A stretch of 64,000 nt of DNA from a virus. This document shows, in pieces, positions 1-64,000 of this stretch. The notes beneath the pieces were generated by a model. It saw nothing but the letters and a program-made list of their open reading frames with translations. It did not search any database and had not been told where the DNA came from. The stretch is taken from the IMG/VR virus record IMGVR_UViG_2563366553_000007; one strand, 5' to 3'. The translations under genes were made by a program, and so were the position numbers. Numbering within the stretch: position 1 is the first letter of the stretch; every line of letters starts with the position of its first letter.

Positions 1-145
1 ATTCTTGCAGTGTCATTTATTGCTCCTTTTGCTCCCATTCTCCCTAAAGTAATTATCTTTGATACTCTATCATTTCCATATTTCTCTCTAACATAATTAA
101 TTACTTCTTCTCTTCTTTCGTCTCCAATATATGACGATAGGTAAT
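1..145 (-). CDS. dnaE: DNA polymerase III alpha subunit (DnaE), exon 2, partial (continues past the window start)
   Basis: The reverse complement of 1-145 translates without stops to [49 protein letters not shown]. This matches the conserved DnaE segment following the PDxDxDF motif (E. coli: PDFDVDFCMEKRDQVIEHV...[21 protein letters not shown]). The exact exon start is +/- a few nt. Confidence 0.6.
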
Positions 146-948
146 CCTTTGAAATTATCTTCAGATTTTCCCCCGTCCCACACCGTGCGTGAGACTTTCA
201 CCTCACACGGCGTTCCCTCGTTTGAATTGTAGATATATTATGTGACTAAGTTGAATTTTATTAGTCTTACGAAAACCTGAACTATCGTAAATTTTTAAAT
301 ATAATATTTAATCTACTCAAACGACTTGAGCCTATCCCTCCATCACTTATTATCATGACTTCTTTGGTACTGTGGCTCTACTCTCACCTTGATTAATTAA
401 GGTTATAGATAGTTAATCTATCATTTCCCTTAAAACACTTCTTTGACAGTTATATCTCCATGTTCAAGGCTTTCCACGTTCCAATACTCCTATCTTTACC
501 GTATATCCTTAGGTGCTACCTAAATACCGTCATCAATCCAATTCCCTGTAAGAATTGTAGGATTTTCTTAACACAGCCCTTACTCATCCTTCTGATGATA
601 AACCAAATTTGCTTCTCTTAGCATTTCTACTAAGCTACATTCACGATAAGTCAGTCAGTAGTTCGTCCCCATTGCACATTTTGGATACTCACCATAGATA
701 TACTTCATAGACATCCGACATATCAATTACAGCTAATTAAACCTTTCCTCGACTTAACTCGTTAGGGTAATTTTTCTGCCGACTTCAACGAGCTTTACAC
801 AACTTCATAATAACTTAATCCATTGCATATCGTAATTTTAATGGCAATTCTTCAAAGCGTTACCTTATCATTTAATTGCTCAGAGTATTAGTTCTCCTAA
901 GTTTTTGTAACTTAGTGGGCAATCTTTTCAATTACCAACGTGTCACAC
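146..948 (-). mobile_element. ORF-less group II intron (about 800 nt) interrupting dnaE
   Basis: On the minus strand the segment begins GUGUG (948->944), the group II 5' consensus GUGYG. A domain V-like hairpin AACGCCGUGUGAGGUGAAAGUCUCACGCACGGUG lies at 214->181: a 34-nt stem with 2-nt bulge, a GAAA loop and a CGC catalytic-triad variant, about 35 nt before the inferred 3' splice site. Joining the flanks restores the DnaE motif PDIDV|[15 protein letters not shown]. There is no ORF of 60 aa or more on either strand inside. Boundaries are approximate. Confidence 0.6.
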
Positions 949-2380
949 CTACATCTATGTCAGGCATACTAATTCTATCTGGGTTTAAGAATCTTTCAAA
1001 TAACAAGTCATAACGAATAGGATCCATTTCTGTTATTTTCAATACATATGCAACAAGTGAGCCCACACAACTTCCTCTACCTGGTCCTATAGGAATATTA
1101 TTTTTTTTAGCAAAATTAATAAAATCCCAAACAATTAAGAAATAGTCTGGATAACCCATTTTACATATTGTTTTTACTTCAAATTCCAATCTTTCTTTAT
1201 ATTCAACTGATTCATATTTAGAACTTCCATAAAACCTTTCTTTAAAGCCTTCCTCGCAAAGTTTTTTAAAATACTCTTCATTATTTAAATTTTTTTCGTC
1301 CTCTCTTGGGAATACAGGTAATATATTATGTCCAAAATCAAAATGTAAATCACATTTATCCATAATCTCTAATGTATTAAATAAAACTTCAGGTATATCT
1401 TTATATTTTTCTTCCATATCCCCACAAGTATGTACATAATATCCATCACCTGAGAATTTAAATCTTTTAGGATTATCCATAGTTGTCTTAGTCTGGTTAC
1501 ATAAATGTGTCTCATGGACTAAAGAATCTTCTTTTTTCAAATAGTGAGCATCATCTGTGGCAACTACTTTTATATCAAGTTTCTTGGCTAATAACATTAA
1601 CTGTTTATTTATTTTATCTTCATCTTTAATATTATGTCTTTGAATTTCAATATAAAAATCATCTTTAAAAATTCCCTTTAATTTTAAAGCTATTTGTTTT
1701 GCTAATTTATTGTTGCCATCTGCTATAGCTCTTGGTATTTCTCCAGCTATACATCCAGATAAAACTATAACACCTTTGTTGTATTTTTCTAACCAACTGT
1801 ATTTTATCTGAGGACTTTTATAGAAATTATTATAGGCCATAGAACATAACTTAGATATATTTTTATAGCCAACCTCATCTTTAGCTAATAGAACTAAATG
1901 ATTTTTATTCATACTTCCATCTATACTCTCAGAATATGCCTCAAACCCAATTATAGGCTTTTTATTTTTAGATACCATTTGCTTATAAAAATTAATCGCA
2001 CCATACATTACACCATGATCTGTAATTGAACATGAATATTCTGTTTCTTTTGCTAAATCTCCTATTCTTACAATTGAATCAAGAAGAGAATACTCTGTGT
2101 GTCCATGCAACCTAATGCAAGTTATAACTTTTAATTTTTCATCAACAAACTCTCCTATAAAATTATTCCTATAATCAAATATATTATTTTTTATAAAAGT
2201 ATCCTTAACAAACTTTTCTTTTTTTAAAACAAATAGGACCTCTTTACCATTTAGTAAAGATACCTCTATCTTTCCATCATTTTCAATTAAACTTAAATAA
2301 TTTGAACTACTATTATTTTTTCCCTCCTTTAATTCACTTTGAATTTTCTCACATTGTTTTTTGCTAAGATTAACATACAT
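949..2380 (-). CDS. dnaE: DNA polymerase III alpha subunit (DnaE), exon 1, N-terminal PHP domain
   Basis: The track ORF 932..2380 contains PHP motifs [26 protein letters not shown] and GFEAYS, and ends ...MPDIDV. The last 17 nt of the track ORF (VGVTRW*) are intron read-through. An N-terminal extension of about 85 aa precedes the PHP domain. Confidence 0.75.
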
Positions 2381-2508
2381 AAAAATTCCTCCCTTTTTAA
2401 AAATTATTTATTAATATACTTTTTGAATTTTTATATTATAGTGTTTTTTTATAAAATCCATAAAAAAAATTATTAGATTATCTCTAATAATTTTTTTGTT
2501 AATTAATA

Positions 2509-4458
2509 TTATTTTAATAATTCTCTTTTAGCTATTCGTAACAGTTCTGTTGGAATCTTATAAGGTTCACATGAAACTATACTTTTCTCATACATATACA
2601 AGAATTTATTAGCTAAAGATTCTCTTTCCTTCTTACTACCAAACATTATATTAAAAATTAATATACCATCTCTTCTTCCATCTCTTATAGCACATTTAAC
2701 ATCATCTAAAGCTAATTTATCTCCATATAAGCCATTAACATATGGTAGCCCATCGGATAAAATGATTAAAATTTTCTTGTCTTCATTTCGTTCCTTTAAT
2801 TCCTCTAACGCTACTCTTATTGAATATCCATCCATATTACATCCTTCTGCTTTATTATTTTTTAAGAAAGCCAAACTCTTATTACCTTTTTTCTCATTAA
2901 AATTTTTAATTATATGATGATTTATGTTATATGTCACATTAAATTGTGCTATTTTTAGTGCCACAAACTCACTTAAAGCATCTTCCAATATAGCTGTAGC
3001 TTTATACGCTTCTTTAAATTTTTCGCCTGTCATAGACCCACTTCCATCAACCAAAACATAAAATGCATGATTTTTTTTATTATCATAATATCTTTTTTTA
3101 AATATGTCATATTGCTTATTTTGTATTTTCCAAATAGCATTAGTATCTAATAATCCTCTTTTTTTATTTTTAGGATTTATCTTTACTTGATCAATAATTA
3201 TTTTACTTAACTCTTTTTTTAATTTCTTTGACTCAGTTAAAATATCTCCTGTTACACTTACTTTCTCATAATTGTAATTTATCACATTAAGATTATCTTT
3301 AAATCTAAAGTGTTTATCTTTAAATAACTCATTATAATAATTTTCTATATCTTTCATTTTTTCTTGACTCAATGAGTCTTTTGCATCCAGTTCGTCTTTC
3401 TTATCTTTTTCTTTTTTTAATATATCTTCTTTTTCTGCCTGGATTATTGCTGAATTAGATTCTTTATATAGAAAATCTTTAGACTCTTCTATTATTTTAT
3501 CCACAAGTTCTTTTAAGTCAAAATCATTAGCTCTATTCTCATCATTAGTGCTACTTTCCAACTTATCAGTACTTTCACCAAGTTCTTGTTTTTTATCATC
3601 AGATTTAAATGCCCCATGTATATTATTTTCTATATTTTCTTCTTCACATTCCTCATACTTATTCATACTTCCATCTATATTTTCACCTATTTTTGAAAAG
3701 CCTTTATTTAAATCGATTAAATCCTCCTGTTCAGGAAGCTTTAATAACTCTGCTACCAACCAATCTTCTATAGAATATACTAATTCCCATGCATATTTTA
3801 AACAATCACTAAAACTATTACAATTAACAGCTTTAGAACAATAGAGTTTTATATTATTTATTATATTTTCATTTGTATAATTATAATGTTTAGTATAATC
3901 TTCTGGTAAAATACCCATCGTTGCAATTGTTGTAATACAAAATAAAGTGTCAAATAATTCATTGTTATTATCTTTTATTGGTTGTTCCCTCCACCAGAAG
4001 CCTCTCATTAAAATTAAATCACTAATTATACCTGGATAATTTAAAGATAATAATCTTTCTATTCTTCCATCTTCAATTGAGTTTATTATAAATGCGCCAA
4101 CTTCTTTAGTTTTATTTTTACCCAGTTTATACTTATCCTTAAAATGCAAACTAAATTCTTCTATAAAACCTCCATACTTTTCTTTTGGCGTATAGTTTTT
4201 ATGGGAAACCTCATGCCCAATTAAAGCTTTACAAATAGAAAACAAAACTTCCTTTGTTTCCCCTTCCATATATTCTGGGATACCTATAAAAACATCTTTA
4301 AAATCCGTATAAGTACTTCCACCTACTTTTAAAAATAAACTAAATTGTTGCATTTTTTCATCTATTAAGTTGGCAAAAAATTTTAATTTTTTATTAATGC
4401 TATATGAATCACAAAATTTAATAATATCCTTTCTTCCCATTACCTCTAAACTATTCAT
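2509..4458 (-). CDS. vWA-domain protein, CobT-like (partner of the adjacent AAA+ ATPase)
   Basis: The C-terminal von Willebrand A domain carries a MIDAS motif, VLVDGSGSM...ILSDGLP. The N-terminal 400 aa is of unknown fold, with an acidic low-complexity linker. The gene is co-oriented with and immediately downstream of the AAA+ gene. Confidence 0.65.
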   Translation of the reverse strand: MNSLEVMGRKDIIKFCDSYSINKKLKFFANLIDEKMQQFSLFLKVGGSTYTDFKDVFIGIPEYMEGETKEVLFSICKALIGHEVSHKNYTPKEKYGGFIEEFSLHFKDKYKLGKNKTKEVGAFIINSIEDGRIERLLSLNYPGIISDLILMRGFWWREQPIKDNNNELFDTLFCITTIATMGILPEDYTKHYNYTNENIINNIKLYCSKAVNCNSFSDCLKYAWELVYSIEDWLVAELLKLPEQEDLIDLNKGFSKIGENIDGSMNKYEECEEENIENNIHGAFKSDDKKQELGESTDKLESSTNDENRANDFDLKELVDKIIEESKDFLYKESNSAIIQAEKEDILKKEKDKKDELDAKDSLSQEKMKDIENYYNELFKDKHFRFKDNLNVINYNYEKVSVTGDILTESKKLKKELSKIIIDQVKINPKNKKRGLLDTNAIWKIQNKQYDIFKKRYYDNKKNHAFYVLVDGSGSMTGEKFKEAYKATAILEDALSEFVALKIAQFNVTYNINHHIIKNFNEKKGNKSLAFLKNNKAEGCNMDGYSIRVALEELKERNEDKKILIILSDGLPYVNGLYGDKLALDDVKCAIRDGRRDGILIFNIMFGSKKERESLANKFLYMYEKSIVSCEPYKIPTELLRIAKRELLK

Positions 4459-4482
4459 ATAATATTCCTCCTTTTTTATCTT

Positions 4483-4510
4483 TATAAAACAAAAACCACT
4501 TAAGTGGTTT
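4483..4510. terminator. Palindromic hairpin between the AAA+ and vWA genes (possible intra-operon attenuator)
   Basis: The sequence is AAAAACCACTTAAGTGGTTTTT, a perfect palindrome flanked by A/T runs. Confidence 0.35.
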
Positions 4511-4515
4511 TTGTT

Positions 4516-6168
4516 TTATACACATATCTGTTCTATTACTTCTTTAACATTTTCTCTATATTCTGTGTCTCGTACTTTGTTTGCAACTCCAACAATCAAG
4601 GCTTCTTTTATGCTTTCTAAATCTTCACTCATCTTTACTGCATGTATAAATCCTCTAATGCTCATACAACTTTCATCTAAATCAACATATATACTTTTTA
4701 TAAGATCTATCAGCTTTGAGTAAACTTTATCAGCAATTAATAAATCTGACTGTTTAACACAAGGACAAGAATCTTTTAAAATTGAGTATATGCTATTATT
4801 AGATTCAAATAATATATCTACAAATCTATCAGATAAAGCTTCATTTAAATCAGAAGTACCTTCATATCCAACATTCATAGTTCCTATAACAATAAAATTT
4901 TCTTCAGCTCTAACTTGTTTGTATCCTGGCACTTCAATAGATTGTCTATGGTCGGTAATAGAATGTAGCAGGGCTGTCACTCCTGGATCAGCAAAATTTA
5001 TTTCATCTACATTTATAATTCCACCTTGTTCCATAGCTTCAAGAAGTACTTCAGGCTCAAATACTATGGTGCTCTTTGAAATTCCATTCTCGTCTACTTT
5101 TGTGTCTACGCTTTTTGACCCTAATAAGTCAAACTTATCGGTCTCTTTGCTTATAGAAATAGAGTATAGAGGTCTTTGGAATATCCAAGCCATAGTTTCT
5201 ACAAAAATATTTTTACCTGTACCTTTTTCTCCCGAACAGAGTATATGACACTTGTTTCTAATTGCAGAACAACCTATTTTTAAATTATTAGAGTTATCTT
5301 GATAATTTGGATTTTCTTTAGGTATTCTATGAGAAACATTCTTGCCATATTTTTTGTAAGTACTAAATATTTTTTGAATTAAAGCAATCTTAAAATTATT
5401 ATTTAATAAATAATCTTCTATTTCATCTAATATAGTTTTATTAAATCCTTTTTTAATTAATTTTTCTTTTATTTTTATATTTTCTTCTTTTAATGCCTCA
5501 TTAGTAACACTTTTATATTTTTCTAAATCAAAATCAAGAACTACATAAAAATCTGTTTTTTCAGTTTTATATATTTCTGCTAATCCTATGTCTATATTTG
5601 ATTTTAAAATAGTTTTTAATGCTTTAATCTCATTAACAGAAGAACATTTAGGAAAATCTTTTTCTTCTATGACTCCAGCTTTTTCTCCATTTTTGAATAG
5701 TATTATCTTTTCATTTTCCAACCCAACTTTTAAAAATATTTTTTCTCCATTTTTGAATTGATTAATAGCCTCCATCTTTTTCTTATATTCTTTTATGCTC
5801 CCTTTTACTTTTAGTATTAAATTTCTCCTAAACTCATTTTTTTTATCATCGTTTTCAGAGTCACTTTGTATCTCAACAATTAAAATTGTTTTTGTTTTAT
5901 TGGTTTTAATCTCATCATAACCAACTACTATGCCATAAAATTCATCTTTCATCTTGTTCACTATAGCATGGTTAGAAACGGTACCTTCACCCATTGTTTT
6001 TGGTTGTGCAGATATAAAGCCTATTTTTTCTTCTTTAAAAAATGCAATTATTGCATCCTCATCCATTTTATTTTTTGGATCTTTTTTAAATGTGATTTTT
6101 GTTCCTATCTCTATATAATCTAAATCCTTATAACTATGTACAACTGATACCTTTTCCATAAATAACAC
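4516..6168 (-). CDS. MoxR/CobS-like AAA+ ATPase (AAA_5 type) with a 150-aa N-terminal extension
   Basis: Walker A is SGEKGTGKN and Walker B is IINVDEINFADPGV. Sensor and arginine-finger regions (TMNVGYEGTSDLNEALSDRF) are typical of the MoxR/CobS/dynein-related subfamily. Confidence 0.75.
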   Translation of the reverse strand: MLFMEKVSVVHSYKDLDYIEIGTKITFKKDPKNKMDEDAIIAFFKEEKIGFISAQPKTMGEGTVSNHAIVNKMKDEFYGIVVGYDEIKTNKTKTILIVEIQSDSENDDKKNEFRRNLILKVKGSIKEYKKKMEAINQFKNGEKIFLKVGLENEKIILFKNGEKAGVIEEKDFPKCSSVNEIKALKTILKSNIDIGLAEIYKTEKTDFYVVLDFDLEKYKSVTNEALKEENIKIKEKLIKKGFNKTILDEIEDYLLNNNFKIALIQKIFSTYKKYGKNVSHRIPKENPNYQDNSNNLKIGCSAIRNKCHILCSGEKGTGKNIFVETMAWIFQRPLYSISISKETDKFDLLGSKSVDTKVDENGISKSTIVFEPEVLLEAMEQGGIINVDEINFADPGVTALLHSITDHRQSIEVPGYKQVRAEENFIVIGTMNVGYEGTSDLNEALSDRFVDILFESNNSIYSILKDSCPCVKQSDLLIADKVYSKLIDLIKSIYVDLDESCMSIRGFIHAVKMSEDLESIKEALIVGVANKVRDTEYRENVKEVIEQICV

Positions 6169-6229
6169 CCCTTTTTAAGATTTTAATAGTCTAAATCCTT
6201 TTTATCATGATATATTATAGAAACAGGGT

Positions 6230-6262
6230 GAGAAAATTATAATTTTCTCACCCTGTTTTTTA
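6230..6262. terminator. Stem-loop downstream of the primase gene
   Basis: The hairpin is AACAGGGTGAGAAAATTATAATTTTCTCACCCTGTT followed by TTTTTT on the + strand. Confidence 0.5.
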
Positions 6263-6266
6263 TATA

Positions 6267-7640
6267 TTATATATTTTTATATTTTTTAAGTTGTCTTAAT
6301 ATTATTTGTTCATACAATTCTTTTTTTGCTTCTTTTGGATATTTTTTTTCATCTGGCCCAAATAATGATATTAATATTTCTATATACTTATTATAATAAG
6401 TATTCATCTCATCAAATGAAATTTTATCAACCATATCTTTTTTCCCATTATCAATTAAATCATCGATACCTTTCCCAAAATCACTGTCCCAAAGGACATA
6501 GAATATTTTTTTATTTTCTATTTTTTGTAAAGCTTCTCCTAACTTCAAAGCTTGTTTGTAAACAGCAAGATTATATCCCATGTCTGCATCAAAGGCGACA
6601 TAAATATAAGGTAATTCTACCTCACTATATAATTTTTGAATATTCTTAATTACTTCTATAATATTACCCCAAGCACAAACGCCTTGAATTGATATTGCTA
6701 TGCTATTATACTCTTTTGCTATTTTCTTAGCCTTAAAATGGCCCTCAGTAATAAAAATAGTTTTTACCTTCAATTCCTCTGGATAAATAACATCTACAGA
6801 TACACCAGCAGATGTACCAAATTTATACCCTTCATTCTCTTGAGCAAAAGCAGATGAAAACCAAATATATCTACTCTCGTGGCTATTTACCACATTTTTT
6901 CTTATTTGTATTCCAATAATTTGTTTAAATTCATTTCTAATTGGAATTGCGATGCCTCCTCTTTTTATAGTAGTAAAGTCATATCGATTATTTTTCTTAT
7001 TATAAAAAAAACCTGGTATATTATTTAATGTACTTAATTTAATGTTATTTTTTTCTAAGTCAGTTAAGAAAGGTTTTAATATATATCTATTTGGGAAAGA
7101 AAAATAACCTGTATCTTCGATTTCTTTATCTGTCAGCCCTCTTTTATTTTTAAGATGTTTTATATCTTCTTCATTTAATCTATTTTTACCTAAATAATCA
7201 AAACCTTTTATAAACAAAGAATAGATTTTATTTAATGTTTCATTATCAGCTTTTTTACTTTGATGTTCAATAAGGTTTTGTTTTATGTAAGTTTTTTCAA
7301 TTTTTAAATTCTCTGATTCTGAAAGTTTTTTTGATAATATTTGCTTATATTTTTCTTCTGAGATTAACCTCTTTTCAAGTGCTATTTTAAATGCACTCTC
7401 AACATAAGTTATATTTTCAAATAAGGAAACAAATTTAATAATATCTCCTCCAGTACCACAACTAAAACATTTAAATATTTTCTTATTTTTAGAAACAGAA
7501 AAGGAACCAATTCTTTTATCATTGTGAAAAGGACATAAGCCTTTTCCATTTTTCAAATCCATTCTTGATTCAATTTCATCTATACCAACAACTTCTCTAA
7601 CTAATTCAATAATCTCTTTTATAAAATCTTTCCTTTTCAT
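6267..7640 (-). CDS. dnaG: DNA primase (DnaG-like: CHC2 zinc finger + TOPRIM)
   Basis: The zinc-finger region is CPFHNDKRIGSFSVSKNKKIFKCFSCGTGGD. TOPRIM motifs are IFITEGHFKAKK and YVAFDADMGYN. Confidence 0.8.
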   Translation of the reverse strand: MKRKDFIKEIIELVREVVGIDEIESRMDLKNGKGLCPFHNDKRIGSFSVSKNKKIFKCFSCGTGGDIIKFVSLFENITYVESAFKIALEKRLISEEKYKQILSKKLSESENLKIEKTYIKQNLIEHQSKKADNETLNKIYSLFIKGFDYLGKNRLNEEDIKHLKNKRGLTDKEIEDTGYFSFPNRYILKPFLTDLEKNNIKLSTLNNIPGFFYNKKNNRYDFTTIKRGGIAIPIRNEFKQIIGIQIRKNVVNSHESRYIWFSSAFAQENEGYKFGTSAGVSVDVIYPEELKVKTIFITEGHFKAKKIAKEYNSIAISIQGVCAWGNIIEVIKNIQKLYSEVELPYIYVAFDADMGYNLAVYKQALKLGEALQKIENKKIFYVLWDSDFGKGIDDLIDNGKKDMVDKISFDEMNTYYNKYIEILISLFGPDEKKYPKEAKKELYEQIILRQLKKYKNI

Positions 7641-7740
7641 AAACTATTTTCCCTTCCAGATTTTTATATTGAATATTTTTACATATTTATACCACTTAGT
7701 ATATATTTTGTTTTATTTTTTAGCAATATATATTGACTAT

Positions 7741-7778
7741 AAAAAACAAAAAACAAACAATTTAAATTGTTTGTTTTT
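7741..7778 (-). terminator. Rho-independent terminator after ssb
   Basis: The hairpin AAACAAACAATTTAAATTGTTTGTTT is followed by a T-run on the minus strand. Confidence 0.6.
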
Positions 7779-7790
7779 GTTTTGCTAATC

Positions 7791-8315
7791 TTAGAATGGT
7801 ATATCATCATCATCTATTTCTTCAAAATTTGCTTCTATTACTTCATTTTTCTTATTGAAATTCTCTTCTACATGTCTATTACTTTCTTCTGCATTTTTCT
7901 TTTTAACTACACTTTTAAAATTTGATATTGTAATAACTAATTTTTTAAATGGAGTACCATCCTTTTTTGTACTTTCCTCTACTTTTAATTTACCCATAAC
8001 TCCCAACAACATATTTTCACTTGGATTAAATTTTTGCAATCTTTCTGCTACTACATCCCAAGCTGTAACTTTAATAAAGTGTTGTTCTTTATCAAAATCT
8101 TCACCAAAATAAAATTTAGCAACTGATTGTGGTATTTTTGTACTTAATTCCATATTTGCAACAAGTTTGTCTCCATTCTTTGTTGATACTTTTCGAAATT
8201 CTACAAAGTTCTCTTTATCTTTATATTTACAAGTCCACCCTTCTATGTATGCTACTAAAGTTTCTCCTACTTTTTCAAATCCACAGAAATTAAAATTATA
8301 TTTTTTTTCGCTCAT
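7791..8315 (-). CDS. ssb: Single-stranded DNA-binding protein
   Basis: It has an OB-fold N-terminus and an acidic C-terminal tail ending DDDIPF, the canonical SSB client-interaction tip. Confidence 0.85.
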   Translation of the reverse strand: MSEKKYNFNFCGFEKVGETLVAYIEGWTCKYKDKENFVEFRKVSTKNGDKLVANMELSTKIPQSVAKFYFGEDFDKEQHFIKVTAWDVVAERLQKFNPSENMLLGVMGKLKVEESTKKDGTPFKKLVITISNFKSVVKKKNAEESNRHVEENFNKKNEVIEANFEEIDDDDIPF

Positions 8316-8520
8316 ATTAATACCTTCTTTCTTATATTTTTTTTAAAAACCATTTTTAGTATTATTTTTCATTATAGATTCTAAAAAAAAATATATTCCT
8401 AAAACATATAGATATTTATTCATTTTTTTATTATATAATTTACAACTAAGTTCTATAATGTATTAAACTATATAAGGTCTTTAAGCAACAATTCCTATTT
8501 AAAACTTTTGGAGGTGTTTA

Positions 8521-9585
8521 ATGGATAATTTCAAATATCTATTTGAAAAAAATAAGCAAAAAATATTATTAACAATTAGTCTCCTATTCTTATTTATAAT
8601 ATGTATTACAATTTTTTTATTCATCAAAAAAAATAATTTTAATGAGAATATGACAGATGTTCAATATGAAGATGTCGGAATAAAAAAAGCTGAATATATT
8701 TTAACAGGTACTTGTAATGGGAAAATAGATTTGATTAAAACTTCAAATCAAAAAGTCGTTGATAGTCTACAATTAAACAATTTAGGCAATACAATGTATT
8801 CAAGAGATCCAAATTTAAAAAAATTAATGGTTTATAACAATAGTAACTTTTATAGTATTGAAGAGAAAAAAGGTAAAATCATTAAAAATAATGTTTATAA
8901 GCTAAAAGATAATATTCAAATTTTAAACTTTAACTTTTCTGATAATTATATAGTTTTTAATTCTAATGGAGCTTATAAATCTATCTCTTTAAAAGAAAAT
9001 AAAGAAAATTATATTAATGAAAGAGAATTTGATAATTATGTAGTTTCTAAAGATAATCTGATATACTCTAAAGATAATTTAATAACTTCTTTAAATTTAA
9101 AAACAAATAAAGTTAATAAAACTATAAATCTTGGAGATAAGACTAAGGCTATATCCCTTACTAAAAATGGTCTTACTATTTTTAACAATTTTGGATATGA
9201 TAATAATAGATCAATTATATTGGGAGTAAACCCAGAAACATTATATATAAATAGCGTCTATAAACTTGATAGTAATAAGGTATTACCAGTAACACAATAT
9301 AGTAGAGACTTAGAAGTTTATTTTATGGATAAGGTAGAAAAAGATTCTGCTTTAATAGAATCGCATTATGCTGTTAAAGTAGATAATAAAACAACTAAAA
9401 CAACTTTAAGTAATACAAATAAAGACTCAGACAAGACCCCAAATACATATAATACAGTTAGTGCTAAAGGATATCTTTATTCAAATGAAGATTTAAAAGA
9501 ATTAAAAATATTTGAATTGAGAAGTAACACTTTAGTAGCTACAATAAATACAGATAAAATCTTTTTTATGCCTATACTAAAATAA
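8521..9585 (+). CDS. Hypothetical membrane-anchored protein
   Basis: There is a good RBS (GGAGGTG) 8 nt upstream and an N-terminal TM helix. It is Asn/Lys-rich, has an internal short duplication (SKDNLIYSKDNLITS) and no recognisable catalytic motif. Confidence 0.5.
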   Translation: MDNFKYLFEKNKQKILLTISLLFLFIICITIFLFIKKNNFNENMTDVQYEDVGIKKAEYILTGTCNGKIDLIKTSNQKVVDSLQLNNLGNTMYSRDPNLKKLMVYNNSNFYSIEEKKGKIIKNNVYKLKDNIQILNFNFSDNYIVFNSNGAYKSISLKENKENYINEREFDNYVVSKDNLIYSKDNLITSLNLKTNKVNKTINLGDKTKAISLTKNGLTIFNNFGYDNNRSIILGVNPETLYINSVYKLDSNKVLPVTQYSRDLEVYFMDKVEKDSALIESHYAVKVDNKTTKTTLSNTNKDSDKTPNTYNTVSAKGYLYSNEDLKELKIFELRSNTLVATINTDKIFFMPILK

Positions 9586-9617
9586 AAGGACTGCTTAGTA
9601 AGCAGTCCTTTTATTTT
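9584..9617. terminator. Bidirectional terminator between convergent genes
   Basis: The hairpin AAAGGACTGCTTAGTAAGCAGTCCTTT is flanked by A/T runs. Confidence 0.6.
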
Positions 9618-10468
9618 AAGTTGTTTCGATATTTACATAGATCATCTACAGTTTCTAAATCTAAGAATTTTAATACTTCTTTATTTATAAGATTAATATC
9701 TATTTGTAAATCAAATTTTTTTATATACCAAGTTTTAGTTAATATATTAAAATAAGCTTCTCCTCTATTAACACCACTTGAGAAATTAACATATAATCGT
9801 TTCATTTTACTTTTCTCCCAGTACTTAACTCTTTTAATAACTATACTTTTACAAACTTCTATATTTTCATCACAATTAATTTCATTAAAAAATTCCACTT
9901 GGATATTATCATTTAATTTTTCTGCATTTAAAGCTTTTAATTTTAAAAAACACTTCGCAGTTGCGATAGCATCATCTATAGCTCTATGATTTTTTTCTAA
10001 TGGTACTTCTAAGTAAGAACATAAATCTATCAAAGTATGCTTTTTTTTATCTGGAAAAGTAAACTTAGATAAACTTACTGTATCCATAACTTTATGGCTT
10101 GACTTAATTCCAATAGTTGCTAAAGCAGGTTTTAAAAACCTATCCCAATCAAAAGATGCATTATGTGCAACAATTACACTATCACTAATAAACTCATTAA
10201 ATTTTTGTAATACATTTCCAATATAAGGAGCATCCTTAACCATATCATTGGTTATTTTTGTTAGTTCTGTTATTTTCTTAGGTATCTTTAACTCAGGATT
10301 TACTAAAGTAGAGAAATTGTCTACTATTTCCCCATTTTTTATTTTAACAGCTCCTATTTCAAGTATCCTGCCACCTTTTTGTATAGAAAATGCAGTTGTT
10401 TCTATATCCACTACAACAAATTCATTGTAATTAAGCATTTCTATTTCTAATTTTCCTTTTTTACTCAT
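9611..10468 (-). CDS. DnaQ-like 3'-5' exonuclease (Pol III epsilon family)
   Basis: Exo I is VVVDIETTAF, Exo II is HNASFDWDRFL and Exo III is HRAIDDAIATAKCF. Confidence 0.8.
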   Translation of the reverse strand: MSKKGKLEIEMLNYNEFVVVDIETTAFSIQKGGRILEIGAVKIKNGEIVDNFSTLVNPELKIPKKITELTKITNDMVKDAPYIGNVLQKFNEFISDSVIVAHNASFDWDRFLKPALATIGIKSSHKVMDTVSLSKFTFPDKKKHTLIDLCSYLEVPLEKNHRAIDDAIATAKCFLKLKALNAEKLNDNIQVEFFNEINCDENIEVCKSIVIKRVKYWEKSKMKRLYVNFSSGVNRGEAYFNILTKTWYIKKFDLQIDINLINKEVLKFLDLETVDDLCKYRNNLK

Positions 10469-10675
10469 AAAAACCTCCTCTAATTAAATACCTTTTTTGA
10501 TACTTTAAATAATTTAATACTTATTTTTTTGTATTATATAATTTTTAATATTTTTTAATAATATATTTCTTAAAAATATTATTTTTATATTTAAATTTCA
10601 TAAAAAATATTTTTTATATAATTTTTAATAGTATTTTAAAAAATTATAAGAAAAAATAATTTTTACTATAAATTT

Positions 10676-10712
10676 TATAAAAAAAAAGATAATAAAAATA
10701 TTATCTTTTTTA
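10676..10712. terminator. Terminator hairpin at the end of the minus-strand cluster 10717-12953
   Basis: The inverted repeat AGATAATAAAAATATTATCT is flanked by A- and T-runs. Confidence 0.5.
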
Positions 10713-10716
10713 TATA

Positions 10717-11358
10717 TTAATCATTACTTATTTGCTCTGGATATTTTTTATTTATAGCATCTTTTATATCTTTTGTATATATTTCATTTATTATATTTTC
10801 AATTTGAACTTTTGTATTGCTGTCAAATTTTCTATTATTCTTCTCTAATACATTTACAACTTTACTAAGCTTTTTAGACATATCAGTATTTTTATTTGAT
10901 TCAATTATATCTTTATATTGCTTAAGTATATTACTATTAAAGTACTCCGTTTCTATAAAATAATTGTGGCTTATTCCAAATAATATATTATAATAGTATT
11001 CAAGAGAACTGGTCCACTTATCTGCAAATTCATAACTTTGTTTCTTATCTATGTCCATTCCTGCTTCTATTTTCTTAATTCTTTTGATAACTTCATCCAA
11101 ATTAACTGTTTTTTTATTATCATCTATTACTTGAATATTAGAATTTATCTCATAATTATTAAATTCTAAGTATCTTTTTAAAGACTCTGATATATACTTA
11201 CCATATTTTTCATTTACTTTTTCTAAATTAACAGTAATAGTATAGTTTGAGTTTTTATTCCCAGCCTCAAGTGAGAAACCTTTAGATTTAACTTCTTGCA
11301 AAAATCCTTTAATTGTAGCATGCTCTTTTGGAATGGAATTAAAAAGAAGCTTCATCAT
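10717..11358 (-). CDS. Hypothetical protein
   Basis: The ORF is 213 aa and co-oriented with its neighbours. No motif was recognised. Confidence 0.4.
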   Translation of the reverse strand: MMKLLFNSIPKEHATIKGFLQEVKSKGFSLEAGNKNSNYTITVNLEKVNEKYGKYISESLKRYLEFNNYEINSNIQVIDDNKKTVNLDEVIKRIKKIEAGMDIDKKQSYEFADKWTSSLEYYYNILFGISHNYFIETEYFNSNILKQYKDIIESNKNTDMSKKLSKVVNVLEKNNRKFDSNTKVQIENIINEIYTKDIKDAINKKYPEQISND

Positions 11359-11692
11359 TTACATTAATTTTATATTGTTCTACAACATCTTCTAATTCAA
11401 ACCCTAAACAATATAATTTATTATTTAAATTATCCATAAAATTGAACATGTTGCTTATATAAATATTAACCATCTCATCTCTTTCTTTTATATTAAATTG
11501 GTCTATATTGCTTTTAATCAAATTGTCAAGCCCATCAAGTCCTTCTTTTTCTGTTGAAGAATAATTATAAATCTTATTCATTACTTTTGTTTTTTCAGAA
11601 CTTGAAAGTTTTTTTACATTAGTACACCCCGAAACAAGCATACTTATTAAAAAAGCAGATGTCATTATCTTAAAAATTTTTCTTTTATTCAT
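11339..11692 (-). CDS. Putative lipoprotein
   Basis: The signal peptide has a lipobox, LISMLVSGC. Confidence 0.5.
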   Translation of the reverse strand: MNKRKIFKIMTSAFLISMLVSGCTNVKKLSSSEKTKVMNKIYNYSSTEKEGLDGLDNLIKSNIDQFNIKERDEMVNIYISNMFNFMDNLNNKLYCLGFELEDVVEQYKINVNDEASF

Positions 11693-11717
11693 TATCTTTT
11701 TTATTCCTCCTATAACA

Positions 11718-11969
11718 TTATTTCTTTTTTAAGTAGTAATACATATCTATCCCGTCTACAATAAAAGCTCTTAAATATTCTACTAATAATTCATTTGTCA
11801 AAACAATTTGTGAAACTTGATTTTTATGTTTCTTTATTTCCTTAAAATCCCTTCCATCAAATTTATCTGCAAAGTAATCTTCTTCTTGAATAATTATCTC
11901 TTCAATAACTTTTTTTAGTTTCTTATTTATCACTTCTTGTTTATCTATTTTTTCTTTTTCCATTATCAA
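11718..11969 (-). CDS. Small hypothetical protein
   Basis: The 83-aa ORF is co-oriented in the cluster. Confidence 0.3.
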   Translation of the reverse strand: MIMEKEKIDKQEVINKKLKKVIEEIIIQEEDYFADKFDGRDFKEIKKHKNQVSQIVLTNELLVEYLRAFIVDGIDMYYYLKKK

Positions 11970-12053
11970 ATTCCTTTCTATAATAAATTTTAGTATATTA
12001 TAGAAATTTTCTTTAATAAAATAATTATAATCTGTATGGACTATTATAAAGTT

Positions 12054-12953
12054 TTAAAGCTCTGTTATTTTTATTATTTTGTTTGAAATCCTACTGAAAA
12101 GAATTTCAAATGAATTTGTTTTATTTTTATTAACTATTTTTATTACATACCTTGAATTAGCCATAGCATCCTTATCATCAAAATAGTATTTTACTATTTT
12201 ATAATTATTGAAGCTTCCTCTACCTAATGTAAAAAATTTTAATAGTATATCTTTATTAATGTCTTCATACTGAAGATTACTTAGCATGGCATCTACTTTT
12301 ATATTTACCTCTGTATTTAATTTCAAGTTAAATTCTTTAAATAACTTTTTGTTTTTTAATGGCCCTATAAACTTATTAAATTCTTTAAGGAATATATCAT
12401 TCGTATTTGATAATAGACTTTCTTTATCTAATGCTTTTGTAGTATATGGTACCTGTTTTTTATTGGATATTTTTTTGGAATTTATAATTTGAAAATTATC
12501 GTTAAAATCAATTCGCATGTTTTCTATATTAAACAATTCAGAATCTCCTAAAGATATTATTTCTATTTCAGCAAATTTATTTTTTACATCCTCTCCTATA
12601 GCTACTATTTTTGCTTCTTTAAAGTATTCATTTTCATTAGAATAAATTGCATCAATTACTTCTTTTATTGGGCTCTTGTTTTCAGATATAATTTTATTAA
12701 TATATTTCTCTTCAAAATAGCTATTAACAGGTTCATAATATTTATATGGATCGTAAAAATATGAATAATAAAAATCTTTGTCTGCTAACTTATTAAAAAC
12801 ATTATTTATAACATTGCTTATTTGAATTAAGTCTTGTTCTGTTGTATTACTCTTTTGTATATTAATTCCTTGTATATACATGTCCTTTTTTACCTCATCT
12901 TGTTTATTATCAAGAATAAACAACTTAAAATTTATATACCTATCACATCCCAC
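12054..12953 (-). CDS. Hypothetical protein
   Basis: The ORF is 299 aa. No motif was recognised. Confidence 0.4.
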   Translation of the reverse strand: MGCDRYINFKLFILDNKQDEVKKDMYIQGINIQKSNTTEQDLIQISNVINNVFNKLADKDFYYSYFYDPYKYYEPVNSYFEEKYINKIISENKSPIKEVIDAIYSNENEYFKEAKIVAIGEDVKNKFAEIEIISLGDSELFNIENMRIDFNDNFQIINSKKISNKKQVPYTTKALDKESLLSNTNDIFLKEFNKFIGPLKNKKLFKEFNLKLNTEVNIKVDAMLSNLQYEDINKDILLKFFTLGRGSFNNYKIVKYYFDDKDAMANSRYVIKIVNKNKTNSFEILFSRISNKIIKITEL

Positions 12954-13104
12954 AAGAACGCTATTAAATAAAAAAATTAAGATTACTAATATAATCTTAA
13001 CTTTTTATTATTTTTCCTCCTAACAACAAACTAACACCTTCTTTTATATTTTTATAAATATTTTAATATTATTATAGTATATTTATTGTTTATATAAAAT
13101 ATTT

Positions 13105-13668
13105 TTATTGTATAGATTTAGGATTAATTAAATAAATTTTATTCTTTTTTTCTTTTGCATAATTTAAACAGTTTAATGTACCGCTCTTGCTACCATCAAA
13201 ACAAGCTATTATATAAGAAGATACATCCACCATAAACTCATTCCTTTTTTGATATTTATAGGCATAAGTATATTTTTTATTTTTGCTTTTATTATATAAA
13301 TCAAGCTTATCTACATATATAACCTCATTTGCTTTGCCTAACATCCTCTCATATCTCAACTTATCATAATTATTCCAAGTGGAAGATTGTTCCTCAAAAG
13401 GAATAGCCAAAATATTATTTATATAAGAATATTTATTTTTTAATGATTCTACTGTGAAAAAACTAATAGTATCAAAACCTGTTGCTCCTCCTGAAATAAA
13501 AGTATCTACATTATTTACCTCTATAAGAGTTATTATTTGTTTTCTTAATAATTTTGCCAACATTTGATATTTTGTATTTGATAAATCAGAACCATATAAT
13601 TTATCTGTTCTATGTCCTGTAAAAGCACAAGTTTTTTCCTTAGATTTTAAATATAGCAATATAACCAA
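13105..13668 (-). CDS. YpsA/DUF1273-like (SLOG-superfamily) protein
   Basis: The motifs are AFTGHR ... ISGGATGFD, the pattern I recall for the YpsA/YoqJ family. Confidence 0.5.
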   Translation of the reverse strand: MVILLYLKSKEKTCAFTGHRTDKLYGSDLSNTKYQMLAKLLRKQIITLIEVNNVDTFISGGATGFDTISFFTVESLKNKYSYINNILAIPFEEQSSTWNNYDKLRYERMLGKANEVIYVDKLDLYNKSKNKKYTYAYKYQKRNEFMVDVSSYIIACFDGSKSGTLNCLNYAKEKKNKIYLINPKSIQ

Positions 13669-13778
13669 TCCTTTCTATCTTTTTTTTATTATATAGAAAT
13701 TTTTTTTAACAATTCATAAAGCAAATTAAATGTTGTACAATTAAATAGATTATATTAATAGAAAGGAATATTTTAGAT

Positions 13779-14792
13779 ATGTTAAACATTTTAATATTAT
13801 TATTTATTTTGAAGTATTTGAATGAAATTAGAAAGGTCCATCTGATTGAAAATAAGTTAGACTACATTTTCTTAGGTTTTTCAATTATTACATTTTTAGA
13901 AACGACTTTTGTAGCACTTACACATCTATATAGCCTTGTAGAGTTTTTCTTACACTATGAATTCTTTAAGAGTTTTTCAATATCAATATATAAAATTATT
14001 CAAAATGATCCTAATTTTATAATACCAAAACTTTTATCTGTTTTTAGTTTCATTATAATCCAATTTGTAGTTTTCTTTGTAGGGTATTTATATCTTTTGT
14101 ATAAGGAAAGATTAAGAAACATCTCAAAAAGAAAGAAAGAATATTTAAAAATATTTAAACAAATTTTCCCATTTGTTTTTTTCGCTATTATTGTAACAGA
14201 ATTTGTTTATAACCCCTTCATTGGTTATTTAAGTGTAAATTATATATTTTTATATTTAGTGTTACTTTTTACTTCTTTCTATTTTTCTTTAAAAGAATTT
14301 AAAAAAGAGATTAAAAATAACCCTAATGAAAAACCTAATTACTACATTATATTTTTTGGCCTATTAATAGTTTGTTTATTAATACTATCAACATGTACTT
14401 TTTTATTTATACTATTGAATCCAACTTTTAATACTGTACCAGAAAAGTCACCAACTTATACAAGTTTAATAAACTCATTGTATTATCTATCTTTATTAGC
14501 TATTCTAATATCAATGTATTTAATTTCTTATTTATTTGTATATAACATTAATTTAGGAATTAGCAAATTTAATAAAGTTAGATGTATTTTTTATCTTATT
14601 CTATTTGTACTTTATATACTTTCCAGATTAGCTAATTTTAGTACAGATTCTTCTGTCTTTACAATTAAAGTTTTGGAGTATGAACTAAATTTTAAATCAG
14701 CAATTACTGAATATTCAACAGAAGCTTTTCTTACAGTTGTAATTTTTGATTCTTTTTTTCAAAGCCTACTTGAATTTAAAAAAAGTAAATGA
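13779..14792 (+). CDS. Polytopic membrane protein, unknown function
   Basis: It has about 8 predicted TM helices and is Phe/Leu/Ile-rich. Confidence 0.5.
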   Translation: MLNILILLFILKYLNEIRKVHLIENKLDYIFLGFSIITFLETTFVALTHLYSLVEFFLHYEFFKSFSISIYKIIQNDPNFIIPKLLSVFSFIIIQFVVFFVGYLYLLYKERLRNISKRKKEYLKIFKQIFPFVFFAIIVTEFVYNPFIGYLSVNYIFLYLVLLFTSFYFSLKEFKKEIKNNPNEKPNYYIIFFGLLIVCLLILSTCTFLFILLNPTFNTVPEKSPTYTSLINSLYYLSLLAILISMYLISYLFVYNINLGISKFNKVRCIFYLILFVLYILSRLANFSTDSSVFTIKVLEYELNFKSAITEYSTEAFLTVVIFDSFFQSLLEFKKSK

Positions 14793-14849
14793 TAATTATT
14801 AGAAAATTACCTTTTGCATACTATTATAAAAAAAGAAAGGTAATCTTCA

Positions 14850-15413
14850 ATGAAGAAAATATCAGAGATAAGCAAAGAAAATATAGGTGAATTAGATATA
14901 TTCTTAGGGATAATATTTAACATCTTGATCGTTATTGGATATATATTGTTTAATGATTTTGAATTTCTTATAAATAATATTAATTTAAAGTCCTTGTTCT
15001 ATTTTATTGCAATTGTTGTTAGCACAGTAATTGTACATGAACTTATACATATATTATTTTTTAATTTTTTTAGCAAAGGTAAAGCTAAAATAAAAATTAA
15101 ATATGATAAACACATAGGCTCTATAGTAATATATCAGTCAAATAAAGTTATTTTATATAACAAGATTCAAACAATTATAATATTATTAGCTCCACTTTTA
15201 TCAATTGCTATAATCAGTTTCTTTTGTATATTTTATTTTAAAACTATATCAGAAATATTAAAAATAAACTTAATTTTAAATTCAATGGGAAGTACAGGAG
15301 ACTTTATTATCTCCAGCAAACTATTCCATAATTACATATCTAAAAATATCCTTATAAACTATTCTTACTCTTCTCATAAAGGAACTATTATGAATATTTA
15401 TACAAAAAAATAA
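14850..15413 (+). CDS. Membrane protein with HExxH motif (putative membrane zincin, DUF3267-like)
   Basis: VHELIHILFF sits inside a TM helix, and there are about 4 TM segments. Confidence 0.45.
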   Translation: MKKISEISKENIGELDIFLGIIFNILIVIGYILFNDFEFLINNINLKSLFYFIAIVVSTVIVHELIHILFFNFFSKGKAKIKIKYDKHIGSIVIYQSNKVILYNKIQTIIILLAPLLSIAIISFFCIFYFKTISEILKINLILNSMGSTGDFIISSKLFHNYISKNILINYSYSSHKGTIMNIYTKK

Positions 15414-15633
15414 TACTAAAATTAGTATTATTTTTTTTATATCATTATTTTTTATTTGAATTAATTATTATTTTCTAAATTAAATTATTATTTTTATGAA
15501 AAATATATAATTTTAAATTATTTATTTTTTTTAATTGTAATTCAATTTTTTCTATTAAAAAAACATTATTTTTTATAGTATATTATATATTCTTAAAAAT
15601 ATATAATTTTTTTATAATTAGGAGGTAAAAATA

Positions 15634-17768
15634 TTGAAAAAAATATTTATAGCAGAAAAACCTTCAGTAGCTAAAAATATTGCTGATAAATTTAATATTA
15701 AAAATAGACAAGATGGTTACTTTGAAGGAGAAGATTATATAATAACTTGGGCTTATGGTCATTTATTCCAATTGTATGATTCTAAAGATTATAATGAAGC
15801 CATGTCTATCTGGAAAATGGATAATTTCCCTTTCATCCCAGATAAATTTAAATATAAAGCTAAAGAGGATGTAAAAAAACAAGTAAACATAATAAAAAAA
15901 TTAATAAATCGTGAAGATGTTAATGAAATAATATCTGCAACTGACTTTGATAGAGAAGGAGAATTAATTTCACATGAGATTTTAACTTGTTTAAAAGCAA
16001 CTAAACCAATAAAACGAATTCTATTAAATGAATGGACTCCAGAAGAGATTGAAAAGGGTATGAGAAACTTAAGAAACAATATAGATATGAAACCTCTACA
16101 AGATGCAGGTATGAGTAGACAGTTAGCAGATTGGATAATAGGGATAAATCTAACTTCAGTATCAACCCTAAAATATCGAAATGGGAATAATAAAATAATT
16201 AATATAGGAAGAGTTTTACTTCCAACCTTAAAAATTATCTATGATAGAGATAAAGAAATAGAAAATTTTGTTACAAGCACTTATTACAAATTATTAGCTA
16301 CATTTAATACGAATAAAAATGAATTTTTAGAAGGAGTATATTATGACGAAAATGATAATGAAAAGTTCGATAATGAAAAAACTCCAGATAGCTTAGTTAG
16401 CCTGATAAAAGGACAAAAATGTAAGATATTAAATAAAGAAGTTGAAAGAAAAAAGGAAAAAGCCCCTTCTCTATTTAATTTATCTGGGTTACAAGGCCAT
16501 ATTACAAGCAAATATAACAACTGGACCTCAGATAAAGTTTTAAAGGTTGCACAATCTCTATACGAGAATAAATATATAACTTACCCACGTACAGATAGTG
16601 TTTTATTGGAGGAAAGTTTAAAAGCAAAAGCTGAAAGGGTATTAAATGTTCTAAAAAAAGGAGAGCCTTTTGAAGATAAAATTAAATTTAGTGATAGCAA
16701 AAAGATATTTGATAATTCCAGGTTGAAAGTCACAGTGCAATTATTCCAACTTATATAATTCCTAAAAACCTAAGCCCTAATGAAAGTATAGTATATACAG
16801 AAATAAAAAATAGATTCTTTATGCAATTTATGCCTGTAGCCGAATATGATGAAACTACCCTTATAATAAAAGCTTTAGTTGATGGTTTAAAAGGATGTTT
16901 TATATCTAAGGGAAAAATAGAAATAGTTACTGGTTGGAAGGAAATAGAAAAAAGAGATGCTAAAGATGTTCTTTTACCTGAGGTAAATGAAAATGACATA
17001 TTAAGTATAGAAGATGTTAGTATAGGTAAAGTTGTAAGAAAACCACCTAAACCACATACAGAAAAGACTCTACTAAAAATTATGCAAACTTGTGGAAAAA
17101 GTTTTAAAAATGATGATGATTCAAATGAAATAATGGAATCTGTTTTGAGTGGATTTAGTATAGGGACTTCTGCCACAAGAGCAGACACTATAAAAAAATT
17201 AAAAGATACTGGATATGTGGAGACTAAGGGAAAGAGTCTTTCTTGCACAAGTTTGGGAGTTAGTTTAATTGAAAATTTCCCTGTTAGACAATTGCTTGAC
17301 TTAGAATATACAGGTAAGCTTGAAAAAACACTTTTAGATATAGAAAAAGGACTTTGTAGGAAAGAAGATTTCTTAAACACTATAAAAGATTTTACTATTA
17401 ATGCTGTAAGTTTAATAAAAAATGATAATTCTACATTACTTCTTCCTGCTTCAAATAATAAAAAATCCACTAAACCTGTAGTTGGAAAATGCCCACTTTG
17501 TCAAGGAGATATTATTGAAAATGATAAAAATTTTGGGTGTAGTAACTGGAAGACAGGATGTAAATATGCAATCTGGAAAAATGATAAATATATTAAAACA
17601 TTTGGTAAAAAAGTAACCTCTACTATGGTAAAAAAATTACTAAAAGATGGAAAAGTTGAATTTAATGATCTTGTTAGTAAAAAAGGTACAAAATATACAG
17701 CTTATCTAAGTTATGGATTAGATAAGGATACTGTTTTTTTTAGTTGGAAGATGGAATTTAAAAAATAA
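15634..17768 (+). CDS. Type IA DNA topoisomerase (topoisomerase III-like), interrupted by a frameshift near 16715-16745
   Basis: The TOPRIM motif is EKPSVAK, followed by TWAYGHL and the active-site Tyr signature ITYPRTDS. The conserved HSAIIPT motif lies in the +2 frame between the two track ORFs 15634..16758 and 16821..17768. The C-terminus carries Zn ribbons, CPLCQG...CSNWKTGC. Confidence 0.8.
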
Positions 17769-17777
17769 TAATAAATA

Positions 17778-17815
17778 AAATAGAAATAAAATTTTATTTC
17801 TATTTTATTTATTTG
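17778..17815 (+). terminator. Rho-independent terminator after the topoisomerase gene
   Basis: The hairpin TAGAAATAAAATTTTATTTCTA is followed by a T-rich tract. Confidence 0.55.
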
Positions 17816-17935
17816 TTTCACGATAAACAAATATTGTATTAAATATAGATAGAAAGGAAAAATATGTTGTATATTAGAATATTTTTCCTTGAGAAAGAAA
17901 TATAAAGTTACCCTCACAAGAAAGGATTCAAATAC

Positions 17936-18553
17936 TTGATAGCAGAAAACCAGAATATCTCAACAGTAAATGAAGCAATCTTATTGCTAAAAGAAATTAA
18001 CTACATTAAAAACTATAATATCTATAATAAAATATCTAATTTAGAAATCTTCTCTATACATAGAGAAACATTTTATCATTTGTTTAGATGTCAAGAGCTT
18101 GCATTTTACTTTTCCCAGATGTTAATGTTAAGTGGAGATAAAAAAATAACTTTAATTGAAGGTTGTCTACTCCATGATATTGGCAAGCTGACATTGGATC
18201 CTAAGTTGTTATATAAAAAAGATAAATTATCTAAAGATGAATATCTGTATATAAAAAAACATACTGAATTCAAATCTCCCATTTTGTCTTTAGACATTAA
18301 TACTCTTATTAGACTTCATCATAAAAAGCTCTGCCTTTTAAGATATAATAATTTATATGAAATTCTTAAAATAATTTTAATTATTGATGCTTATGATGCT
18401 ATGAATAATAAAAGAAGCTATAAAGATAAACTGAGTTATGAAAAAATAAAAATTGAAATATTTAATAACCTAAATATACAATTTGATGAAGAATATTCAA
18501 CTAAATTTTTATTATTCTTGGACTTATTTAATAAAGAAAAAACACTATTATAA
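17936..18553 (+). CDS. HD-domain phosphohydrolase
   Basis: The motifs are H...LHDIGK...D, with LLHDIGKLTLD as the core. Confidence 0.55.
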   Translation: MIAENQNISTVNEAILLLKEINYIKNYNIYNKISNLEIFSIHRETFYHLFRCQELAFYFSQMLMLSGDKKITLIEGCLLHDIGKLTLDPKLLYKKDKLSKDEYLYIKKHTEFKSPILSLDINTLIRLHHKKLCLLRYNNLYEILKIILIIDAYDAMNNKRSYKDKLSYEKIKIEIFNNLNIQFDEEYSTKFLLFLDLFNKEKTLL

Positions 18554-18568
18554 TAATAGTGTTTTTTA
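18537..18568. terminator. Bidirectional terminator
   Basis: The hairpin is AAAACACTATTATAATAATAGTGTTTTTT. Confidence 0.5.
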
Positions 18569-20500
18569 ACTTGCTATTTTGTTTTCAAGTTTCAATCTTT
18601 CAAGTTTTTCTCTTAATCTGGATATTCTATTTAGAGACTTAGTTTGTTCTATTGAATAATTTAAGGCTTCTTCTTCTCCTATCATAATTAACTTCTCTTT
18701 CGCTCTTGTCATACCTGTATAAATTAGATTTCTGTTTAAAGAGGTCCTTTGACTGTGGTGAATTGGCATTATTACAGCTGGAAATTCACTTCCTTGGCTT
18801 TTATGAATAGTCATAGCATAGCTTAATTCCAATTCGTCAATTAAATCTTCAGTGTAAATTACATTTTTATCATGTATTTTATATTCCACTTCTATTTCAT
18901 ATTCAAGTATTCCTTTTTGGGAAACTTTAGTGTATATTTTTCTTATAAATCCAATATCTCCATTAAATACACCTAAATTATAATTATTAGAGTTCTGCAT
19001 TACTCTATCCCCTATTCTAAAACAATTATAATTATCTATTACATATTCTGGGTTAGAGGATTTAGGGTTAAATTCTTGTTGTAAAACTCTATTTATTTCT
19101 TTAACTCCAATTTCATTTAATTTTAATGGTGTTAATATATAAATATCTTCAAATTTAAAATTGTATTTTTCCATTAAACATTTTATACTTCTTAGTATAT
19201 TACTTTTTATTTTAAAAATATTGCTCTCTTTCCAAAAAATAAAGTCACTTCCAGTTTTGTTTAATATATCAATCCCATCTCTTGAAGTTGTTAACAATCC
19301 TGAATTAACTTTGTGCGAATTTAAAATTATACTTGAATCTTTCGATTGCCTAAATATTTTATTAAGCTTAACAACAGGTATTATATTACTATCTATTAAA
19401 TCTTTTAAAATTAGTCCTGCTCCAACAGAAGGAAGTTGGTCCACATCTCCTACTATTATAACCATTGTATTTTCATTAATTTTAGAAATAAGTTTATCAA
19501 ATAGAGAAGCATCAATCATAGATGCTTCATCTATGATGACAACATCTTCTGTTATTTCTTCTAACTCTGTGTTTTTATATGGATTTATCTTCAACCCTCT
19601 GTGGATAGTAGAAGACTCCATCTTTATTAACTCTTTCATCCGATTGGACGCTTTTCCTGTTGGTGCAAGTAATCTTATTTTAACTTTAGGATTTATATAT
19701 TTTAAACAATTAACAATAATATTTGTTAAAAATGTTTTTCCTGTACCTGGCCCGCCTGTAATAATAGATAGCTTACTATTTAGAACTGTATTTAAAGCTT
19801 CTTTTCTTTTTAAATCTAAAGTAAAAAAGGTACTTTCATAATAAGATATAAAATTATTTATATCTTTTTTTTGTAAAAATTCAGACTTAGGTTTATTTAA
19901 TAAGTTTTTTATATTATTAACAATATTATTCTCTACATAATTATAAAAACTCTTATAAATGTAAGTGTTTCCTTTTTCATCTTTTTCTATAATTACTAAC
20001 TTTAATGCCTCTAACTCCTCTAATGCAAATTTAATTTGATCTTCGGATATGTTATTATTGCTATAACTACTAAATCTATTTAAAAATCTGTTTAAATTGC
20101 TAAAAACCATATCTCTATATATGCACATGTCTCCATTATTGTCTGTTCTATAATTAAGATATTCTAAAATGGCACACACTACACGTTTTTGGTTATCTGC
20201 ACTTAATCCAAGATTATTAGCTATTTTATCTGCATATATGAATTTTATATTACCATTAGTGCAAATAGAGTATGGGTTATTAAGTATCTTAGGTAAACTA
20301 AGCTCTCCATAAGTCTCATACACTTTTATTGCTACCCTTGTAGCTATTCCCATCCCTTGTATAAAGAAGGCTAATTCTTGAAAATTTTCAAATTCGATTA
20401 GTTGTTGGTATATAAGCTTTGCTTTTTTCTCTGTTATCTTAGGGACAGTCAATAAAATCCTATAATCATTTTTTATTAATTTCAAAACTCCCATACCCAA
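18566..20500 (-). CDS. RecD2-like SF1B helicase (N-terminal HhH + RecD-type helicase)
   Basis: The helicase motifs are GGPGTGKT, IIDEASM, VGDVDQLPSVGAG and TIHKSQGSEF. An N-terminal helix-hairpin-helix region is present. Confidence 0.8.
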   Translation of the reverse strand: MGMGVLKLIKNDYRILLTVPKITEKKAKLIYQQLIEFENFQELAFFIQGMGIATRVAIKVYETYGELSLPKILNNPYSICTNGNIKFIYADKIANNLGLSADNQKRVVCAILEYLNYRTDNNGDMCIYRDMVFSNLNRFLNRFSSYSNNNISEDQIKFALEELEALKLVIIEKDEKGNTYIYKSFYNYVENNIVNNIKNLLNKPKSEFLQKKDINNFISYYESTFFTLDLKRKEALNTVLNSKLSIITGGPGTGKTFLTNIIVNCLKYINPKVKIRLLAPTGKASNRMKELIKMESSTIHRGLKINPYKNTELEEITEDVVIIDEASMIDASLFDKLISKINENTMVIIVGDVDQLPSVGAGLILKDLIDSNIIPVVKLNKIFRQSKDSSIILNSHKVNSGLLTTSRDGIDILNKTGSDFIFWKESNIFKIKSNILRSIKCLMEKYNFKFEDIYILTPLKLNEIGVKEINRVLQQEFNPKSSNPEYVIDNYNCFRIGDRVMQNSNNYNLGVFNGDIGFIRKIYTKVSQKGILEYEIEVEYKIHDKNVIYTEDLIDELELSYAMTIHKSQGSEFPAVIMPIHHSQRTSLNRNLIYTGMTRAKEKLIMIGEEEALNYSIEQTKSLNRISRLREKLERLKLENKIAS

Positions 20501-20565
20501 AATTTCAACTATTTCTAATGATTTTTTTAAACTAAGTCCCTTAACTCTCTTATTTATGAACTCTG

Positions 20566-20829
20566 CTAAGGTCTTCTTACTTTCAGGTATAATAATTTGG
20601 GTATTTCCTCTAAATAAAAAAAATCTCCATAAATATCATCAAATTTTTTTGTTACCTTCCCTTCATATTCATCGCCTTCATAAAGAATAGGGAAAAACCC
20701 CTTAACAGTAATTTCCTGTGTTGAATTATTATCTATTTTATTTTTTAATATAGCTTTACAAATTGAATATCTTTTTTCATTATCTCTATAATTAATTTTT
20801 TTAATCACAAATTTAATATAATATTCCAT
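20566..20829 (-). CDS. Small hypothetical protein
   Basis: The ORF is 87 aa. Confidence 0.3.
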   Translation of the reverse strand: MEYYIKFVIKKINYRDNEKRYSICKAILKNKIDNNSTQEITVKGFFPILYEGDEYEGKVTKKFDDIYGDFFYLEEIPKLLYLKVRRP

Positions 20830-20933
20830 AAAAAATCCCCTTTTTTATTTTTTATATTCAATATAATTATATCATTTTATACTGCAAATAATCATTATTT
20901 TTATTATTTTTAATAATATAATATATAAATAAA

Positions 20934-21854
20934 ATGATTAAGAAGGTGCTTAGAGTGGATAATTTATATAAGATTCTTATTATTAATAGTACTTTTTTTA
21001 TAAGGAATATAGTAAAAACAGCTATTAGCAATAAACCAAAGAAAAATAAGTGTAGTTTTAGTGTAATTAATGAAGAGTGTGTAATTGGTAAAGAAGTAGA
21101 AGAAATAGAAAAAAATAAGATAAAAATTGTTATTGTTGACATAAACACATTAGATGAAATTAGATTAATAAAAGAGATTAGTGAAAGTTTTAAAACAATG
21201 AATATAATAGTACTTACCTCCCTCTCAGACCAGTTAATTAAAGATGAGATATTAAAATACACTTCTTATTACATAAAAAAGCCTTTGGCTGAAATTGAGC
21301 TTTGGAATAAATTGGATTTAATTGTTAAATCTAATCTAAAACGAAAAGAAACTAAAGAAACTAAAGAAACTATAAATATTTCAAAAAAAAGTACTTCATC
21401 TTGTAAAGAAACTAAAGAAACAATTGATTTAACCGTGTCCAAAAACTATTTATTAGATTCAATTAAATTTGATATTCATAATTTAGTAAATGAAATGAAA
21501 ATTCTACAAAAATATGATATAGATGAAACTAAATTAATTGATGAAATAGAATCTATTTCAAATAAAGAAAATCAAGCTGTTGAAAAAGAAAAGGAACAAA
21601 CAAATACATCCTCAATTAATTTAAGTTTTTTAAATAATTTTGAGGGTAGTGCACAAAAAATGGAATTAAATAATGCACATAAATACTATAATAAGAAAAA
21701 TACAAGTAAATGTATTGAAATAACTCCACCAAAAGAAGATAAGAGAAAAAACATAGAGATAAAACACACTTTAAAAAGAAATAATTATGAAAAAAAAGAA
21801 AAAAAGAAAAATGCTTTTAGGGAGTTACTGAAAAATCTAAAAAAAAAATCTTAA
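20934..21854 (+). CDS. Receiver(REC)-like domain protein with a KETKET tandem-repeat linker
   Basis: The CheY-like pattern is IKIVIVDIN...IIVLTS...YIKKP. A 9-bp repeat GAAACTAAA x3+2 lies at 21346-21430. The C-terminus is Lys-rich. Confidence 0.45.
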   Translation: MIKKVLRVDNLYKILIINSTFFIRNIVKTAISNKPKKNKCSFSVINEECVIGKEVEEIEKNKIKIVIVDINTLDEIRLIKEISESFKTMNIIVLTSLSDQLIKDEILKYTSYYIKKPLAEIELWNKLDLIVKSNLKRKETKETKETINISKKSTSSCKETKETIDLTVSKNYLLDSIKFDIHNLVNEMKILQKYDIDETKLIDEIESISNKENQAVEKEKEQTNTSSINLSFLNNFEGSAQKMELNNAHKYYNKKNTSKCIEITPPKEDKRKNIEIKHTLKRNNYEKKEKKKNAFRELLKNLKKKS

Positions 21855-21875
21855 AAAAGAGAGGAAAATAAAAAT

Positions 21876-22700
21876 ATGAAAAACATTAATAAAGAATCTT
21901 TAGAGAGATACAAAAATTACATGGAAGAAAAGAAAGTTTTAAGTGGAACAGTAAGACTTGTTAAATTTAATGAAGAATTAAACTCTGACATCTTAATAAT
22001 AATTTTGGAAGATGGGGGAGAAGTAATAATAAAAAGAGAAGACATTGATATAAGACAAACAAAGCGTTCACTTACACCTTACTTATTTAAAAAAATAGAA
22101 TTTATAATAATTGATATAATTGAGAGTGGAGAAAATGAAGTTAAAATATTAGCTTCTCGTAAAGAAATAAAAGAAAAACATAAAGATCAATTAATTAAAA
22201 AATTAGAAGAAGGAGAAGAATTTGAAGCTAAGGTTGTACACTTAGAAAAATATGGGGCATACTTAGAGATTAATGAAATTGGAGTAACAATAAGAAATAC
22301 AGAGTTTTCAGACGATTATACAAATGTGTCTGATATATATAAAGTAAATGATGTTATTAAAGTTAAATTATTTAAAGTTAATAGCAATAAAAGAATATAT
22401 GTTGAAGCTGTAGAAAAATACAAAAGTAATGCCATAATTGACATGGATTCTTTCACAACTGGTTCTGTTGTTATTGGATCTGTTAGAACAATAAGAACAG
22501 ATGATTGTTTTGTGTGTATAGCTCCTAATTTAGATGTTCTATCTCCTATTCCAACTTTTTCAGATTATGAGTTAGTTGAAGGAGACAAAGTATCTTTACT
22601 TATAAAAAAAGTAGAAACTAAGCAAGATCCTAATTCTGAAAAACTTATTTATAGAATAAAGGGTAAAATTATAAGAATACTAACAGAAGATATTAAATAA
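21876..22700 (+). CDS. Hypothetical protein with S1/OB-like nucleic-acid-binding repeats
   Basis: The RBS is GAGAGGAAAATAAAAAT ATG. Two S1-like segments are present (EFEAKVVHLEKYGAYLEINEIGVTI, GSVVIGSVRTI). Confidence 0.45.
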   Translation: MKNINKESLERYKNYMEEKKVLSGTVRLVKFNEELNSDILIIILEDGGEVIIKREDIDIRQTKRSLTPYLFKKIEFIIIDIIESGENEVKILASRKEIKEKHKDQLIKKLEEGEEFEAKVVHLEKYGAYLEINEIGVTIRNTEFSDDYTNVSDIYKVNDVIKVKLFKVNSNKRIYVEAVEKYKSNAIIDMDSFTTGSVVIGSVRTIRTDDCFVCIAPNLDVLSPIPTFSDYELVEGDKVSLLIKKVETKQDPNSEKLIYRIKGKIIRILTEDIK

Positions 22701-22721
22701 TAATATAACTTCAATTCTTTA

Positions 22722-22754
22722 ATTAAAAGGCAGGTTCGAGCCTGCCTTTTAATT
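22722..22754. terminator. Strong rho-independent terminator
   Basis: AAAAGGCAGGTTCGAGCCTGCCTTTT is an 8-bp GC-rich stem followed by T-runs. Confidence 0.65.
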
Positions 22755-22792
22755 AATAATTTTTTTATTATAATGAAAGGAATAGTAATTTT

Positions 22793-23746
22793 ATGTATAT
22801 AAAAGATTCTAATATCTATAAGTCTATACCAGAAGGTTATAAACAAATTTTTCAAAATAAATTTAGAAATAATATTTCTAAACATCAGGTCTTAAATTTA
22901 GTTACAGATAAAAAATTATCTAACCGAGATATTACTATCGCTGAATTTTTATTTAATTTTAAATTTGCTACAGCTAATAACATATATGATTTTTTAAAAA
23001 TCAATAACATCCTTACTTTAAAGAAGTATAAAGAAGGAGAAGAAGAAAAAGAAACTTCTTTTATAAGTATAAAATCAAGGCTTGATAAACTTGTTCAATA
23101 TGGCATTTTAAATAAATTTACTCTTTCAAAGATAGATGAGTTAAAGAACGAAGCTGATGCACTTAATATATATTGTTTGGATTTAGGAGGAAAATTTTTA
23201 TTAACAAATTACTCAAATCAGGATACTGTGAATTGGCAAACATCTATAAATTTAAATTCATCTGAAAATGTAGGGAAGGAACTATTTATAACTAATTTTT
23301 ATTTAAAATTATTAGATGTATGTAATGTGGTTTACTTTGAAACACACCCACTTAGAAAAGCAGATAAGATAAATCTTTCGCCAAGTTTTGAATTTGCTAT
23401 TGAAAGTAATGGAGTTAAAAACTATTTTATAGGAGAGGTTACTCGCCAGTTTGATATCCCTATTCTTTTTTCTAAGAGAATAGATAAACTTGACAGACTT
23501 CTTAGCACAAATTCCTGGAAAAAATATTATCTTGATAGCCAAGTAGTTCCTACATTGTTTATTTTTACAGAAACAGATGAATTAGCAGTCGATGCATCTA
23601 AATTAGTTTTTAATACAACTAATTTAGAAAAAGTCAGATTTGGGACTGATGAGAGAATTTTTAATAATTTATCTACAGGCTTTCTAAAATATATGCCAGA
23701 ACACAAGAAACTTAAAATAATTAAATTAAAATACTTCGAAAAATAG
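22793..23746 (+). CDS. Hypothetical protein (possible winged-helix DNA-binding)
   Basis: The ORF is 317 aa. No catalytic motif was found. Confidence 0.45.
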   Translation: MYIKDSNIYKSIPEGYKQIFQNKFRNNISKHQVLNLVTDKKLSNRDITIAEFLFNFKFATANNIYDFLKINNILTLKKYKEGEEEKETSFISIKSRLDKLVQYGILNKFTLSKIDELKNEADALNIYCLDLGGKFLLTNYSNQDTVNWQTSINLNSSENVGKELFITNFYLKLLDVCNVVYFETHPLRKADKINLSPSFEFAIESNGVKNYFIGEVTRQFDIPILFSKRIDKLDRLLSTNSWKKYYLDSQVVPTLFIFTETDELAVDASKLVFNTTNLEKVRFGTDERIFNNLSTGFLKYMPEHKKLKIIKLKYFEK

Positions 23747-23776
23747 TAGAACAATATTGTTCTACTATTTTTTTAG
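23742..23776. terminator. Bidirectional terminator
   Basis: The hairpin TAGTAGAACAATATTGTTCTACTA is followed by TTTTTTT. Confidence 0.55.
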
Positions 23777-24162
23777 AATAAAAAGAATAACAAATAATAA
23801 ATTACAGCACCTCCACTTATCATAGAAAAACATATAAGAGATATAAACATATTGCTTAAAACAATTTTTCTCTCTTGAGGATTTCCTCCAACCATTCCTA
23901 ATTTAATAAGATGTATTAATAAAATAGCTAAACTTAAAAATATGCAAACTCCAATAAAAACATTAAAGTAAAAACTATATGTAGACTGTACTTTTTTTAA
24001 ACTCTCTAAAAAGCCTGCATCAGTTGAAGCTTTTATTTTTATGTTTTCTTCATCAACTGAAAAAGCATCTATTCTAATAATATTTAATAATAAAATAGGC
24101 AAGAATATTAAACTATTTATTTTAAATATTATTTTTTTTTGTAAATTTTTTATTTTTTTCAC
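23773..24162 (-). CDS. Small membrane protein
   Basis: It has three hydrophobic segments. Confidence 0.4.
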   Translation of the reverse strand: MKKIKNLQKKIIFKINSLIFLPILLLNIIRIDAFSVDEENIKIKASTDAGFLESLKKVQSTYSFYFNVFIGVCIFLSLAILLIHLIKLGMVGGNPQERKIVLSNMFISLICFSMISGGAVIYYLLFFLF

Positions 24163-24276
24163 TTCCTTTATTAAATAATTTTAAATTTTATAATATTTTA
24201 TTTTTTTATACTTTTTTTCATATTATTAAATGTAATTTCTATTTATTTTTTTACATTTAATAATATTTTATAATTT

Positions 24277-24930
24277 TTATAAAAAAATATATAAATACGC
24301 AATAGCTAAACATATAATAGAAACTAATAAATCGTGTTTACTGGTTTTTAATTTAAAAATTCTAAATTTCTTATTTGAAATAGGATAAAATATTGGTATA
24401 CCAGAAACTGTAATAAAATCTAATAATAGATGGCTAATCCATCCTATAAAAATCCCAACTATTAAAGAAATGTAATAAATTTGATAGTTTATATTAACTT
24501 TGTTTATTAATAGAAATAATACTAACATAGAAGCTATTAAAAGGATAGGAGAATGAATAAATCCTCTATGTCCAAATCTACTATTTAAGAGGCTTGAGAG
24601 GAGTTTACATTTACTTCCTAAGCTACTATTAGGATGATCTATATCTGGAAACAATGAACCTGCTATTGAGCCAAATATTATTATAAAAGTTAAGTAGTAT
24701 TGTTCTATATAAGAATAATCTAAATGTATTTTTTTAAATAAAAAAAATAGTCCTAATATAAAAATAAATTAAAAGGTATTTTTCTTATTACATATGGAGA
24801 AGTAATAGTTATAACGCCTATAGTAACAATAGAAAATAACATATTTTGACTATATTGATATTTTAATAAATAATCTGCAGTTATAACCCCTATACACATC
24901 CCAGCAATTTTATGTGTTTTGCCCTGCAAT
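24277..24930 (-). pseudogene. YdjM/DUF457-like membrane-bound metal-dependent hydrolase, frameshifted at an A8/T8 run (about 24727-24745)
   Basis: The upstream piece (24930->24780) encodes LQGKTHKIAGMCIGVITADYLL..., the family N-terminus. The downstream ORF 24277..24654 carries FGHRGFIHS. The two frames join only by a +/-1 shift in a homopolymer. Confidence 0.5.
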
Positions 24931-25101
24931 ATCTTTTCTCCTTTCTAATTATTTATATATTATAGATTTCTGTTTATTTTATATAATTATTTAATAGGTA
25001 GATGTAATATTTTTTATCATATAGAAAATATTTTTATTTAATTATAGAAGTGTATATTATATAAAATAAGCTACGACAAATAAGATAAATAGGAGAGTTA
25101 A

Positions 25102-26286
25102 ATGGAAAATTTACAAAATGATAATAAAAACACAAATTTAATAATTGGCACTAATAATAATAATGATATTTTTATTTCACAAAAAAATAGATATTTAAAT
25201 ATGATTGTACTGGGTAAAAAGGGAACAGGTAAGACTTCTAAAGTCTTACCTACATTAGCTTCACAGGACTTACAAAACAAAAATATAGGCATGACTCTGA
25301 TAGTAACCAAAAAAGAAATGGCTTATACTTTAAATGCTTTAGCTAAAGAATTCGATAGAGAAGTAGTATTTCTAAAGGTAAGTACTAATATAGAAATATT
25401 AAACCACTTTTTATTTATGGAAAAATATGATTATGATTATGTAAATGAAAATATTATAAATTATAAAGAGGCTATTAAAAAGAAAAAAATTGTAATTATT
25501 GACATGGAAGTAGCAAAATATAAATATAATGCAATAAATGCTGTTAAAATGTTACTATTACAACTAACCTTAGATATACAAGAAACAGATATAACAAAAA
25601 GGAATCCTCATTTTATATATATAGATGATTCTTTTTACTATTTAGACTCACTTGAATATTTATTAAATTATTCAGATGATTATAATATAAGCTTAATTTT
25701 ATTCTTTCAATCAAGAAACCAATTTTTACTTAATGATAAAGATTATACTGCTTTATTAGATAATAATATAAGAACAACAATACTTCTTAATGCTTTAAAT
25801 GTAGAAGACGTGGAATACTATCAAAAAAGAATATATGAGAAAAAAAATCCATCTGATTTTTGGCAACAACATTTAAATTTTTTTCTTTATGAGTCTTTAA
25901 ATGCTACTGGTAAAAGAATTGTAGGATCTGGGCAATTTAAATTCCTTGATAAAGAGTTTATCGAAAATCTTGAAAAGAAATCTAAGAGATTGAGAAATAA
26001 GTTAATAAAAAATACTAAAGATGAATATAAAAACAAAAATATGATTAAAGATTTTAGTTATTTAGAAGGTGAACCTACACCAGTAGACCCTCGCTTAATC
26101 TTTGAGGAAAATATCACTGACAATAATAACGAGCTCGATATTTTAATTAAATCTGAAAATAGTCACAAGCAAAATTCTCTGGGTGAAATGGAAAAAGAAA
26201 AAAAGAGAAAAATATCTTCTATCTTGTTTAATAAAGAATCTGAAAACATAAGTTATGTAAATAATAATTTTGATTATAAATTCTAA
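25102..26286 (+). CDS. VirD4/TraG-like ATPase paralogue lacking TM segments, with a degenerate Walker B
   Basis: MIVLGKKGTGKTSKVLPTLASQDLQNKNIGMTLIV is co-linear with LILGPTGCGKTSQTIIPMINQDLQNKEIGVTVL of the 28689 gene. The Walker B-like segment is FIYIDDSFYY. Confidence 0.55.
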   Translation: MENLQNDNKNTNLIIGTNNNNDIFISQKNRYLNMIVLGKKGTGKTSKVLPTLASQDLQNKNIGMTLIVTKKEMAYTLNALAKEFDREVVFLKVSTNIEILNHFLFMEKYDYDYVNENIINYKEAIKKKKIVIIDMEVAKYKYNAINAVKMLLLQLTLDIQETDITKRNPHFIYIDDSFYYLDSLEYLLNYSDDYNISLILFFQSRNQFLLNDKDYTALLDNNIRTTILLNALNVEDVEYYQKRIYEKKNPSDFWQQHLNFFLYESLNATGKRIVGSGQFKFLDKEFIENLEKKSKRLRNKLIKNTKDEYKNKNMIKDFSYLEGEPTPVDPRLIFEENITDNNNELDILIKSENSHKQNSLGEMEKEKKRKISSILFNKESENISYVNNNFDYKF

Positions 26287-26289
26287 ATA

Positions 26290-26333
26290 AAAGATAATGA
26301 GGGATCATAAATAGCCCCCTCATTATCTTTTAT
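26290..26333. terminator. Bidirectional terminator
   Basis: The hairpin is AAGATAATGAGGG...CCCCCTCATTATCTT. Confidence 0.55.
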
Positions 26334-27213
26334 TTAATAAATTATTAATATTTCTATTAACCTCATCATTTTTTAAGATTTTTAAATATAGCTTTACTAC
26401 AGAAACCATTTCTTCTATAATATAGTCTAAAAATCTACTTTCTACTGCTAATTTTGGATATTCATTAGTAACTAAATATTTAATTACTCCAGCAATGGTA
26501 GATTTATATTCATAAAGAAGATACTTTTCTTGTTTCTCTATGCTTAATGGATTTTTAACTAAATAAGAAGATTTTGAATTAAAATCATACATTTTTTTTA
26601 CTATAGATTTTTTACACACATTTAAATAATTATCTTTAAACACCGTAAAATCAAACCTATTTTCTAACTTCTCCTTATAGGTAAACATCATATTAATAAA
26701 CTCGCATTCTAAATCTTTTTCATAGCTCATATTAAAATTAACCCAAAATTTTTTATTTTTTAATTTCATATCTAACGCATTAATAAAAGATAAAAAATCA
26801 ATTGAAGTGCAATTTTTTTCTATAGATAATTTATATGAAACTACAATATCTTTGGCCATATCTTGAGAAAAACCTAATAACATCAATTTTAGAATAAAGT
26901 AATTAAAAATAATTTTTTCTTCAGAAGAAGTAAGTTTATTATTGATTACAAAAGTTGTTTCAAACTCCTTAATCCAAGACATATCTTCATGAGCCAATTC
27001 TGTACCTATTTCATTTTTAAATACTTTGTTGACTATAGCATTTACATCTTTAGCTTTTATCTTATAATTACTATCTATATTGTCTATATTACCACTATAA
27101 TTTTCAAATACTAAATTTTGGAGATTAAGCTTTTTACATGATAATTTTAATTCTTTATTTGGACAATATAAAATATCTAAATCAAAGGTTAAAAAGTATT
27201 CACTTTCATACAT
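26323..27213 (-). CDS. Hypothetical protein
   Basis: The ORF is 296 aa. Confidence 0.4.
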   Translation of the reverse strand: MYESEYFLTFDLDILYCPNKELKLSCKKLNLQNLVFENYSGNIDNIDSNYKIKAKDVNAIVNKVFKNEIGTELAHEDMSWIKEFETTFVINNKLTSSEEKIIFNYFILKLMLLGFSQDMAKDIVVSYKLSIEKNCTSIDFLSFINALDMKLKNKKFWVNFNMSYEKDLECEFINMMFTYKEKLENRFDFTVFKDNYLNVCKKSIVKKMYDFNSKSSYLVKNPLSIEKQEKYLLYEYKSTIAGVIKYLVTNEYPKLAVESRFLDYIIEEMVSVVKLYLKILKNDEVNRNINNLLNKR

Positions 27214-27238
27214 TTGTAAAAGCTCCTTTCTCTTTTTA

Positions 27239-27565
27239 TTAAAAAATCAAATCTTCCTTATTCTCGTTGTAATCATTAACATTGTTAATTTCATTAATTA
27301 TTTCAGTTGGCAATAATTTTTCCAATTCATTATATTTTTTACTAAAATCCTCTTTTAATGTTACTATCTCTTCTTTTACCTTTTGTGGATTAACCCCAAG
27401 GTTTTCTATTTCTTTTTTACATTTTTCATAAGAGTTCCTTAAGCTATTTAATTCTGCTTCACATTTGATTAAAGCCTTCCCTCCATCACTAATTATTTTT
27501 TCAAGAGTAGGAAGCTCCTTAACCATTGCTTCATAATTTAATTTCTTTTCTTTCATAAAAAACAC
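27239..27565 (-). CDS. Small coiled-coil protein
   Basis: It is 108 aa with heptad-like charged repeats. Confidence 0.4.
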   Translation of the reverse strand: MFFMKEKKLNYEAMVKELPTLEKIISDGGKALIKCEAELNSLRNSYEKCKKEIENLGVNPQKVKEEIVTLKEDFSKKYNELEKLLPTEIINEINNVNDYNENKEDLIF

Positions 27566-27690
27566 ATCCTTTTGTACATTTTTTTTATTAAAACACTTTT
27601 TTGGTACTATAATATAGTATTTAGTTTTATAAATTATAAGAAAATATGTATATATATTATTAAGATATAAATAAAAAGGGGATTAAAGAT

Positions 27691-28551
27691 ATGTTAAATA
27701 AAAAATATAAATTAAAAATAATATTATTTAGTACTGCATTTGTTTTATTTGGGCTTATATCAAGTATTTCTGTTTATAACCAAATAAACAACAATCATAA
27801 TAATAACAAGGGAGAAACTCAAAAAAAAATAGACACAGATATACAAAAAGAATTAAATAAAAACAACTTGTCTCCCGAAGAAAAAAGTAAAATGAATGAA
27901 AGGGAGAAACTATTAAAAACTTATGGAGAAAATGCCAACAAAATAATAAATAGTGTTAAATTAGGTGAAGATAATAATAGAGAGTTTCCAAAAGAAGATA
28001 CTAATAAACTATATAATAATTTAATAAAATTAGCTCAAAATGCTAACTATGATAAGGTTTTAGATAGAGTTGATAAAGAATTAGAAACATATAAATTTAA
28101 AGAAGAGTATAATTGGAAAATAGGAAATGTCTACAGTGATGCAAATATTATGCTATCTACTCTTACAGCACCTATACAGGGTAAGGGATATATGGTCAAA
28201 AATTTAAAAGACCCGAACATGCTTTTAATTGGAACACTTATGATTCCTGAAGAATCCAGAAGGGATGTTATTTTAGAAAAAACAAGTTTATCTCCTATTT
28301 TTGATGGACCTGTTACAATTTTATCTTCAGAAACTTTAGATACTAAAGATAGTGTCTACGCTGAAATTTCAACAAAAATTGAACATTTTAAAGATATATA
28401 TAAAATAAATTTTAAGATTGAAAATTTTCTATTATACGCTTATATAATAGACTCTGGAGAAGAAAATCCGTTATTTTATAAGATAGTTAATGATGAGTGT
28501 AATGAGACACCTTATAAAGACATTAATTATTGGATATCTTTGAATAATTAA
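27691..28551 (+). CDS. Secreted hypothetical protein
   Basis: The N-terminal signal peptide is KIILFSTAFVLFGLISSISVY. Confidence 0.5.
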   Translation: MLNKKYKLKIILFSTAFVLFGLISSISVYNQINNNHNNNKGETQKKIDTDIQKELNKNNLSPEEKSKMNEREKLLKTYGENANKIINSVKLGEDNNREFPKEDTNKLYNNLIKLAQNANYDKVLDRVDKELETYKFKEEYNWKIGNVYSDANIMLSTLTAPIQGKGYMVKNLKDPNMLLIGTLMIPEESRRDVILEKTSLSPIFDGPVTILSSETLDTKDSVYAEISTKIEHFKDIYKINFKIENFLLYAYIIDSGEENPLFYKIVNDECNETPYKDINYWISLNN

Positions 28552-28589
28552 TAACATATACATTAAATAATGACAAGTTATACTTTTTT

Positions 28590-28628
28590 TTAAAGCTTAC
28601 TATAACAATAATAGTAAGCTTTTTCTTA
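28590..28628 (+). terminator. Rho-independent terminator
   Basis: The hairpin is AAAGCTTACTATAACAATAATAGTAAGCTTT. Confidence 0.55.
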
Positions 28629-28688
28629 TGTATTTTTTATATTTTGCTTGCTAATATTACGAAAGGACATGTCATAATTTTAAATTAA

Positions 28689-30758
28689 ATGAAAAAAGAT
28701 GATATTTTAGAAATTCTTAAAGATAAATTTTCTATTATTATAGCTGGTTTATCTTTTGCTGAGATTTTTTTATTGTTAATACAATTATGTTTTAGAAAAA
28801 GTAGCATTATACTATGTTTATTTGTTAGCTTTTCCAGTATTGCATATTATTTGGCTTTTAAAGATGTTAAAGTCTTTAAACTAAAGAATATAGTATTTAG
28901 TTTTTTTATATTTTTAGGAATGTTATTAATTATAAACCATAGTTTAATCAGTTTTTTAAATTCAACTAATGTTGAATTCCAAAAACTGATTATGGTTTTT
29001 ATCTATTTGTTAAATTTTATTTATCTATGTATTATTATAGGGTTATCATCTCAAGAAAGTTTTAGAGAGACTATATCTCAAATAAATAACATTAATTTTA
29101 CTTCTAAACTGTTTAAACCAGAAGAAGAAAAAATAAGACCTGGAGATGTTATTTTAGGCAAGAAAATTGAGTCTATCAATGGAGAAGCTGGAGAAACACT
29201 TGATACACCTGTCTTTATACCATTAAAAGATAGATTCTTACATATGTTAATACTTGGACCTACTGGTTGTGGTAAAACATCTCAGACTATAATTCCTATG
29301 ATAAATCAAGATTTACAGAATAAAGAAATAGGAGTTACTGTACTTGAACCAAAAAGCGATCTTGCAGAAAAAGTATACCAAATGGCAAAGATCCATAATA
29401 GAGAAGTAATTTATTTTAATCCTTTACTTGCAGACTGCCCTTATTTTAACCCATTATTCGGGCATGAAAGTGAAGTTATAGAGAATATGGCTACTACCTT
29501 TAACATGTTGAACCCAGACTCTCCACAATTTTTTAAAGATATGTCAGATGGTCTTATTAGAAAATCTGTTAAATTGTTAAAAAGATTATATGGGGATGAT
29601 GCGACTTTAATTGATTTAAATGATCTTGTTTGGAACTCAAATGGAATTGGTAAAAAAATAGTAAATGAGTTTTCAAAGTTACCTGTAAAAAATCCTTTAC
29701 AACAAAAAGAAAATGAAGAAATAGCTATTTGGTTTTTAACTGATTATTATTCAGGCATGACAGGCGATAGAAAAGGAACAAAGACCTATGAGCATTGTTC
29801 TGGTGTTAGAACACAAATATCTAAATTAGTATCTAATGAGTATCTTAGAAAAGCTTTAAATCCACCAAGAGGTCATGGAACAGACATTGATTTTGATAAA
29901 GCTCTTGAAGAGGGCTTGGTTATAACTATGACAACGACACAAGGTTCTTTAAGAGATTTAGGTAAATTTCTTGGGTATTTTATAATATTACAATTACAAT
30001 CAAGTGTTTTTCGTAGACCTGGTGATGAAGATAGTAGAAGAGAAAACATGCTTTATATTGATGAGTTCCAAGTTTACGCAAATCAAGGATTTGGAGAAAT
30101 GTTGACACAAGGACGTTCTTATAGAGTAGCATCCCATTTGGCTACACAAGCAAGAGATCAAATGAGTGTAGGTAGAGAAGGGGATAGTTTCCTTGAATTA
30201 GTTTCTGCAAATGCAAGAAATAAAATCATTTATCCAGGTATAAGTATAACTGATGCAAAATATTATTCTGAAGAATTTGGAGAAGAATTAAGAACTACTA
30301 TAGGAAAATCTTATTCAAAAGACCGTTATTTTTCTTCGTTTTCAGATGAAAAAATGACAACAAAAGTAGATGAAAGATATGAACCAAGATTTTCTCCAAG
30401 TAATTTGATATATCGAGATTTTGGTCAAATTACACATTGTTTAGTTAAAAATAATACTGTTCAAATTCCAGCGCTTGCTCAAATAGAATATATACCAAAT
30501 GATTTGAATGAAAAGATAAAAAAAATGGTAAAAGAATATAATGAAGAACAAATTAAACGAAATAAAGAATATGCAACGGAATATTCTAAAAGTGTTGCTT
30601 GTAACCATTTTCCAAATAAAGATATTCTATACGTTGTAAAAAAAGATGATATAATAGAAGACAAAGAAGAATCTTTTGAATTAGAGGAGAATATAAATGA
30701 TAATAGAAATTCAATAAGTATTGATATTGATGTTGAAGATGAATATGATGATATATAA
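28689..30758 (+). CDS. Type IV coupling protein-like ATPase (VirD4/TraG/TcpA family)
   Basis: There is an N-terminal multi-TM region of about 130 aa. Walker A is GPTGCGKTS and Walker B is MLYIDEFQVY. The conserved RSYRVASHLATQARDQ segment is present, followed by an acidic C-terminal tail. Confidence 0.7.
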   Translation: MKKDDILEILKDKFSIIIAGLSFAEIFLLLIQLCFRKSSIILCLFVSFSSIAYYLAFKDVKVFKLKNIVFSFFIFLGMLLIINHSLISFLNSTNVEFQKLIMVFIYLLNFIYLCIIIGLSSQESFRETISQINNINFTSKLFKPEEEKIRPGDVILGKKIESINGEAGETLDTPVFIPLKDRFLHMLILGPTGCGKTSQTIIPMINQDLQNKEIGVTVLEPKSDLAEKVYQMAKIHNREVIYFNPLLADCPYFNPLFGHESEVIENMATTFNMLNPDSPQFFKDMSDGLIRKSVKLLKRLYGDDATLIDLNDLVWNSNGIGKKIVNEFSKLPVKNPLQQKENEEIAIWFLTDYYSGMTGDRKGTKTYEHCSGVRTQISKLVSNEYLRKALNPPRGHGTDIDFDKALEEGLVITMTTTQGSLRDLGKFLGYFIILQLQSSVFRRPGDEDSRRENMLYIDEFQVYANQGFGEMLTQGRSYRVASHLATQARDQMSVGREGDSFLELVSANARNKIIYPGISITDAKYYSEEFGEELRTTIGKSYSKDRYFSSFSDEKMTTKVDERYEPRFSPSNLIYRDFGQITHCLVKNNTVQIPALAQIEYIPNDLNEKIKKMVKEYNEEQIKRNKEYATEYSKSVACNHFPNKDILYVVKKDDIIEDKEESFELEENINDNRNSISIDIDVEDEYDDI

Positions 30759-31004
30759 AAAATAAAAGATATTTATTATACATAAATTAAAACAGATTTT
30801 AAAACATTAATTAGAGATTATGAATAATAGCTTTATTATAGCATTTGCAATATATCTAATAAAATATAAAATATATTATTTAGACTATGTTAATAATAAT
30901 TAGGTATTTTGTAGATAAATTTTATTTTTTTTATAATTAAAAAAATTATTATGTTAATAAAAAAACTTTCTTTTTGTTAAAAAAGTGGATAAAAATTTTA
31001 TCAA

Positions 31005-31066
31005 AAAAAAGACACAGGTAGTAGAAAAATTGTTTTTTTCTAAAAAACCTGTGTCTTTTTAAAAAT
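31005..31066. terminator. Large-loop hairpin between convergent genes
   Basis: AAAAGACACAGGT ... ACCTGTGTCTTTT. Confidence 0.4.
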
Positions 31067-31126
31067 TTGCATCACAAATTAGAATTAGCAATATTTTACT
31101 AATCCACATTTATGATATTATTTTAA

Positions 31127-32182
31127 TTAATAAAAACTACCAAAGGTTATTAATTTCTTTTCAATAAAATTTCTTAAAAATCCAGCTGGATTTTTAATTT
31201 TATTTATGTTTATATCTTCATTATATATAGTATTTTTAAACATATGATCTAAACCTAAATAAACTTTTCTAACTCCAAATTCTAAGCTTAAACAAGCCAA
31301 GTCATTTATAATTAAAGCTTTTTCTCCTTCCAATTTTCGTAAGTCTTCATTGGAAGGATTGTTTTGTAAAAGTAGTTTAGAATGATTATAACTATAAGAA
31401 TAATTGTTTTGCTCAAATAAATTCCTAATCTTTTCACTTACTTTAAATACAAATTTTTTATTAAATTCAGATTTAGATTCATAATTTTTTGTTTCTAAGC
31501 TATCTCCAACCATTTTAAATTTTGTGTTTTTGCTACTTAAAATATCAAAAATAAATTTATCTGATTTTTTTATATATAAAGGTAGTACATCTACTAATTT
31601 ATCTTTACTAAATCTAATTTTTTTACCCTTTGCTTTACAAGCATCTATCCATAGAAGCTTTTTTAGTTCAAGTTTTAATTCATTCACATTTTTTAAATTT
31701 ATTAAATGTACTAAGTGATTAAGTGTTAAAGTTATATAACCACTACCACCCTTTTCTTTTTTATAATGATTTTTATATTCATCTGCAATTACAATATCAA
31801 ATCTACCATAATTAGAAGATGGCGTAAAATAAGCAAGTCCTAAATAAGAAAGTGTTTTTTGGTTGTTTCTCGCAGTAACTATAGATATGTTACATAATTT
31901 AGCAATATCTTGATAAGAAATGTTTTTTCTAACAAAACAATCATTTGCAAAAGGCAAAAAATGATATAATAAATATTGTTTTATTAAAGACTTATTTGAA
32001 GAAATAATTTTTGTATAATTATTCTTTGTTAATCCTAATTCTTTTTCAAGTTTAGAAAGTCCATTATCATTTATTTTAATTACATCTATTTTCTTTTTAA
32101 AGACAGATATAATCTCTTTTAGTTTTGATTTAGAGATTCTTGCATTCGCTTTTAATTCATCAAACATATATTTATTATACAT
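31127..32182 (-). CDS. Hypothetical HTH protein, candidate replication initiator adjacent to the iteron array
   Basis: The HTH-like segment is YQDIAKLCNISIVTARNNQKTLSYLGL. The gene starts about 70 bp from the first iteron box. Confidence 0.4.
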   Translation of the reverse strand: MYNKYMFDELKANARISKSKLKEIISVFKKKIDVIKINDNGLSKLEKELGLTKNNYTKIISSNKSLIKQYLLYHFLPFANDCFVRKNISYQDIAKLCNISIVTARNNQKTLSYLGLAYFTPSSNYGRFDIVIADEYKNHYKKEKGGSGYITLTLNHLVHLINLKNVNELKLELKKLLWIDACKAKGKKIRFSKDKLVDVLPLYIKKSDKFIFDILSSKNTKFKMVGDSLETKNYESKSEFNKKFVFKVSEKIRNLFEQNNYSYSYNHSKLLLQNNPSNEDLRKLEGEKALIINDLACLSLEFGVRKVYLGLDHMFKNTIYNEDININKIKNPAGFLRNFIEKKLITFGSFY

Positions 32183-32248
32183 TTTTTACCTCCTTTCTTA
32201 TATTTTTTACATTTTATAAAACGTATTTTACAAAAGATATATGAAAAA

Positions 32249-33770
32249 GTAAAGTATGCAAATATTATTGTATTTTTGATATATCATTGAAATTTAAATA
32301 AAAAAGTAAAGTATGCAAATATTATTGTAGTTTTGATAAAAGCAAGTGTTTGCAAACAGTTTAAGCTTTTTTATTTTTTCTTTATAAATCAAAAAAAATT
32401 TTTCGACAATTTTTATAAGCAAAAAAAGCAAAAAAAAACGAAAGTATGCAAATGTTATTGTAGTTTTGAAATCTGAAAAAGAGTTAAAAAGTAAAGTATG
32501 CAAATGTTATTGTAGTTTTATAAAAGACAAAATAAAATCAGTTTAAAATTTCAATGTATTTATTGTTTTTCGACATGTCTGAGCCATTAAATATAAGTAT
32601 TTAATAAAAATCTTATCAACTTACAAAATATAATGTATTTAAAAGTATGCAAATATTATTGTAGTTTTTATATGAAGAGACATTAATATATTATTGGTAC
32701 ATAACAAAAGCTTTAATAGATATCAATTAACACTATAAAAGTATGCAAATACTATTGTAGTTTTTCAGTATAATATATATCTTAATATAAAAATATGTAA
32801 GCACTATTGTAATTTTTTACCATATATATATCTGATAATATGTAGATTCTATTGGATTTTAATTGCAATAAGATAATTAACACTATAAAAGTATGCAGAT
32901 ATTATTGTAGTTTTGGATATAATATATAATTATTAGAATAGAAGTATGTAAATATTGTTGTAATTTTTTGTTATAATACATAATTGATATTACAAAAGTA
33001 TGCAAATATTATTGTAGTTTTAATTACAATACATAATTATTAATATTAAAGTATGCAATTCACATTGTATTTTAATTATGGTAGATAATTATTAATATTA
33101 AAGTATGCAAATATTATTGTAGTTTTTAACATCTAATAATTATTAGTATAAAAGTATGCAAATATTATTGTAGTTTTTAACATCTAATAATTATTAGTAT
33201 AAGAGTATGTAGATATTATTGTAGTTTTTAACATCTAATAATTATTAGTATAAGAGTATGTAGATATTATTGTAGTTTTTAACATTCGATAATTATTAGT
33301 ATAAGAGTATGTAGATATTATTGTAGTTTTTAACATTCGATAATTATTAGTATAAGAGTATGTAGATATTATTGTAGTTTTTAGAATCTAATAATTATTA
33401 GTATAAAAGTATGCAAGTATTATTGTAGTTTTATTAGAATGTATAATTATTACTATGATAGTAAATAATTACCCATAGTATTTTTTAACATCTAATAGTT
33501 ATTAATCTAAAAGTATGCAAGTATTATTGTAGTTTTATTATATACTAATATATAAACATATGGATTATCTTATGCCTCCTGTAATAAGATGTAATTATTA
33601 TCACAAAAGTATGCAAATATTATTGTAGTTTTATTATATACTAATAAAATAGTAGTTTTTAGGGGTATCTACTTTAGGTATGCAAAAATTATTGTAGTTT
33701 ATAAATATTGAATATTTACAAATTACAATATACAATTATAACTAAGTATATTATTGTGATTTTTTTACAT
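32249..33770. repeat. Iteron-like array: about 24 direct copies of a 25-bp box (AAGTATGCAAATATTATTGTAGTTTT), including seven near-identical 53-bp tandem units at 33101-33420
   Basis: Boxes start at about 32251, 32303, 32441, 32491, 32641, 32738, 32795, 32888, 32942, 32997, 33049 and 33101, then every 53-54 bp to 33400. Degenerate copies follow to 33770. All are in one orientation and no ORF lies within the span. Confidence 0.8.
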
Positions 33771-33816
33771 ATATTATGTTAATATATAGAATATAAGATA
33801 CAAATATAAGAAAAAG

Positions 33817-35388
33817 GTGGTTGCTTTGAATAAAGAAAACGCAAGGGAAGATTTTATTTTAATAATGCATGCAATTTATGAGCAAGAAAAATTTAAATTT
33901 ATAACTCAAAAATATTTTGAAGTGCATATGATTAAATCATATGAATCAATTGATGAGATTGCTACAGTTTTTGAAGATTTTTTATCTACAACAATTTCAA
34001 GTAAGTTGGATTTACTAACAACGCCTGCTAAAGCAAAAAAATTGAGAGCTTGGGAAATTTCATCCACTTGGAGGTTAAAACAAAACTGGGTAAAGATGGC
34101 ATTAGATTCTCTGGAGAGCAATAAAGCTGAAGCAAAATTACTAAAAAAAGAATATCTAACAATAAAGGAAGAATTCTTAAAAAATAAAGGTAAAATTAAA
34201 AGTATTGATTTAGAATCTCCAGAACAATTAGTAGAAATGCGAAAAAAAACATTAAAAGAATGGGCTACAGATAGTTCTTATAATATATCAGACTTTCCAT
34301 ATCTATCTGAAATGTCAGATGCTAAGATTAATTCTGCATTTACGCACGATTTGCTTTTATGCATAACTGAGATACTTAAAGAACAATATAAATTTAATAT
34401 AAATAACATAGTATTAACTACCCCAACTAATGTAGTCCCAGGGATTTTTCTTCCTACTTTACGACCTAAACGAAATAAAAATATTGAAATAATTAAAAAT
34501 GATGATAACTCTTTTGAATCTGGTACTTATGGAGCTAAAAACCACACTGGTTCTCAATTAAATATTTCCTACAAATTTAAGATAGATGAGGAAAATAGCC
34601 AAATTGAGAGCTTTAAAATGGAATTATATAATCTTGAGACAGAAGAGAAAGCATTACCAAAACTATCTCTTGATAAAAGAGATCTTGAGATTATTATTTA
34701 CATTGAAAGACTTTTTAATTTGGATACAGCATCTTTTTATCTAAGCGATTTATTAAAACATTTAGGATTAAAATCTCGCACAAAAGCAAATTATGATAAT
34801 GTAAAAAATAGATTGTTGAAGCTTCCTTACTATTCTATCTATAGTAAATCTACAGATGCGTTTGGACAAGTTAAAGAAATGTCTTTCAACTTTTTCAGTT
34901 CAGTTGAAATTTCTCGTAATGAAGGAGAAGGAGATATCGTAAAGGGAAGAGATATAGTAAAGGTAAAAAGATCTGTTTCACCTGACATGGAACGAATGTC
35001 AACAGATATTATGTATGAAAATGAATTAAAAAAAATAAAGTTGCAACAATCTATTAATCTTGCTTACTTCCTCGAAGGAAGAAGAAATTATCTAATCAGA
35101 AGTGGTGAAGATTTACAAAATAAGAAATATAGATTTACAATTGATCATTTGAAATATGAAGTACATTTAAGTGGAAAAAATAGTCTTAAGAAAAATATGA
35201 ATTATTTAGAACTTGGTTTCAATGAGATAATGGAGAATCAATTCATCATAAAGGATTATATACGAGGAGAAGACTTCTTTGATGTCGTTTTCTATGAAAA
35301 TAACGAAAAACAAAAATGCTTATTAAATACTATTCTTGGGTCTTTGCCTGATTATATTATTAATAATATAAGAGTAGCTCAATCTTAA
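33817..35388 (+). CDS. Hypothetical protein, candidate iteron-binding initiator
   Basis: The 523-aa ORF starts about 50 bp after the last degenerate box. No known motif was recognised. Confidence 0.5.
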   Translation: MVALNKENAREDFILIMHAIYEQEKFKFITQKYFEVHMIKSYESIDEIATVFEDFLSTTISSKLDLLTTPAKAKKLRAWEISSTWRLKQNWVKMALDSLESNKAEAKLLKKEYLTIKEEFLKNKGKIKSIDLESPEQLVEMRKKTLKEWATDSSYNISDFPYLSEMSDAKINSAFTHDLLLCITEILKEQYKFNINNIVLTTPTNVVPGIFLPTLRPKRNKNIEIIKNDDNSFESGTYGAKNHTGSQLNISYKFKIDEENSQIESFKMELYNLETEEKALPKLSLDKRDLEIIIYIERLFNLDTASFYLSDLLKHLGLKSRTKANYDNVKNRLLKLPYYSIYSKSTDAFGQVKEMSFNFFSSVEISRNEGEGDIVKGRDIVKVKRSVSPDMERMSTDIMYENELKKIKLQQSINLAYFLEGRRNYLIRSGEDLQNKKYRFTIDHLKYEVHLSGKNSLKKNMNYLELGFNEIMENQFIIKDYIRGEDFFDVVFYENNEKQKCLLNTILGSLPDYIINNIRVAQS

Positions 35389-35406
35389 GATTGAGCTACT
35401 CTTATA
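35368..35406. terminator. Bidirectional terminator
   Basis: The hairpin is AGAGTAGCTCAATCTTAAGATTGAGCTACTCT. Confidence 0.5.
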
Positions 35407-35412
35407 TATCTG

Positions 35413-35934
35413 TTATTTTAAAAATCCTTCAATTAGTTCATACTGACCATTTTTATTTAAATGTATTAAAGACATTATAAAATTTTGATTATAAAATAAA
35501 AAATAAGAGTATCCAAGTAATTCCATCTGAAGAAAAGCTTCTTCCTCAGACATAGGCTTTAATTTTATTTGTTTTCTTTTTATATCCTCTTTTTTTTGCT
35601 TATTAGTAGTTTTAATAACTTTTTTAAAAGGAATATTATTAGAATCAACATTTAAATTCATGTGATATATTTTATATAATTTTCTCTTTAAACGATTTGT
35701 AATTTTTTCTAATGATGAAAAAAAATCTCCTGAAACTTCATTCATTTTTATGATTTTTTTGTTGTATTCTAATAATAATTCTATCTTATAGCTTAATTTA
35801 TTTTGTTCAACTGTAATTTTTATATAGTCATTTTCTTTTAAAAATACTTCTAAAAAATTTAGTTTTTGATGAATGGCTAATTCGATATCTTTACTTATTT
35901 CTTTGTTATGTTTTTTTATGATTTTTATATCCAT
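35413..35934 (-). CDS. hpf: Ribosome hibernation promoting factor, long form (HPF/RaiA family)
   Basis: The N-terminal RaiA-like domain is MDIKIIKKHN...ELAIHQKL...KITVE. The C-terminal dimerisation domain, EEEAFLQMELLGYSYFLFYNQ...GQYELIEG, is characteristic of Firmicute long HPF. Confidence 0.7.
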   Translation of the reverse strand: MDIKIIKKHNKEISKDIELAIHQKLNFLEVFLKENDYIKITVEQNKLSYKIELLLEYNKKIIKMNEVSGDFFSSLEKITNRLKRKLYKIYHMNLNVDSNNIPFKKVIKTTNKQKKEDIKRKQIKLKPMSEEEAFLQMELLGYSYFLFYNQNFIMSLIHLNKNGQYELIEGFLK

Positions 35935-36067
35935 AAGTCCTCCTAAAAAAGAAAATATTATTTAAATAATATAATCTCTAACAATTTATAGTATAAATAA
36001 TATATTTATATTATTTATACTATAATATATAAAATAAAATAAAATATAATCAAAAATAATGAATAAT

Positions 36068-36493
36068 CTATTCTTTAATTTTATCTAATGAATATTTAAA
36101 AGTATATTCAGACGCAGGATAGAGTTCTATCTCTACTCGTGGGTTTTCTTTGTCTATAAAATCCATAATGACTACAGGTTTTAATAATTTATCATTTTTT
36201 ATTATTCCACTTTTTTCAATACCATCACAAATACTCTTTGGGTAGTTGTGTATATCTCTATTTCTCTTATCTGGAAAATATAATTTAATAACTGTTGTCA
36301 AATTCTCATTAAATTTATTATTTTTGTATTTAGAAGTAGAAATTGCTTTTACTGAACTCCAAGAAACTAATTCTTCATATTCTCTAAATTTTGAATACTT
36401 CCCCTTAGCTGGCATTATGGGCTTTCCGTTTTTCCCTGAGATTTTAAAATTTGATTTACTAATTGGTTTCCCTGTGACAACTATTTTTAACAT
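36068..36493 (-). CDS. rusA: RusA-family Holliday junction resolvase
   Basis: The protein is about 140 aa with an acidic catalytic cluster (DKRNRDIHNY...DGIEKSGIIKND) matching the RusA pattern. Confidence 0.65.
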   Translation of the reverse strand: MLKIVVTGKPISKSNFKISGKNGKPIMPAKGKYSKFREYEELVSWSSVKAISTSKYKNNKFNENLTTVIKLYFPDKRNRDIHNYPKSICDGIEKSGIIKNDKLLKPVVIMDFIDKENPRVEIELYPASEYTFKYSLDKIKE

Positions 36494-36496
36494 TAA

Positions 36497-37168
36497 TTAT
36501 ATCTGTAATATATTATTTTTGGATTTTCTTATGAATCTGTATTTAATTTCAACAGATTCATTTAAAGTTTCTAAATCAAATATCTCTCTACCATTACAAT
36601 AGTCACAGTCCACATAAGCGAAGTCATCTTCTCCTAAAGAAAAAATATCTTTCATTTTATTAAATTTCTTTTCAGATATACTGAGTTTAGATTCTCCACA
36701 AAGACATTTTAAATTAAATATTTTTTCTAACATGCCTGAATCGTATAAAAAATTTATAATTTTTGTATTAATTTTATTAGGGGTTTGTAATTCTAAAAAA
36801 GCAAAGTTTGGTATAATTATTTTATTTTCATATTTTGTTAAAAGCTCATCCAATTTAATTTTAATATCTTCATTTAAAAAAGTAATGTTATTAATTTCAG
36901 GATAATTATGAATTTTATTTAATTCTGGATAAAATTCTTTAGTTTTTTTAATTAATATTTTTTTAATTTGATTTAGTTTTTGAGAACTAACTCTATGTTT
37001 TATGCAATCATATAGTTTTTTTACTTCAGTGTGAGGTAAACAACCTAACTCTTCTAAATCTATATTTTCATTAAGTTTTTTTACTTCAAGGTATTTACTA
37101 TCAACCAACTTAGATAAGTAAGAAAACTCTTCGTTTTTTTCTAAAATTAATTCTATATTTAGTTTCAA
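36497..37168 (-). CDS. Hypothetical protein with C-terminal zinc-ribbon-like Cys pairs
   Basis: The Cys pairs are CLCGESK...CDYCNG. Confidence 0.4.
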   Translation of the reverse strand: MKLNIELILEKNEEFSYLSKLVDSKYLEVKKLNENIDLEELGCLPHTEVKKLYDCIKHRVSSQKLNQIKKILIKKTKEFYPELNKIHNYPEINNITFLNEDIKIKLDELLTKYENKIIIPNFAFLELQTPNKINTKIINFLYDSGMLEKIFNLKCLCGESKLSISEKKFNKMKDIFSLGEDDFAYVDCDYCNGREIFDLETLNESVEIKYRFIRKSKNNILQI

Positions 37169-37450
37169 ATTATTATACAGTCGCTATATATTATTAATAG
37201 CGATTTTCTCCTTTCAAATTAAAAATATTTATATAATATAAGTTTTTTATAATTATAAAAACTTTTATTTATATTAAAGTAAATGTTTTATCTATAAATA
37301 AAGTATAATACTTGCATTTAATATAGTCAACAAATAAAAGGTTTTTTATAAATAATATAAAAAATTTTATAAAATATCTTAATTGTATATATAATGAATA
37401 TGAAAAAGTAAGTATTATATATATAAATTAAAAAAGGGAGGATTTTTTAT

Positions 37451-40045
37451 ATGTTAAGATTTTTAGTTTTGGGAGATTGGCATTATTCAAGTAAAACTCC
37501 ATGGAGTAGAATCGATGATTTTAAAGATACAAGACAGAAAAAGACGAAAGAAATAATGGAAATAGCAAATAAATATAAAATAGATGCTTTTCTGGAAATG
37601 GGAGATTTCCTTAATTCAGATAGATTATCAGAACAGGAACTTGCCTCTTTAGCTAAAGACTTTAAGTTCTCTCAATTAAATAATAAAATACTGCAAATGA
37701 AAACAGGGGAGACAACTTTTAGAGAAATAGAACAAGATCTAAAAAGTTCTATTCCTGTTATTGGAACAATAGGAAACCATGAATTAATAGGGAATGAAAT
37801 CTCTTCTTTAGAAGAGACATCTTTAAATGTTTTAATTAGTTGTGGAGCTATAACAATTGCAACTAAAGAAAATCCAGTTATTTTTAAGGATAAAGAAGGT
37901 TTTTCTTTAGCAATAACCGGAGCTCCTTATACTCATAACATAGATGGAGAAGATAAATCTGCTTATATCGTTAATAAAAAGTTGGGAGATTTTCACATCC
38001 ATCTTGTACATGGATACTTAATGCCTAAAAGTTATGGTAAGAAATTTAAACATACGGTTGTTTCTCAAATAGCTCACACTAAAGCAGATTTGACAATAAA
38101 TGGACATGATCATACTGGCTACGATGAAATTGATATTAATGGGAAGAAATTTATTAATCCAGGTTCTCCATTTCGATTATCAGCGGAGCTTAAAGAGATT
38201 AATCGTATGCCAAAAGTTATTTTAATAGAAGTAGATAAAAATGGAATAAATTTAAAACCAATTTTTTTATCCTGTGCTAAAAAGGGAAGTGAAGTTTTAT
38301 CAAGAGAGAAAATAGCTAAAAAAGAAAAAAAATTAGAAAAAATAGAAGATGTAAAAAGCTTAATGAATAAAGCAGAGTTAGCCAAAGGGATAGATATAGT
38401 TGATATAGTAAAAAACATTGCAAAAAATAAAAATATAGATGATAGCATAAGAGATCAAGCTGTTAATAATATTGTAGAAAATATAAAGCTTATGAAAGTC
38501 CCTTTTTCTTCGAAAGGGAAATACACCATAACTGAATTAGAAATTATTAATTTTGCTTGTTTTAAACATGCTGTGTTTGAATTTTCGGAAGGGTTAAACG
38601 TTGTATCTGGAGTAAGTGGTCAAGGTAAATCAGCGGTACTTAGAGCAATAAGAGAAGTGTATGATTGTTATATTAAAAATCCAAGAAATCATATTTTAAG
38701 TGGAGAGGACTTTTTTAAAATAACATTATATTTAAGTAATGGGTTTGTAATTAGTAGGATAGTAGAAAACAATGAAGATAAAAATGGGAATAAAAGAAAA
38801 GGGAAAAATGGATATGAAATATTTGATCCAAACAAAGGTTGTATAGAATATTTTAATACAAAAGCAATAACAACAGTTCAAGAGATTTTAGGATTTAACA
38901 AAGTCAAATTATCTGAGAAAAGTAGTGTTGATGTAAATTTTATTAATCAAGGTGATCCTTGGTTCTTCGTTGGTAAAAATATGTCTTCTACAGATAAAGC
39001 AAAATTGGTAGGGAGTTTATATGGAACGCAATATGGAGATGTAGTAGTAAAAGAAATGACTTCAAATATAAAAAAAATAAATATGAAAAAAAATGTGATT
39101 GAAAAAGAAGTAAGTGAATTAGAAGAAAGAAAAGAAAGCTATAATTATGTTTTTAAATTAGAAGAAAATATTTATAAGGTAGAGAGTATTTTAAATGAGA
39201 TTAAATTAAAAAAAGAGTTAATAGAGAAGTTATCTAAATTTTCTCTTGAGTTAATAGAAAAAGAAAGAAGTATAAGTGAATTAGAAAAGAAAGTGTTAAA
39301 GCTAACTGAAAATAAAGAAAAAATTACAGATATGTTTGAACTGTTAACTAATAAGTTCTTTAAAATAAAAATTCTTGAAGAAAAATCTGCTGAACTTACT
39401 AAAGTGTTAAAATTAGGAACAGAATTAAGAGGAAAAGTAGAGGAATTAAAAGAAATCGATAAAGCACCTTTATTAATGTCCAACCTAAAAGACTCTTATG
39501 AGAAAATAGGATTAGAAGAAAAAAAATTATATGAATACAAAAAGATTGAAAGTGAAAAAACAAATATATACAAAAAGTATAAATATTTAAAAAAACAATA
39601 TAATGTTTTATTGGATATAGAAAAACAAATTAATAAAATTGAAGATTTAAAAAGTATAAATGAGACAATAAAAGAAAAATCTAAAAAGTTAAAGGATATA
39701 TATATATTAGAGGAAGAGTTTAAAAATATAAAAAATAGAATAGATAAATTTAATTCAATTAGATACAAATTAAATGACATTGAGGATATTGAGCTTAAGT
39801 TAAGTAATTTAAAAGAACAAAAAGAGAAGATAAAAATAATTGAAAAACAAAAAGAAGAATTAAATATAATATTCAATCAAGGAAAAGAAATGAAACATAA
39901 TATTGAGCAAAAAAAGGAATATCTAATAAATAAAATAGAAATATATAAAAAACTTTTGTTAGAAGTTGAAACATGCCCTATTTGCCACGCTAAAATAGAT
40001 AAAATAGTAGTAAACTCTATAATTAACAATCTGATTAATTTCTAA
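37451..40045 (+). CDS. SbcD/Mre11-like phosphoesterase fused to SbcC/Rad50-like N-terminal half (Walker A, coiled coil, CxxC hook)
   Basis: The RBS is AAGGGAGG. The N-terminal calcineurin-like motifs are VLGDWHY, GNHE and GHDHTG. An SbcC-like P-loop, NFACFKHAVFEFSEGLNVVSGVSGQGKSAVLRAI, follows. About 400 aa of coiled coil ends in CPICHAKID at the extreme C-terminus. Confidence 0.65.
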   Translation: MLRFLVLGDWHYSSKTPWSRIDDFKDTRQKKTKEIMEIANKYKIDAFLEMGDFLNSDRLSEQELASLAKDFKFSQLNNKILQMKTGETTFREIEQDLKSSIPVIGTIGNHELIGNEISSLEETSLNVLISCGAITIATKENPVIFKDKEGFSLAITGAPYTHNIDGEDKSAYIVNKKLGDFHIHLVHGYLMPKSYGKKFKHTVVSQIAHTKADLTINGHDHTGYDEIDINGKKFINPGSPFRLSAELKEINRMPKVILIEVDKNGINLKPIFLSCAKKGSEVLSREKIAKKEKKLEKIEDVKSLMNKAELAKGIDIVDIVKNIAKNKNIDDSIRDQAVNNIVENIKLMKVPFSSKGKYTITELEIINFACFKHAVFEFSEGLNVVSGVSGQGKSAVLRAIREVYDCYIKNPRNHILSGEDFFKITLYLSNGFVISRIVENNEDKNGNKRKGKNGYEIFDPNKGCIEYFNTKAITTVQEILGFNKVKLSEKSSVDVNFINQGDPWFFVGKNMSSTDKAKLVGSLYGTQYGDVVVKEMTSNIKKINMKKNVIEKEVSELEERKESYNYVFKLEENIYKVESILNEIKLKKELIEKLSKFSLELIEKERSISELEKKVLKLTENKEKITDMFELLTNKFFKIKILEEKSAELTKVLKLGTELRGKVEELKEIDKAPLLMSNLKDSYEKIGLEEKKLYEYKKIESEKTNIYKKYKYLKKQYNVLLDIEKQINKIEDLKSINETIKEKSKKLKDIYILEEEFKNIKNRIDKFNSIRYKLNDIEDIELKLSNLKEQKEKIKIIEKQKEELNIIFNQGKEMKHNIEQKKEYLINKIEIYKKLLLEVETCPICHAKIDKIVVNSIINNLINF

Positions 40046-40090
40046 AAAAGATACTGATAATAACTAAATTATTATCAGTATCTTTTTTAG
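40044..40090 (+). terminator. Rho-independent terminator
   Basis: The hairpin is AAAAAGATACTGATAATAACTAAATTATTATCAGTATCTTTTTT. Confidence 0.6.
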
Positions 40091-40462
40091 AAAAATATAA
40101 GTAATAAAATTATAGAGATTTATGAATATGCATAATATATTGTAAGAAATTAAAAAATTTAATTTTCTGCCTTAATAAAGGGCTTTACTAAGTGTAAAAT
40201 ATTAACTGGAGGTATTTCTAAATGGAATTTTTAATAAGACCTATGAAATTGAAGTTAGTAAATAAATATGTAATCCCCTAAGTTTATATAGGGGACCGTA
40301 TTGCCTGGGGAACCAGGCGATATCCTTAAAAAAGGAATACCTACTTTTGTAGGTATTTTTTATATATTTTTTTATGTTTAGATTTTTGTTAAAATATGTT
40401 ATATTAATTATAAAAATATATTGATTATATAAAATATATTATTTAAAAAGGAGTAGAGAATA

Positions 40463-43067
40463 TTGAGTAAAAAAAATAAAAAAATAAAAATTATTATTAT
40501 ATCTATTTTTATTTTTTTAATTATATCTCTTATAGCTTCCATTTTCATATACCTTTATTTAAAAAATGACATTAGTAACTATATAGAAAGAGCTTATAGT
40601 AAAACTGAAAGTATGGATAGGAATTCTTTTAATAACAGGGAAACAACAAAGATATATGATAATAATGGTAAATTACTGAAAGAGTTTAAGGTTAGAGAAT
40701 ATGATTATCAGAAATATAAAGATATAAACCCATATGTTTTTAAAGCTTTCATTGCAGTAGAGGATAAACGGTTTTATGAACATAACGGCATTGATTTTAA
40801 GGCTTTAATTAGGGCAGGAGTGGTTATATTAAAAGGTGGTAGCCTTCAAGGAGGTTCTACAATAACCCAGCAATTAGCAAAAAACATATTCTTATCTATG
40901 GATAGAAATATATGGAGGAAACTTGAGGAAGCAGTAATAGCTCAAGAAATAGAAAAAAAATTTTACAAAAAGTGATATATTAGAATTTTATGTTAATAAT
41001 ATTAATTTTGGCCATGGGTGTTATTCGGTAGAAACAGCATCAATGTATTATTTTGGAAAAAATACAAAAGATTTAAATGTATCTCAAATAGCTTTATTAG
41101 CTGGGATTCCAAATAATCCTTCTTTATATGATCCAATGTTAAATAAAGAAAATGCTATAAAACGAAGAAATAATATAATTGATAAAATGTATGAATCTAA
41201 ATTTATAACAGAAAAAGAACAATTAAATGCAAAAAAAGAAATACTTGAGTTAAATGTCAAAAAAAAATATTATGATAATAATATTAATGATTATGCTGTT
41301 GAGTATGCAATACAAAAATCTACTGAAGAAATTATGAAAAATAATGGTTTTCAATTCAGATATATGTTTGACAATGAAGAGCAAAGAAAAAAATACTCAA
41401 ATCTATACTCTTCAGAATATAAAAAATGCAGAGAAGAACTACTTAATGGTGGATATAAAATTAATACTTGTATTAATTTCGATTTACAGAATAAGCTTCA
41501 GTCTATTATAAATAAGGAAATGATTAAATATAAAAAAATAAATAAATCTAATAGTTTGTATATGAAACAATCTGCTTCTACTGTTATTGATAACAACACT
41601 GGAGAAGTAATAGCAATAGTTGGAGGTAGGACTCAAGAAGGCAAATCAAACACATTTAATAGAGCTTCTATAGGAGCAAGACAACCTGGATCAACTATGA
41701 AGCCTTTGATTTCGTATTTACCTGCATTTGAAAAAGGATATTCTCCAGATGACGAGTTTGAAGATAGACCAATTAATAAAGGTCCTTCTAACTGGTATAA
41801 TGGATATAAAGGACGTATAACCTTGAGATATGCTACTGAGATTTCTACAAATACTATACCATTTAGGTTAACTAAACTAAATGGAGTTGAGAAATCTCTC
41901 AAATATTTAGCTAAAATGAATTTTAAATATCTAACTTCAACAGACAGAACGCCTACTATAGCTTTAGGAGGGTTAACAAGAGGAGCGACGACAACTGAAA
42001 TGGCAAGTGCATATTCAACAATTGCAAGGAATGGAGAATTTATAGAACCTACAAATGTAAAAGAAATTAAAAAAATTTCAACTGGAGAAATTATCTACAA
42101 AAATAATAAAAATAAAAAAAGGGTATATGATTCAGGCGCATCTTATTTAATGACAGACGTTTTGAAAGGTAGTATTGAAAAAGAACATGGAACTTCACAT
42201 AAAGCTAAGCTTAATAATTATAAATACCAAGCTGGTAAAACAGGAACAACAAATGATAATAAAGATGCTTGGTTTTGTGGATATACTCCTTATTATACCA
42301 TGTCTGTATGGATAGGAGATGACATTCCTTCATACCAATCTTCATTAGAGTCAAATTCAGTTAAATATATATGGAATAAATTTATGAGTGGACTTCATGA
42401 AGGTAAAGAAGATGTAGATTTTAAAAAGCCAGATCAGGTTTATAGTAAAAATGGTAAGTTAAAGACATTAGGACCTCAAGAATTCGCAATTAAAAAAGAG
42501 AGATTAGATCTTGAAAAAAATAGAAAGAATAATGAAGCTGAAGTTCAAAAAGAGAGATTAAAAGAATTAGAATACAGAATTATATTTGGTTTAAGTGAAG
42601 AAGAAGAGACTATTAGAGAAATAAAAGCTAAAAATGATATAGAAAGTTTAAGAGAATATAAATTAATTGATTTAAAACAAGTAAAAGAAATAGATAAAAT
42701 TCTTTTAAAAGTAAAAAATAGTATAAATAATGTAAAAAGAAAATCTATATATGATGAGCTTATAGAAGAATATAGATTTTTAAATGATAATTTTAATGAA
42801 ATTAAGGAACAATTAAATAGGGAAAAAAGAGAAGAAGAATATTTAAAAGAGAAAAAAGAGAGAGAATATCAAGAAAAAATTAAGAATCAGATTAAAAATA
42901 ATGTCCAAGAGAATGTAGAAAAAGATACATCAATTAAAAATGAAGATTTAAATAATGAATTAAACAATGAATCAGATAATGAAAGTAACAACACTGAGGA
43001 CAGCCAAGAAAATAACAATAATAAAAATGATGATACTGAAACTAATAATAATGAAAATAAAGTTTAA
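40463..43067 (+). CDS. Class A penicillin-binding protein (GT51 transglycosylase + transpeptidase), frameshifted at A8T4 run about 40953-40964
   Basis: The GT51 motifs EDKRFYEHNGID and GGSTITQQLAKN lie in ORF 40463..40975. Continuation of the GT51 domain (DILEFYVNNINFGHG) lies in the next frame, followed by the transpeptidase motifs STMKP and KTGTTND in ORF 41043..43067. The tail is Asn/Asp-rich. Confidence 0.8.
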
Positions 43068-43087
43068 TAACTGAAAGGAGCTATTTA

Positions 43088-43768
43088 ATGAAATTCTTTA
43101 AAAATAAAATTATAATTGCAATTGCTTTATTAGCTATAATTTTGGGTTTTGTCTTAGGTGGAAAAGTTAGTAAAGAATTAGAAATATCTTCTGATAATTT
43201 ACAAGGTTTAATTAACCAAGATTATAAGATTGAAGATTTAGAGACAAAGAACAATTATATAGAATTTACAGTAAGAGGGAACCTGCAAATAAATGATATT
43301 AAAGATTTTTCTAATGAACTTTTCAATAAAAGTAAACATTGGAAACAAAATAAATTGAAAGTATTTTTTGTGTCAAAAGAAGCTGATACAAAAAATTTAA
43401 AGAAAGAGTTTTTTGTAGATGGTTTAACTAACAAAGTAATTATAGATAAAAAGGAAAGTGTTATAAAGGTAGGAACTTTTGTTAGTGTTCCTTCGATCGA
43501 AAAATCAAGAGAACTTTCTAAATTTAAGGAAACAAATATTAAGTATAAAGATAATAATGCAGAAATTAATGTTAGCATACCAGAAATAAATAGTTTAGAA
43601 AAAATAGTTAGTCAATCCAAGACTTATTCCATAATGTTTAGAGATATAAATAAGAATAAAGATATAGATAATATACAGTTAAATATAGATAATATTAGTA
43701 ACAATTATACTTTTAGTACAGAAAATGAAAATGTTATAGAAGTCATAGAAAAGATAAAAGAATCTTAA
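43088..43768 (+). CDS. Hypothetical exported protein
   Basis: The RBS is GAAAGGAG and there is an N-terminal TM/signal anchor. Confidence 0.45.
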   Translation: MKFFKNKIIIAIALLAIILGFVLGGKVSKELEISSDNLQGLINQDYKIEDLETKNNYIEFTVRGNLQINDIKDFSNELFNKSKHWKQNKLKVFFVSKEADTKNLKKEFFVDGLTNKVIIDKKESVIKVGTFVSVPSIEKSRELSKFKETNIKYKDNNAEINVSIPEINSLEKIVSQSKTYSIMFRDINKNKDIDNIQLNIDNISNNYTFSTENENVIEVIEKIKES

Positions 43769-43816
43769 CTAAACAAAAGTAGAGTATTAATACTCTACTT
43801 TTGTTTAGTTAGTTTT
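43769..43816 (+). terminator. Rho-independent terminator
   Basis: The hairpin is AAACAAAAGTAGAGTATTAATACTCTACTTTTGTTT. Confidence 0.55.
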
Positions 43817-43952
43817 TAGCAAGAACTTAAAGTTTAAAATTAGCAAGAGTTTTTAAATTTTTAAGGCTAAAAACTACTTTCAGTTTTTGAAATCTCAAGA
43901 CCTCTTTAAGTTGAGTCCTTATATAGTATTAAAAGCACTTTACATTATACCA

Positions 43953-44462
43953 TTATTTTATTTCTGTGTCTATATCAGTCGATTCTCTTAATTTAAATGT
44001 AGATATAGTATTTCTTACAGATGCCTTTGTTTGTTCTTTTTTTACAGGGATTATTTGCGATAAAAAGTTCCAATCATAAGAAAATTTTAATTGAGTAGTA
44101 ATATTTGTTCCCCTTTCAACAATAGGCATATATAAATCAGGGGATAATTCATATCCATTAATATAAACTTTCCATTTTTCTTCAGCTATTCCAGCTTTTC
44201 CAAGAATATACTTGACATCTTGATATAGTTTTTGACTTGTAACATAACTATCTAAATAATTAGAAGGGGCTGAGGTCCTAATACCTCCTTGATGCCCAAC
44301 AACCCTTGTAATATAAGTTGATGTTGAAGATATTGAATTAAATTTTTTTTGCATATTTTGAAAATCCATAATTCCAGCAATACAAATAAGTAAAATAATT
44401 GAAAATATAGCTACCTCTAAAGAAGTAAATCCTTTATTGTTTTTTAGTGTATTTAAATTCAT
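43953..44462 (-). CDS. TadE-like pseudopilin / prepilin-type N-terminal domain protein
   Basis: The N-terminus is KGFTSLEVAIFSIILLICIAGIMDFQ, a class III-like signal and hydrophobic segment of TadE/TadG type. Confidence 0.5.
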   Translation of the reverse strand: MNLNTLKNNKGFTSLEVAIFSIILLICIAGIMDFQNMQKKFNSISSTSTYITRVVGHQGGIRTSAPSNYLDSYVTSQKLYQDVKYILGKAGIAEEKWKVYINGYELSPDLYMPIVERGTNITTQLKFSYDWNFLSQIIPVKKEQTKASVRNTISTFKLRESTDIDTEIK

Positions 44463-44791
44463 TTTTTTAATTATATTCCTACCTTTCTTTATATTTTTTA
44501 TTTGTTAATATTATACAAGCTTTAAATATTTAGTATAACTTATATACTTACTAATGTATTAACAAAAATATGGAAAAATATGAAATAATATTTTTTATTA
44601 TTTAAAACATAATAATTATAATAAAATAAATATTTATGAATAATAAAAAATAATTTACTATTATTATAAATATTAGAAAAATATTTTTTATTTCATTTTT
44701 TTATATTATATAAATTGTTATTTCATAGAATTAAATAATAATTTATATAATATAATGAAAAATAAAATAAGTTTTTTACTAAAAAAAGGAG

Positions 44792-45295
44792 ATGTTTAAA
44801 TTGGCAAGACCACCAGAACTTCCTATTAGGGGTGAAGAGGATTATTTTCAAAAATTAGTTAAGGAAATAAATCCATATCTCCAATCTCTAAACATAGAAT
44901 TGAATTTTAAAGGTTATAAAAATACAGTAAAAGAATATGGAGAAGTTGACTCCAAGGATTATAATAAACTATGGGAATTAAGTAGAGATTTTAATATGTG
45001 GGGGGAGTATTTTACAAATATGCAAGCAGTAATTGAAAAACTATATTTAGATGCTGAGGTAACTGAGAAAGAGGTGTTTGCTATTGCATCTGAAACAGCA
45101 GACGTGAAATCTGTAAATAGAGGAGATAGATTTGCTAATAGAGAAGCTTCAGTTGTAGAAACAAGAAAAAATAAAAATTCATTGAAAGCTTTTTTAAAAG
45201 TAATAGAGAGTAAAATAGATTTTTCTTATAAATGCCACCACCATTGTAAGAGTACTTGTAATTGCTTAAAGTTGCCAAATTCAAATTTTAGTTAA
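44792..45295 (+). CDS. Hypothetical protein (paralogue of the next gene) with Cys/His-rich C-terminus
   Basis: LNFKGYKNTVKEYGE...FNMWGEYFTNM aligns with LSFEGYKTTLEEYLS...SNLWSHYFGDL of the 45299 gene. The C-terminus is YKCHHHCKSTCNC. Confidence 0.45.
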   Translation: MFKLARPPELPIRGEEDYFQKLVKEINPYLQSLNIELNFKGYKNTVKEYGEVDSKDYNKLWELSRDFNMWGEYFTNMQAVIEKLYLDAEVTEKEVFAIASETADVKSVNRGDRFANREASVVETRKNKNSLKAFLKVIESKIDFSYKCHHHCKSTCNCLKLPNSNFS

Positions 45296-45298
45296 TGG

Positions 45299-45757
45299 GT
45301 GATTATAATGAAAAAATCAAAGAAAATATTAAGAAGACAATTAGAGTTCATAGAAATCTCTAAAAAAGTAGGGAAATTATTTAAGGATAGAAATATATCA
45401 TTATCTTTTGAAGGATATAAAACAACATTAGAAGAATATCTTAGTTGCAATGAATATGATTTAGAAAATCTATACCATTTAATAATTGATTCGAACTTAT
45501 GGAGCCATTATTTTGGAGATCTTATAGGATTAACAGATAATATTTACTCAGAAAAAATAAGTAAAAGCTTTTTTTTAGAAATGGAACATATTACAAAGAA
45601 AGAAGAAATTGAAGATTTAAAAATAGAGATTAACTTATTTAAAGTATTTTTAAAACGATTAAAAATACAAAAAAAAATGTTTGATAGAATTCATTACCAT
45701 TGCTCTAAAATGTATATGGATGCAAATAATAATTTGAATTTCAGAAGTTTTGAATAA
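45299..45757 (+). CDS. Hypothetical protein (tandem paralogue)
   Basis: See the previous feature. The C-terminus is HYHCSKMY. Confidence 0.45.
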   Translation: MIIMKKSKKILRRQLEFIEISKKVGKLFKDRNISLSFEGYKTTLEEYLSCNEYDLENLYHLIIDSNLWSHYFGDLIGLTDNIYSEKISKSFFLEMEHITKKEEIEDLKIEINLFKVFLKRLKIQKKMFDRIHYHCSKMYMDANNNLNFRSFE

Positions 45758-45789
45758 ATAAGTATTTTTGAATAACCCTAATAAAAAAT

Positions 45790-45832
45790 CTCTTACTTAG
45801 CGTTTAAGGTAAGAGATTTTTTTATGTAAAAT
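45790..45832 (+). terminator. Rho-independent terminator
   Basis: The hairpin is AAAAATCTCTTACTTAGCGTTTAAGGTAAGAGATTTTTTT. Confidence 0.55.
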
Positions 45833-45847
45833 AAAATATTTAATTAA

Positions 45848-46162
45848 TTATTCCCATAAAAAATAGATAGTGTCCTCTTTAAGCATGTTTAGTTTTATAT
45901 TATCAAATAAGTTTTTAATATGATGTATACCCTCTTCACTTTTTATACAGTTACAGTGTTCTGTATAATCACTTTTAATAAAATCATTATAGATATCATT
46001 AAAAGAATTGAAATCACTTTCCACACAATCTTCTTTCTCTGTAGAAAAAGAGAAATTGATATAATTTAGTAAAATATTAAATTCTGGCTGAAGCATTTCA
46101 GATTTTAAGACTACAACTCTGTTGTTATTACTAATTTCTGCTACTATCGAATAATTTAACAT
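45848..46162 (-). CDS. Small hypothetical protein
   Basis: The ORF is 104 aa. Confidence 0.35.
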   Translation of the reverse strand: MLNYSIVAEISNNNRVVVLKSEMLQPEFNILLNYINFSFSTEKEDCVESDFNSFNDIYNDFIKSDYTEHCNCIKSEEGIHHIKNLFDNIKLNMLKEDTIYFLWE

Positions 46163-46489
46163 CTAAAAAATCACTCTCCTCAATACTTTTTGATAAACAT
46201 GCTTTTTATACTTATTTATATAATTATATCATAATTTATGATTATTTTTTATTTTATATAAAAATAATGAGGTATTATTAAAAATATTTAGAAAAATTTA
46301 GAATAAGTATATAATTATTAGATTATACAGTTTAATAGCCTATAAATAATAGATTAAATATAAAAAAAATAACTTAAAATGGTATAATATGGAAATATAA
46401 TATAAAATAAAAATATCTAATACTTATATTAGATATTTTTATTGAAGAATAAATACTAAATTTTTATAATAATCGAATTATCTATTTTA

Positions 46490-48232
46490 TTATTTCTTAA
46501 GTATAGAAATCTTATCAGTAGATACATTAAAATTTATACTAAATCCAAATTCTCTAAGTGTAGCATTCATTTCAGCATAAACAATATTATTTTCTAACTT
46601 AGAAGAAGTTGTAGTTAATTTTTCAGCACCATTTATTTTTATTTTTTTAGTTCCAATATAATATTCAATTACATTATTATCATCGCTCAAGATAGCTAAA
46701 TTTTTATTAATTTTAAGTTTAATTTTTAATTCTTCTGCGATTTCTTCTATAGGGAACTGTATTATGCCATTTTTTAACATAGCTGGATGTTTTAATTTAA
46801 CTTCTTTATTATTTATAAAAATTTTATCTAAGGTAGAATTTTGTTTTTCGTCTTTAAATTTTGGTTCATTGGTTTTACTTTTTTCTTCTATTTTTAAAGA
46901 AAGGTTATTGAAGGTATTTAATAGTCTTTTTATTTCAGTATCTGAATAAGAGTTTTTTTTATCTTCTATAACCAAAGGTTTACCTTCAGCAATAAATAAT
47001 AATTTATTCCTATCTTCAATCAAGTAACCATTTTTTATTTTTAATGCAATTTGATTTAATACATCTCTAACTTGATTATAAGTTACAGTTTTATTTAAAT
47101 TTACATTTATGCCAGAATCATAATAATAAATATCTTCAGCATTTTTATTTAATGTAAACTTTAAGGTAAGATTACTTTCTTTATTTAACTCATTTTCATT
47201 TAAACTTTGCCAAACATTTAAAGCCAAATCTCCATTATGATTTCTATTCCATACTTCTCCTGTTACTACATTAGAATTAAATATGTTGCAAAATCCATTT
47301 TGAGCTTTAGTTTTCTTTTTGTTTACAATATTTCCATTTAAGTCATATGTTGTAGTTATTTTAGTACAACTATTATTTTCTTTTACATATTCATCAGAAG
47401 TTAAATCAGAAGAATTTCCCGGAGTTAGACCGTTATCTAAGTTTGGGTTGTAATTATCAGATGTTCCATCACTATTATTGTTCCCTCCATTATTAAACTC
47501 ATTATCGGGTATTTCATCTGGGATATAAATAGGAGGTTCATCTTTATTAGAATTATTGTCTCCATCTGGTTTTGTAGGGTCAATATTTGATGGGAGTTCA
47601 TCTTCTGGAATTTTACCTGACTCTTCTGTTGGAGTAAAACTTTGTAAGTCTATAAACATAGAAGCTCCACCTTTTAATATTTTGTTAGTTCTTTCATCTT
47701 TAAAATAATCTGACAACTGATATCCGATGTATAATCCATATTTATCAAGAAAAAAAGAATATTTATCATTACTATTTAGTCTTTTTGCAGAAGATAGATA
47801 CATTTCATCCATGAAGTCTATAAAAATTTCATTCCTTTCACTTCCATTAGTATTAACAAAAGCTAAATAAATGATTTGAAAGAAAATGTAATCAAACTGA
47901 TCATAGTCCTTATGCTTTTGGATGTCAGTATCATCTAATTTTGTATGTAAGTTTACTGCCATTTTAAATATATCTATTAATAAACTTTTACTAAAATCTG
48001 AACTTAATTTATCTAAGGATTCTAAAATTCTATCAATTTCTCGCATTGTATCTGAATTAAATAATACAGGTATAATGTCTTTTTTATTTGGATTTATTAA
48101 ATTATTATTTATGCTTTCTTTTCTTATTAGATTATTTTTATAATCAGCCTTATTTACCGCAAATGAAGTAGTTGGGATAAATTGAACTAAAATTAGCCCT
48201 ATCGAAATTGCGGATATTAATTTTTTATGCAT
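46490..48232 (-). CDS. Secreted/surface protein with low-complexity Asn/Asp/Gly linker and C-terminal copper-amine-oxidase-N-like stalk domain
   Basis: The signal peptide is MHKKLISAISIGLILVQFIPTTSFA. A PDGDNNSNKDEPP...NGGNNNSDG linker follows. The C-terminal about 100 aa resembles the domain common in clostridial cell-wall-associated proteins. Confidence 0.5.
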   Translation of the reverse strand: MHKKLISAISIGLILVQFIPTTSFAVNKADYKNNLIRKESINNNLINPNKKDIIPVLFNSDTMREIDRILESLDKLSSDFSKSLLIDIFKMAVNLHTKLDDTDIQKHKDYDQFDYIFFQIIYLAFVNTNGSERNEIFIDFMDEMYLSSAKRLNSNDKYSFFLDKYGLYIGYQLSDYFKDERTNKILKGGASMFIDLQSFTPTEESGKIPEDELPSNIDPTKPDGDNNSNKDEPPIYIPDEIPDNEFNNGGNNNSDGTSDNYNPNLDNGLTPGNSSDLTSDEYVKENNSCTKITTTYDLNGNIVNKKKTKAQNGFCNIFNSNVVTGEVWNRNHNGDLALNVWQSLNENELNKESNLTLKFTLNKNAEDIYYYDSGINVNLNKTVTYNQVRDVLNQIALKIKNGYLIEDRNKLLFIAEGKPLVIEDKKNSYSDTEIKRLLNTFNNLSLKIEEKSKTNEPKFKDEKQNSTLDKIFINNKEVKLKHPAMLKNGIIQFPIEEIAEELKIKLKINKNLAILSDDNNVIEYYIGTKKIKINGAEKLTTTSSKLENNIVYAEMNATLREFGFSINFNVSTDKISILKK

Positions 48233-48473
48233 AACTTAGCCCCTTTCTTATTTTTAATACTACATACTATACAAAAGATACTTCTTTTATAACATTCAAG
48301 TGAATATATAAAAAATATTGTTATTGTACAAGGTTTATTTATTATAAATGTAACTATTGTGTAATATATAGAGTTCATGGACAAATGTTATATATTTTAC
48401 CCCTCTAAATATATAACATCAAAAAAATACCTATTGATTACTGTAAAAAGTATTAATAGGTATTTTTATATTA

Positions 48474-49679
48474 TTAAGCATTCACATGTATTTTTTCATT
48501 ACAAATTGGGCATTTTTTATTTCTATTTATTATATCTATTGGTTTTGCTAAAAACAAGTTATCACATTCTTTACATAAAAACTTTGTATATGTCAATAAG
48601 TTTACATAATCAGAGACAAGTACATATCTGTTAAGATTATTTTTTAATAATAGATAGTTAATGAAAGTATATTTGATATTATTTTTATCTTCAAGATTAA
48701 GAAAAGCTTCTTTTTCTAAAATAAAAACTTCTTTTGAACTTTTTTCAAATACACTAAATTGCTTTTCTTCCATATCTAATACTATTAATTCTTTATTAGA
48801 AAAATCATAAATATCTTTTTTAAAAATATCTTCTTGTGATAGATTATTATTTTTATTAAGTTGTTTTAAATAATCTTCTTGAGAACAAACTTTACACTTT
48901 TCTTTGAATTCTAAGAAATAAGGTGCTGTTTTAAACTTAAATCCACATTTAGAATGTAAAATCTCAACTTCTCCATAAAACCCATTATAATTACTCGTTA
49001 GAATATATTCATCTGAAAAATTTTCAAATATCCTTTTTTGCAATCTTTCAGTTTTCTTTTTTATTAAACAATGCTGACATCTTTTCCCAGTAATGAATTC
49101 ATGAGGAGTAACTAAAAATTCCTTATTGCATTTTGTATGCTTCATTAAAATGTTTTCACTTGCTGAAATAAATCTACCTGTTACTTCATACTCATTACCT
49201 GTAAGTTCTAATACCTTCTCTTTAAATCTTGGAAGTGTATTAATAGGTTTACAAAATTTACAGTAATAATCTCTCGTTACATCTGAAGGTTTCACATAAG
49301 AAACTTTCTTACATGATTTATGCATTAACATTACAGGTTTATTGTAATCTGTAACTGCTTCTAATAACTCATATTTGTAGTCAAAATAAAGAAGCAAGTT
49401 TTTATTTAGTTTATTAGTTAAATAAATTGAATGACATTTAAAGCATATATATGAATTATCAACTAAAAATTTATAATTAGTACGGCATATTGAGTTGCAA
49501 ATTTTATGTATTAGTATTATTTCATCATCTAAATTTAAAATAATATTAATTAAAATATATTCATCCAAAAACTTTACAGATATTATTCTTTGTATAATAT
49601 CTAAACTTTCAATTACTTTAATGTGCTTTTCTTTAGAGCTTTTTTTCCTAAATATATTAAAAAAGTTTTTTATCCTCAA
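48474..49679 (-). CDS. CxxC-rich multi-zinc-ribbon protein
   Basis: There are at least eight CxxC pairs (CNSIC, CFKCH, CKFCK, CQHC, CKVCS, CKECD, CPICN). Confidence 0.5.
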   Translation of the reverse strand: MRIKNFFNIFRKKSSKEKHIKVIESLDIIQRIISVKFLDEYILINIILNLDDEIILIHKICNSICRTNYKFLVDNSYICFKCHSIYLTNKLNKNLLLYFDYKYELLEAVTDYNKPVMLMHKSCKKVSYVKPSDVTRDYYCKFCKPINTLPRFKEKVLELTGNEYEVTGRFISASENILMKHTKCNKEFLVTPHEFITGKRCQHCLIKKKTERLQKRIFENFSDEYILTSNYNGFYGEVEILHSKCGFKFKTAPYFLEFKEKCKVCSQEDYLKQLNKNNNLSQEDIFKKDIYDFSNKELIVLDMEEKQFSVFEKSSKEVFILEKEAFLNLEDKNNIKYTFINYLLLKNNLNRYVLVSDYVNLLTYTKFLCKECDNLFLAKPIDIINRNKKCPICNEKIHVNA

Positions 49680-49843
49680 TCAAATCACCCTTTATAAAAA
49701 ATAACTATTTAAATCTATTCGCCAAATTATAGTGTTAACCTTTTTTAATTTAGAAGATAAAATATATTTTGCAATCTATTATTACGTTGTTTCTTATATT
49801 AATGTAAACATTTTATATAATGAATTAGATATAATAACAAACA

Positions 49844-50179
49844 ATGAAAGGAGACGTTATGAGAAAATTTATACCATCAATTATAATTGTTTTATCTATA
49901 TTATTTTTAGAAATAAATATCAATAATACTTCAGCTTATAGCATAAATCAAATATCAATTATTTTAAACATCTTTATGTTACCTATTTTATTCTTTATAC
50001 AAGGTCTCATGATACAAAAAGAAAATTTAAATGAAAGTTTTTTAATTTTCCCTTTTGTAACTTATATATCTCTATTAATTATTTCTTTAGAATGTAAAAA
50101 TCTTATATTTTTATTAATATATTTTTCTTTTATGAAGCTTGGTTGTTTTTTAGGGGTATGGATTTATAATAATAAATAA
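49844..50179 (+). CDS. Small membrane protein
   Basis: The RBS is GGAGACG and there are three TM segments. Confidence 0.35.
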   Translation: MKGDVMRKFIPSIIIVLSILFLEININNTSAYSINQISIILNIFMLPILFFIQGLMIQKENLNESFLIFPFVTYISLLIISLECKNLIFLLIYFSFMKLGCFLGVWIYNNK

Positions 50180-50282
50180 AAAATATTTTCATAAAAATAA
50201 ATTTGCAATTTTGTTGACTATAAACAATAAAAAGTATATATTTATATTAAAAATAATAAAAAAATTCAAAAAAGGAGAAAAA

Positions 50283-52333
50283 ATGATTGATATTATGGTT
50301 ATTGTATTTACATTAGTAATTTGCATATTTTTAGGGATTATACTAATTGGACCAAGGATTATCGGAAGCGGAGAAATAGGAATTGTTGAAAAAAAATTTT
50401 CAAAGAACTTTTTAAAAGAAGGTGAACTTATAGCTTTAAATGGAGAAGCTGGTTTTCAAGCTGATATTCTTAGAACAGGATTACATTTTAAGAATAGACT
50501 TTTTTACAAAGTTCATAAAAAGCCATTAGTTACAATAAAACAAGGACAGATTGGTTATGTTTTCGCACGTTCAGGTGAAAGTTTAAAAAATGGGCAAATA
50601 TTGGGTAGAGCAGTGTCATGTAATGATTTTCAAGATACAAAAACATTTTTGAAAAATGGAGGTCAAAAAGGACCTCAAAGAGTTGTTTTAAGAGAAGGAA
50701 CCTATGCTTTTAATTTAGCTGAATTTATAATCTTAACAAAAAATGAAACTTATTTTTTAAATATAGGAGATAAAAAAGAAATTGAAGATATCAAAAAGAT
50801 GAAAGATGAGTTAATTAAGAAAAATGGCTTTGACCCAATAGTCATTGATGATAAAGAAGATAATCTTGGAATTGTAGTAACTAAAGAAGGAAAAGCATTA
50901 AAGCAAGGAGATCTAATTGCACCAATAGTTGGAGATGATGAAAATAATCCTGACTTATACCACAATTCATTCCAAGATATAGAAGCATTTTTAAAAGCTG
51001 GAGGATATAAAGGTAGACAATATGAAGTATTGACAGAAGGGGTATATGTAATAAATCGTCTTTTTGCATCAATTGAAATTGTACCCAAACAAGAAATAGA
51101 AATAAGTTCAGTTGGGGTAGTTTGTTCTTATATTGGACAAAAAGGAGAAGATGTTTCTGGCAAATCTTACACTCATGGAGAGTTAGTAGAAGATGGATGC
51201 AGAGGGATACTTAAAAATCCTTTAATGCCAGGCAAATATGCTTTTAATATTTATTCTGGCTCAATTGAAAAGATTCCAACTGATAACTTTGCGTTAAAGT
51301 GGAGAGGCGATGAATGTGGCCAATATGAATATGATAGACATTTAAAAGAATTAAGTGTTATTACCAAAGATGGTTTTAAACCATTATTGCCACTTTCAGT
51401 AGTAGTCCACATTGATTATAAAAAAGCACCACTTGTAATACAAAGATTTGGTTCAGTACAAAAGTTAGTTGACCAGACTTTAGATCCTATTATATCTGCT
51501 TATTTTAAACAAGTTGCAGAGACAAAAACTTTTTTAGAGTTACTACAAAATAAAACAGAGATAAGCCAAGAGTCGTATAAAATAATGAAAGAAGAATTTC
51601 AAAAATTTAATTTGGAATTAGAAGAAGTTTTAATAGATACTCCTAAAGCAAATGGGGATGAAAGGATATTAGCCCTTATAGAACAGTTAGCAGATAGACA
51701 ATTAGCAAAAGAGCAAGTTGAAACATATGAGGCCAAAAAACAGCATCTGCAAAGGAAAGAGAATATAGAGAACTACAATCTAAAATAAATGAACAAGATA
51801 ATCTAACAAGTTCAGAAGTCCATATTAGTATAGAAAAAAATAATGCAGAAGCACAAAAAGCAGTGGCAAAGATAAAAGCAGAGCAAAATAAAATAGAAGC
51901 AGATTCAAAACTATATATTAAAGAAAAAGAAGTAGAAGCTGAGATATATAGAATTTCAGAAAAAGCAAAGGCAGAAGCAGAAAGTATTAAAGCGTTAGCA
52001 GAAGCAGAAGCACAAAAAGAAGAAAAGGTAGGTAAAGCGATAGCTTCAGCCAATCGAGAAAAAGCAAAGGCTTATGGTAGTGCAGAGCTTCTAATAACAA
52101 AGGAAATTGCTATAGCAGTTGCAGAAGCTATAAAAGAAGGAAACGTTGATATAGTCCCTAAAAATGTTATATCTAATGGAAATATGGATAGCTGTAATTC
52201 ATTAGGCAATCTTGTCCAATTAGTTACACTAAATAAACTGGAAAGCAATGAATATCTAAAAAAAGAGAAGATAGGTAATCCAATAGATTTAAAAGAAGAA
52301 ATAATAAATGTAACAGAAGAAAGCTTACAATAG
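50283..52333 (+). CDS. Flotillin/SPFH (band-7) family protein, frameshifted at A6 run about 51734-51740
   Basis: The RBS AAAAGGAGAAAAA precedes ATG at 50283. The track ORF from 50211 probably includes 24 non-coding codons. An N-terminal TM and the SPFH domain (GEIGIVEKKF...IKQGQIGYVFARSG) are present. The flotillin C-terminal AEAEA/KAKAE repeats continue in the frame of ORF 51863..52333. Confidence 0.75.
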
Positions 52334-52351
52334 TTTTTATAAGAGGTAAAT

Positions 52352-52774
52352 ATGATTTTAAGTAGATATAAGAAAATAGTAAACTTTAAATTTCATAAAA
52401 GTGACAAAATAAAAAATGAGTTAATGAATAATATTAAAAAAGCTGTAGATATAAATAAATCAATATTAATTTGCAATAAAAATCAAATTGAATTTGAATA
52501 TGAAGGATATATATATACAATTAATAAATTCTTGCAAGAACATCATAAGGATGAATATTATAAAAAAAATTCTGATTTTTATGAGAGTTTATTTAATGAA
52601 ATAATGTGTTTTGATGATAAAGATATAGGTGTTAGAATTATAAAAAAAGAAAAAATAGCATTAAGTTTATTTTCGAAACTATATAGAGATGAAAGTGTGA
52701 AATTTTTAGAAGTTTATTCTAAAGAGTTTATTAAAAATAAAAAAAGATTATTAATGAAAAAATCTAATATTTAG
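52352..52774 (+). CDS. Hypothetical protein
   Basis: The ORF is 140 aa with RBS GAGGTAAAT. Confidence 0.45.
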   Translation: MILSRYKKIVNFKFHKSDKIKNELMNNIKKAVDINKSILICNKNQIEFEYEGYIYTINKFLQEHHKDEYYKKNSDFYESLFNEIMCFDDKDIGVRIIKKEKIALSLFSKLYRDESVKFLEVYSKEFIKNKKRLLMKKSNI

Positions 52775-53163
52775 TTATTAGTATAAATAAAAATCCTTAT
52801 AAATTATGATTAAATATAAGTTGTTTATTGTTTATATAAAATATTTTATCAAGAAAAACATACAATAAATGAAAAAATAGAGAAAGTGCAGTATATTTAA
52901 AAGTTAAGTCAGAATAGAAACATATTTTTTACCTATTAAGCAAGAAAATGAAAAGTATTTTAACCCATTTAAAGAGAAAAATCTTATTGGAGTATATGAT
53001 TTTAATAGAGAATACATTTTTTTGAGGTATGTAAGGGCTTGGTTAGAAAGAGCCTGAATGAGATTGATTTTAGAAATATAAAAATAAAATTCTTGGAAGC
53101 TGTTTATAGAAAAATTATTAAAGAAATTGGTAGACAATAATGTAATATACAAATATAAATAAT

Positions 53164-53215
53164 TAACAAGAAAAAGACTACTTTAAGCTTAAAGTAGTCT
53201 TTTTCTTGTTTTTAT
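53164..53215 (+). terminator. Rho-independent terminator
   Basis: The hairpin is ACAAGAAAAAGACTACTTTAAGCTTAAAGTAGTCTTTTTCTTGT. Confidence 0.5.
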
Positions 53216-53306
53216 TAAAGTATCTAATTATATAAAATTTAAGCTAAATCTATAATAAACAAAATATAAGTTTATATAAATAACTAATAAAAAAGGAGAA
53301 GATAAT

Positions 53307-53741
53307 ATGAATGATTTTGAAAAAGTAAGTAGATTCAGTAGTTATTTAAAACATGTAGACCACCAAACATATGAAATATGTTTGGTGGCAGTTAAACAAA
53401 ATGGATTTACTTTACAGGATATAAAATGGAATGATATTAATTTGTCTAAAGAGCAGATATATATGTTGTATCTTGAAGGAGTAAGACAAAGTGGATTGGT
53501 TTTAAAATTTATAGATTTTAAAAATTTAACAAAAAAACAAGTATATGAATTATGTTTAGAAGCAGTAAAACAAAACAGCCATTCTATATTTTATATAGAA
53601 TGGGAACAATTTAATTTTTCAGATGAAGAAAAGTTGAATTTATGTTTTGAAGCTGTTAAACAGGACAAAGAAGTTTTAAAAAATTTTAACTGGGAAAAAG
53701 TAGGTTGTGATATTAATGCTGATTCAAAAAGAATAATATAG
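53307..53741 (+). CDS. 22-residue-repeat protein (DUF4116-like family), small member
   Basis: The repeat units are YEICLVAVKQNGFTLQDIK and ELCLEAVKQNSHSIFYIEWE. The RBS is AAAGGAGAAG. Confidence 0.6.
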   Translation: MNDFEKVSRFSSYLKHVDHQTYEICLVAVKQNGFTLQDIKWNDINLSKEQIYMLYLEGVRQSGLVLKFIDFKNLTKKQVYELCLEAVKQNSHSIFYIEWEQFNFSDEEKLNLCFEAVKQDKEVLKNFNWEKVGCDINADSKRII

Positions 53742-53751
53742 GATTTTATTT

Positions 53752-53788
53752 AGATGACACTCTTTAATTATAAGAGTGTCTTTTTGTT
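53752..53788 (+). terminator. Rho-independent terminator
   Basis: The hairpin GACACTCTTTAATTATAAGAGTGTC is followed by TTTTTG. Confidence 0.5.
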
Positions 53789-53894
53789 GTCATTCAATTA
53801 CTTTTAATAAAAAGTAATTGAAAAACTATAATATAAAAATCATATAAAGAAAGGAGATACCTTTAATAATTTTTAATTAAGGGATATTATTTTA

Positions 53895-54509
53895 ATGCTA
53901 AATAAAATTAAATTTATAATTACTGTATTTTTGTTATTTATAAGTTGTAGCTCAGAAGTTAATGCTTATAGAGATAAAGAAATTTCCGACTTGGAAATAG
54001 AACATATAAGAAGTGAAGCTTTTGATTATAGTTCTTTTATAGAGTTAGATGGGGTTGATTACAATACTCAATTCAAAGTATATAAATATCTTGATGTTAT
54101 TCCTGAAAATATTATAGAGAAATTTATAGAAAATAAAATGAAAATAGAAATAACGAATAAATCTCTTCAAGAAAGATTTTTGAGTAATTACATATTGTCT
54201 GGAGTTTATTTTGATAAAACAATACATTTAAGTAGTAATAAAGACTGGGCAGAACAATCTTTATTACATGAATTTGGGCATTTTGTAGATGAAATATCTT
54301 ATATGGATAAAAATGAATTTATTAAAATATATGAAAGAGAAAAAGACAATTTAATATTAAATAAAGATAAAGATAAAAGCTATTATTTAAGAAATGTGTC
54401 TGAATACTTTGCTCAATCTTTTGAAGAATATCTAATAAATCCAGAAAGATTATTATTAAACAATCCCAAAACGTATGAATATATAAAGCTTTGTATAGAT
54501 CAAATTTAA
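53895..54509 (+). CDS. Lipoprotein zinc metalloprotease, anthrax-lethal-factor-like/PPEP-like HExxH family
   Basis: The lipobox is LLFISCSS. The motif is HEFGHFVDEISY, with a downstream E (SEYFAQSFEEY). The protein is about 200 aa. Confidence 0.5.
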   Translation: MLNKIKFIITVFLLFISCSSEVNAYRDKEISDLEIEHIRSEAFDYSSFIELDGVDYNTQFKVYKYLDVIPENIIEKFIENKMKIEITNKSLQERFLSNYILSGVYFDKTIHLSSNKDWAEQSLLHEFGHFVDEISYMDKNEFIKIYEREKDNLILNKDKDKSYYLRNVSEYFAQSFEEYLINPERLLLNNPKTYEYIKLCIDQI

Positions 54510-54515
54510 TAAATA

Positions 54516-54570
54516 AAAATGTAAACAATCTCTTTTTTTGTTATTATAAAAAAGAGATTGTTTACATTAT
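54516..54570 (+). terminator. Rho-independent terminator
   Basis: AATGTAAACAATCTCTTTTTT...AAAAAAGAGATTGTTTACATT. Confidence 0.5.
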
Positions 54571-54627
54571 AGTTTTATTAATTTTATAGTATAATAGTTA
54601 AATTTAAAAAGTTTTTATATAAATAAA

Positions 54628-54888
54628 ATGAAGAGAGGTAGAAATATGAGTAAGAATAATGCTTGGGTCATAAGATTATTAGCAAGTTCAGAAGATCAAA
54701 CAGAAGAAATGTGTTTGGATGCTGTTAGCATTTATGGAAAAGCTTTACAATTTGTAGACAAGCAGACATATTTAGTATGTTTAAAAGCTATTGAGCAAGA
54801 TAAAGATGCTATAGATTGTATAAAATGGGAAGAGGTTGACTTTACAGAAGAAGAAATAAAGAAATTAAATATACTATCAGGTAAATAA
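54628..54888 (+). CDS. 22-residue-repeat protein (DUF4116-like), small member
   Basis: The repeat units are EEMCLDAVSIYGKALQFVDKQTYLVCLKAIEQD. Confidence 0.5.
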   Translation: MKRGRNMSKNNAWVIRLLASSEDQTEEMCLDAVSIYGKALQFVDKQTYLVCLKAIEQDKDAIDCIKWEEVDFTEEEIKKLNILSGK

Positions 54889-54900
54889 CATTTAGAGGGA

Positions 54901-56571
54901 GTGAATTATATGAATAGTAAAAAATTCGAAAACTATTTAGTAAGAATTACAGAACAAAAAGAAAGTTTAAATATTGTAGATGTTAATAAATTAGATTTAA
55001 CAAAAGAACAAGTATTTAATTTATATTTAAGTGCTGTAAAGAACAATGGTTTAGAATTGAAATATGTGGATTTTAAAAAATATGCCTTATCGGATATAGA
55101 TATTAAACAGATATGTATAGAGGCAGTTAAAAAACATGGGTATGCACTTGAGTATATAAAGTTTAATGAACTTAATTTGTCAGCTAAAGAAATAGAAGAA
55201 ATTTGTCTTGAAGCAGTAAGACAAAATGCATTTTCTCTAAAAGCTGTAGATTTTAATAAATTAAATTTATCAGATGAACAGATATATAATATATTCACTG
55301 AAGCAGTCAAACAAAATGGATATATTTTAGAAGATATAAAAAAACAGGACTATAATTTATGCCTAATAGCAGTAAGACAAAATGGATTAGCTTTACAATA
55401 TGCAAAATTTGATTCATTTTTTATTACAGAAAAGCAAAAAAATAAGATTTATATAGAAGCTATTAAACAAGATATTTCAGCTTTGCTTTTTATAAAAAAC
55501 AAAACAGAAGAAATTTATAAAGAAACAGTAAAAAATGATGGCTTAGCTTTAATATATATAAAAGAGCAAACAGAAGAACTTTGTTTATTAGCAGTAAAAC
55601 AAAATGGTTTGGCTCTTGAGTATGTAAAAGAACAGACGGAAGAAATATGTCTTGAAGCAGTAAAACAAAATGGTTTAGCTCTTGAGTATGTAAAGAAGCA
55701 GACAGAAGAAATCTGTATAGAAGCAGTAAAACAAAACGGTTTAGCTCTTGAGTATGTAAAGGAGCAGACAGAAGAAATCTGTATAGAAGCAGTAAAACAA
55801 AACGGTTTAGCTCTTGAGTATGTAAAGGAGCAGACAGAAGAAATCTGTATAGAAGCAGTAAAACAAAACGGTTTGGCTTTAAAGTATGTTAAAGAACAAA
55901 CTCATAATATATGTTTAATAGCAGTAAGACAAGATGGTAAAGCTCTTAAATATGTAAATAAGCAAACAGAAGATATATGTAAAGAAGCAGTTAAAAAAAA
56001 TGGTATGATTTTACAATATGTGGAAAATCAAACCGAAGAGATATGTTTAATAGCAGTAAGACAAGATGGATTTGCGATTAGAGATGTAAAAAAACAGACA
56101 CCTGAAATATGTTTAGAAGCAGTAAAACAAAAAGGATGGTATTTAATGTATGTAAAAGAACAAACGGAGGAGATTTGTCTTGAAGCTACTAAAAATGACA
56201 AAAGAGCTTTTCAATACGTAAAAGAGCAAACAGTAGAAGTATGTATAGAAGCAATAAAAGGAGACTTAGTCAACTTAAGTTTTATTAAAGATGATATGTT
56301 AAATGAATTAAACAAAAAAGAAAATTTGAAAAAACTTAAGTTGAAAAATAAGATAGAAAAGAAGATATTTAAAAATAGTAATGGACATGAAGAAATAAAT
56401 GCCTTTAAACTTGACCATATTTGGTATTTAGTATTTGAGTGTGATGAAATAATTAAGGTAGAAGATTTTTATAAGATGTTGGTAAATGATGAAAATATTT
56501 TTAAATATTATATCTTAAGTTCTCGAAAAGATGAGTATTTAAATTTTTTAAAATATTTGGAAAATAAATAG
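54901..56571 (+). CDS. 22-residue-repeat protein (DUF4116-like) with about 20 tandem units
   Basis: The consensus unit is E(I/L)C(L/I)EAVKQNG(L)AL(E/K)YVKEQTEE. Three units are encoded by identical 66-bp DNA repeats (about 55640-55840). Confidence 0.65.
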   Translation: MNYMNSKKFENYLVRITEQKESLNIVDVNKLDLTKEQVFNLYLSAVKNNGLELKYVDFKKYALSDIDIKQICIEAVKKHGYALEYIKFNELNLSAKEIEEICLEAVRQNAFSLKAVDFNKLNLSDEQIYNIFTEAVKQNGYILEDIKKQDYNLCLIAVRQNGLALQYAKFDSFFITEKQKNKIYIEAIKQDISALLFIKNKTEEIYKETVKNDGLALIYIKEQTEELCLLAVKQNGLALEYVKEQTEEICLEAVKQNGLALEYVKKQTEEICIEAVKQNGLALEYVKEQTEEICIEAVKQNGLALEYVKEQTEEICIEAVKQNGLALKYVKEQTHNICLIAVRQDGKALKYVNKQTEDICKEAVKKNGMILQYVENQTEEICLIAVRQDGFAIRDVKKQTPEICLEAVKQKGWYLMYVKEQTEEICLEATKNDKRAFQYVKEQTVEVCIEAIKGDLVNLSFIKDDMLNELNKKENLKKLKLKNKIEKKIFKNSNGHEEINAFKLDHIWYLVFECDEIIKVEDFYKMLVNDENIFKYYILSSRKDEYLNFLKYLENK

Positions 56572-56708
56572 TAAAAAATATAAAATACTTATAAAAAATA
56601 TTTATATTAATAAAAATCATAAAATAATATATTATTTTATAAAAATAATAATATTTATATTTATTTATAAAAATAAATATAAATTTATAAATATTTAGGG
56701 GGATTATT

Positions 56709-57227
56709 ATGAATAAAAAGAATATTAATTTAATTAATGAACTAACAAAGGATATAATAGACATTTATATGATTGAAATTCCAATAAAAGATATGAATAA
56801 TGTTGTTGATAAAATGGGAGGAATAATTAAAAAAGATAATTCTTTAAGTAAATTTTCAGACTCTTATATTAGAAAATTAAAGAATTATCATTATGAATTT
56901 GAAATAGTAATTCCTTATGGTCAATCCAATCATATATCCAATATGCATATAGCTAAAGCATTAGGACACTTATTTTTGCACATGAGATATAATATAGATG
57001 ATGATATATGGAATTCTCAGAAAATAAATGAATTTTATAAAAGTAAAAATTTGCAAGAAGAAGAACAAGTTAAAGAGTTTGCACTTGCATTATTAATGCC
57101 TAAAAGTGAATTTGAGCTTATCGAAGAAAATGGTGTAATTAATATAGATAAAGTTTCTAAATATTTTAATGTCAATCAAAGAGATGCTTCAAATCGAGCA
57201 TATAGTTTAGGATATATAAAAAAATAA
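56709..57227 (+). CDS. ImmA/IrrE (peptidase M78)-like domain protein with degenerate active site
   Basis: NMHIAKALGHLFLH is in register with the family motif xxTLAHELGHLLLH. The catalytic H and E are replaced by K and A. The downstream FALALLMPKSEF resembles the family's second conserved block. Confidence 0.45.
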   Translation: MNKKNINLINELTKDIIDIYMIEIPIKDMNNVVDKMGGIIKKDNSLSKFSDSYIRKLKNYHYEFEIVIPYGQSNHISNMHIAKALGHLFLHMRYNIDDDIWNSQKINEFYKSKNLQEEEQVKEFALALLMPKSEFELIEENGVINIDKVSKYFNVNQRDASNRAYSLGYIKK

Positions 57228-57233
57228 TTGTAA

Positions 57234-57268
57234 TAAAAAGGTGCTTTTAAAAGCACCTTTTTATTACT
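57234..57268 (+). terminator. Rho-independent terminator
   Basis: The hairpin is AAAAGGTGCTTTTAAAAGCACCTTTTTATT. Confidence 0.55.
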
Positions 57269-57343
57269 TGTTGAAGTATACATTTTATTTAGGATATAAT
57301 TTTAATTATAGAGAAAAAATATTCTATAATAGAGGTGAGATAA

Positions 57344-57603
57344 TGGATAATTTAGATTGGAGCAAGATAGGAGCTATAGGTACAATTGTAATAGGGATAG
57401 TAACTGTAGTATTAACTTTTATAGGGGTGCGTCAAAATAAAATAAATAGAAACAAAAAAAGTAACAAACAAATTATTAAAGGTAAAGATATCTTAAATAA
57501 TGAAATAACACAATCAAGTGAGAGTAAGAAAAATGAAGATAATAAACAAATTATTAAGGGTAAAAAAATATCTAAAAATAAAATAAAACAAGATAATAAA
57601 TAA
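57344..57603 (+). CDS. Small single-TM protein with Lys-rich repeated tail
   Basis: The RBS AGAGGTGAGATA precedes ATG at 57344. The track ORF 57241 starts upstream without an RBS. The TM segment is IGAIGTIVIGIVTVVLTFIGV. The tail repeats NKQIIKGK x2. Confidence 0.4.
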
Positions 57604-57616
57604 AGGGACTAATATT

Positions 57617-60600
57617 ATGGGAATAAAAAAAATATTAAGTAGATTTCTTTTTAAGAACAATATATCTGAACAAAAGGTAAATGGGGTAATTTTAAGTGGG
57701 AATACTATAATACAAGAATCAAATACTTACAAAAATGAAAAAATTGTAGATGAGTATATGAAGGATAAATTAGATGAAATAGAGTCTTTATTTGATAGGC
57801 AAGAATATGAAGAAATAGAGGATAAGATTAACTGGATATATAGAAAAAAACAAGATAGGTTTAGCGAAGCTGTTGAAAGAAAATTATTACAATATAATTG
57901 TTTTTTAGCACTATTAACAAATAAGCAAGAGAGATTATCTGAATATTTTAAAGAACTTGAAGCATATGGAGATAAAACGGCTGAGTTTCTAAATGTTAAA
58001 TTTAACATAGCTACTTTTTCACAAAGTGATAGTATTTTTAAAGAGTTAAAATCTACATGGGAAAGTCTTGATATGGATAGTTCAAAAATAGATAGTAATG
58101 AAATTAAATACTTATATTTTTCTAAACAGTATGATGTTTTAATTGAAAGATTTAACAATGAAAAGGATTTAGATGCACCAGAGATAAAATTATATGTAGC
58201 TAAATCTTTTATTAAAATTGAAAAATTTGATGAAGCAGAGAAACTCTTATTTGAAATTAAAGAAAAAGGAGATACATATAAAGCTGAATATATACTTTGC
58301 AAAGCCTTATCTGTATTTAGTATTGATAGAGAACTTGGTGAACTCACAGAGGGTGAGAGGGTTGTTTTTAGTGACTGTATCGAAGAAATAAAAAATATCA
58401 ATTTAGAGAAATTGGAATTTAATCAATTTAGAGAAATATCTTATTATAAACTTCAAATGATTTTATTTAGTGACAAGAGCTTAGCACTTGAAGAGATTTC
58501 TAATCTTTCAGATAAATTTGAAAAAGATACTGAATTTTATGTTTTAAAAATAAATATTTTTAATTTAAATGGAAAATATGAAGAAGCTGATAAGATTTGT
58601 AAATACCTTTTAGAAAATAATGGTAATATTAATATATATATATCAAGTGTTATTAATAATTGTTTATGTATGGAAAATTGGTCTAAAGTAAAAGAATTAT
58701 TTATAAAATATAGAGATTATTTAGAAAATATAGACTTTGCTTTTTATGCATATGGTTTTTCTCTATTGAATCTATATGGAGAAGAATACACAATTAATGT
58801 AATAGAAAAAGAATGTAAAGCAGAAGGAAATCTGATAGATTTTTTGCGTGCTAAAGCTAACTCGAAGAATAAGGAAAAGAGTGAATTTTATTTAGACAAG
58901 ATTGTTAACAATACAAAAAATAAAGACCTTATTTTATTAGATGTTGCAGATGAATATATGAATATGGATAATACTGAGAAGTCTTTGGCTATAGTAAAAG
59001 AAAATAGTATTTATGATATAAGATTTCTAAAGAGATACATATCCATTACAATAAGTAAAAATATGGAGGCGTATTTTGATGATATTTTAGATATTTATAT
59101 AAGATGCTACATTGATACTTGTAATGAATATGTAGAGAGAGGTATTTATTCTATTTATATTAAAAAAAAGCTATATAGAGGAGCTTACTTTATAGCAAAA
59201 AAAGCATTTAATAATACTAAAAAATTATATTGGCTTAATGAACTAACACGAATGAAATTAATAAATAAAGAACTAATTGATTTAAAGGAATTTGCCGACA
59301 TATTAAACAATGAGAAAGATTTACAGTATTTAATGACAGCGAGTGAAACCTATTTAAAACTTGGAGAAGTGACTAAAGCAAGAGAATTAAGTTATAAGAT
59401 TGCTTTTAATATGAACAATATGGACATAGATTCAGCTATTAGAATTTGGCAAATTTTATTGTCTAATGAAATACAAAACGTATCTGATTTTGAAGAACAT
59501 AAAGATTTGATTAAACAAGTTGAACTTGATGATGTTATTATATTAAAATCAGGTAAAGAAGAATTAAAAGTTTGTTTAAATAAAGAAGTTTTTTACAGAA
59601 TAAATGATATCCGATTTGGTTGTTTACATATTAATATGAATGAAGGTTTATGGATAGAACTTTTAGGAAGTAAAGTTAATGATGAAATTAACTTTAAACA
59701 AAAAGAATATAAAATAATAGAGATAATTAATAAATATGATTTTTTAACAAGGTCATGTTTTAATATTAGAGTTAAAGAAAAAGATGATAATATAAAAATG
59801 CTTTCAATAAATGAGAAGGACTTAATTGAAAACACTGACAATGATTTAATACGTGAACTCCAAAAAGATATAGATAATTTTAATAAACGTCTTGATGGTT
59901 ATTTAGGAAAAGATAAATCAATGGGAGGATTTGAACTACCTATAAATTATCTGCTTCCACAGATAGAAAATGTTAATGGGAATATTGATTATTTACTAAA
60001 AGACAAAAACTTGTTTTTTAAATCAGGGATGTCAAATATTATAGAAGAAGGAAGTAAAGTTGTATTAACAATAGTTAGTACTTTATTATTGAGCAAAGTC
60101 AATTTACTTGATGAATTTATGAGTTATTATGATGTTTATGTACCAAGGCGTTTAATTGAAAGTATAGAAGACACAATAAGTGAATTAACTATTAATTTTA
60201 GCAATAAAAGCGTAAAAATATATTCAATAGAGAAAAAGTTGGTTTTTTTTGAGAAAGATCAAAAAGAAAAAAAAATAGAATTAAAAAACTTCAATAAGAT
60301 AATTGAATCTTTAAAGAAAGGAAAAATAATTTCTAAAGATATATACATAAAACACTATGTATCTATACCTGAACAGGTTATGTATTCTGCAGATATGGAA
60401 GCTTTTGAAATTTCAAAAGCTGAAGATACTTCTATATTCATAGATGATAAATTTACCTGCTTATTATATAGTACAATTCATAGTCAAAGACGTTCTAATA
60501 TGGCTGGATTTATAAATTCAATACTGTTTAATGATTTTAATAAATATTGGAAAATAGCAGAGCAACTAATAAAAAGTAAGTATGAATATTTTTTTAATTA

Positions 60601-60826
60601 TATTGATTTAGAAACACTTGTATTTAATTTAGATGTAGGCACAAGAAATAATATTAAGAAATTTAAGCATGTGTTTAAAATAATTTTAAAAAATGATATA
60701 AACGGTTTTTATTCTTTATTATTAAGATTTATTTGTACAGATATAACATTTATACATAAATCATACTTTAAATATAAAATAAAAATAGATATTATAATGG
60801 ATATAATATCAAACTTAGAAAAATAA
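57617..60826 (+). CDS. Large (1069 aa) hypothetical protein, helical-repeat rich
   Basis: The ORF is uninterrupted. The N-terminal half has TPR-like amphipathic helices. No Walker or nuclease motif was recognised by eye. Confidence 0.5.
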   Translation: MGIKKILSRFLFKNNISEQKVNGVILSGNTIIQESNTYKNEKIVDEYMKDKLDEIESLFDRQEYEEIEDKINWIYRKKQDRFSEAVERKLLQYNCFLALLTNKQERLSEYFKELEAYGDKTAEFLNVKFNIATFSQSDSIFKELKSTWESLDMDSSKIDSNEIKYLYFSKQYDVLIERFNNEKDLDAPEIKLYVAKSFIKIEKFDEAEKLLFEIKEKGDTYKAEYILCKALSVFSIDRELGELTEGERVVFSDCIEEIKNINLEKLEFNQFREISYYKLQMILFSDKSLALEEISNLSDKFEKDTEFYVLKINIFNLNGKYEEADKICKYLLENNGNINIYISSVINNCLCMENWSKVKELFIKYRDYLENIDFAFYAYGFSLLNLYGEEYTINVIEKECKAEGNLIDFLRAKANSKNKEKSEFYLDKIVNNTKNKDLILLDVADEYMNMDNTEKSLAIVKENSIYDIRFLKRYISITISKNMEAYFDDILDIYIRCYIDTCNEYVERGIYSIYIKKKLYRGAYFIAKKAFNNTKKLYWLNELTRMKLINKELIDLKEFADILNNEKDLQYLMTASETYLKLGEVTKARELSYKIAFNMNNMDIDSAIRIWQILLSNEIQNVSDFEEHKDLIKQVELDDVIILKSGKEELKVCLNKEVFYRINDIRFGCLHINMNEGLWIELLGSKVNDEINFKQKEYKIIEIINKYDFLTRSCFNIRVKEKDDNIKMLSINEKDLIENTDNDLIRELQKDIDNFNKRLDGYLGKDKSMGGFELPINYLLPQIENVNGNIDYLLKDKNLFFKSGMSNIIEEGSKVVLTIVSTLLLSKVNLLDEFMSYYDVYVPRRLIESIEDTISELTINFSNKSVKIYSIEKKLVFFEKDQKEKKIELKNFNKIIESLKKGKIISKDIYIKHYVSIPEQVMYSADMEAFEISKAEDTSIFIDDKFTCLLYSTIHSQRRSNMAGFINSILFNDFNKYWKIAEQLIKSKYEYFFNYIDLETLVFNLDVGTRNNIKKFKHVFKIILKNDINGFYSLLLRFICTDITFIHKSYFKYKIKIDIIMDIISNLEK

Positions 60827-61280
60827 ACAAAGAAGATTATATTAAAAGGAGCATTATAATGTTCTTTTTCCCTTATGCTTTTGAATACTAAATAAATTTA
60901 ATATATATAATGAAGTAAACATAGATGTAATATTTAAATATATTTTAAATTAGGATAAGGGAGGATGTCTAAGTCAATAACCCACCTCTAAAGAGGTAGG
61001 CTTGAAGTTATCTCCAAGTCGTATTGACCAGATTCAGTTTTAAACTACATTATTAAGGTTACAACACCTACAAATGCTTCTCCAGTTTATGGGTACAAAC
61101 AGTGTAATATGATATTAATCCTTAATAATTTTATCAAGGATTGCAATTTGTTAATCATAGATATTTAAAACTAATACAAAAAGGTGATGGTTACAGATAT
61201 GAGTTAAAGACTCTTGCCTAACAGAAAGAGGGGTAAATTCCTCACACTACTGAAGTAGCGTGTCCCCTTTTGCATTTTTT

Positions 61281-61904
61281 ATGGAAACAGGTAGTTATTT
61301 AAAAGAGATAGAAGAACAATCGTATGAAGTTTGTAGAGAAGCAATTATAAATGATAGCTCTTCTATAAAATATGTAAATTGGAAAGATTTAAAAGATAAA
61401 TTATCAGAGTGGGAGATAGAAGAACTTTGCTTAGAAGCAGTTATGGATAAAGGGTTAAATCTTAGACATATACCTTTTGGTTTATTAAAAGATAAATTAT
61501 CAAAAGAACAAGTAGAAAATATAACTTTAAAAGCAATACAGGAATTTGAAGACTCATTCCAGTTTGCTCCTATCCAAACAGATAGAATTTGCTTAGAAGC
61601 AGTAAGAAGAGATGGAAATTTAATTGTATATGTAAAAAAGAAAGTAACAAATATTTGTATAGAAGCAGTAAAACAAAATGGATTAGCTCTTAAACATACA
61701 GGAGGCCAAATAAAGAGGACTTGTATAGAAGCAGTAAGACAAAATGGGTTAGCTTTAGAGTTCGTTCATACTCAAACAGAAGAGATTTGTTTAGAAGCAG
61801 TTAAACAGAATGGTTTAGCACTTAGATATGTAAAAAAACAAACTAAGGAAATATGTATTGAAGCATTAAAGCAAAACAAGTATGCATCAGAATTTATTTC
61901 TTAG
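61281..61904 (+). CDS. 22-residue-repeat protein (DUF4116-like)
   Basis: The units are EVCREAIINDSSSIKYV..., ICLEAVRRDGNLIVYVKKKVTNICIEAVKQNGLALKH.... The track ORF starts at GTG 61260. ATG 61281 (METGSY) is more likely. Confidence 0.6.
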   Translation: METGSYLKEIEEQSYEVCREAIINDSSSIKYVNWKDLKDKLSEWEIEELCLEAVMDKGLNLRHIPFGLLKDKLSKEQVENITLKAIQEFEDSFQFAPIQTDRICLEAVRRDGNLIVYVKKKVTNICIEAVKQNGLALKHTGGQIKRTCIEAVRQNGLALEFVHTQTEEICLEAVKQNGLALRYVKKQTKEICIEALKQNKYASEFIS

Positions 61905-61955
61905 CAAGAGAATAAGGTTACTAATGAATATTATGAACTGAAAAGGGAGATAAAA

Positions 61956-62754
61956 ATGATTATGAGAGAACTGGCTTTAGAAAAAGTAAAAGAAAATGGA
62001 TATAATTTAATATATATAAATGAACAGGATTATGAGATATGCTTAGAGGCAATTAAAAATAATGGTAAAGCAATACAATTAGTTAAATGGAGGATACTTC
62101 CGTTAACTAAAGAGGAATTTTATAATATTTATAAAGAGGCAGTAAGACAAAATGGATACTCTGCATTACATCATATAAAATGGAATGAGCTTAATTTGAT
62201 TAAAGCAGATATTAATGATTTGTATTTAGACATAGTAAGAGAAGATGGTCTTATCTTATATAGATAAACAAACAGAAGAAATGTGTTTATTGGCAGTTAG
62301 AAGTAATCCATGGGCTTTAGGGTATGTAAAAGAACAAACACCAGAGATTTGTATTGAAGCAGTAAAACAAAATGGACATGCTTTAGAATTTGTGGAGGAA
62401 CAGACTGAAGAAATATGTATAGAAGCAGTAATGCAAAATGGATTGGCACTTAAGTATATAGAAAAACAAAGTTATAAGATGTGTCTTAAAGCAGTAAAAC
62501 AGGATGGTTTAGCTCTTGAGTATGTAAATTGGAGCGAATTTAATCTAACTAAAGAGGAAATATATGAACTTTGTCAAATAGCAGTAAGACAAAATGGATT
62601 AGCACTTAGATTTGTAAATTTAGATAAACTTACAAATGGACAGATGGACAAAATTTGTCTTGAAGCAGTTAAAGAAAATCCATATGCTCTTAAATATGTA
62701 AAAAATCAAACTCCTGAACTTTGTCTATTAGCAGTAAAGCAGAACAAAAAATAA
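61956..62754 (+). CDS. 22-residue-repeat protein (DUF4116-like), split by a frameshift at about 62245-62270
   Basis: ORFs 61956..62267 and 62245..62754 overlap by 23 nt. The repeat register (…EDGLIL / SYIDKQTEEMCLLAV…) continues across the frames at a CTTATCTTAT direct repeat. Confidence 0.55.
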
Positions 62755-62813
62755 GTAGGTTTTATTAATACAAAGTTTTATTTTAAATTATTGTTTATTA
62801 AAAGAAATTTACA

Positions 62814-62852
62814 ATAAGAGCTATCTATTAATTTAGATAGTTCTTTTTATTT
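62814..62852 (+). terminator. Rho-independent terminator
   Basis: The hairpin is AAGAGCTATCTATTAATTTAGATAGTTCTTT followed by TTATTT. Confidence 0.5.
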
Positions 62853-63002
62853 ATAGTACTTTTGAGTACATTTGTTTTTTAGGTTTTTTTTAAAATAAAC
62901 TTGACAAAAACTATTTTTTAGTATATTAATATAGGTTATTGTTCTGAATGGTTGTGAATATTCTGAAAAATATAAAATGCGTTTTTTATAAACAACGAAA
63001 GC

Positions 63003-63031
63003 TTGACATTAAGTATTTATAACAGTAATAT
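63003..63031 (+). promoter_or_regulatory. Near-consensus sigma-A-type promoter (TTGACA-17-TAATAT) in an ORF-free region
   Basis: TTGACA is at 63003-63008, followed by a 17-nt spacer and TAATAT at 63026-63031. A second, weaker TTGACA-17-TATTAA lies at 62901-62929. Confidence 0.4.
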
Positions 63032-63898
63032 ATAAAGTGTAAAGATGATTAATTTAGCAAAGAGCAGAGATTGTCCATAGTGCTACTATAAATATTCTTT
63101 ATAAAAAAGTGGATTTAAAATGCCCAAATATTAAATTTAGCTATATTGCTAAGGCTATCTCTTATAGTTATGCATATTTAACTTTTGTTTAGCAAGCTTA
63201 GTTGAGATTTCTATATATAGTGACAACTCCCTCCCCAAATTCATCTCTTTTTTCTTATTGTTTTATTTATAATATTATGTAGATATTTATTGTATGTTTA
63301 TAATATGTAATATTAGGAAATCGTAAATTTTAAATTTATATTTTAAAAATAAATACTTATTCTTATTTTTCATTAAAAAAATCTAATTAAAATAAATTAT
63401 TAAAACTATAATAATTAAAGATATAAATATGTTTTATGTTTAATAATTATAAAAAGAAATATAGTGTAAGTAATTAAATAGTATTTATAGTAGTTTAAAT
63501 ATATTCTTAGAATGAGTTTAGAGGCTATTAGAAATGTTCTTTGGATGTTACTTATCTAAATATTGTAAAAAAGACTGTAGGAGCCTTATATAAGTTAGGA
63601 ATAAAAGGGAAGATGTTTTTATACTTTAATAATGACTAAATTTTATATAAACAATATAAAATTTAAATAGGATATGAATATTTATAAATAATAAGGAATT
63701 TATAGTATATTTAATTGGGATAATGGAATTGAGGTAGAGATCCTATTTAGAGTTTGAAAATGGATACTGTGAAAACAATTAAAATTATAGGTTAAAGTAG
63801 AAATGTAGAATAATTTGGAAGGATGAACATTGATATGTATGGGGGATTAGAAAACGTTTTAAATTTATTAAGTAAAAAAATAGAAAAAGGCCAATAAG

Positions 63899-64000
63899 AT
63901 GGATAGTGTAATATCAAACAAAAGTGTTTTTACTTTGACTAATAAATATATGAAAAAAATATATGCGAACATACAATATAAATTATCCGATATATTTAAT
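63899..64000 (+). CDS. Partial ORF running off the window end
   Basis: ATG at 63899 (MDSVISNKSVFTLTNKYMKKIYANIQYKLSDIFN...) has a weak RBS. It is preceded by a 20-codon mini-ORF (MYGGLENVLNLLSKKIEKGQ) with RBS GGAAGG. Confidence 0.3.
   Translation, partial: MDSVISNKSVFTLTNKYMKKIYANIQYKLSDIFN

Follow-up and report, generated by a model that had tools for sequence, protein, structure and literature searches.

The dnaE gene on the 300.9-kb plasmid of C. difficile BI1 (NC_017177.1) is interrupted, at window positions 131-948, by what is almost certainly a group II intron; the window is the whole stretch of 64,000 nucleotides of this plasmid that was analysed. The insertion lies in phase 1 of codon Asp478, right after the catalytic PDxD aspartates of the polymerase, and the element is probably a functional ORF-less intron that is spliced out of the dnaE transcript. 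The features on which this reading is built are collected in Table 1.

Table 1 Features of the dnaE intron and its exons, in window coordinates
Feature	Position	Strand	Basis and remarks
dnaE exon 1	949..2380	(-)	Codons 1-477 and first base of codon 478; ends ...SMPDIDV + G
ORF-less group II intron, 818 nt	131..948	(-)	RF02004 and RF00029 matches; ends set by intron-less alleles and homologous pJFP838A intron
Intron 5' end, GUGUG (GUGYG consensus)	944..948	(-)	Sequence; GUGCG or GUGUG at this column in relatives
Domain I core	704..896	(-)	Rfam group-II-D1D4-5 (RF02004), full model 1-201
Putative EBS2 (AUGU)	637..640	(-)	Pairs with exon -12..-9 (ACAU); same columns as EBS2 of relatives
Putative EBS1 (CUGUGUU)	570..576	(-)	22-nt loop of hairpin 560-589; partner is last 7 exon bases, GAUGUAG
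Domain IV	219..323	(-)	Stem CGUUUGAG/UUCAAACG round ~90-nt remnant; aligned to pJFP838A; relatives hold IEP gene here
Domain V (GCCGUGUGAGGU-GAAA-GUCUCACGCACGGU)	182..211	(-)	2-nt bulge, GAAA loop, CGC triad; RF00029 alignment
Domain VI	133..177	(-)	Bulged branch-point A at 138 (-8); RF00029 alignment; stem covaries in family
dnaE exon 2 start	1..130	(-)	AT ATT GGA GAC GAA..., i.e. (D)IGDERREEV...; runs past window start to record position 234581

Identity, boundaries and host gene

An Rfam search of the 64-kb window returned two covariance-model matches in this region, namely RF02004 (139.6 bits, E 1.2e-30, gathering score 34.5) and RF00029 (63.1 bits, E 4.8e-10, gathering score 40, window 215-131), both of which are far above chance expectation. 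They lie on the same strand and in the correct order, each covers its whole model, and they fall on the strand and at the place that an initial annotation of this DNA had predicted. It was indeed found, as that annotation had noted, that the reading frame stops shortly after PDxD (ORF 932..2380 on the minus strand, 482 aa, ending six codons past PDID), that the intervening sequence starts with GUGUG and contains a textbook domain V hairpin, and that a stop-free DnaE frame resumes on the same strand and runs off the window start. Its 3' junction, PDIDV-DYLSS at about 146, falls within domain VI, 15 nt short of the actual site, as shown by the end of the Rfam alignment and by the pESW1602 allele; likewise, 51 nt separate the end of domain V from the 3' splice site, rather than about 35 nt as had been stated. 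The RF00029 alignment of domains V and VI stops at window 131 (...CCUAUCGUCAU), with CAU as the final letters, and the element thus delimited has the GUGYG 5' end, an AY 3' end and a bulged domain VI branch-point A 7-8 nt from the 3' end.

Precise removal of 131-948 produces a single 1282-aa ORF, joined at 949|130, and the predicted ligated-exon junction is ...GACATAGATGTAG|ATATTGGAGACG, i.e., ...GAUGUAG|AUAUUGG in RNA. A covariance-model search and a contiguous dnaE in a close relative had been named as checks on the initial annotation, and both bear it out; two intron-less alleles (that of pESW1602, and that of a C. difficile contig encoding protein P0002) match the ligated exons exactly, in the same register as the spliced BI1 ORF; at the junction, pESW1602 reads CCT GAT ATA GAT GTG GAT ATT GGA. 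In the intron itself, no sense-strand ORF exceeds 35 codons, and domain IV holds no RT-maturase ORF, as tblastn with the IEP of a relative found no similarity there, in agreement with the original view that no maturase or RT is encoded. The BI1 element is an ORF-less derivative rather than the retroelement form of a mobile group II intron. A phage collection contained no near match to the intron, only distant matches of the size of domains V and VI, and the junction pattern was unmatched in IMG/VR.

Neither exon contains a stop or a frameshift, over 1282 codons in all, and exon 1 supplies the PHP domain together with the initial half of the palm of Pol III alpha. In the spliced protein, Pfam domains appear in the expected order, i.e., PHP (91-249), a single full-length DNA_pol3_alpha (PF07733, 369-635), finger, HHH_6 (919-1006) and OB (1121-1190); residues 323-475 of E. 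coli Pol III alpha align over the junction without a gap, and comparison with E. coli Pol III alpha structures gave an E value of 1e-51. The predicted spliced ORF is, by these alignments, a 1282-aa Pol III alpha (DnaE), and dnaE is the only polymerase gene on the plasmid. The intron is unannotated in the record, and the truncated dnaE and 'OB-fold protein' of RefSeq are an error: the exon-1 CDS (WP_009898964.1) extends to 932, reading into the intron, and the 'OB-fold' CDS (WP_235706325.1) has an artificial start at window 164, within domain VI. The same misannotation affects pJFP838A and also a helicase of C. botulinum toxin plasmids. At least 24 contigs of C. difficile, belonging to several assemblies, carry an identical exon-1/intron allele, with one SNP in the intron, and this allele spans diverged plasmid variants.

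Structure and class of the ribozyme

Of the consensus pairs, 133 of 134 in domains I-III and 29 of 30 in domains V-VI are canonical in BI1, which is on par with the relatives that carry an IEP. Compensatory changes within the family affect 78 of the 134 pairs; between BI1 and the homologous intron of pJFP838A, 23 pairs are altered, of which 20 remain paired and nine are double changes. In domain V, BI1 shows a compensatory change from A-U to G-C relative to the other family members, all of which have the CGC triad, as opposed to AGC in the Rfam consensus. The halves of the domain V tetraloop receptor in domain I, UAUGG and CCUAAG, are at 692-696 and 508-513. Overall, the ribozyme is structurally intact; folding the intron by itself to its minimum free energy (z = -2.1) is only weakly informative.

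Both the EBS1-IBS1 and the EBS2-IBS2 pairings have candidates, but the pairing is weak. The putative EBS1 forms seven contiguous pairs with the exon, four of them G-U, and within the introns of this site (site 1) EBS1-IBS1 covariation is only partial; in relatives, the homologous loop holds an EBS1 that pairs perfectly with the exon of each (CUUCCA/UGGAAG, UGACUU/AAGUCA and UUUUACUA/UGGUAAAA). The putative EBS2-IBS2 helix is 4 bp in BI1, cut short by an A where its relatives have C, and 5 bp in pJFP838A and the related loci L014 and L015; relatives at other sites have, in these columns, an EBS2 that pairs with the exon which each interrupts (AUGGG/CCCAU, GUUCU/AGAAC and GGCGCC/GGUGCU). A 10-bp complementarity between intron positions 247-256 (UAUAUCUAUG) and exon positions -2 to -11 was considered and rejected as an EBS, being the conserved UAUGG half of the tetraloop receptor, which occurs in all relatives regardless of the exon. 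For EBS3/IBS3, no alignment column showed the expected U/U/A/G pattern over the four exon contexts.

Domain IV of BI1 is about 105 nt long, and 21 nt of it (261-281) are homologous to sequence upstream of the IEP ORF of L015; blastn of this domain against the L015 intron aligned 25 nt at 88%.

By its RNA, the intron falls in the IIB-like Rfam family RF02004, and it is probably of bacterial class B. The plasmid IEPs nearest to those of its relatives are from the B. cereus group (47-50% identity), in which class B predominates (PMC2504315). Class C is argued against by the presence of EBS2, the ~620-nt span of domains I-III and the weak HNH match in the L015 IEP. Among the PDB IEPs, which represent the ML, CL and C classes, none is closer than another, and a literature search for the class by the name of the Rfam family gave nothing useful.

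Relatives at the same dnaE site

A junction pattern search recovered the site-1 intron in 10 species-representative Clostridia genomes, with a full IEP in all five loci that reach the intron 3' end. Introns of ~2.7-2.9 kb with RVT_1 ORFs of 611-617 aa are found at the same dnaE site in six loci (L015, L020, L021, L025, L026 and L027), and the IEP of L015 has a weak match to an HNH endonuclease domain, just above threshold. The BI1 intron is a further member of a known, rare kind, unannotated until now; rarity had been claimed for it from the outset, and this holds for the kind, but not for an intron at this dnaE site, which is not rare among Clostridia.

Two other replicons also retain an ORF-less copy at this site. 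One such copy, that of the C. perfringens plasmid pJFP838A, is 89% identical to the BI1 intron and has its domain IV trimmed to a minimal hairpin, while the two DnaE proteins share 44% identity and the exons ~60-70% at the nucleotide level. No identity gradient round the junction was seen between BI1 and pJFP838A that would indicate co-conversion of the flanking exons. An 83% megablast match that seemingly included exon 1 simply averages the 89% identity of the intron with the ~70% identity of the exon. The disparity between intron and DnaE identity, and the lack of a co-conversion gradient, were counted in support of a horizontal spread of the intron. The same site holds IEP-bearing introns, and the BI1 domain IV keeps a segment from upstream of the ORF, which marks the BI1 intron as derived, by deletion of its ORF, from a mobile family that homes to exactly this dnaE position.

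Cousins of the family interrupt the Walker A motif of a helicase encoded on a C. botulinum plasmid, and among near-identical plasmids three different positions in dnaE are occupied by introns. The plasmid dnaE genes of Brevibacillus and Jeotgalibacillus, which were also considered, are interrupted elsewhere, one of them by a group I intron, and are unrelated to this site. Intact IEP, frameshifted IEP, ORF remnant and minimal hairpin together constitute a natural series in which to follow, within a single gene, how IEPs are lost and introns turn over.

Splicing, possible helpers and known systems

We infer splicing in vivo, and the mode of its assistance, along the following lines. The intron would be co-transcribed with dnaE; the ribozyme would fold and hold on to the end of exon 1 through EBS1 and EBS2; attack on the 5' splice site would come from the bulged A of domain VI, and ligation of the exons would give the mRNA for the 1282-aa Pol III alpha. 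In its full form, the family encodes an RT-maturase of ~612 aa with the weak HNH match; in BI1, the ribozyme may manage with nothing but general host factors, or may use a maturase that the chromosome encodes. It had been proposed that an ORF-less intron implies self-splicing or host- or trans-assisted splicing, and the plasmid as a whole bears this out. Rfam detected no further intron in its other 237 kb, tblastn of a relative's IEP against it had a best E of 0.64, and no RT is annotated in ~294 kb of the 300.9-kb plasmid annotation. Since the plasmid thus offers neither a maturase nor a second intron, splicing would be unaided, host-assisted or served by a chromosomal maturase. The weak exon pairing described above (7 bp with four G-U for EBS1-IBS1, and just 4 bp for EBS2-IBS2) counts against splicing.

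Group II introns generally require an IEP at physiological Mg2+. According to reviews, bacterial ORF-less introns are nearly always accompanied by a related IEP (PMC4424553), which favours a variant of our explanation that differs from it in the helper alone, i.e., that the RT/maturase of a related full-length intron on the C. difficile chromosome acts in trans. This general rule (PMC4424553; PMC12584367; PMC2504315 for B.c.I7) is joined by the DIVa-like segment of BI1 and L014, homologous to the region upstream of the L015 IEP ORF, by which a maturase could still bind, and by the group II introns that C. difficile strains bear on mobile elements (PMC4430133, PMC3158075). However, the plasmid is without any IEP, none of the best 120 database relatives of the site-1 IEP (at least 49% identity) is named C. 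difficile, the domain IV of pJFP838A has been cut down to a minimal hairpin, and pCDBI1-like plasmids are spread over different sequence types (PMC6807378), in every one of which a helper would be needed. We regard such a trans-acting maturase as a serious possibility, well short of an even chance, and favour maturase-independent splicing over it, while placing the latter, too, somewhat below even. Precedent within the class is provided by C.te.I1 of C. tetani (PMC3919590, PMC4424553), and the robust self-splicing of this intron (PMC3919590) makes maturase-free splicing plausible for the lineage.

Two other explanations dispense with splicing altogether. The insertion may be dead, such that dnaE is a fresh pseudogene and host polymerases replicate the plasmid; the missing maturase, the G-U-rich EBS1/IBS1 pairing, the EBS2 shortened by the C-to-A change and the two separate CDSs of RefSeq would all accord with this. 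We nevertheless consider it unlikely, because the exons have acquired no stop or frameshift, the helices are as intact as those of the IEP-bearing copies and show compensatory changes, one of them in domain V, the allele persists across diverged plasmid variants with a single intron SNP, and ORF-less copies have been kept at this site in two other replicons. A genuinely split polymerase, in which polypeptides of 482 aa and ~800 aa are translated apart and assemble with no RNA splicing, is highly improbable: the break falls one residue past the catalytic PDxD, within one continuous Pfam domain, the annotated second CDS starts inside domain VI of the intron, and what lies between is a complete ribozyme, which would otherwise have no reason to be conserved. 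This in spite of the record's own annotation, which such a split would match, and of related loci in which two gene calls for dnaE likewise flank endonuclease ORFs.

If the BI1 intron is indeed spliced, an intron in the catalytic motif of the sole plasmid polymerase, with no maturase, would make replication of the plasmid, or at least the use of its own replicase, hinge on RNA splicing, and would offer a tractable second test case, after C.te.I1, for maturase-independent splicing in vivo. A more speculative and rather improbable extension is that of a maturase-free gate on plasmid replication, in which unaided splicing is set by conditions such as Mg2+, temperature or growth state, and ORF-less members stay mobile by reverse splicing or an RT in trans, the family being a specialised parasite or regulator of catalytic motifs in megaplasmid replication genes. 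Its mobility part touches on the 89% identical copy in the 44% identical dnaE of another genus, and on the C. botulinum helicase cousins.

Among known systems, the dnaN gene of Trichodesmium likewise has ORF-less group II introns, related to an IEP-encoding intron and derived from it, in an essential Pol III subunit gene, so that expression of a replication protein depends on splicing. There, however, a helper intron is present in the same genome and maturase action in trans has been shown experimentally, whereas the BI1 replicon has no helper; the introns number four as against one, the RNA class is different, and BI1 is on a Firmicute plasmid. C.te.I1 (PMC3919590) resembles BI1 in being clostridial, ORF-less, of the Firmicute IIB-like lineage and without an IEP in cis, and the EBS1 loop is large in both (24 nt in C.te.I1, 22 nt in BI1); since this large loop is common to the IEP-bearing relatives of BI1, it is not a derived trait. 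In C.te.I1, which resides in a surface-layer gene, EBS2 is lost, the 5' splice site is shifted, and splicing is hydrolytic and alternative (PMC3919590), whereas BI1 has kept an EBS2 candidate and a bulged branch A, along with a canonical 5' site that the empty-site alleles pin down. The ORF-less copies of B.c.I7, B.th.I2 and B.c.I10 on plasmids of the B. cereus group (PMC2504315, PMC1196294) resemble BI1 in being plasmid-borne and ORF-deleted with short ORF remnants, but the E33L genome has a full-length copy, the host genes are others, and the Pol III alpha catalytic motif is not among their reported locations. The six full-length site-1 introns of Clostridia share with BI1 the RNA family (80-94% identity over domains I-III for the nearest), the insertion point GAY NNN G|AY..., the EBS1 and EBS2 columns and the sequences of domains V and VI, and differ in the RT-maturase of their domain IV, where BI1 has ~90 nt instead.

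Intron identity, boundaries and fold

Window 1-2600 was 100% identical to NC_017177.1 236868-239467 (Clostridioides difficile BI1 plasmid), a circular record of 300,869 bp whose terminal 64 kb form the window. Here dnaE lies on the minus strand as part of a replication module, and its neighbors include a DnaG-like primase, an AAA ATPase, a VWA protein, a YabA-like protein, an exonuclease and ParM. The exon-1 reading frame stops shortly past PDID, the intron sequence begins GUGUGACACG from window 948 downward, and the dnaE frame resumes about 800 nt past the break, remaining open to the window start. The covariance-model search proposed in the initial annotation matched both group II D1 and domains V and VI (DV, DVI) on the minus strand; these matches, together with the interrupted frame, document that its core observation, a group II intron splitting dnaE, is real and far beyond chance. 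RefSeq has two CDSs at this gene and leaves the intron unannotated; the CDS boundaries at window 164 and 932 are artificial, the result of missing this intron.

The 5' end of the intron is G948, while at the 3' end the DV/DVI model stops at window 131 (...CCUAUCGUCAU), the bulged A lying eight bases before the end; the G+C content is 36%, versus 27% in exon 1. Joining 949 to 130 (...CCT GAC ATA GAT GTA G|AT ATT GGA GAC GAA...) produced one 1282-codon ORF, in which a single unbroken PF07733 match (369-635) was restored and the spliced region aligned with E. coli Pol III alpha residues 323-475 with zero gaps (SMPDFDVDFCMEKRDQV). Two relatives lacking this insertion, pESW1602 (Clostridioides sp.; DnaE 85-90% identical), which reads CCT GAT ATA GAT GTG GAT ATT GGA GAT (PDIDVDIGD), and P0002 (a C. 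difficile contig protein, 90% identical), were contiguous across the junction in the same register as the ligated exons. The join initially suggested, PDIDV-DYLSS, falls about 15 nt short of the actual 3' splice site, within domain VI, and domain V, placed there about 35 nt from the 3' junction, was measured 51 nt from the splice site. Apart from this one corrected junction the interpretation was correct, including the ORF-less nature of the intron, in which no sense ORF is longer than 35 codons.

In an RNAalifold consensus from an alignment of 12 family members, dominated by introns at this same dnaE position (site-1) and including BI1, the BI1 intron formed 133 of 134 pairs in D1-D3 and 29 of 30 in DV-DVI, equal to the copies bearing an intron-encoded protein (IEP, an RT-maturase). 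Double compensatory changes were found within the family at 78 of the 134 D1-D3 pairs. Relative to Clostridium perfringens pJFP838A, 23 pairs have changed in BI1, with 20 still paired and 9 double changes; relative to L015, the contig of protein P0016, the numbers are 35, 29 and 20. Domain V shows an A-U to G-C compensatory change, and the tetraloop-receptor halves UAUGG/CCUAAG and the DV GAAA loop are all present. The identity, boundaries and structural integrity of the intron are thereby established.

In relatives at three other sites, one hairpin loop holds perfect complements of their own exon ends (EBS1/exon pairs CUUCCA/UGGAAG, UGACUU/AAGUCA and UUUUACUA/UGGUAAAA, the last in the pCLK and pRSJ10_1 introns). 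The putative EBS1 of BI1 occupies the same alignment columns and can form seven contiguous pairs with GAUGUAG, of which four are G-U. Within the site-1 group the pairing is leaky where the codon varies, though with some covariation: L015, for instance, has G-C and A-U in place of U-A and U-G in BI1. The candidate EBS2 pairs with ACAU at -12 to -9, and the relatives have AUGUC/GAYAU. Given the G-U-rich EBS1 and the short EBS2 pairing, exon recognition is predicted to be present but weak.

Coordinates of the BI1 intron, related introns and other inserts (vertical bar, insertion point; L-numbers, fetched loci)
Feature	Sequence	Coordinates (strand)	Site	Details
Exon-1 ORF	window	932-2380 (-)	dnaE	
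Group II intron, ORF-less	window	131-948 (-)	PDIDV|D	818 nt
group-II-D1D4-5, RF02004	window	896-704 (-)		139.6 bits, E 1.2e-30, full model covered (Rfam, gathering thresholds)
Intron_gpII, RF00029, domains V + VI	window	215-131 (-)		63.1 bits, E 4.8e-10, full model covered (Rfam, gathering thresholds)
Putative EBS1, CUGUGUU	window	570-576		
Candidate EBS2, AUGU	window	637-640		
RefSeq CDS, DNA polymerase III subunit alpha	window	boundary 932 (-)		482 aa; reads 17 nt into intron, stop after ...GVTRW
RefSeq CDS, OB-fold nucleic acid binding domain-containing protein	window	start 164 (-)		816 aa; start is Met codon within domain VI
Group II intron	pJFP838A (L003)	5257-5993	site-1	737 nt
Group II intron	pESW1602 (L002)	7491-10356	GPM(E/D)|E, as GPME|EIPNY	633-aa IEP; same Rfam family
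Group II intron	C. difficile contig PRXH01000005.1 (L016)	8354-11120	YQEQV|INIV	frameshifted IEP (228-aa + 397-aa frames); same Rfam family
Endonuclease-bearing inserts			dnaE, after SMPD| and after GPGRGSACG|	
Inserts, ~1.3-1.4 kb	L028; L029; L030	5854-7125; 5929-7369; 5851-7172	dnaE	LAGLIDADG-like or HTH_7/HNH ORFs
Group II intron, ORF-less	C. botulinum pCLK (L010)	3538-4359	SF2 helicase Walker A	822 nt
Group II intron, ORF-less	pRSJ10_1 (L011)	3538-4384	SF2 helicase Walker A	847 nt
Group I intron	Jeotgalibacillus plasmid (L013)	3853-4216	dnaE	RF00028, 63 bits
Insert	Brevibacillus plasmid (L012)	3772-5181	dnaE	271-aa ORF; no Rfam match
HEARO (IscB omega-RNA)	window	60973-61149 (+)		85.2 bits, barely over gathering score of 83

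Relatives, origin and other interruptions

Comparison of the exon-1 protein with public proteins revealed that P0003, P0016 and P0091 share the read-through tail ...PDIDVG(A/V)TRW. At the same dnaE codon, L015 has an intron of 2863 nt, inside which a 614-aa ORF matches RVT_1 and, weakly, HNH, and L014 (the contig of P0091) has an ORF-less 900-nt copy whose D1-D3 is 94% identical to BI1. The junction pattern ATGCCNGAYATHGAYNNNG|GTGYGACNCGTT was present in 10 species-representative genomes, including Tissierella, Intestinibacter, Clostridium spp. and Ca. Scybalomonas, and all five loci reaching the intron 3' end contained a 2.7-2.8 kb intron with a 611-617-aa ORF. Domain IV of BI1 is a stem (CGUUUGAG/UUCAAACG) enclosing a remnant of about 90 nt, which retains 25 nt (88% identical) from the region upstream of the L015 IEP ORF; in pJFP838A this stem encloses a loop of 7 nt. 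The IEP-bearing introns at site-1 and the domain IV remnant mark the BI1 element as descended, with loss of the ORF, from a mobile intron homing to this dnaE position.

The pJFP838A and BI1 introns are 89% identical, versus only 44% identity for the DnaE proteins and about 60-73% nucleotide identity for the flanking exons, with no increase in exon identity toward the junction; this is evidence of horizontal movement, the arrival of the intron being far more recent than the divergence of the dnaE genes, with no detectable exon co-conversion. The exon-1/intron allele is identical on at least 24 contigs of several C. difficile assemblies, and variants with 17 differing positions in the upstream gene have one in the intron.

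In this megaplasmid/phage-like family, dnaE is interrupted at several conserved motifs. BI1 is intron-less at the pESW1602 and PRXH01000005.1 sites, and neither of those has an intron at the BI1 site. Among three close relatives of one plasmid, an intron thus occupies three different dnaE sites, each relative being empty at the sites of the others. In C. botulinum pCLK-type plasmids, an SF2 helicase gene is split in its Walker A motif (GAGK|T) by related ORF-less introns that belong to this RNA family (RF02004, 172-175 bits); they occur in BoNT-type plasmids of C. botulinum and C. sporogenes, and the split gene is annotated as two CDSs. The inserts of L028-L030, which interrupt metagenomic DnaE homologues after SMPD or GPGRGSACG, probably represent either group I introns or the insertion of free-standing homing endonucleases; among them, only L028 gave a group I match, which was sub-threshold (RF00028, 38 bits, E 2e-6).

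Several side observations were made. Many metagenomic DnaE homologues end directly after SMPD (P0045, about 1000 contigs) or GPGRGSACG, and in other Firmicute megaplasmids (from Jeotgalibacillus and Brevibacillus) the break in dnaE falls elsewhere. The L015 dnaE has a second group II intron further downstream (8802-9403), and exon 2 of the L014 gene (6458-9265) contains an intein-like segment with weak or faint Pfam matches to Intein_splicing and Hint_2. Beyond the window, NC_017177.1 encodes a type I-B CRISPR-Cas set, a CBASS-like pair (DncV-like nucleotidyltransferase and SAVED protein), two tRNA genes, two RAGATH-18 RNAs, nrdJ, nrdG, ligA, clpX and dozens of DUF4116 paralogues. The HEARO match in the window has no adjoining IscB ORF and is flanked by a hypothetical gene of 1069 aa and by DUF4116 genes; two far stronger copies elsewhere on the plasmid adjoin truncated iscB genes (record ~151.4-152.1 kb and ~185.0-185.8 kb).

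Splicing and its helper

The chief interest lies in the splicing of an intron that has no ORF and interrupts the catalytic core of the plasmid's own replicase; splicing in vivo is inferred. The intron would be co-transcribed with dnaE, the ribozyme would fold with EBS1 and EBS2 docking the exon end, the DVI adenosine at window 138 would attack G948, and exon ligation would yield an mRNA encoding Pol III alpha of 1282 aa.

According to reviews (PMC4424553), bacterial ORF-less introns nearly always share their genome with a related IEP, as do those of Trichodesmium dnaN (PMC12584367), which favors a chromosomal maturase acting in trans. Against it stands a plasmid without an IEP: Rfam scans found no further group II domains in its other 237 kb, the best tblastn match of the pESW1602 IEP to the entire plasmid had E = 0.64, and no reverse transcriptase is listed in the annotation examined, which spans roughly 294 of the 300.9 kb. 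Moreover, none of the best 120 database relatives of the site-1 IEP bears a C. difficile label, pCDBI1-like plasmids are found in different sequence types (PMC6807378), and ORF-less copies are retained on three unrelated replicon families. We consider such a trans-acting maturase a serious candidate, albeit a somewhat improbable one. The same lines of evidence lead us to a tentative preference, at slightly below an even chance, for splicing that is independent of a maturase or aided by general host factors; the known exception to the IEP rule, C.te.I1 of C. tetani, belongs to the Firmicute class B lineage and shows robust self-splicing (PMC3919590). A dead intron appears unlikely, and separate translation of the two dnaE halves scarcely credible.

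Comparison with known systems

The BI1 intron would work like any IIB-type group II intron. It is likely a member of class B, because the nearest plasmid IEPs are from the B. cereus group, EBS2 is present and HNH is weakly matched by the IEP of L015; among PDB IEPs from other classes, none is closer than the rest. The ORF-less introns of Trichodesmium dnaN resemble it in interrupting a replication gene and in the resulting dependence on splicing, while C.te.I1 resembles it in its clostridial host and in having no IEP available. Unlike C.te.I1, however, the BI1 intron has retained a candidate EBS2 and the branch A as well as a canonical 5' splice site, and its 22-nt EBS1 loop is common to IEP-bearing relatives. 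Also among the closest cases are the copies of B.c.I7 and B.th.I2 that lack an ORF and reside on Bacillus plasmids (PMC2504315). The BI1 intron is a previously unannotated example of a known but rare kind.

Follow-up and report, generated by a model that had tools for sequence, protein, structure and literature searches.

The array described here lies on the 300.9-kb plasmid of Clostridioides difficile BI1 (NC_017177.1), of which we analyzed a stretch of 64,000 nucleotides, referred to as the window. Dense direct repeats fill a 1.63-kb gap between two divergent genes, one encoding a 351-aa protein (rep) and the other a 523-aa protein. The features of the locus are the following, with positions given in window coordinates:

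31127..32182, − strand: gene for the 351-aa protein, Rep-like with winged helices in tandem; candidate iteron-binding initiator (predicted fold)
32225..32253, − strand: promoter-like site for rep, TTTACT, 17 nt, TAAAAT (consensus scan)
32251..32519, + strand: conserved core of four boxes, the proposed replicator (pattern and position-weight scans)
32391..32408, + strand: invariant motif AAAAAAAATTTTTCGACA in the spacer between boxes 2 and 3 (alignment of cores)
32566..32575, + strand: second copy of TTTTTCGACA, 47 nt past box 4 (sequence search)
32642..33099, + strand: middle, irregular part of the array (position-weight scan)
33100..33456, + strand: tandem part, seven units of 51 bp, near-identical except for the diverged seventh (TRF and unit comparison)
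33510..33701, + strand: distal part, with boxes at 33510, 33606, and 33675, of which the one at 33675 is degenerate (pattern and position-weight scans)
33764..33792, + strand: putative promoter-like site ahead of the 523-aa gene, TTTACA, 17 nt, TAGAAT, 10/12 matches (consensus scan)
33817..35388, + strand: gene for the 523-aa protein, with a helical domain at the N terminus and a RepE-like double winged helix at the C terminus (predicted fold)

A position-weight scan of the 300-kb replicon detected 21 strong boxes, scoring 14-41 bits, and one weak box (32835, 6.3 bits), rather than the approximately 24 that an earlier note on this DNA had counted. The conserved box, AAAGTATGCAAATATTATTGTAGTTTT, is 27 bp long, where 25 bp had been given, and its copies span 32251-33701 on the + strand only, the first of them 69 bp upstream of the rep start codon. 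That the direct repeats are densely arrayed in a single orientation was borne out by a pattern search allowing ≤3 mismatches; it recovered 19 copies, all of them + strand and within 32252-33701, where chance would give 0. Positions GTATG, A10, T13, and ATTGTAGTTTT of the box are retained in nearly all 21 copies. Outside the array, the position-weight scan found no boxes in the 300-kb replicon (best other score, 12.3 bits), and there were 0 copies on the − strand; the boxes are thus not the generic dispersed repeat that the earlier note had named as the finding that would speak against an origin. Like an origin, the locus combines a one-orientation cluster of direct repeats with an adjoining initiator-like gene, and the cluster is unique in the replicon.

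Box spacings range from 51 to 149 bp over 1.45 kb. The earlier description of an irregular part followed by a regular one stands, with spacings of 52-149 bp in the early part and strict regularity later on, but the period is exactly 51 bp by TRF and not 53-54 bp. In the middle part, box starts fall at 32642, 32738, 32790, 32835 (the weak box), 32888, 32941, 32995, and 33048, with a spacing of 45-98 bp, and several of these boxes are degenerate. Copies also decay toward the gene at 33817, as had been noticed, the last box scoring 22 bits and being followed by a half-box at ~33748. With a 27-bp box and a spacing of 51-149 bp, the array departs from the iteron norm of ~17-22 bp repeats that are contiguous or helix-phased. 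Among the spacings, only that of the box 3-4 pair (52-54 bp) is in helical phase, and that spacing is conserved. Overall, the array divides into a four-box core that is conserved and an expansion specific to the lineage.

Unit starts in the tandem part lie at 33100, 33151, 33202, 33253, 33304, 33355, and 33406. Each tandem unit consists of a 27-bp box and a 24-bp spacer bearing the palindrome CTAATAATTATTAG, and an extra conserved element, ATAATTATTA, is found 8 nt upstream of the box. Seven near-identical units had been proposed, of which six hold and the seventh has diverged. Neighboring units do share private substitutions, as claimed, though the exact pairs are U1=U2 and U4=U5 rather than units 3 and 4 and units 5 and 6; U3 and U6 differ by 2-3 bases. 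These exactly duplicated neighbors indicate recent unequal exchange, and the tandem block is a recent expansion. In older units, the box is conserved and the flanks and spacers have diverged. The suggestion that the period would place every box on one face of the helix did not survive, since 51 bp corresponds to 4.86 helical turns, which rotates successive boxes by about −50 degrees, and the sister lineage pESS17301a has units of 76-78 bp, or 7.2-7.4 turns. The growth unit of the array differs in each case, being 51 bp here, a 103-bp double unit in the 90%-identical plasmid pESW1602, and 76-78 bp in pESS17301a. The downstream array is confined to the megaplasmid and pESS17301a lineages, with a different unit structure in the two, and its tandem part turns over fast while the core stays fixed.

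Both flanking genes were previously unannotated ("hypothetical"), and structural models of their products match the initiators of iteron plasmids best. For the 523-aa protein, the top structural match is RepE and the fourth is RctB; for the 351-aa protein, RctB is the second-best match. Both models contain two consecutive winged-helix domains (WH1-WH2), as in RepE-, pi-, and RepA-type initiators, and the 351-aa protein has in addition a C-terminal helical domain of ~110 residues. Both flanking proteins are therefore predicted to have a Rep fold like that of classic plasmid replication initiators. At the sequence level, neither protein matched Rep_3 (PF01051) or any other curated Rep family in Pfam or NCBIfam, ten distant members of the 351-aa family likewise gave no curated Rep match, and profile searches against PDB sequences returned nothing for the flanking proteins. 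Scans with Pfam, NCBIfam, and PADLOC-independent profiles yielded just one sub-threshold DUF4780 match and PHROGs of unknown function. The 351-aa Rep family nevertheless comprises at least 367 sequence clusters, which the curated profiles miss. We dropped the idea that the 351-aa and 523-aa proteins are paralogues, because hhalign between the two families found no relationship.

The −35 hexamer of the promoter-like site for rep overlaps box 1, which could allow autorepression of rep from this weakly predicted promoter. Across the array, the consensus scan gave a lower number of promoter-like sites than shuffled sequence did, which led us to reject reading the locus as an array of promoters.

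Rep gene, boxes, and partner gene together form a module that we found in ~19 related loci, with protein identity down to 35%; the 523-aa gene always accompanies the boxes and the 351-aa gene. These loci belong to megaplasmids, relatives of toxin plasmids, phiCD211-type phage-plasmids, C. mangenotii, and metagenomes. A scan of the genome collection, which relies on near-exact peptide patterns, found 4 loci. Box number ranges from 4-6 in some relatives up to 21-24 elsewhere, and six different box sequences occur among the ~19 loci, differing between lineages in step with protein divergence. Such parallel divergence, together with the fixed core spacing described below, is what would be expected if a binding protein and its sites co-evolve under geometric constraint. 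In CD160, co-resident relatives (L013 and L014) have different box types, and ES-S-0173-01 probably likewise hosts differing box types, its phage CP067352 being typed only as phiCD211-like. That relatives sharing a host have different box types is as iteron incompatibility predicts. The plasmid pESS10701b carries a decayed copy of the array alongside a pseudogenised rep gene and IS insertions, a picture of constraint that has been lost. In pCd5_2 (L012), a Rep homologue is present, yet boxes and partner gene were not detected within 6 kb of it. A conventional RepA_N gene lies 6.5 kb from the module in pESS17301a, so the module need not be the sole replicon there.

The four core boxes lie at 32251-32277, 32308-32334, 32441-32467, and 32493-32519, with a spacing of 57/133/52 bp. 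This 2+2 geometry, at 57-59/133-144/52-54 bp, recurs with different box sequences in most intact loci, namely pESW1602, pESS17301a, CD160 contigs 37 and 29, phiCD211, C. mangenotii, and 9 further viral contigs; a looser form of the core is seen in two metagenome loci. The invariant motif between boxes 2 and 3, an A-tract/T-tract followed by CGACA (A8T5CGACA), is kept as AAAATTTT(T/C)CGACA in 7/7 aligned cores, where it holds 14 of the 41 invariant columns. It shows no co-variation with the boxes. Whatever the box type, the non-box motif AAAATTTTTCGACA stays invariant, and within the replicon it is present only at the array locus. The sequence TTTTCGACA occurs just twice in 300 kb, both times within the core, and the second copy of TTTTTCGACA is similarly placed in pESW1602 and phiCD211 and in reverse orientation in pESS17301a. 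The invariant motif may be the site of a conserved, perhaps host, factor, or the point at which melting starts. No exact DnaA box (consensus TTWTNCACA [PMC7561715]) is found at the array locus; TTTTCGACA has one mismatch to that consensus, but at one mismatch the criterion is so permissive here, with 4.6 matches per kb, that it is uninformative. A nearest-neighbor stability scan of the core, in DNA of ~20% GC, found no exceptionally unstable AT-rich window that would mark an unwinding element.

We also considered the plasmid as a whole. NC_017177.1 has neither a RepA_N-type initiator gene nor an annotated replication initiator, and it encodes its own DnaE, primase, and ligase. A ParM/StbA gene and a small downstream gene are located at positions 232487-234223 of the record, ~35 kb from the array, which falls at 269-270 kb of NC_017177.1, and a large ParA-like gene sits among pilus genes at 224-226 kb. 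Cumulative GC skew over the whole plasmid is V-shaped. The switch in skew that the earlier note had proposed as a check was found in so far as the array lies inside the minimum, but that minimum is flat over 25 kb and its numerical low point is 17 kb away, so that the switch is not pinpointed. The curve of pESS17301a is monotonic and becomes informative after detrending, when its minimum falls at 70 kb, adjoining the module at 72.6-76.4 kb; in phiCD211, the skew tracks phage gene orientation and has its minimum 16-21 kb from the module. GC skew is thus compatible with an origin here without being decisive, as it locates nothing precisely.

Taken together, the Rep-like folds of the flanking proteins, the conserved module of ~19 loci, the uniqueness of the boxes in the replicon, and the lack of any other annotated initiator support the earlier proposal of initiator-binding iterons at a plasmid origin. 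We consider it probable that the array is the iteron region, comprising origin and copy control, of the basic replicon of the BI1 plasmid, and that it works as follows. The 351-aa protein would be a pi/RepE-like double winged-helix initiator whose monomers bind the 27-bp boxes. The replicator would consist of the four boxes nearest the 351-aa gene and the A8T5CGACA motif between boxes 2 and 3; here the DNA would be bent, opened, and passed to the replication machinery, much of which is plasmid-encoded. Initiator bound to box 1 could also repress rep, since box 1 overlaps the likely rep promoter. The other 17 boxes, including the six-unit 51-bp block, would provide lineage-specific extra initiator sites that act by titration and by "handcuff" pairing of sister origins, and the expanded array would in this way keep a very large plasmid at low copy and cause incompatibility, like incA of P1 and incC of F. 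The 523-aa protein may be a second DNA-binding partner with a Rep fold, either a co-initiator or a regulator, for which the boxes, the ATAATTATTA element of the tandem units, and the invariant motif are candidate sites. Which protein binds which site, the firing of the locus as an origin, and the control of copy number by the expansion are parts of this scheme that we infer.

Other readings would give the array a different function. It, or at least its tandem part, might be a partition centromere at which a flanking winged-helix adaptor couples the plasmid to a segregation motor, on the model of TubR on tubC, ParR on parC, or EBNA1 on the family of repeats of EBV oriP. Centromeres are typically long one-directional repeat arrays under small DNA-binding proteins, and TubR is itself of winged-helix type. 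The plasmid does have a ParM/StbA gene, upstream of which no convincing repeat cluster was seen that could serve as its own centromere, and the tandem part is dispensable in relatives with just 4-6 boxes, which implies some add-on role. However, no ParA, ParM, or TubZ gene adjoins the array, ParM being ~35 kb off, and the flanking proteins match initiators over two winged-helix domains, unlike the single-domain TubR or the ribbon-helix-helix ParR. With an invariant motif outside its boxes, the conserved 2+2 core also looks more like a replicator than like a centromere. We therefore regard a centromere as less likely than initiator iterons, and as improbable in its own right. We would give similarly little credence to the view that the boxes are mere transcriptional operators of winged-helix regulators, acting on their own divergent promoters or on neighboring genes, with replication starting elsewhere.

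The two remaining alternatives carry less weight still. One takes the array for an AT-rich minisatellite with no function, which arose in a long intergenic stretch through replication slippage or through unequal crossing-over. This would fit the recent unequal exchange to which U1=U2 and U4=U5 point, as well as the differences in array length and unit structure even between 90%-identical plasmids. It is nonetheless very unlikely, given that box positions are kept in nearly all 21 copies while older flanks and spacers have diverged, that the core geometry persists under different box sequences at loci down to 35% protein identity, and that the decayed copy in pESS10701b, next to its pseudogenised rep, shows what lost constraint looks like. 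A CRISPR-like or repeated-RNA locus is suggested by a superficial repeat-spacer layout on a plasmid with type I-B cas genes, but these genes are ~190 kb from the array, the regular part has identical spacers, the boxes vary, and the spacing elsewhere is irregular, unlike a CRISPR array. The box shows no potential to form a hairpin (z = −0.27), there is no excess of promoter-like sites, and an Rfam scan gave no relevant match, the weak ones lying only at the terminator after the 523-aa gene. The earlier note had already argued against CRISPR, and we agree that this reading is hardly credible.

Returning to the iteron replicon, a bolder version can be put forward, though only tentatively and as a joint reading that we think unlikely to hold in full. 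The two unrelated, co-inherited Rep-fold proteins and the two-part locus might together form a two-initiator iteron replicon, with a four-iteron replicator of fixed geometry, an invariant site at which a conserved third factor acts, and an iteron array able to expand. In that case, the element read by the 523-aa protein would differ from that read by the 351-aa protein; it might be, for example, ATAATTATTA, which only the tandem units contain, or else the invariant motif. The array itself would serve both as a copy-number brake and as an element for pairing or segregation, like the family of repeats of EBV oriP. Such a replicon would be common to the conjugative-type megaplasmids, toxin plasmids, and large phage-plasmids of Clostridioides, and would represent an incompatibility family not yet typed, in which a change of box sequence re-sets specificity.

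For large C. difficile elements, MOB-suite typing returns no replicon, and no origin is described in the literature we searched. The elements without an assigned replicon include the 300-kb megaplasmids, the 130-kb phiCD211-type phage-plasmids, and ~140-kb plasmids carrying tcdB and cdtAB, such as pHSJD-312. If the module is the replicon, the Rep gene and box type would provide a marker for typing these elements and for predicting their coexistence. The module would also be a candidate low-copy, large-capacity replicon for clostridial genetics, and boxes supplied in trans could displace toxin plasmids. To plasmid biology, the locus adds an obligatory pair of Rep-fold proteins and a Rep family overlooked by curated profiles. 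As iteron number rises from 4-6 to 21-24 with the replicator fixed, the role of surplus iterons becomes directly testable.

Several known systems can be compared with the locus. Within the species, pCD6 was reportedly described at the outset as having a RepA and a block of tandem direct repeats, which indicates that iteron replicons function in C. difficile. No other C. difficile replicon is described as fully characterised; pCD6 is a small plasmid of 6.8 kb, and its RepA resembles pIP404 Rep (PMC12291638). A tblastn search with the 351-aa protein recovered no pCD6-type plasmid. The Rep_3-type gamma origin of R6K, bound by pi, has seven contiguous 22-bp iterons, whereas the BI1 plasmid has 21 spaced 27-bp boxes, and the 351-aa protein differs from pi in lacking Pfam Rep_3 similarity and in its extra ~110-residue C-terminal helical domain.

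Similar in organization are P1 RepA with incC and incA and F RepE with ori2 and incC, which likewise combine a small replicator set with a larger set for copy control and incompatibility, just as the BI1 locus has a conserved core set, the proposed replicator, and a separable second set. These, too, are large low-copy replicons; P1, like phiCD211, is a phage-plasmid, and the 523-aa protein matches RepE best. In P1 and F, however, the two sets flank rep and contain 4-9 copies each, whereas here both lie upstream of rep and the second has 17 copies with a lineage-dependent unit structure, and P1 and F have no constant second Rep-fold protein unrelated to the first. RctB and ori2 of Vibrio cholerae chromosome 2 offer an enlarged Rep with extra domains, iterons together with separate regulatory sites, and a very large replicon. 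There, one protein serves two kinds of site, where we find two proteins, and the RctB iterons are 11-12-mers dependent on Dam methylation; we identified no counterpart of the 39-mer or crtS. As centromere analogues, TubR-tubC and ParR-parC share direct-repeat arrays coated by a small DNA-binding protein, but their ~11-12 bp repeats lie directly upstream of a motor operon, in contrast to an array with no adjacent motor and with neighbors of dual-domain initiator fold. Finally, EBV oriP pairs 4 EBNA1 sites in a dyad-symmetry element with a family of repeats of ~20 sites that tethers the episome to chromosomes; its proteins, host, and mechanism are unrelated, and its likeness to a four-box core beside an expanded array is one of functional analogy only.

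Window positions 31000-35500 are 100% identical to 267867-272367 of NC_017177.1, a circular 300,869-bp 'plasmid unnamed' of Clostridioides difficile BI1 in which record position 236868 corresponds to window position 1. Because 'pCDBI1' denotes a 45-48-kb plasmid in some papers, we refer to this replicon as the BI1 megaplasmid. Its DNA has a G+C content of ~20-25%, and its gene set, which includes its own ligase, ribonucleotide reductases, ClpX and FtsH, is unusually autonomous for a plasmid. Also present outside the window are IscB and TnpB genes, type I-B cas genes arranged as an operon (75.9-83.7 kb) and, at 196.8-199.3 kb, a cGAS/DncV-like nucleotidyltransferase that forms a CBASS-like pair with a SAVED protein. 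For DNA polymerase III alpha, the annotation gives two genes (window 1-2380; record 234581-239247), an OB-fold protein (record 234581-237031) and 'dnaE' (237799-239247), ~770 bp apart, which points to a frameshift, a split gene or some element lying in between. A 66/132-bp tandem repeat (~11.5 copies, 75-77% matches) lies within coding sequence at window 55502-56259; DUF4116-domain genes that contain repeats of this kind number in the dozens and occupy most of record 97-188 kb, nearly all on one strand.

Repeats are evident by eye in the gap between two divergent genes, both 'hypothetical' in RefSeq:

31127-32182, minus strand: rep, encoding a 351-aa Rep-like protein, the candidate initiator
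32251-33701, plus strand: array of 27-bp direct boxes, the first four (32251-32519, nearest rep) forming the core
33817-35388, plus strand: partner gene, encoding a 523-aa second Rep-fold protein

The repeats, put at about 24 in the earlier note, are real, with corrected numbers. The 26-nt box proposed there has 19 copies at ≤3 mismatches, all on the plus strand at 32252-33701, where chance predicts none, and a weight-matrix scan yielded 21 boxes (14-41 bits) plus one weak copy at 32835. Across the whole plasmid, the same scan found no box on the opposite strand and a top score outside the array of 12.3 bits, ruling out a generic dispersed repeat. Start-to-start steps are 57, 133, 52, 149, 96, 52, (45, 53), 53, 54, 53 and 52 bp in the first part, followed by six of exactly 51 bp and then 104, 96 and 69 bp. 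The regular spacing had been read as 53-54 bp, which was wrong, as Tandem Repeats Finder also returned a period of 51. The regular block comprises six near-identical 51-bp units, each a 27-bp box and a 24-bp spacer holding the palindrome CTAATAATTATTAG. Identical neighbors (U1=U2 and U4=U5, with U3 and U6 differing by 2-3 bases) confirm recent unequal exchange as earlier proposed, though not through the pairs then named (3 with 4, 5 with 6). A ATAATTATTA-type element also lies 5′ of the older, diverged boxes and is absent before the first four. A minus-strand 69-aa ORF with a TTG start (32294-32503) inside the core is probably spurious, given the AT-rich DNA.

Neither flanking protein matched Pfam or NCBIfam, their PHROGs have no known function, and no sequence relationship between the two was found. 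A profile search returned 367 cluster representatives for the 351-aa family, which no curated family covers; its distant members gave only sub-threshold HTH matches. The 392-aa homologues of phiCD211 type carry a ~40-residue Cys-rich insertion (CNSC ... FCxxC; alignment columns 42-90), possibly a zinc ribbon, which the BI1, pESW1602 and pESS17301a proteins lack; the corresponding residues 29-62 are disordered in the BI1 model. The partner gene has an annotated GTG start that overlaps the gene's ribosome-binding site (AAAGGTGG, 33813-33820). TTG at 33826, 5 nt past that site, looks the likelier start; this would give a 520-aa protein with its N-terminus aligned with the pESS17301a homologue. 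A strong inverted repeat at 31000-31062 (AAAAAAAAGACACAGGT ... ACCTGTGTCTTTTTAAAAA), probably a bidirectional terminator, separates rep from the type IV coupling-protein gene that converges on it.

The three-part module of rep, boxes and partner gene is widespread beyond BI1.

Box types and core spacing across modules
BI1 megaplasmid: box AAAGTATGCAAATATTATTGTAGTTTT; core 57/133/52 bp; 21 boxes, 51-bp tandem units
pESW1602 (306 kb): box as BI1; core 58/133/52 bp; 90% identical, ~24 boxes, 103-bp double units
pESS17301a, CD160 contig 37: box AAAGGTTCGCAGATTCTATTGTCTTTTT; core 58/134/53 bp; 12 boxes, 76-78-bp units
phiCD211, CD160 contig 29, nine more viral contigs: box TAAGTACGGAGCTGATACGGTCATTT; core 58/144/53 bp; 5-6 boxes
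C. mangenotii: box ATACCCCGGAGGTTTTACCATTATTT; core 59/134/53 bp; 5 boxes
Metagenome locus L024: box AAAAGTACGGAACTTTCGTTGCCAT; spacing 58/141 bp; 6 boxes, without the +53 partner
Metagenome locus L023: 38-nt box; core 80/199/54 bp; 4 boxes

On similarity, pHSJD-312 would belong with pESS17301a. The spacing of the first four boxes is conserved across most box types, and alignment of seven cores revealed one invariant non-box element, AAAATTTT(T/C)CGACA, in the box 2-box 3 spacer; TTTTCGACA has only two copies in the 300-kb plasmid, each inside the core. The boxes invariably lie upstream of the rep transcription unit in constant relative orientation. All intact modules have a homologous ~500-aa partner gene of variable orientation, divergent in the megaplasmid lineage and L024 and inverted, with its 3′ end facing the boxes, in phiCD211-type loci, C. 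mangenotii and L023. CD160 holds two modules of differing box types (L013, L014), and ES-S-0173-01 carries pESS17301a plus a phiCD211-like phage with a Rep homologue. Short elements after box 1 (CATTGAAAT) and box 2 (GT.TTT[T/G]CAA), at window 32284-32296 and 32333-32357, are apparently mutually inverted and recur across box types (loci L003, L010, L014, L024 and L023), so the sites at boxes 1 and 2 may be composite and longer than the box itself; their phiCD211 counterparts are repeats of 50 nt with 92% identity.

Three plasmids have features of their own. The pESS10701b module (L011, 6100-11500) is decayed: rep is frameshifted and broken into three frames, the array is cut by IS elements and has only 5 boxes left, followed by IS3- and IS256-family transposases, and the partner gene is missing. 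This plasmid presumably replicates by other means. The 62-kb pCd5_2 (L012) departs from all other loci, encoding a 399-aa Rep-like homologue (5499-6698, ~40-45% identity) with neither box cluster nor partner gene detected within 6 kb. The 136-kb pESS17301a (L018) has a conventional RepA_N-type 'replication initiator protein A' gene (32820-34004) 6.5 kb from its module, and so may have two replicons.

The suggestion that box spacing sets every box on one helical face fails. By arithmetic, 51 bp is 4.86 turns, which offsets successive boxes by ~-50 degrees, so that they spiral round the helix; the 76-78-bp units of the sister lineage make 7.2-7.4 turns. Conserved spacing resides in the core, at 57-59 bp (~5.5 turns) for boxes 1-2 and 52-54 bp (~5 turns) for boxes 3-4.

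Cumulative GC skew of the BI1 megaplasmid formed a clean V, with a maximum at 71 kb and a flat minimum at ~249-275 kb that contains the array (269.1-270.6 kb of the record); the numerical minimum is 17 kb from the array, a difference of only ~1% of amplitude. In pESS17301a, skew was monotonic because almost all genes lie on one strand, with a slope break at 70-75 kb adjoining the module. The phiCD211 minimum (130 kb), 16-21 kb from the module, tracks a gene-orientation switch. Skew in these three replicons is thus compatible with an origin, not decisive. The BI1 plasmid has neither a RepA_N homologue nor an annotated initiator, and no clear repeat cluster was found upstream of the distant ParM gene. 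A duplex-stability scan gave no outstanding unwinding element, and no exact DnaA box was found. TTTTCGACA fits the C. difficile oriC rule (TTWTNCACA with one mismatch; PMC7561715), but that rule matches 4.6 times per kb here.

The most economical reading of the array and its flanking genes is an iteron replicon. The analysis shows anatomy, predicted folds and a comparative pattern, and it supports the origin-iteron interpretation of the earlier note; every functional step is inferred. The 351-aa protein would be the initiator that binds the boxes, and the four-box core, invariant motif included, would be the replicator. The core is probably also the operator of rep, as a promoter-like site overlapping box 1 weakly suggests. 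The other 17 boxes would be a lineage-specific expansion that, on the model of P1 incA and F incC, may titrate the initiator and pair origins, giving low copy number and incompatibility.

Full-text searches turned up no paper that describes an origin, iterons or initiator for these elements, and one survey states that no C. difficile plasmid other than pCD6 is fully characterised (PMC12291638). The module could help to type and manipulate megaplasmids, toxin plasmids and phage-plasmids of C. difficile. Relative to well-known iteron systems, the new features are an unannotated Rep family paired with an obligatory second Rep-fold protein, for which the classic systems offer no equivalent, a 2+2 core that stays fixed, and an expandable iteron array of unusual size.

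What the first reader, a model, noticed from the sequence alone, without database searches (positions are those of the whole stretch)
37451..40045. SbcD nuclease fused to only the N-terminal half of SbcC, ending exactly at the zinc hook
A single 864-aa ORF has Mre11/SbcD phosphoesterase motifs and then a Rad50/SbcC Walker A lobe. A long coiled coil follows, and the CxxC hook (CPICH) sits within about 20 residues of the C-terminus. The returning coiled coil, signature motif, Walker B and D-loop are absent. A strong terminator follows immediately. Either the C-terminal ATPase half is supplied by a separate gene elsewhere, making a split Rad50, or this is a truncated non-ATPase tethering variant.
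Basis: partly seen in the sequence, partly recalled or inferred. Interest (0 to 1): 0.55.

Follow-up and report, generated by a model that had tools for sequence, protein, structure and literature searches.

The report
Naturally split Mre11–Rad50 repair complex
The 864-aa protein is a real, conserved Mre11-type nuclease fused to the front half of a Rad50-type ATPase that stops at its zinc hook; the missing back half is a separate 222-aa protein encoded 82 kb away on the same C. difficile megaplasmid, and this split design turns out to be a widespread, apparently undescribed DNA-repair system that sits next to recA in many Bacillota.

Summary
ORF 37451..40045 encodes an Mre11/SbcD nuclease, a Rad50 N-lobe (Walker A, Q-loop), a ~310-aa helical rod and C842-P-I-C845, 19 residues before the stop. 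A 24-bp hairpin follows. It is not a truncation: 118 homologues end the same way.

The window is the last 64 kb of C. difficile BI1 plasmid NC_017177.1. The missing ATPase half is a 222-aa protein (signature, Walker B, D-loop, H-loop; best PDB matches Rad50). Its gene lies at plasmid 192257-192925, outside the window, beside a HerA-like ATPase gene. The 14 PLSDB plasmids with the fused gene are exactly the 14 with a clear C-lobe match. The genes are adjacent in at least 7. A third component, a ~100-aa helical protein, is at window 27239..27556(-).

In 78 of 80 genome loci and about 28 of 33 viral loci the operon is nuclease / N-half ending at CPxC / small protein / C-lobe. In 70 of 80 species it lies between recA and rny. 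The window protein is the nuclease-fused variant.

Still open: how a rod with no returning arm is built, whether the pieces bind each other, and what the complex does. No prior description was found in the held literature.

The parts
37436..37441 (+). Ribosome-binding site GGGAGG, 9 nt upstream of the ATG
   Evidence: Read directly from the sequence.
37451..40045 (+). Whole CDS of 864 aa (CDBI1_RS20335 / WP_009899584.1, annotated 'AAA family ATPase'). It is an Mre11-like nuclease fused to the N-half of a split Rad50-like ATPase.
   Evidence: ORF and annotation. The 32-member alignment is 31-94% identical at essentially full coverage, and 118 library homologues share the Walker A plus C-terminal CPxC layout.
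37451..38305 (+). Residues 1-285: Mre11/SbcD-type phosphoesterase plus capping domain. All five metal-binding motifs are invariant.
   Evidence: Pfam Metallophos; invariant columns. The top 50 Foldseek PDB hits are all Mre11/SbcD, with E down to 4.6e-13 over about 295 aligned columns. The region aligns to the stand-alone 329-aa nuclease of the chromosomal operon at E = 1e-51.
38306..38494 (+). Residues 286-348: three-helix linker. It corresponds to the C-terminal helical extension of the stand-alone nuclease and is a candidate Rad50-binding region (inferred).
   Evidence: AF2 helices 286-307, 316-326 and 331-348. The stand-alone nuclease alignment runs to residue 342.
38519..39025 (+). Residues 357-525: Rad50/SMC-type ATPase N-lobe, with Walker A G387-S394 (nt 38609-38632) and Q-loop Q500 (nt 38948-38950).
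   Evidence: AAA_23, SMC_N and AAA_29 hits; NCBIfam Rad50 N-terminal match at E = 1.2e-7; weak phmmer hits to P. furiosus Rad50 chain A; invariant residues.
39026..39967 (+). Residues 526-839: helical rod (coiled coil) with internal repeats of about 47-54 aa. Its length varies across the family in steps of about 50 aa.
   Evidence: AF2 secondary structure. Walker A to CPxC distances fall into classes of 392-397, 434-455 and 482-503 aa, and self-similarity peaks at lags 54, 47 and 101 on a 3.5-residue periodicity.
39974..39985 (+). C842-P-I-C845: Rad50-type zinc-hook motif, followed by a 19-residue tail (short helix 851-863) and the stop codon.
   Evidence: Invariant in 32 of 32 aligned homologues and in 106 of 106 N-half proteins, with consensus G-x-C-P-[TLVI]-C-[GE]. 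Pfam Rad50_zn_hook matches 8 of 32 family members, best E = 1.8e-5, but not the window protein itself.
40040..40092 (+). Perfect 24-bp hairpin overlapping the stop codon, flanked by an A-run and a T-run. It is a probable bidirectional intrinsic terminator.
   Evidence: RNA fold: dG -28.2 kcal/mol, z = -12.1, with 0 of 200 shuffles as stable.
27239..27556 (-). 105-aa helix-turn-helix protein (CDBI1_RS20295) with an 'LGVNP' turn. It is the homologue of the small protein that lies between the N-half and C-lobe genes in intact operons, and is the probable third subunit.
   Evidence: Profile A3 built from five operon-encoded small proteins. It is the only significant hit on the whole plasmid, E = 1.7e-13. 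Sequence.

Best explanation
The 864-aa protein is one subunit of a split Mre11-Rad50 (SbcCD-type) DNA-end and hairpin processing complex.

Shown:
- The protein supplies an Mre11-type nuclease, the Walker A/Q-loop lobe of a Rad50-type ABC ATPase, a long helical rod and a terminal CPxC zinc-hook motif.
- A separate 222-aa protein carries the other half of the ATP site (signature motif, Walker B, D-loop, H-loop). Its gene is CDBI1_RS19965 at NC_017177.1:192257-192925, 82 kb away and outside the window.
- A 105-aa helical protein (window 27239..27556, minus strand) belongs to the same gene set.
- On mobile elements a HerA-like ATPase gene usually follows the C-lobe gene.
- The fused gene arose by end-to-end fusion of the adjacent nuclease and N-half genes of an ancestral four-gene operon.

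Inferred:
- The N-lobe and C-lobe associate non-covalently into a complete ABC head, as the engineered two-chain Rad50 catalytic domains do.
- Two heads sandwich two ATP molecules and clamp DNA.
- The Mre11 domains dimerise and cut DNA ends or hairpins.
- Two CPxC motifs share one zinc ion and so join two rods.
- The partners offer at most about 85 residues of returning helix against a rod of about 310 residues. Most of the rod must therefore pair either with the second copy, as a parallel two-stranded rod closed by the terminal hook, or with itself by folding back.
- On the plasmid the complex probably serves replication-associated repair or recombination of the element.
For: Motifs are complementary: Walker A and Q-loop occur only in the fused protein, while the signature GG, Walker B D-E-P and H-loop T-H are invariant in the C-lobe family.

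Both halves resemble Rad50. The fused N-lobe hits chain A of the two-chain P. furiosus Rad50 structures (1ii8_A, 1f2t_A, 1us8_A, 3qkr_A). The C-lobe profile hits M. jannaschii Rad50 at E = 2.9e-10 and chain B of those same entries.

On the whole plasmid there is exactly one N-lobe, one C-lobe and one small protein.

Co-occurrence is complete. The 14 plasmids with the fused gene, out of 72,556, are the same 14 that have a C-lobe hit at E <= 5e-7. The two genes are adjacent on the same strand in at least 7 of them, and intact operons are seen in P. thiaminolyticus, Geobacillus and P. polymyxa pSC2.

The arrangement is general:
- 78 of 80 genome loci and about 28 of 33 viral loci carry nuclease, N-half, small protein and C-lobe.
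- 106 of 106 N-halves carry CPxC, 4-41 residues from the end.
- All 150 best C-lobe relatives are stand-alone proteins of 76-259 aa, and 331 clusters at 50% identity match at E <= 1e-10.

The nuclease has an Mre11 fold. The fusion junction was mapped. The chromosomal operon lies between recA and rny in 70 of 80 species, which points to a repair or recombination role.
Against: - No physical interaction has been shown.
- On this plasmid the three genes are dispersed, 10 kb and 82 kb apart, so co-expression is unproven.
- The rod lacks an identified partner for about 230 residues, and the geometry is unresolved. AF2 confidence in the rod is only 50-60.
- The window protein itself does not reach Pfam Rad50_zn_hook at E <= 0.1.
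- No component reaches a curated NCBIfam Mre11, SbcD, Rad50 or SbcC cut-off.
- The biological role is inferred only from homology and gene context.
Confidence: 0.82

Rival explanations
1. The fused protein acts alone as a nuclease with a tethering rod. It would have a degenerate, non-hydrolysing P-loop and no need for the 222-aa protein.
For: On this plasmid the C-lobe gene is 82 kb away and in a different operon, with the HerA-like gene. The fused gene has its own ribosome-binding site and terminator.
Against: Walker A and Q-loop residues are invariant in 32 of 32 homologues down to 31% identity, which implies selection on nucleotide binding. Co-occurrence with the C-lobe is 14 of 14 plasmids, and the genes are adjacent in over 100 loci. 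Half an ABC domain cannot hydrolyse ATP; this rests on established knowledge of ABC ATPases.
Confidence: 0.06
2. Same split architecture, but on mobile elements the complex works mainly in inter-element conflict (anti-phage or anti-plasmid defence, or counter-defence) together with the HerA-like ATPase. This would resemble Lamassu or HerA-associated defence systems rather than housekeeping repair.
For: The best PADLOC hit is LmuB at E = 2.1e-12. The HerA-like partner also matches the 'anti-phage-associated helicase HerA' models. The C-lobe/HerA pair sits 4 kb from a CBASS module, and the plasmid is rich in defence genes. The HerA-like gene accompanies the system mainly in non-recA contexts that look like mobile elements.
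Against: - The unfused orthologous operon lies between recA and rny in 70 of 80 species, a housekeeping repair context.
- The phage versions are found in temperate and jumbo phages, where SbcCD-like proteins are regarded as core recombination machinery (PMC7824862).
- The LmuB similarity is generic to SMC-like proteins and stops before the C-lobe.
- The immediate neighbours are RusA, HPF and a PBP, not LmuA or LmuC-type effectors.
- The best HerA match is the archaeal double-strand-break repair HerA, E = 2.4e-19.
Confidence: 0.12
3. The ORF is a truncated pseudogene or an assembly or frameshift artefact of a full-length SbcDC fusion.
For: Profiles of full-length relatives (LmuB, TrlF) align only to their first ~80%. 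A neighbouring PBP gene in the window does look frameshifted.
Against: 118 homologues from many genera end within 45 residues after CPxC. There is no downstream coding remnant. A strong terminator sits at the stop codon. The stand-alone N-half proteins end at the same point.
Confidence: 0.01

Closest known systems
Canonical Mre11-Rad50 / SbcCD (E. coli SbcCD, T. maritima, P. furiosus and M. jannaschii Mre11-Rad50)
   Same: The nuclease has the Mre11 fold with all phosphoesterase motifs. The ATPase has a Rad50-type N-lobe and C-lobe with Walker A, Q-loop, signature, Walker B, D-loop and H-loop. There is a long helical rod and a CPxC(G) hook. The chromosomal operon is linked to recA.
   Different: The ATPase is made of two polypeptides, plus a small third protein. 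The N-half terminates 4-41 residues after the hook. The returning coiled-coil arm is missing apart from a stub of at most about 85 residues on the C-lobe protein. In the window protein the nuclease is fused to the N-half. Scores fall far below the curated family cut-offs.
Mre11/Rad50 (SbcDC) fusion proteins: Mimivirus R555, C. kluyveri plasmid, Deferribacter megaplasmid, phage 0305phi8-36 gp8 (Yoshida, Claverie & Ogata 2011, PMC3175470)
   Same: An N-terminal Mre11-like domain is fused to a Rad50-like region, encoded on plasmids and phages. Phage 0305phi8-36 gp8 from that paper's list is a true homologue of the window protein (27.6% identity over residues 1-535, E = 3e-39) and ends in the same CPxC.
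   Different: Most fusions in that paper carry a complete Rad50 part with both Walker A and Walker B. [quoted passage not shown] Here the missing segment is identified as a separate gene (phage gp5), and the family is shown to be large and mostly unfused.
Engineered two-chain Rad50 catalytic domains (PDB 1F2T/1F2U, 1II8, 1US8, 3QKR/3QKS)
   Same: The N-terminal and C-terminal halves are separate chains that assemble into an active ABC head. The window N-lobe matches the A chains and the partner matches the B chains.
   Different: Those are laboratory truncations with the coiled coil removed. Here the split is natural, and the N-half keeps the whole outgoing rod and the hook.
Archaeal Mre11-Rad50-HerA-NurA operons
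   Same: A HerA-family hexameric-type ATPase gene is linked to the Rad50-like gene. The best NCBIfam match is the double-strand-break repair helicase HerA, E = 2.4e-19. The gene directly follows the C-lobe gene in C. difficile, P. thiaminolyticus, Bt407 and P. polymyxa.
   Different: No NurA-like nuclease was seen next to it. The HerA-like gene is absent from the recA-linked chromosomal operons. All scores are far below the curated HerA cut-offs.
Other hook- or coiled-coil-bearing Rad50-like ATPases in conflict systems (Lamassu LmuB; RloC)
   Same: SMC/Rad50-like N-lobe plus coiled coil, with a PADLOC LmuB hit at E = 2.1e-12. RloC also uses a CxxC hook; this is from my own knowledge and the reference list seen.
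   Different: Those are single polypeptides with both ATPase lobes and dedicated effector partners. No such partners lie next to this gene.

Membership tests
Mre11/SbcD nuclease | Five calcineurin-type phosphoesterase motifs with the metal-binding Asp, His and Asn residues | tested here: met
   GDxH, GD, GNH, H184/H187 and GHDH are invariant in 32 homologues. Pfam Metallophos scores above its cut-off.
Mre11/SbcD nuclease | Mre11 fold: phosphoesterase core plus capping domain | tested here: met
   The AF2 model has pLDDT of about 90 over residues 1-280. The top 50 Foldseek PDB hits are all Mre11/SbcD, E 4.6e-13 to 1.8e-9, with 282-332 aligned columns.
Mre11/SbcD nuclease | Score above the curated family model (TIGR00619 sbcd, TIGR00583 mre11, NF0410xx Mre11) | tested here: not met
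   No Mre11 or SbcD model appears for the window protein. The stand-alone orthologue reaches only 24-41 bits against cut-offs of 78-600.
Mre11/SbcD nuclease | C-terminal helix-loop-helix that binds the base of the Rad50 coiled coil | tested here: inconclusive
   Helices 286-348 are present and belong to the nuclease module. Binding could not be modelled.
Rad50/SbcC ATPase | N-lobe with Walker A and Q-loop | tested here: met
   G387..GK393S and Q500-G501 are invariant. AAA_23 scores above its cut-off, and SMC_N matches 30 of 32 members.
Rad50/SbcC ATPase | Signature motif, Walker B, D-loop and H-loop in the same polypeptide | tested here: not met
   Absent from the 864-aa protein. They are present on a separate 222-aa protein.
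Rad50/SbcC ATPase | Intramolecular antiparallel coiled coil (outgoing and returning arms of similar length) | tested here: not met
   The polypeptide ends 19 residues after CPxC. The partner proteins provide a helix of at most about 85 aa and two helices of about 40 aa, against a rod of about 310 aa. Partner lengths do not change with rod length class.
Rad50/SbcC ATPase | CxxC zinc hook | tested here: met
   The motif is met: CPxC is invariant in 32 of 32 and 106 of 106 proteins, with consensus G-x-C-P-x-C-G/E, and PF04423 matches 8 of 32 members. Zinc binding and dimerisation cannot be tested with these tools.
Rad50/SbcC ATPase | Score above the curated Rad50/SbcC models | tested here: not met
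   The best Rad50 model gives 30 bits against a cut-off of 700.
Mre11/Rad50 fusion proteins (Yoshida et al. 2011) | One polypeptide with an N-terminal Mre11-like part and a Rad50-like part | tested here: met
   Domain order. The protein is homologous to the listed member 0305phi8-36 gp8. It belongs to the incomplete subclass that lacks one ATPase segment.
Lamassu (LmuB) | Complete SMC-like ATPase in one chain, encoded next to an LmuA effector and LmuC | tested here: not met
   The LmuB profile is covered only over positions 2-491 of 611. The neighbours are RusA, HPF, a hypothetical protein and a PBP. The neighbours were not scanned against PADLOC.
Archaeal-type Mre11-Rad50-HerA-NurA module | Linked HerA helicase and NurA nuclease | tested here: inconclusive
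   A HerA-like gene is linked to the C-lobe gene in 4 plasmids and 7 genome loci. No NurA was noticed among the annotated neighbours, but no NurA profile search was run.

The most novel reading that the evidence does not exclude
This is a Rad50-family machine whose coiled coil makes a single pass and never returns. Two N-half subunits would form a parallel two-stranded rod closed at its far end by a shared terminal zinc hook, while the ATPase C-lobes dock in trans at the base. No SMC or Rad50 protein is known to have this topology. If it holds, nature has already done the experiment of deleting the returning coiled-coil arm. The system, which is chromosomal and recA-linked in cultivable Bacillota, would then allow a direct test of what the antiparallel arm and the hook contribute to Mre11-Rad50 function.
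Probability: 0.4. Interest if true: 0.85.

Novelty: new variant of a known kind. Interest (0 to 1): 0.7.

Why it matters
Mre11-Rad50/SbcCD is a universal double-strand-break and hairpin processing machine. How its long antiparallel coiled coil and zinc hook couple ATP hydrolysis to DNA-end recognition and nuclease gating remains under active study.

This family is a natural variant with three unusual properties:
- The ATPase is assembled from two polypeptides.
- The outgoing arm and hook are kept.
- The returning arm is essentially absent.

The family is not a curiosity of one plasmid. At least 331 sequence clusters of the stand-alone C-lobe exist. The operon sits next to recA in about 70 species-level genomes, and versions occur in temperate phages, a jumbo phage and megaplasmids of C. 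difficile, C. botulinum, C. perfringens and the B. cereus group.

It offers a tractable system for testing coiled-coil and hook function, and a likely unrecognised repair pathway in Bacillota. It also allows an annotation fix: the components are currently labelled 'metallophosphoesterase', 'AAA family ATPase', 'hypothetical protein', or, misleadingly, 'chromosome segregation ATPase' and 'ParA'. Finally, it explains the 'missing P-loop segment' noted in 2011 for phage 0305phi8-36.

Tried and rejected
1. Truncation or frameshift: rejected, because the C-terminus is conserved and nothing coding lies downstream.
2. A C-lobe gene inside the 64-kb window: none was found by phmmer or hmmsearch with gp5, with the C. 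botulinum protein, or with a two-sequence profile.
3. The other 'AAA family ATPase' in the window (18566..20500, minus strand): it is a RecD2-type helicase, not the partner.
4. The small ORFs downstream of the B. cereus and C. botulinum homologues as the C-lobe: they are the small helical protein instead.
5. The 296-aa ORF next to the small gene (26323..27213, minus strand) as an equivalent of phage gp6: unrelated, E = 1.5.
7. AF2 of the C-lobe alone: low confidence (pLDDT 57), so no fold search was run. Only the N-terminal helix length was used.
8. Looking for a conserved Gly/Pro apex in the rod of 66 equal-length N-halves: none in the mid-rod. The only breaks are a Pro about 35 residues into the rod and a Gly about 27 residues before the hook. 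This argues weakly against a fixed fold-back point but does not settle the geometry.
9. Word-index homologue search with the C-lobe: only 3 hits. It was replaced by collection scans and the exhaustive HMM search.
10. Rfam on the intergenic region downstream: only sub-threshold hairpin matches.
11. Literature: no description of a naturally split Rad50 or SbcC was found. The ABC-ATPase classification by Krishnan et al. (NAR 2020), which might mention it, is not in the held library.
Full report
**1.
ORF 37451..40045 (+) encodes 864 aa. It has a GGGAGG ribosome-binding site 9 nt before the ATG. Pfam places Metallophos at residues 2-222 and the SbcC/Rad50 N-terminal domain AAA_23 at 363-633, both above their curated cut-offs. 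NCBIfam and PADLOC give only partial matches to Rad50, TrlF and LmuB, and these stop where the C-terminal ATPase lobe of those profiles begins.

In an alignment of 32 homologues the following are invariant: the five phosphoesterase motifs, Walker A (G387..GK393), a Q-loop (Q500-G501) and C842-P-x-C845. AF2 (mean pLDDT 75.6) predicts a well-folded nuclease and N-lobe, then helices 526-563, 565-664 and 669-839, the CxxC loop and a short terminal helix. Nineteen residues follow C845.

A perfect 24-bp hairpin (dG -28.2 kcal/mol, z = -12.1) overlaps the stop codon. The next 420 nt hold no ORF longer than 26 aa on the + strand.

**2. It is not a truncation.**
The protein library returns more than 120 full-length relatives of 796-919 aa, 32-99% identical, from Clostridioides, Clostridium, the Bacillus cereus group, Paenibacillus and metagenomes. 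Of these, 118 have Walker A plus a CPxC within 45 residues of the C-terminus. Foldseek's 50 best PDB matches to the model are all Mre11/SbcD structures, with E down to 4.6e-13 over about 295 aligned columns, which includes the capping domain.

**3. The replicon.**
The window is 100% identical to the last 64 kb of the 300,869-bp circular plasmid of C. difficile BI1, NC_017177.1 (window position = record position minus 236,867). The gene is CDBI1_RS20335, annotated 'AAA family ATPase'. In B. cereus-group and C. botulinum elements the homologue lies in the same backbone of topoisomerase, T4SS coupling protein and HPF-like gene.

**4. Finding the missing half.**
A tblastn search against phage genomes showed that gp8 of jumbo Bacillus phage 0305phi8-36 has the same fused architecture. 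Three genes downstream, its gp5 (236 aa) reads as a Rad50 C-lobe: a short N-terminal helix, then SRGGG, ILDEP and VTHQ.

- A gp5 homologue lies 5.7 kb from the fused gene in C. botulinum.
- Using that protein as a tblastn query against 72,556 plasmids hits NC_017177.1 at 192275-192913, with E = 3e-32 and 99% coverage.
- That gene, CDBI1_RS19965 (222 aa, annotated 'chromosome segregation ATPase'), has DSGG (signature), NVFDEP (Walker B and D-loop) and STHD (H-loop).
- In a seven-member alignment G128-G129, D156-E157-P158 and T190-H191 are invariant.
- A profile of that alignment finds Rad50 first in the PDB: M. jannaschii 3aux at E = 2.9e-10, then chain B of the two-chain P. furiosus Rad50 catalytic-domain entries. 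These rank ahead of ABC transporters, SMC and RecN.
- The fused protein's N-lobe weakly hits chain A of the same P. furiosus entries.

**5. Linkage.**
The 14 plasmids that carry the fused gene are exactly the 14 that carry a C-lobe hit at E <= 5e-7. From the coordinates in those two calls:
- The genes are within about 0.3-0.5 kb on one strand in P. thiaminolyticus, P. polymyxa (two records), Geobacillus, Aneurinibacillus, Brevibacillus, C. baratii and Alkaliphilus.
- They are also adjacent, but with the C-lobe gene upstream, on a B. velezensis plasmid.
- They are 6-82 kb apart in C. perfringens, Bt407, Jeotgalibacillus and the two Clostridioides plasmids.

In the compact loci a 92-96-aa gene lies between them. 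The same small gene follows the fused gene in B. cereus, C. botulinum and the phage. These small proteins form a family with a helix-'LGVDP'-helix pattern.

I fetched the whole C. difficile plasmid and searched all its ORFs. It has one C-lobe, one Rad50-type N-lobe (the fused protein) and one small-protein homologue. The last is at window 27239..27556(-), E = 1.7e-13.

A HerA/FtsK-type ATPase of about 610 aa directly follows the C-lobe gene in C. difficile, P. thiaminolyticus (38% identical, E = 2e-150), Bt407 and P. polymyxa pSC2. Its best NCBIfam match is the double-strand-break repair HerA, far below the cut-off.

**6. The wider family.**
Scanning one genome per species with the C-lobe profile gave 176 loci, of which 80 were kept. 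IMG/VR gave 33. Local profile searches of these 113 loci show a near-universal same-strand operon.

- **Genomes:** nuclease (~330 aa), then N-half (~480-515 aa), then small protein (~85-110 aa), then C-lobe (~222-228 aa). All four modules are present in 78 of 80 loci, and the two exceptions are cut by contig ends.
- **Phages of about 50-60 kb:** N-half, then small protein, then C-lobe, then nuclease. About 28 of the 33 loci have all four modules.
- **Fused nuclease plus N-half** occurs only in L017, L098, L102 and L121. L121 is phage 0305phi8-36.
- **Hook:** all 106 N-halves that have a Walker A motif and a C-terminal CxxC carry G-x-C-P-[TLVI]-C-[GE]. They end 4-41 residues later, with medians of 10-17.
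- **Fusion junction:** the stand-alone nuclease aligns to residues 2-342 of the window protein (E = 1e-51). The stand-alone N-half aligns to residues 360-859 (E = 1e-23). The window protein is therefore an end-to-end fusion of two genes that are adjacent, and slightly overlapping, in the chromosomal operon.
- **Chromosomal context:** in Bacillus solitudinis the operon lies in cinA-recA-[operon]-rny-ymdB. recA is immediately upstream in 70 of 80 genome loci, and 64 loci have all four flanking genes. Six of the ten loci without recA carry a HerA-like gene, a seventh is the fused, HerA-linked L017, and the other three are cut by contig ends.
- **Family size:** an exhaustive HMM search of 1.84 billion cluster representatives finds 331 C-lobe relatives at E <= 1e-10. 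All 150 best hits are stand-alone proteins of 76-259 aa.

**7. Rod and hook.**
The Walker A to CPxC distance in the fused family falls into three classes: 392-397 aa (n = 66), 434-455 aa (n = 45) and 482-503 aa (n = 7). Rod self-similarity peaks at lags 54, 47 and 101, on top of a 3.5-residue periodicity. So the rod is a coiled coil built from repeats of about 50 aa whose number varies.

Partner lengths stay constant across rod classes. The C-lobe protein offers at most an ~85-residue N-terminal helix, predicted confidently for its first ~50 residues. The small protein offers two helices of about 40 residues. Roughly 230 residues of rod therefore cannot be paired by the partners.

No Cys or His is invariant in either partner. 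A four-ligand zinc site therefore needs two CPxC motifs, which implies N-half dimerisation as in Rad50 hooks. This step is inference.

Two geometries remain:
- (a) Two N-halves form a parallel two-stranded rod closed by the terminal hook.
- (b) The rod folds back on itself.

The evidence does not settle this. Sixty-six equal-length N-halves show no conserved Gly/Pro column in the mid-rod, and tandem same-polarity repeats fit (a) somewhat better. AF2 places a low-confidence break at 664-669. The complex could not be modelled. I put about 0.4 on the single-pass rod (a), leaving the rest for a fold-back or some other arrangement.

**8. Mechanism.**
- *Shown:* complementary motif content, Rad50- and Mre11-type homology of the parts, strict co-occurrence, operon linkage, and the recA context.
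- *Inferred from the established Mre11-Rad50 mechanism:* the N-lobe and C-lobe form an ABC head. Two heads dimerise around two ATP molecules and clamp DNA. The Mre11 dimer cuts ends or hairpins. The zinc hook joins the rods.
- On the megaplasmid, which also encodes LigA, RusA, a RecD2-like helicase and ribonucleotide reductases, the likely role is replication-linked repair or recombination of the element, possibly with the HerA-like motor.
- A conflict or defence role on mobile elements cannot be excluded.

**9. What is known.**
Yoshida et al. 2011 (PMC3175470) described Mre11/Rad50 fusion proteins. They listed 0305phi8-36 gp8 and remarked only that one P-loop NTPase segment 'was not observed'. 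A 2021 survey of jumbo phages treats SbcC and SbcD as near-universal in those phages and does not mention a split.

- PHROGs holds the halves as a generic 'exonuclease' (phrog_16465) and 'ATPase' (phrog_15167).
- No Pfam or NCBIfam model specific to any component exists, and all Mre11 and Rad50 hits are far below their cut-offs.
- Full-text searches found no description of a naturally split Rad50 or SbcC.
- One potentially relevant classification paper could not be read.

I therefore rate this as a new variant of a known kind, with the caveat that the literature check is incomplete.

**10. Limits.**
No interaction, activity or expression data exist. The rod geometry and the roles of the small protein and the HerA-like ATPase are open. 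On this particular plasmid the genes are dispersed, so co-regulation is unproven.

Noticed in passing
window 40463..40975 (+) and 41043..43067 (+): A class-A penicillin-binding protein is split into two ORFs in different reading frames. The transglycosylase profile is covered at positions 2-105 in the first ORF and 130-177 in the second. This is a frameshifted or split PBP1A-like gene on the plasmid, and PGAP annotates it as two CDSs.
   Followed up: partly
window 35413..35934 (-), 36068..36493 (-); L001 6477-7013; L002 4522-4890: A plasmid-borne HPF/RaiA ribosome-hibernation homologue and a RusA resolvase lie just upstream of the fused gene. An HPF-like gene, a topoisomerase and a T4SS coupling protein flank the homologue in the B. 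cereus and C. botulinum elements too. This suggests a shared megaplasmid backbone across Bacillota.
   Followed up: partly
L039 7239-10588 and 69 other genome loci (L018-L095): The unfused four-gene split Mre11-Rad50-like operon is inserted between recA and rny/ymdB in 70 of 80 species-level genomes, including Thermoactinomycetaceae, Halalkalibacter, Shouchella and Alkalihalobacillus.
   Followed up: yes
NC_017177.1 192933-194753 (L007 9659-11479), outside the window: A HerA/FtsK-type ATPase (606 aa) lies 7 nt downstream of the C-lobe gene. The same pairing is found in P. thiaminolyticus, Bt407 and P. polymyxa pSC2. No NurA-like partner was noticed.
   Followed up: partly
NC_017177.1 196779-199271 (L007 13505-15997); 75935-83678 (L011); many positions: The plasmid is rich in defence and mobile functions. 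It has a CBASS-like pair (DncV-like cyclase plus a SAVED protein) 4 kb from the C-lobe/HerA pair, a type I-B CRISPR-Cas locus with Cas3, IscB and TnpB genes, and dozens of DUF4116 genes.
   Followed up: no
window 40272-40297 and 40332-40361: Two further hairpins lie in the 420-nt intergenic region between the fused gene and the PBP gene. One is a 13-bp stem followed by a T-run. Rfam gives nothing above its gathering scores.
   Followed up: partly
window 18566..20500 (-): A RecD2-type SF1 helicase (HHH_RecD2, AAA_19/AAA_30, SH3_13 and UvrD_C_2 domains) is annotated only as 'AAA family ATPase'.
   Followed up: partly
window 57617..60826 (+); 33817..35388 (+); 36497..37168 (-): Several large ORFs of 1069, 523 and 223 aa have no Pfam match. 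The 223-aa ORF is transcribed divergently from the fused gene and has two CxxC-like pairs near its C-terminus.
   Followed up: no
L006 10605-11321 (phage 0305phi8-36 gp6): In the jumbo phage an extra 238-aa gene with no family match sits between the small protein and the C-lobe gene. It is unrelated to the ORF next to the small gene in the window.
   Followed up: partly

What the first reader, a model, noticed from the sequence alone, without database searches (positions are those of the whole stretch)
56709..60826. Three-gene island inside the repeat-protein cluster: ImmA-like pseudo-protease, Lys-rich TM peptide, 1069-aa unknown protein
The M78/ImmA-like gene is in register with the family HEXXH block, but both catalytic His and Glu are replaced (KALGH). 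No partner HTH repressor is adjacent. It is followed by a small single-TM protein with a repeated lysine tail and then a very large helical-repeat protein with no recognisable enzymatic motif. Degenerate-protease sensors coupled to large effector-like proteins are a recurring theme in phage-defence and abortive-infection islands. This trio does not match any system I can name.
Basis: inference. Interest (0 to 1): 0.55.

Follow-up and report, generated by a model that had tools for sequence, protein, structure and literature searches.

The report
Bab/Agp-like phage-defence pair in Clostridioides
The 1069-aa "unknown" protein belongs to a known family of candidate phage sensors (TPR, GreA/B-C and PIN domains), and it forms a conserved two-gene unit with the small membrane peptide, sharing a short end motif with it as in the E. 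coli Bab/Agp amyloid-signalling defence system; the degenerate ImmA-like gene is probably only a neighbour.

Summary
The three ORFs are real. The window is 100% identical to the 300-kb circular "plasmid unnamed" of C. difficile BI1 (NC_017177.1).

The ImmA/M78 gene has KALGH in place of HELGH. It is followed by a strong hairpin terminator and a promoter-like site. It accompanies the other two genes only at the orthologous megaplasmid locus.

The 1069-aa protein is not an enzyme-less repeat protein. It has:
- a disordered N-terminus;
- about 575 aa of TPR-like helices;

Profile searches link it to proteins that score above threshold on Pfam PF20698. This is the TGP family of Kaur et al. 2021.

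The 86-aa gene sits 13-20 nt upstream of such a gene in every fully read locus, seven lineage/context combinations in all (megaplasmids, prophage end, Tn7-like cargo, SIR2-containing islands). It encodes a short N-terminus, one TM helix and a basic tail.

The tail of the small protein and the N-terminus of the large protein share Q-x-[IVL]-x-G-x5-N-x3-Q. This pattern occurs three times in the six-frame translation of the window, and only there.

The best reading is a Bab/Agp-type abortive-infection pair with a minimal single-TM effector. Defence activity and amyloid behaviour are inferred, not shown.

The parts
56709..57227 (+). ImmA/IrrE (Peptidase_M78)-like protein of 172 aa. HEXXH is degenerate (K-A-L-G-H), and there is no HTH domain or HTH partner. 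It is probably a separate transcription unit and not part of the core system.
   Evidence: Pfam PF06114 E 6.6e-7. KALGH here against HELGH in phiCD27 gp38, which is 48% identical. Found only in orthologous megaplasmid loci. dN/dS 0.17-0.53, from few substitutions.
57230..57267 (.). Perfect 17-bp palindromic hairpin followed by a T-run. It is terminator-like in both directions and lies between the M78 gene and the small gene.
   Evidence: Found by the terminator scan, and the sequence was read directly. RNA fold -22.6 kcal/mol, z -6.7, 0 of 200 shuffles fold as well. Its 22-nt core is also present in pESW1602.
57271..57300 (+). Promoter-like site TTGAAG-18 nt-TATAAT upstream of the small gene. 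The RBS GAGGTGAG lies at 57332-57339.
   Evidence: This is a consensus match only. The number of such sites in the region equals the number found in shuffled sequence.
57343..57603 (+). Small effector-like protein of 86 aa: MDNLDW, one TM helix (residues ~9-29), then a Lys-rich cytoplasmic tail ending in QDNK.
   Evidence: The RBS and RefSeq CDS WP_009899559.1 fix the start. Homologues of 57-88 aa lie 13-20 nt upstream of every full-length relative of the large gene whose upstream DNA was read.
57469..57513 (+). Tail motif copy R1, residues 43-57: QIIKGKDILNNEITQ.
   Evidence: One of only three matches to Q-x-[IVL]-x-G-x5-N-x3-Q in the six-frame translation of the window, against 0.017 expected.
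57547..57591 (+). Tail motif copy R2, residues 69-83: QIIKGKKISKNKIKQ. It is homologous to the single C-terminal motif QIIKGLFISKNKINQ of other lineages.
57617..60826 (+). TGP-family protein of 1069 aa. It starts 13 nt after the stop codon of the small gene.
57671..57715 (+). N-terminal motif of the large protein, residues 19-33: QKVNGVILSGNTIIQ. It lies inside a segment predicted to be disordered (residues 1-39).
   Evidence: The third and last pattern match in the window. Second-ranked hit of an HMM built from the motifs of other lineages. pLDDT below 50 for residues 1-39. Q19 and T30-Q33 are invariant in the clade.
57734..59461 (+). TPR-like helical repeat region, residues ~40-615. Likely the sensor or scaffold. 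It is the most divergent part between alleles.
   Evidence: AF2 gives about 34 helices with pLDDT mostly 80-92. Homologues carry TPR_19 and other TPR hits. The middle of the gene has dS 0.63 against 0.05-0.2 at its ends.
59531..59731 (+). GreA/B C-terminal-like beta domain, residues ~639-705.
60056..60496 (+). PIN-like alpha/beta domain, residues ~814-960.
60497..60823 (+). C-terminal helical bundle, residues ~961-1069. It is exchanged between alleles.
   Evidence: AF2 pLDDT 83-96. Block-wise identity: P0003 is 100% identical here but 42-76% in the middle, while P0001 is 98% identical overall but 70-78% here.

Best explanation
**Functional unit.** Genes 57343-57603 and 57617-60826 form a two-gene operon. 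It is carried on a 300-kb C. difficile megaplasmid.

**The large protein.** It is a member of the TGP family: TPR repeats, a GreA/B C-terminal-like domain and a PIN-like domain. This family is proposed to monitor RNA polymerase that a phage has taken over.

**The small protein.** It is a minimal membrane effector with one TM helix. The positive-inside rule predicts that its Lys-rich tail lies in the cytoplasm.

**The shared motif.** The tail carries two copies of a ~15-residue motif (Q-x-[IVL]-x-G-x5-N-x3-Q). The same motif also sits in the disordered N-terminus of the large protein.

**Proposed mechanism, inferred by analogy with E. coli Bab/Agp:**
1. Infection makes the large protein oligomerise.
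2. Its N-terminal motifs come together and form a beta-sheet or amyloid-like template.
3. The template recruits and orders the tails of the small protein.
4. This clusters the TM helices and permeabilises the membrane.
5. The infected cell dies before the phage completes its cycle (abortive infection).

**The ImmA-like gene.** It is a catalytically dead M78 protein under purifying selection. It is most likely a separately transcribed neighbour or a lineage-specific accessory, not a core component.

**What is shown:** the domain architecture, family membership, conservation of the pair, the shared motif, and the separation of the M78 gene from the pair.

**What is inferred:** antiphage function, RNA polymerase sensing, amyloid templating and membrane killing.
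For: **Family membership of the large protein**
- A profile of the clade finds 88 relatives. The full-length ones score 32-56 bits on PF20698 'PIN domain associated with the TPR-GreAB-C-PIN system'. They carry TPR hits and N-terminal Mrr or alpha/beta-hydrolase effector fusions.
- hhalign and the recurrent PF01272 hits agree.
- AF2 shows a disordered N-terminus followed by helical repeats.

**Conservation of the pair**
- A homologous 57-88 aa gene (N(L/I)DW, TM helix, basic tail ending Q-x-N-K) lies 13-20 nt upstream of the large gene in every locus whose upstream DNA was read.
- The contexts differ:
  - two megaplasmids;
  - a C. difficile prophage end after holin, amidase and a methylase;
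  - loci next to recombinase remnants, a resolvase or an unrelated small gene, some with a large SIR2_2 gene nearby;
  - Tn7-like cargo;
  - a Clostridium chromosome with a SIR2_2 gene immediately downstream.

**The shared motif**
- The best 15-mer match of the tail anywhere in the ~1050-aa partner falls at residue 5 of the partner in three lineages. Shuffles reach the observed score in 5/5000, 2/5000 and 86/5000 cases.
- In the window the pattern occurs three times in 64,924 six-frame residues, against 0.017 expected. All three sites are in the tail of the small protein or the N-terminus of the large protein.
- Two motif copies on the effector and one on the receptor is a known arrangement for BASS pairs (10.1101/2020.01.06.895854).

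**Precedent**
- The pair gives abortive infection against T5. Beta-breaker mutations in either motif, or mutations in the GreA/B-C domain, abolish protection.

**M78 as a separate unit**
- The hairpin terminator and promoter-like site lie between M78 and the pair.
- No M78 gene lies next to the pair in the other lineages.
Against: - No experiment exists for this clade. Defence, amyloid formation and membrane killing all rest on analogy with one preprint.
- In the window's own lineage the tail motifs have lost the hydrophobic pair: QIIKG-KD-I... and QIIKG-KK-I... against QIIKG-LF-I... elsewhere. As a result:
  - the tail-versus-N-terminus score is weak (197/5000 shuffles reach it);
  - an HMM built from the motifs of other lineages does not rank the tail copies among its top hits;
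  - amyloid competence here is therefore doubtful.
- The pattern was defined after seeing the sequences.
- The small protein has no Bell/Babybell helical domain.
- I could not obtain the E. coli Bab/Agp sequences, so relatedness of the motif to BASS11 is untested.
- The PIN-like domain lacks the canonical beta1 Asp, and PF20698 scores only E 0.08 on this protein.
- The M78 gene is under purifying selection and always accompanies the pair on the megaplasmids. An accessory role is not excluded.
- PADLOC has no model that matches the large or small protein.
Confidence: 0.6

Rival explanations
1. The three genes form one system. The catalytically dead M78 protein acts as a sensor or regulator that controls the pair. 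For example, it could bind a phage protein or hold the large protein inactive.
For: M78 sits immediately upstream of the pair in all megaplasmid orthologues. It is under purifying selection despite losing H and E of HEXXH. Its intact phage homologue gp38 is itself paired with a large unknown protein in the accessory region of C. difficile phages, so this M78 lineage does tend to travel with cargo genes.
Against: All M78-containing loci are the same syntenic locus, so they amount to one evolutionary observation. The pair occurs without any M78 gene next to it in the other lineages. A strong terminator hairpin and a promoter-like site separate M78 from the pair. The M78 ORF is N-terminally shortened to 144 aa in some orthologues.
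Confidence: 0.15
2. The pair is a functional unit, but the shared motif is an ordinary docking interface rather than an amyloid or prion-like template. The small protein would simply tether or regulate the large protein at the membrane. The PIN-like or another domain would be the real effector.
For: The motif is short (15 aa). In the window lineage it is highly charged, with KD or KK replacing LF, which argues against strong self-assembly. The large protein keeps the acidic residues conserved across the family in its PIN-like domain. Kaur et al. proposed transcript cleavage by the PIN domain as a first line of defence.
Against: In E. coli, Agp alone gave no protection, and Bab was needed as the executor. 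The small proteins have conserved Gly/small-residue-rich TM helices and nothing else, like membrane-disrupting peptides. Duplicated motifs on the effector side mirror the HET-S and BASS arrangements.
Confidence: 0.2
3. The pair is a plasmid or mobile-element addiction module of the toxin-antitoxin type. It would stabilise the 300-kb element rather than defend against phage.
For: The pair lies on a megaplasmid and on other mobile elements. PIN domains are classic VapC toxins. Co-expression of Bab and Agp is toxic in E. coli.
Against: The architecture is unlike VapBC. There is no small DNA-binding antitoxin, and the PIN-like domain is embedded in a 1069-aa multidomain protein that lacks the beta1 Asp. 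The family is linked to defence-type effector fusions such as Mrr and alpha/beta-hydrolase. SIR2_2 genes lie near some loci. Allelic mosaicism of the repeat region fits an immune sensor.
Confidence: 0.07

Closest known systems
E. coli ECOR25 Bab/Agp abortive-infection system (Ibarlosa et al., bioRxiv 10.1101/2024.11.07.622273)
   Same: [quoted passage not shown] A short motif is shared between the C-terminus of the small protein and the N-terminus of the large one. The small protein has an N-terminal hydrophobic helix. The system sits in mobile or defence contexts.
   Different: The small protein here is 57-88 aa, made of a true TM helix plus a tail. It has no ~80-aa Bell/'Babybell' helical domain. 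The motif is ~15 aa and shares at most the 'N-[ST]-T-I-I-Q' half with the BASS11-looking 'STIIQAGGD-x-NI' N-termini of distant TGP proteins. The host is a Firmicute. In this lineage the motif is duplicated and Lys-rich. No experimental data exist.
TGP (TPR-GreA/B-C-PIN) conflict systems of Kaur, Iyer, Burroughs and Aravind 2021 (eLife 10:e70394, PMC8195603); Pfam PF20698
   Same: The constant core is the same: TPR repeats, a GreA/B-C domain and a divergent PIN domain. The family evolves rapidly and its N-terminal module varies.
   Different: That paper describes mostly stand-alone genes with fused N-terminal effectors or EAD10. Here the N-terminus is only a short motif, and the effector is a separate single-TM peptide gene.
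NLR/Bell and NWD2/HET-S amyloid signalling pairs (BASS1-10; Dyrka et al. 2020, bioRxiv 10.1101/2020.01.06.895854)
   Same: Adjacent receptor and effector genes share a terminal motif. The effector sometimes carries two or three motif copies. The effector targets the membrane.
   Different: The receptor here is a TGP protein, not an NB-ARC or NACHT NLR. The effector lacks a Bell or HeLo domain. That paper reported Bell domains and NLR-like architectures as rare or absent in Firmicutes.
ImmA/IrrE (Peptidase_M78, COG2856) anti-repressor proteases and related defence regulators (CapP of CBASS, RmrA)
   Same: The 172-aa protein matches the M78 profile and gives weak PADLOC hits to RmrA and CapP.
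   Different: HEXXH is KALGH. There is no fused or adjacent HTH partner. The gene is transcriptionally separated from the pair.

Membership tests
TGP (TPR-GreA/B-C-PIN) family, Kaur et al. 2021 / Pfam PF20698 | N-terminal to central block of TPR-type helical repeats | tested here: met
   AF2 shows about 34 consecutive helices over residues 40-615 with pLDDT mostly 80-92. Clade members and distant relatives hit TPR_19, TPR_2 and TPR_14.
TGP (TPR-GreA/B-C-PIN) family, Kaur et al. 2021 / Pfam PF20698 | GreA/B C-terminal (FKBP-like) domain after the repeats | tested here: met
TGP (TPR-GreA/B-C-PIN) family, Kaur et al. 2021 / Pfam PF20698 | C-terminal PIN domain of the PF20698 type | tested here: met
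Canonical PIN-domain nuclease | Four conserved acidic active-site residues, including the beta1 Asp | tested here: inconclusive
   D926, E928, D943 and D944 match acidic positions conserved across the family; D944 is found in 72 of 73 sequences. The beta1 strand is VVLT (family consensus VL[ST]LSS) and has no Asp. The candidate helix Glu (E851) is not conserved across the family.
Bab/Agp-type amyloid-signalling abortive-infection pair | Small effector gene immediately upstream of the TGP gene, conserved across contexts | tested here: met
   The gap is 13-20 nt in every locus whose upstream DNA was read.
Bab/Agp-type amyloid-signalling abortive-infection pair | Short motif shared by the C-terminus of the effector and the N-terminus of the TGP protein | tested here: met
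   The best tail match falls at residue 5 of the partner in three lineages, reached by 5, 2 and 86 of 5000 shuffles. The pattern occurs only at these sites in the window. The match is weaker in the window's own lineage.
Bab/Agp-type amyloid-signalling abortive-infection pair | The motif belongs to the BASS11 family | tested here: inconclusive
   The BASS11 sequences appear only in figures that are not held, and there are no supplements. Distant TGP N-termini carry '..STIIQAGGD.NI..', and this clade keeps only 'GNTIIQ' of that. Attempts to fetch E. coli Agp failed.
Bab/Agp-type amyloid-signalling abortive-infection pair | The effector has a Bell/Babybell helical cell-death domain | tested here: not met
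   The small proteins are 57-88 aa: about 8 residues, one TM helix, a linker and the motif. There is no room for an ~80-aa helical bundle, and there are no significant Pfam or PHROG hits.
Bab/Agp-type amyloid-signalling abortive-infection pair | The motif forms amyloid, and the system confers abortive infection | not testable with these tools
   This needs peptide fibrillation assays and phage challenge.
ImmA/IrrE M78 metallopeptidase | M78 fold or profile match | tested here: met
   PF06114 at 29.6 bits against a cut-off of 22. 48% identity to phage 'metallo-protease' gp38.
ImmA/IrrE M78 metallopeptidase | Intact HEXXH zinc-binding and catalytic motif | tested here: not met
   KALGH here, and KSLGH or KVLGH in orthologues, against HELGH in gp38.
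ImmA/IrrE M78 metallopeptidase | Fused or adjacent HTH (XRE-type) repressor partner | tested here: not met
   The neighbours are a DUF4116 protein and the TM peptide. The M78 protein aligns only to the region of RmrA models that follows the HTH.

The most novel reading that the evidence does not exclude
This clade may be a stripped-down amyloid-signalling death switch in a unicellular Firmicute pathogen. A 57-88 aa peptide consisting only of a TM helix and a 15-residue templating motif would be converted into a membrane lesion by prion-like templating from a TGP sensor. That would show that the Bell/HeLo helical sheath is dispensable. On the C. difficile megaplasmid, the R1 and R2 motif copies carry opposite charges at matching positions, and the conserved dead M78 protein could add a further regulatory layer.
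Probability: 0.3. Interest if true: 0.75.

Novelty: new variant of a known kind. Interest (0 to 1): 0.55.

Why it matters
- It turns two RefSeq "hypothetical proteins" (WP_009899558.1 and WP_009899559.1) on a C. difficile megaplasmid, and related genes in C. difficile prophages, into a concrete and testable candidate phage-defence system. This matters for phage therapy and for the ecology of prophages and plasmids in this pathogen.
- If the motif works by templating, amyloid-type immune signalling would extend to Firmicutes, where Bell domains and NLR-like architectures were reported as rare or absent.
- It would also define the smallest effector known for this kind of signalling: a TM helix plus a motif. 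That makes the question of what the helical sheath of Bell/HeLo domains is for directly testable.

Tried and rejected
**Searches that led nowhere**
- PADLOC models: no hit for the large or small protein, only generic M78 similarity to RmrA and CapP.
- NCBIfam and PHROGs: nothing informative.
- Sequence-only profile search of the PDB with the GreA/B-C segment: no GreA hit. Fold and profile-profile methods were needed.
- A second word-indexed homologue search with the clade alignment: no new proteins.
- Genome, viral and metagenome scans with the clade alignment: only 1, 1 and 2 extra loci, so the clade is rare.
- tblastn of the large protein against phage records: no match.

**Attempts to obtain E. 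coli Bab/Agp or the BASS11 sequences**
- The paper holds them only in images and has no supplements.
- The cluster look-up of ten BASS11-like TGP representatives returned no names.
- The alignment of distant TGPs was too divergent to scan with.
- The one viral locus retrieved had a fused N-terminal domain and no small partner gene.

**Analyses that failed or gave negative results**
- An HMM built from the motifs of other lineages did not rank the window's two tail copies among its top hits.
- The first version of the motif statistics script timed out.

**Ideas considered and rejected**
- The 120-aa GTG ORF as the small gene. The RBS, RefSeq and the homologues all support the 86-aa start.
- The 173-aa gene upstream of the pair in Clostridium sp. 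LQ25 as an M78 homologue. It has no HEXXH-like motif and no visible similarity to the M78 protein; this was judged by eye and not tested by alignment.
- M78 as a decaying pseudogene. dN/dS is 0.17-0.53.

Full report
**Origin and observation**

The window is 100% identical over the large gene to Clostridioides difficile BI1 "plasmid unnamed", NC_017177.1. This is a 300,869-bp circular record, and the window corresponds to about 236868-300867 of it. The element carries its own dnaE, primase-like and YabA-like genes. A related 305-kb plasmid, pESW1602 of an environmental Clostridioides, carries the same locus.

The three + strand ORFs exist as described. RefSeq annotates them as:
- an ImmA/IrrE family metallo-endopeptidase (WP_009899560.1);
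- an 86-aa hypothetical protein (WP_009899559.1);
- a 1069-aa hypothetical protein (WP_009899558.1).

They lie among DUF4116 repeat genes.

**The M78 gene**

- It passes the Pfam Peptidase_M78 threshold at 29.6 bits against a cut-off of 22.
- Its closest annotated relatives, at 48% identity, are "metallo-protease" genes of temperate C. difficile phages phiCD27, phiC2, CDKM9 and phiCDHM19.
- phiCD27 gp38 reads IAHELGHLFLH where the window protein reads IAKALGHLFLH. The loss of His and Glu is therefore real. It is kept in all orthologues as KALGH, KSLGH or KVLGH.
- There is no HTH domain or HTH neighbour.
- dN/dS between orthologues is 0.17-0.53, based on few substitutions. This argues against a decaying pseudogene.
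- Immediately after its stop codon lies a perfect 17-bp palindromic hairpin with a T-run (57230-57267). It folds at -22.6 kcal/mol with z -6.7.
- After the hairpin come TTGAAG-18 nt-TATAAT and the RBS GAGGTGAG, 3 nt before the ATG at 57343.
- M78 therefore looks like its own transcription unit.

**The large protein**

Pfam gave one weak lead, PF20698 "PIN domain associated with the TPR-GreAB-C-PIN system" at E 0.08. Four further lines of evidence confirm it.

1. Full-length homologues at 42-43% identity carry precomputed PF20698 and TPR_19 hits.
2. A profile of the 13-member clade, searched against 1.84 billion representatives, found 88 relatives. The full-length ones score 32-56 bits on PF20698 against a cut-off of 27.8. 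They carry TPR hits and in some cases N-terminal Mrr-type nuclease or alpha/beta-hydrolase fusions. This is the variable-effector architecture that Kaur et al. 2021 described for this family (PMC8195603).
4. For the beta domain (residues ~639-705), PF01272 GreA_GreB is the only Pfam family hit by more than two of 47 family segments: 5 hits, best E 9.4e-4. hhalign against a GreA/GreB/Gfh1 C-domain alignment gives E 5.7e-5.

Within the PIN-like domain the window keeps the acidic positions that are conserved across the family: D926, E928, D943 and D944. The beta1 strand has no Asp, as in most of the family. Nuclease activity is therefore uncertain.

**The pair is the conserved unit**

In every locus whose upstream DNA was read, a homologous small gene ends 13-20 nt before the large gene:

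| Locus | Context |
|---|---|
| Window, L004-L008, L018 | Megaplasmid locus |
| L001, L002 | Recombinase-remnant ORF upstream; resolvase and a large SIR2_2 gene downstream |
| L011 | Recombinase remnant (Zn_ribbon_recom) upstream |
| L012 | Small gene of unknown function upstream |
| L014, L016 | IMG/VR viral contig; metagenome contig |
| L003 | Romboutsia MAG |
| L009, L010 | C. difficile prophage end, just after holin, amidase and an N6/N4 methylase |
| L020 | Cargo next to TnsB, TniB and TniQ |
| L021 | Clostridium sp. LQ25 chromosome, SIR2_2 gene immediately downstream |

A further relative (P0119, 1193 aa) has a 60-aa gene called about 130 nt upstream, but no DNA was available to read.

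None of the non-megaplasmid loci has an M78 gene next to the pair. The 173-aa gene upstream in LQ25 shows no HEXXH-like motif and looks unrelated; this was judged by eye, not by alignment.

The small proteins share one plan:
- M-x-N-[LI]-D-W at the N-terminus;
- one Gly/small-residue-rich TM helix;
- a basic linker;
- a C-terminal motif ending Q-x-N-(N)-K-stop.

**The shared motif**

The tail motif of the small protein recurs at the N-terminus of its large partner:

| Locus | Small protein tail | Large protein N-terminus |
|---|---|---|
| L001 | QIIKGLFISKNKINQ | QSIKGIFIKGNTIIQ |
| L003 | QVVKGLFISNNKIEQ | QLIRGIFIKGNTIVQ |
| L009 | QKIKAPFMSDAEIEQ and QSVKGIFMSRSKIKQ | QKLKSLIIKDSTIIQ |
| L020 | QKVGGFIVSNNEIKQ | QNVFGVFNFKNNITQ |
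| L021 | QKVRGFIISNNEIKQ | QSIIGIFNINNKSIQ |
| Window | QIIKGKDILNNEITQ and QIIKGKKISKNKIKQ | QKVNGVILSGNTIIQ |

Statistics:
- Each tail was scanned against the whole ~1050-aa partner. The best 15-mer falls at residue 5 in L001, L003 and L009. Shuffled tails reach the observed score in 5, 2 and 86 of 5000 trials.
- In the window the pattern Q-x-[IVL]-x-G-x5-N-x3-Q occurs exactly three times in 64,924 six-frame residues, against 0.017 expected from composition. All three are at these sites.

Caveats:
- The pattern was written after seeing the data.
- In the window lineage the hydrophobic LF pair is replaced by KD or KK. The direct score is therefore weak (197 of 5000 shuffles reach it).
- An HMM built from the other lineages finds the large N-terminus, ranked second in the window, but does not rank the tail copies among its top hits.

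**Comparison with what is known**

Kaur et al. 2021 defined the TGP core. [quoted passage not shown]

Ibarlosa et al. (bioRxiv 2024) showed the following for E. coli ECOR25:
- Bab is 109 aa, with an N-terminal hydrophobic helix in a small helical domain and a C-terminal BASS11 motif.
- The adjacent TGP protein Agp is 1094 aa with an N-terminal BASS11 motif.
- Together they give abortive infection against T5.
- Beta-breaker mutations in either motif, or mutations in the GreA/B-C domain, abolish protection.

Dyrka et al. 2020 documented effectors with two or three motif copies. They reported Bell domains and NLR-like architectures as rare or absent in Firmicutes.

The Clostridioides pair has the same gene order, the same receptor family and the same placement of the motif. 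It differs in three ways:
- The effector is only a TM helix plus a tail, with no Bell-type domain.
- The motif is shorter. It resembles at most the first half of the "..STIIQAGGD.NI.." N-termini seen in distant TGPs.
- The host is a unicellular Firmicute.

I could not retrieve the E. coli sequences, so membership of the motif in BASS11 is open.

**Mechanism, most likely reading**

Shown:
- the architecture;
- pair conservation;
- the shared terminal motif;
- a tail predicted to be cytoplasmic (18 K/R in 57 residues).

Inferred:
- The TGP protein senses infection, possibly through RNA polymerase, and oligomerises.
- Its disordered N-terminal motifs then form a beta template.
- The template orders the tails of the membrane-anchored peptide and clusters the TM helices into a lesion.
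- The cell dies before phage release.

M78 is probably a neighbour or a lineage-specific accessory.

Other points:
- Alleles of the large gene are mosaic. dS is 0.63 in the middle against 0.05-0.2 at the ends, and the C-terminal helices are swapped between alleles. This fits recombination-driven diversification of a sensor.

**Verdict**

- This is a new variant of a known kind, not a categorically new system.
- Family assignment and pair conservation are high-confidence. Defence function is moderate-confidence. Amyloid templating is about even odds, and lower for this particular Lys-rich allele.

Noticed in passing
L013 (phiCD27 NC_011398.1) 3980-6063; also phiC2, CDKM9, phiCDHM19, phiCD508: The intact-HELGH homologue of the M78 gene (gp38, 173 aa) overlaps a conserved 528-aa protein of unknown function (gp37; phrog_6174; faint NUDIX-like similarity in the middle of the protein). 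The two genes lie between the lysis module and the integrase of several temperate C. difficile phages. This is a candidate two-gene accessory or defence cassette.
   Followed up: partly
window 1-64000 = NC_017177.1 ~236868-300867: The window lies on a ~300-kb circular extrachromosomal element of C. difficile BI1. The element has its own dnaE, CHC2 primase-like, YabA-like, RusA, VWA/AAA and T4SS coupling-protein genes. A 305-kb relative (pESW1602) exists in an environmental Clostridioides. PLSDB types both as non-mobilizable.
   Followed up: partly
window 53895-54509: A 204-aa protein with a signal peptide or lipobox-like N-terminus and an intact HEFGH motif matches the anthrax lethal factor (ATLF) metalloprotease domain at E 4.5e-12. 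It is embedded in the DUF4116 cluster and conserved in the orthologous loci.
   Followed up: no
L001 9244-10437; L002 4825-6018; L011 9246-10439; L012 9241-10434: A 397-aa protein with no Pfam or PHROG hit follows the pair about 85-95 nt downstream in every locus of one lineage. It may be a third component there. It is absent from the window.
   Followed up: partly
window 57617-60826 compared with P0001-P0004: Alleles of the large gene are mosaics. P0003 is ~90% identical over the first 100 aa and 100% over the last 70 aa, but 42-76% identical in between. P0001 is 98% identical except for the last 70 aa (70-78%). dS in the middle is 0.63 against 0.05-0.2 at the ends, which points to recombination between diverged alleles.
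   Followed up: yes
window 57469-57591 (small protein residues 43-83): The two tail repeats differ mainly by charge at matching positions. R1 (KDILNNEITQ) has D and E where R2 (KKISKNKIKQ) has K and K. This recalls the salt-bridged pseudo-repeats of HET-s, but it is speculative.
   Followed up: no
window 57617-57673 (large protein residues 1-19): Only the megaplasmid lineage has an N-terminal extension of about 14 aa, MGIKKILSRFLFKNNISEQ. Its FLFKNNISEQ part resembles the motif FNFKNNITQ of P0013, so the large protein may also carry two motif copies.
   Followed up: no
L020 1-3586; L021 7161-8921; L001 11705-15159: Relatives of the pair travel as cargo next to Tn7-like genes (TnsB, TniB, TniQ) or lie near SIR2_2-domain genes. 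These are typical defence-island or mobile-element contexts.
   Followed up: partly
L006-L008, M78 ORF (e.g. L006 7174-7608); L004 6450-6662; L018 4653-5798: In some orthologues the M78 ORF is shortened to 144 aa and starts at Met29. An IS200/IS605 tnpB gene, full-length in pESW1602 and a fragment in L004, is inserted just upstream of M78.
   Followed up: no
window 50211-52333: An SPFH/Band7 protein of 525 aa is followed by a 156-aa Ala/Glu/Lys-rich protein that looks like a coiled coil. They lie upstream of the DUF4116 cluster, and their function is unknown.
   Followed up: no
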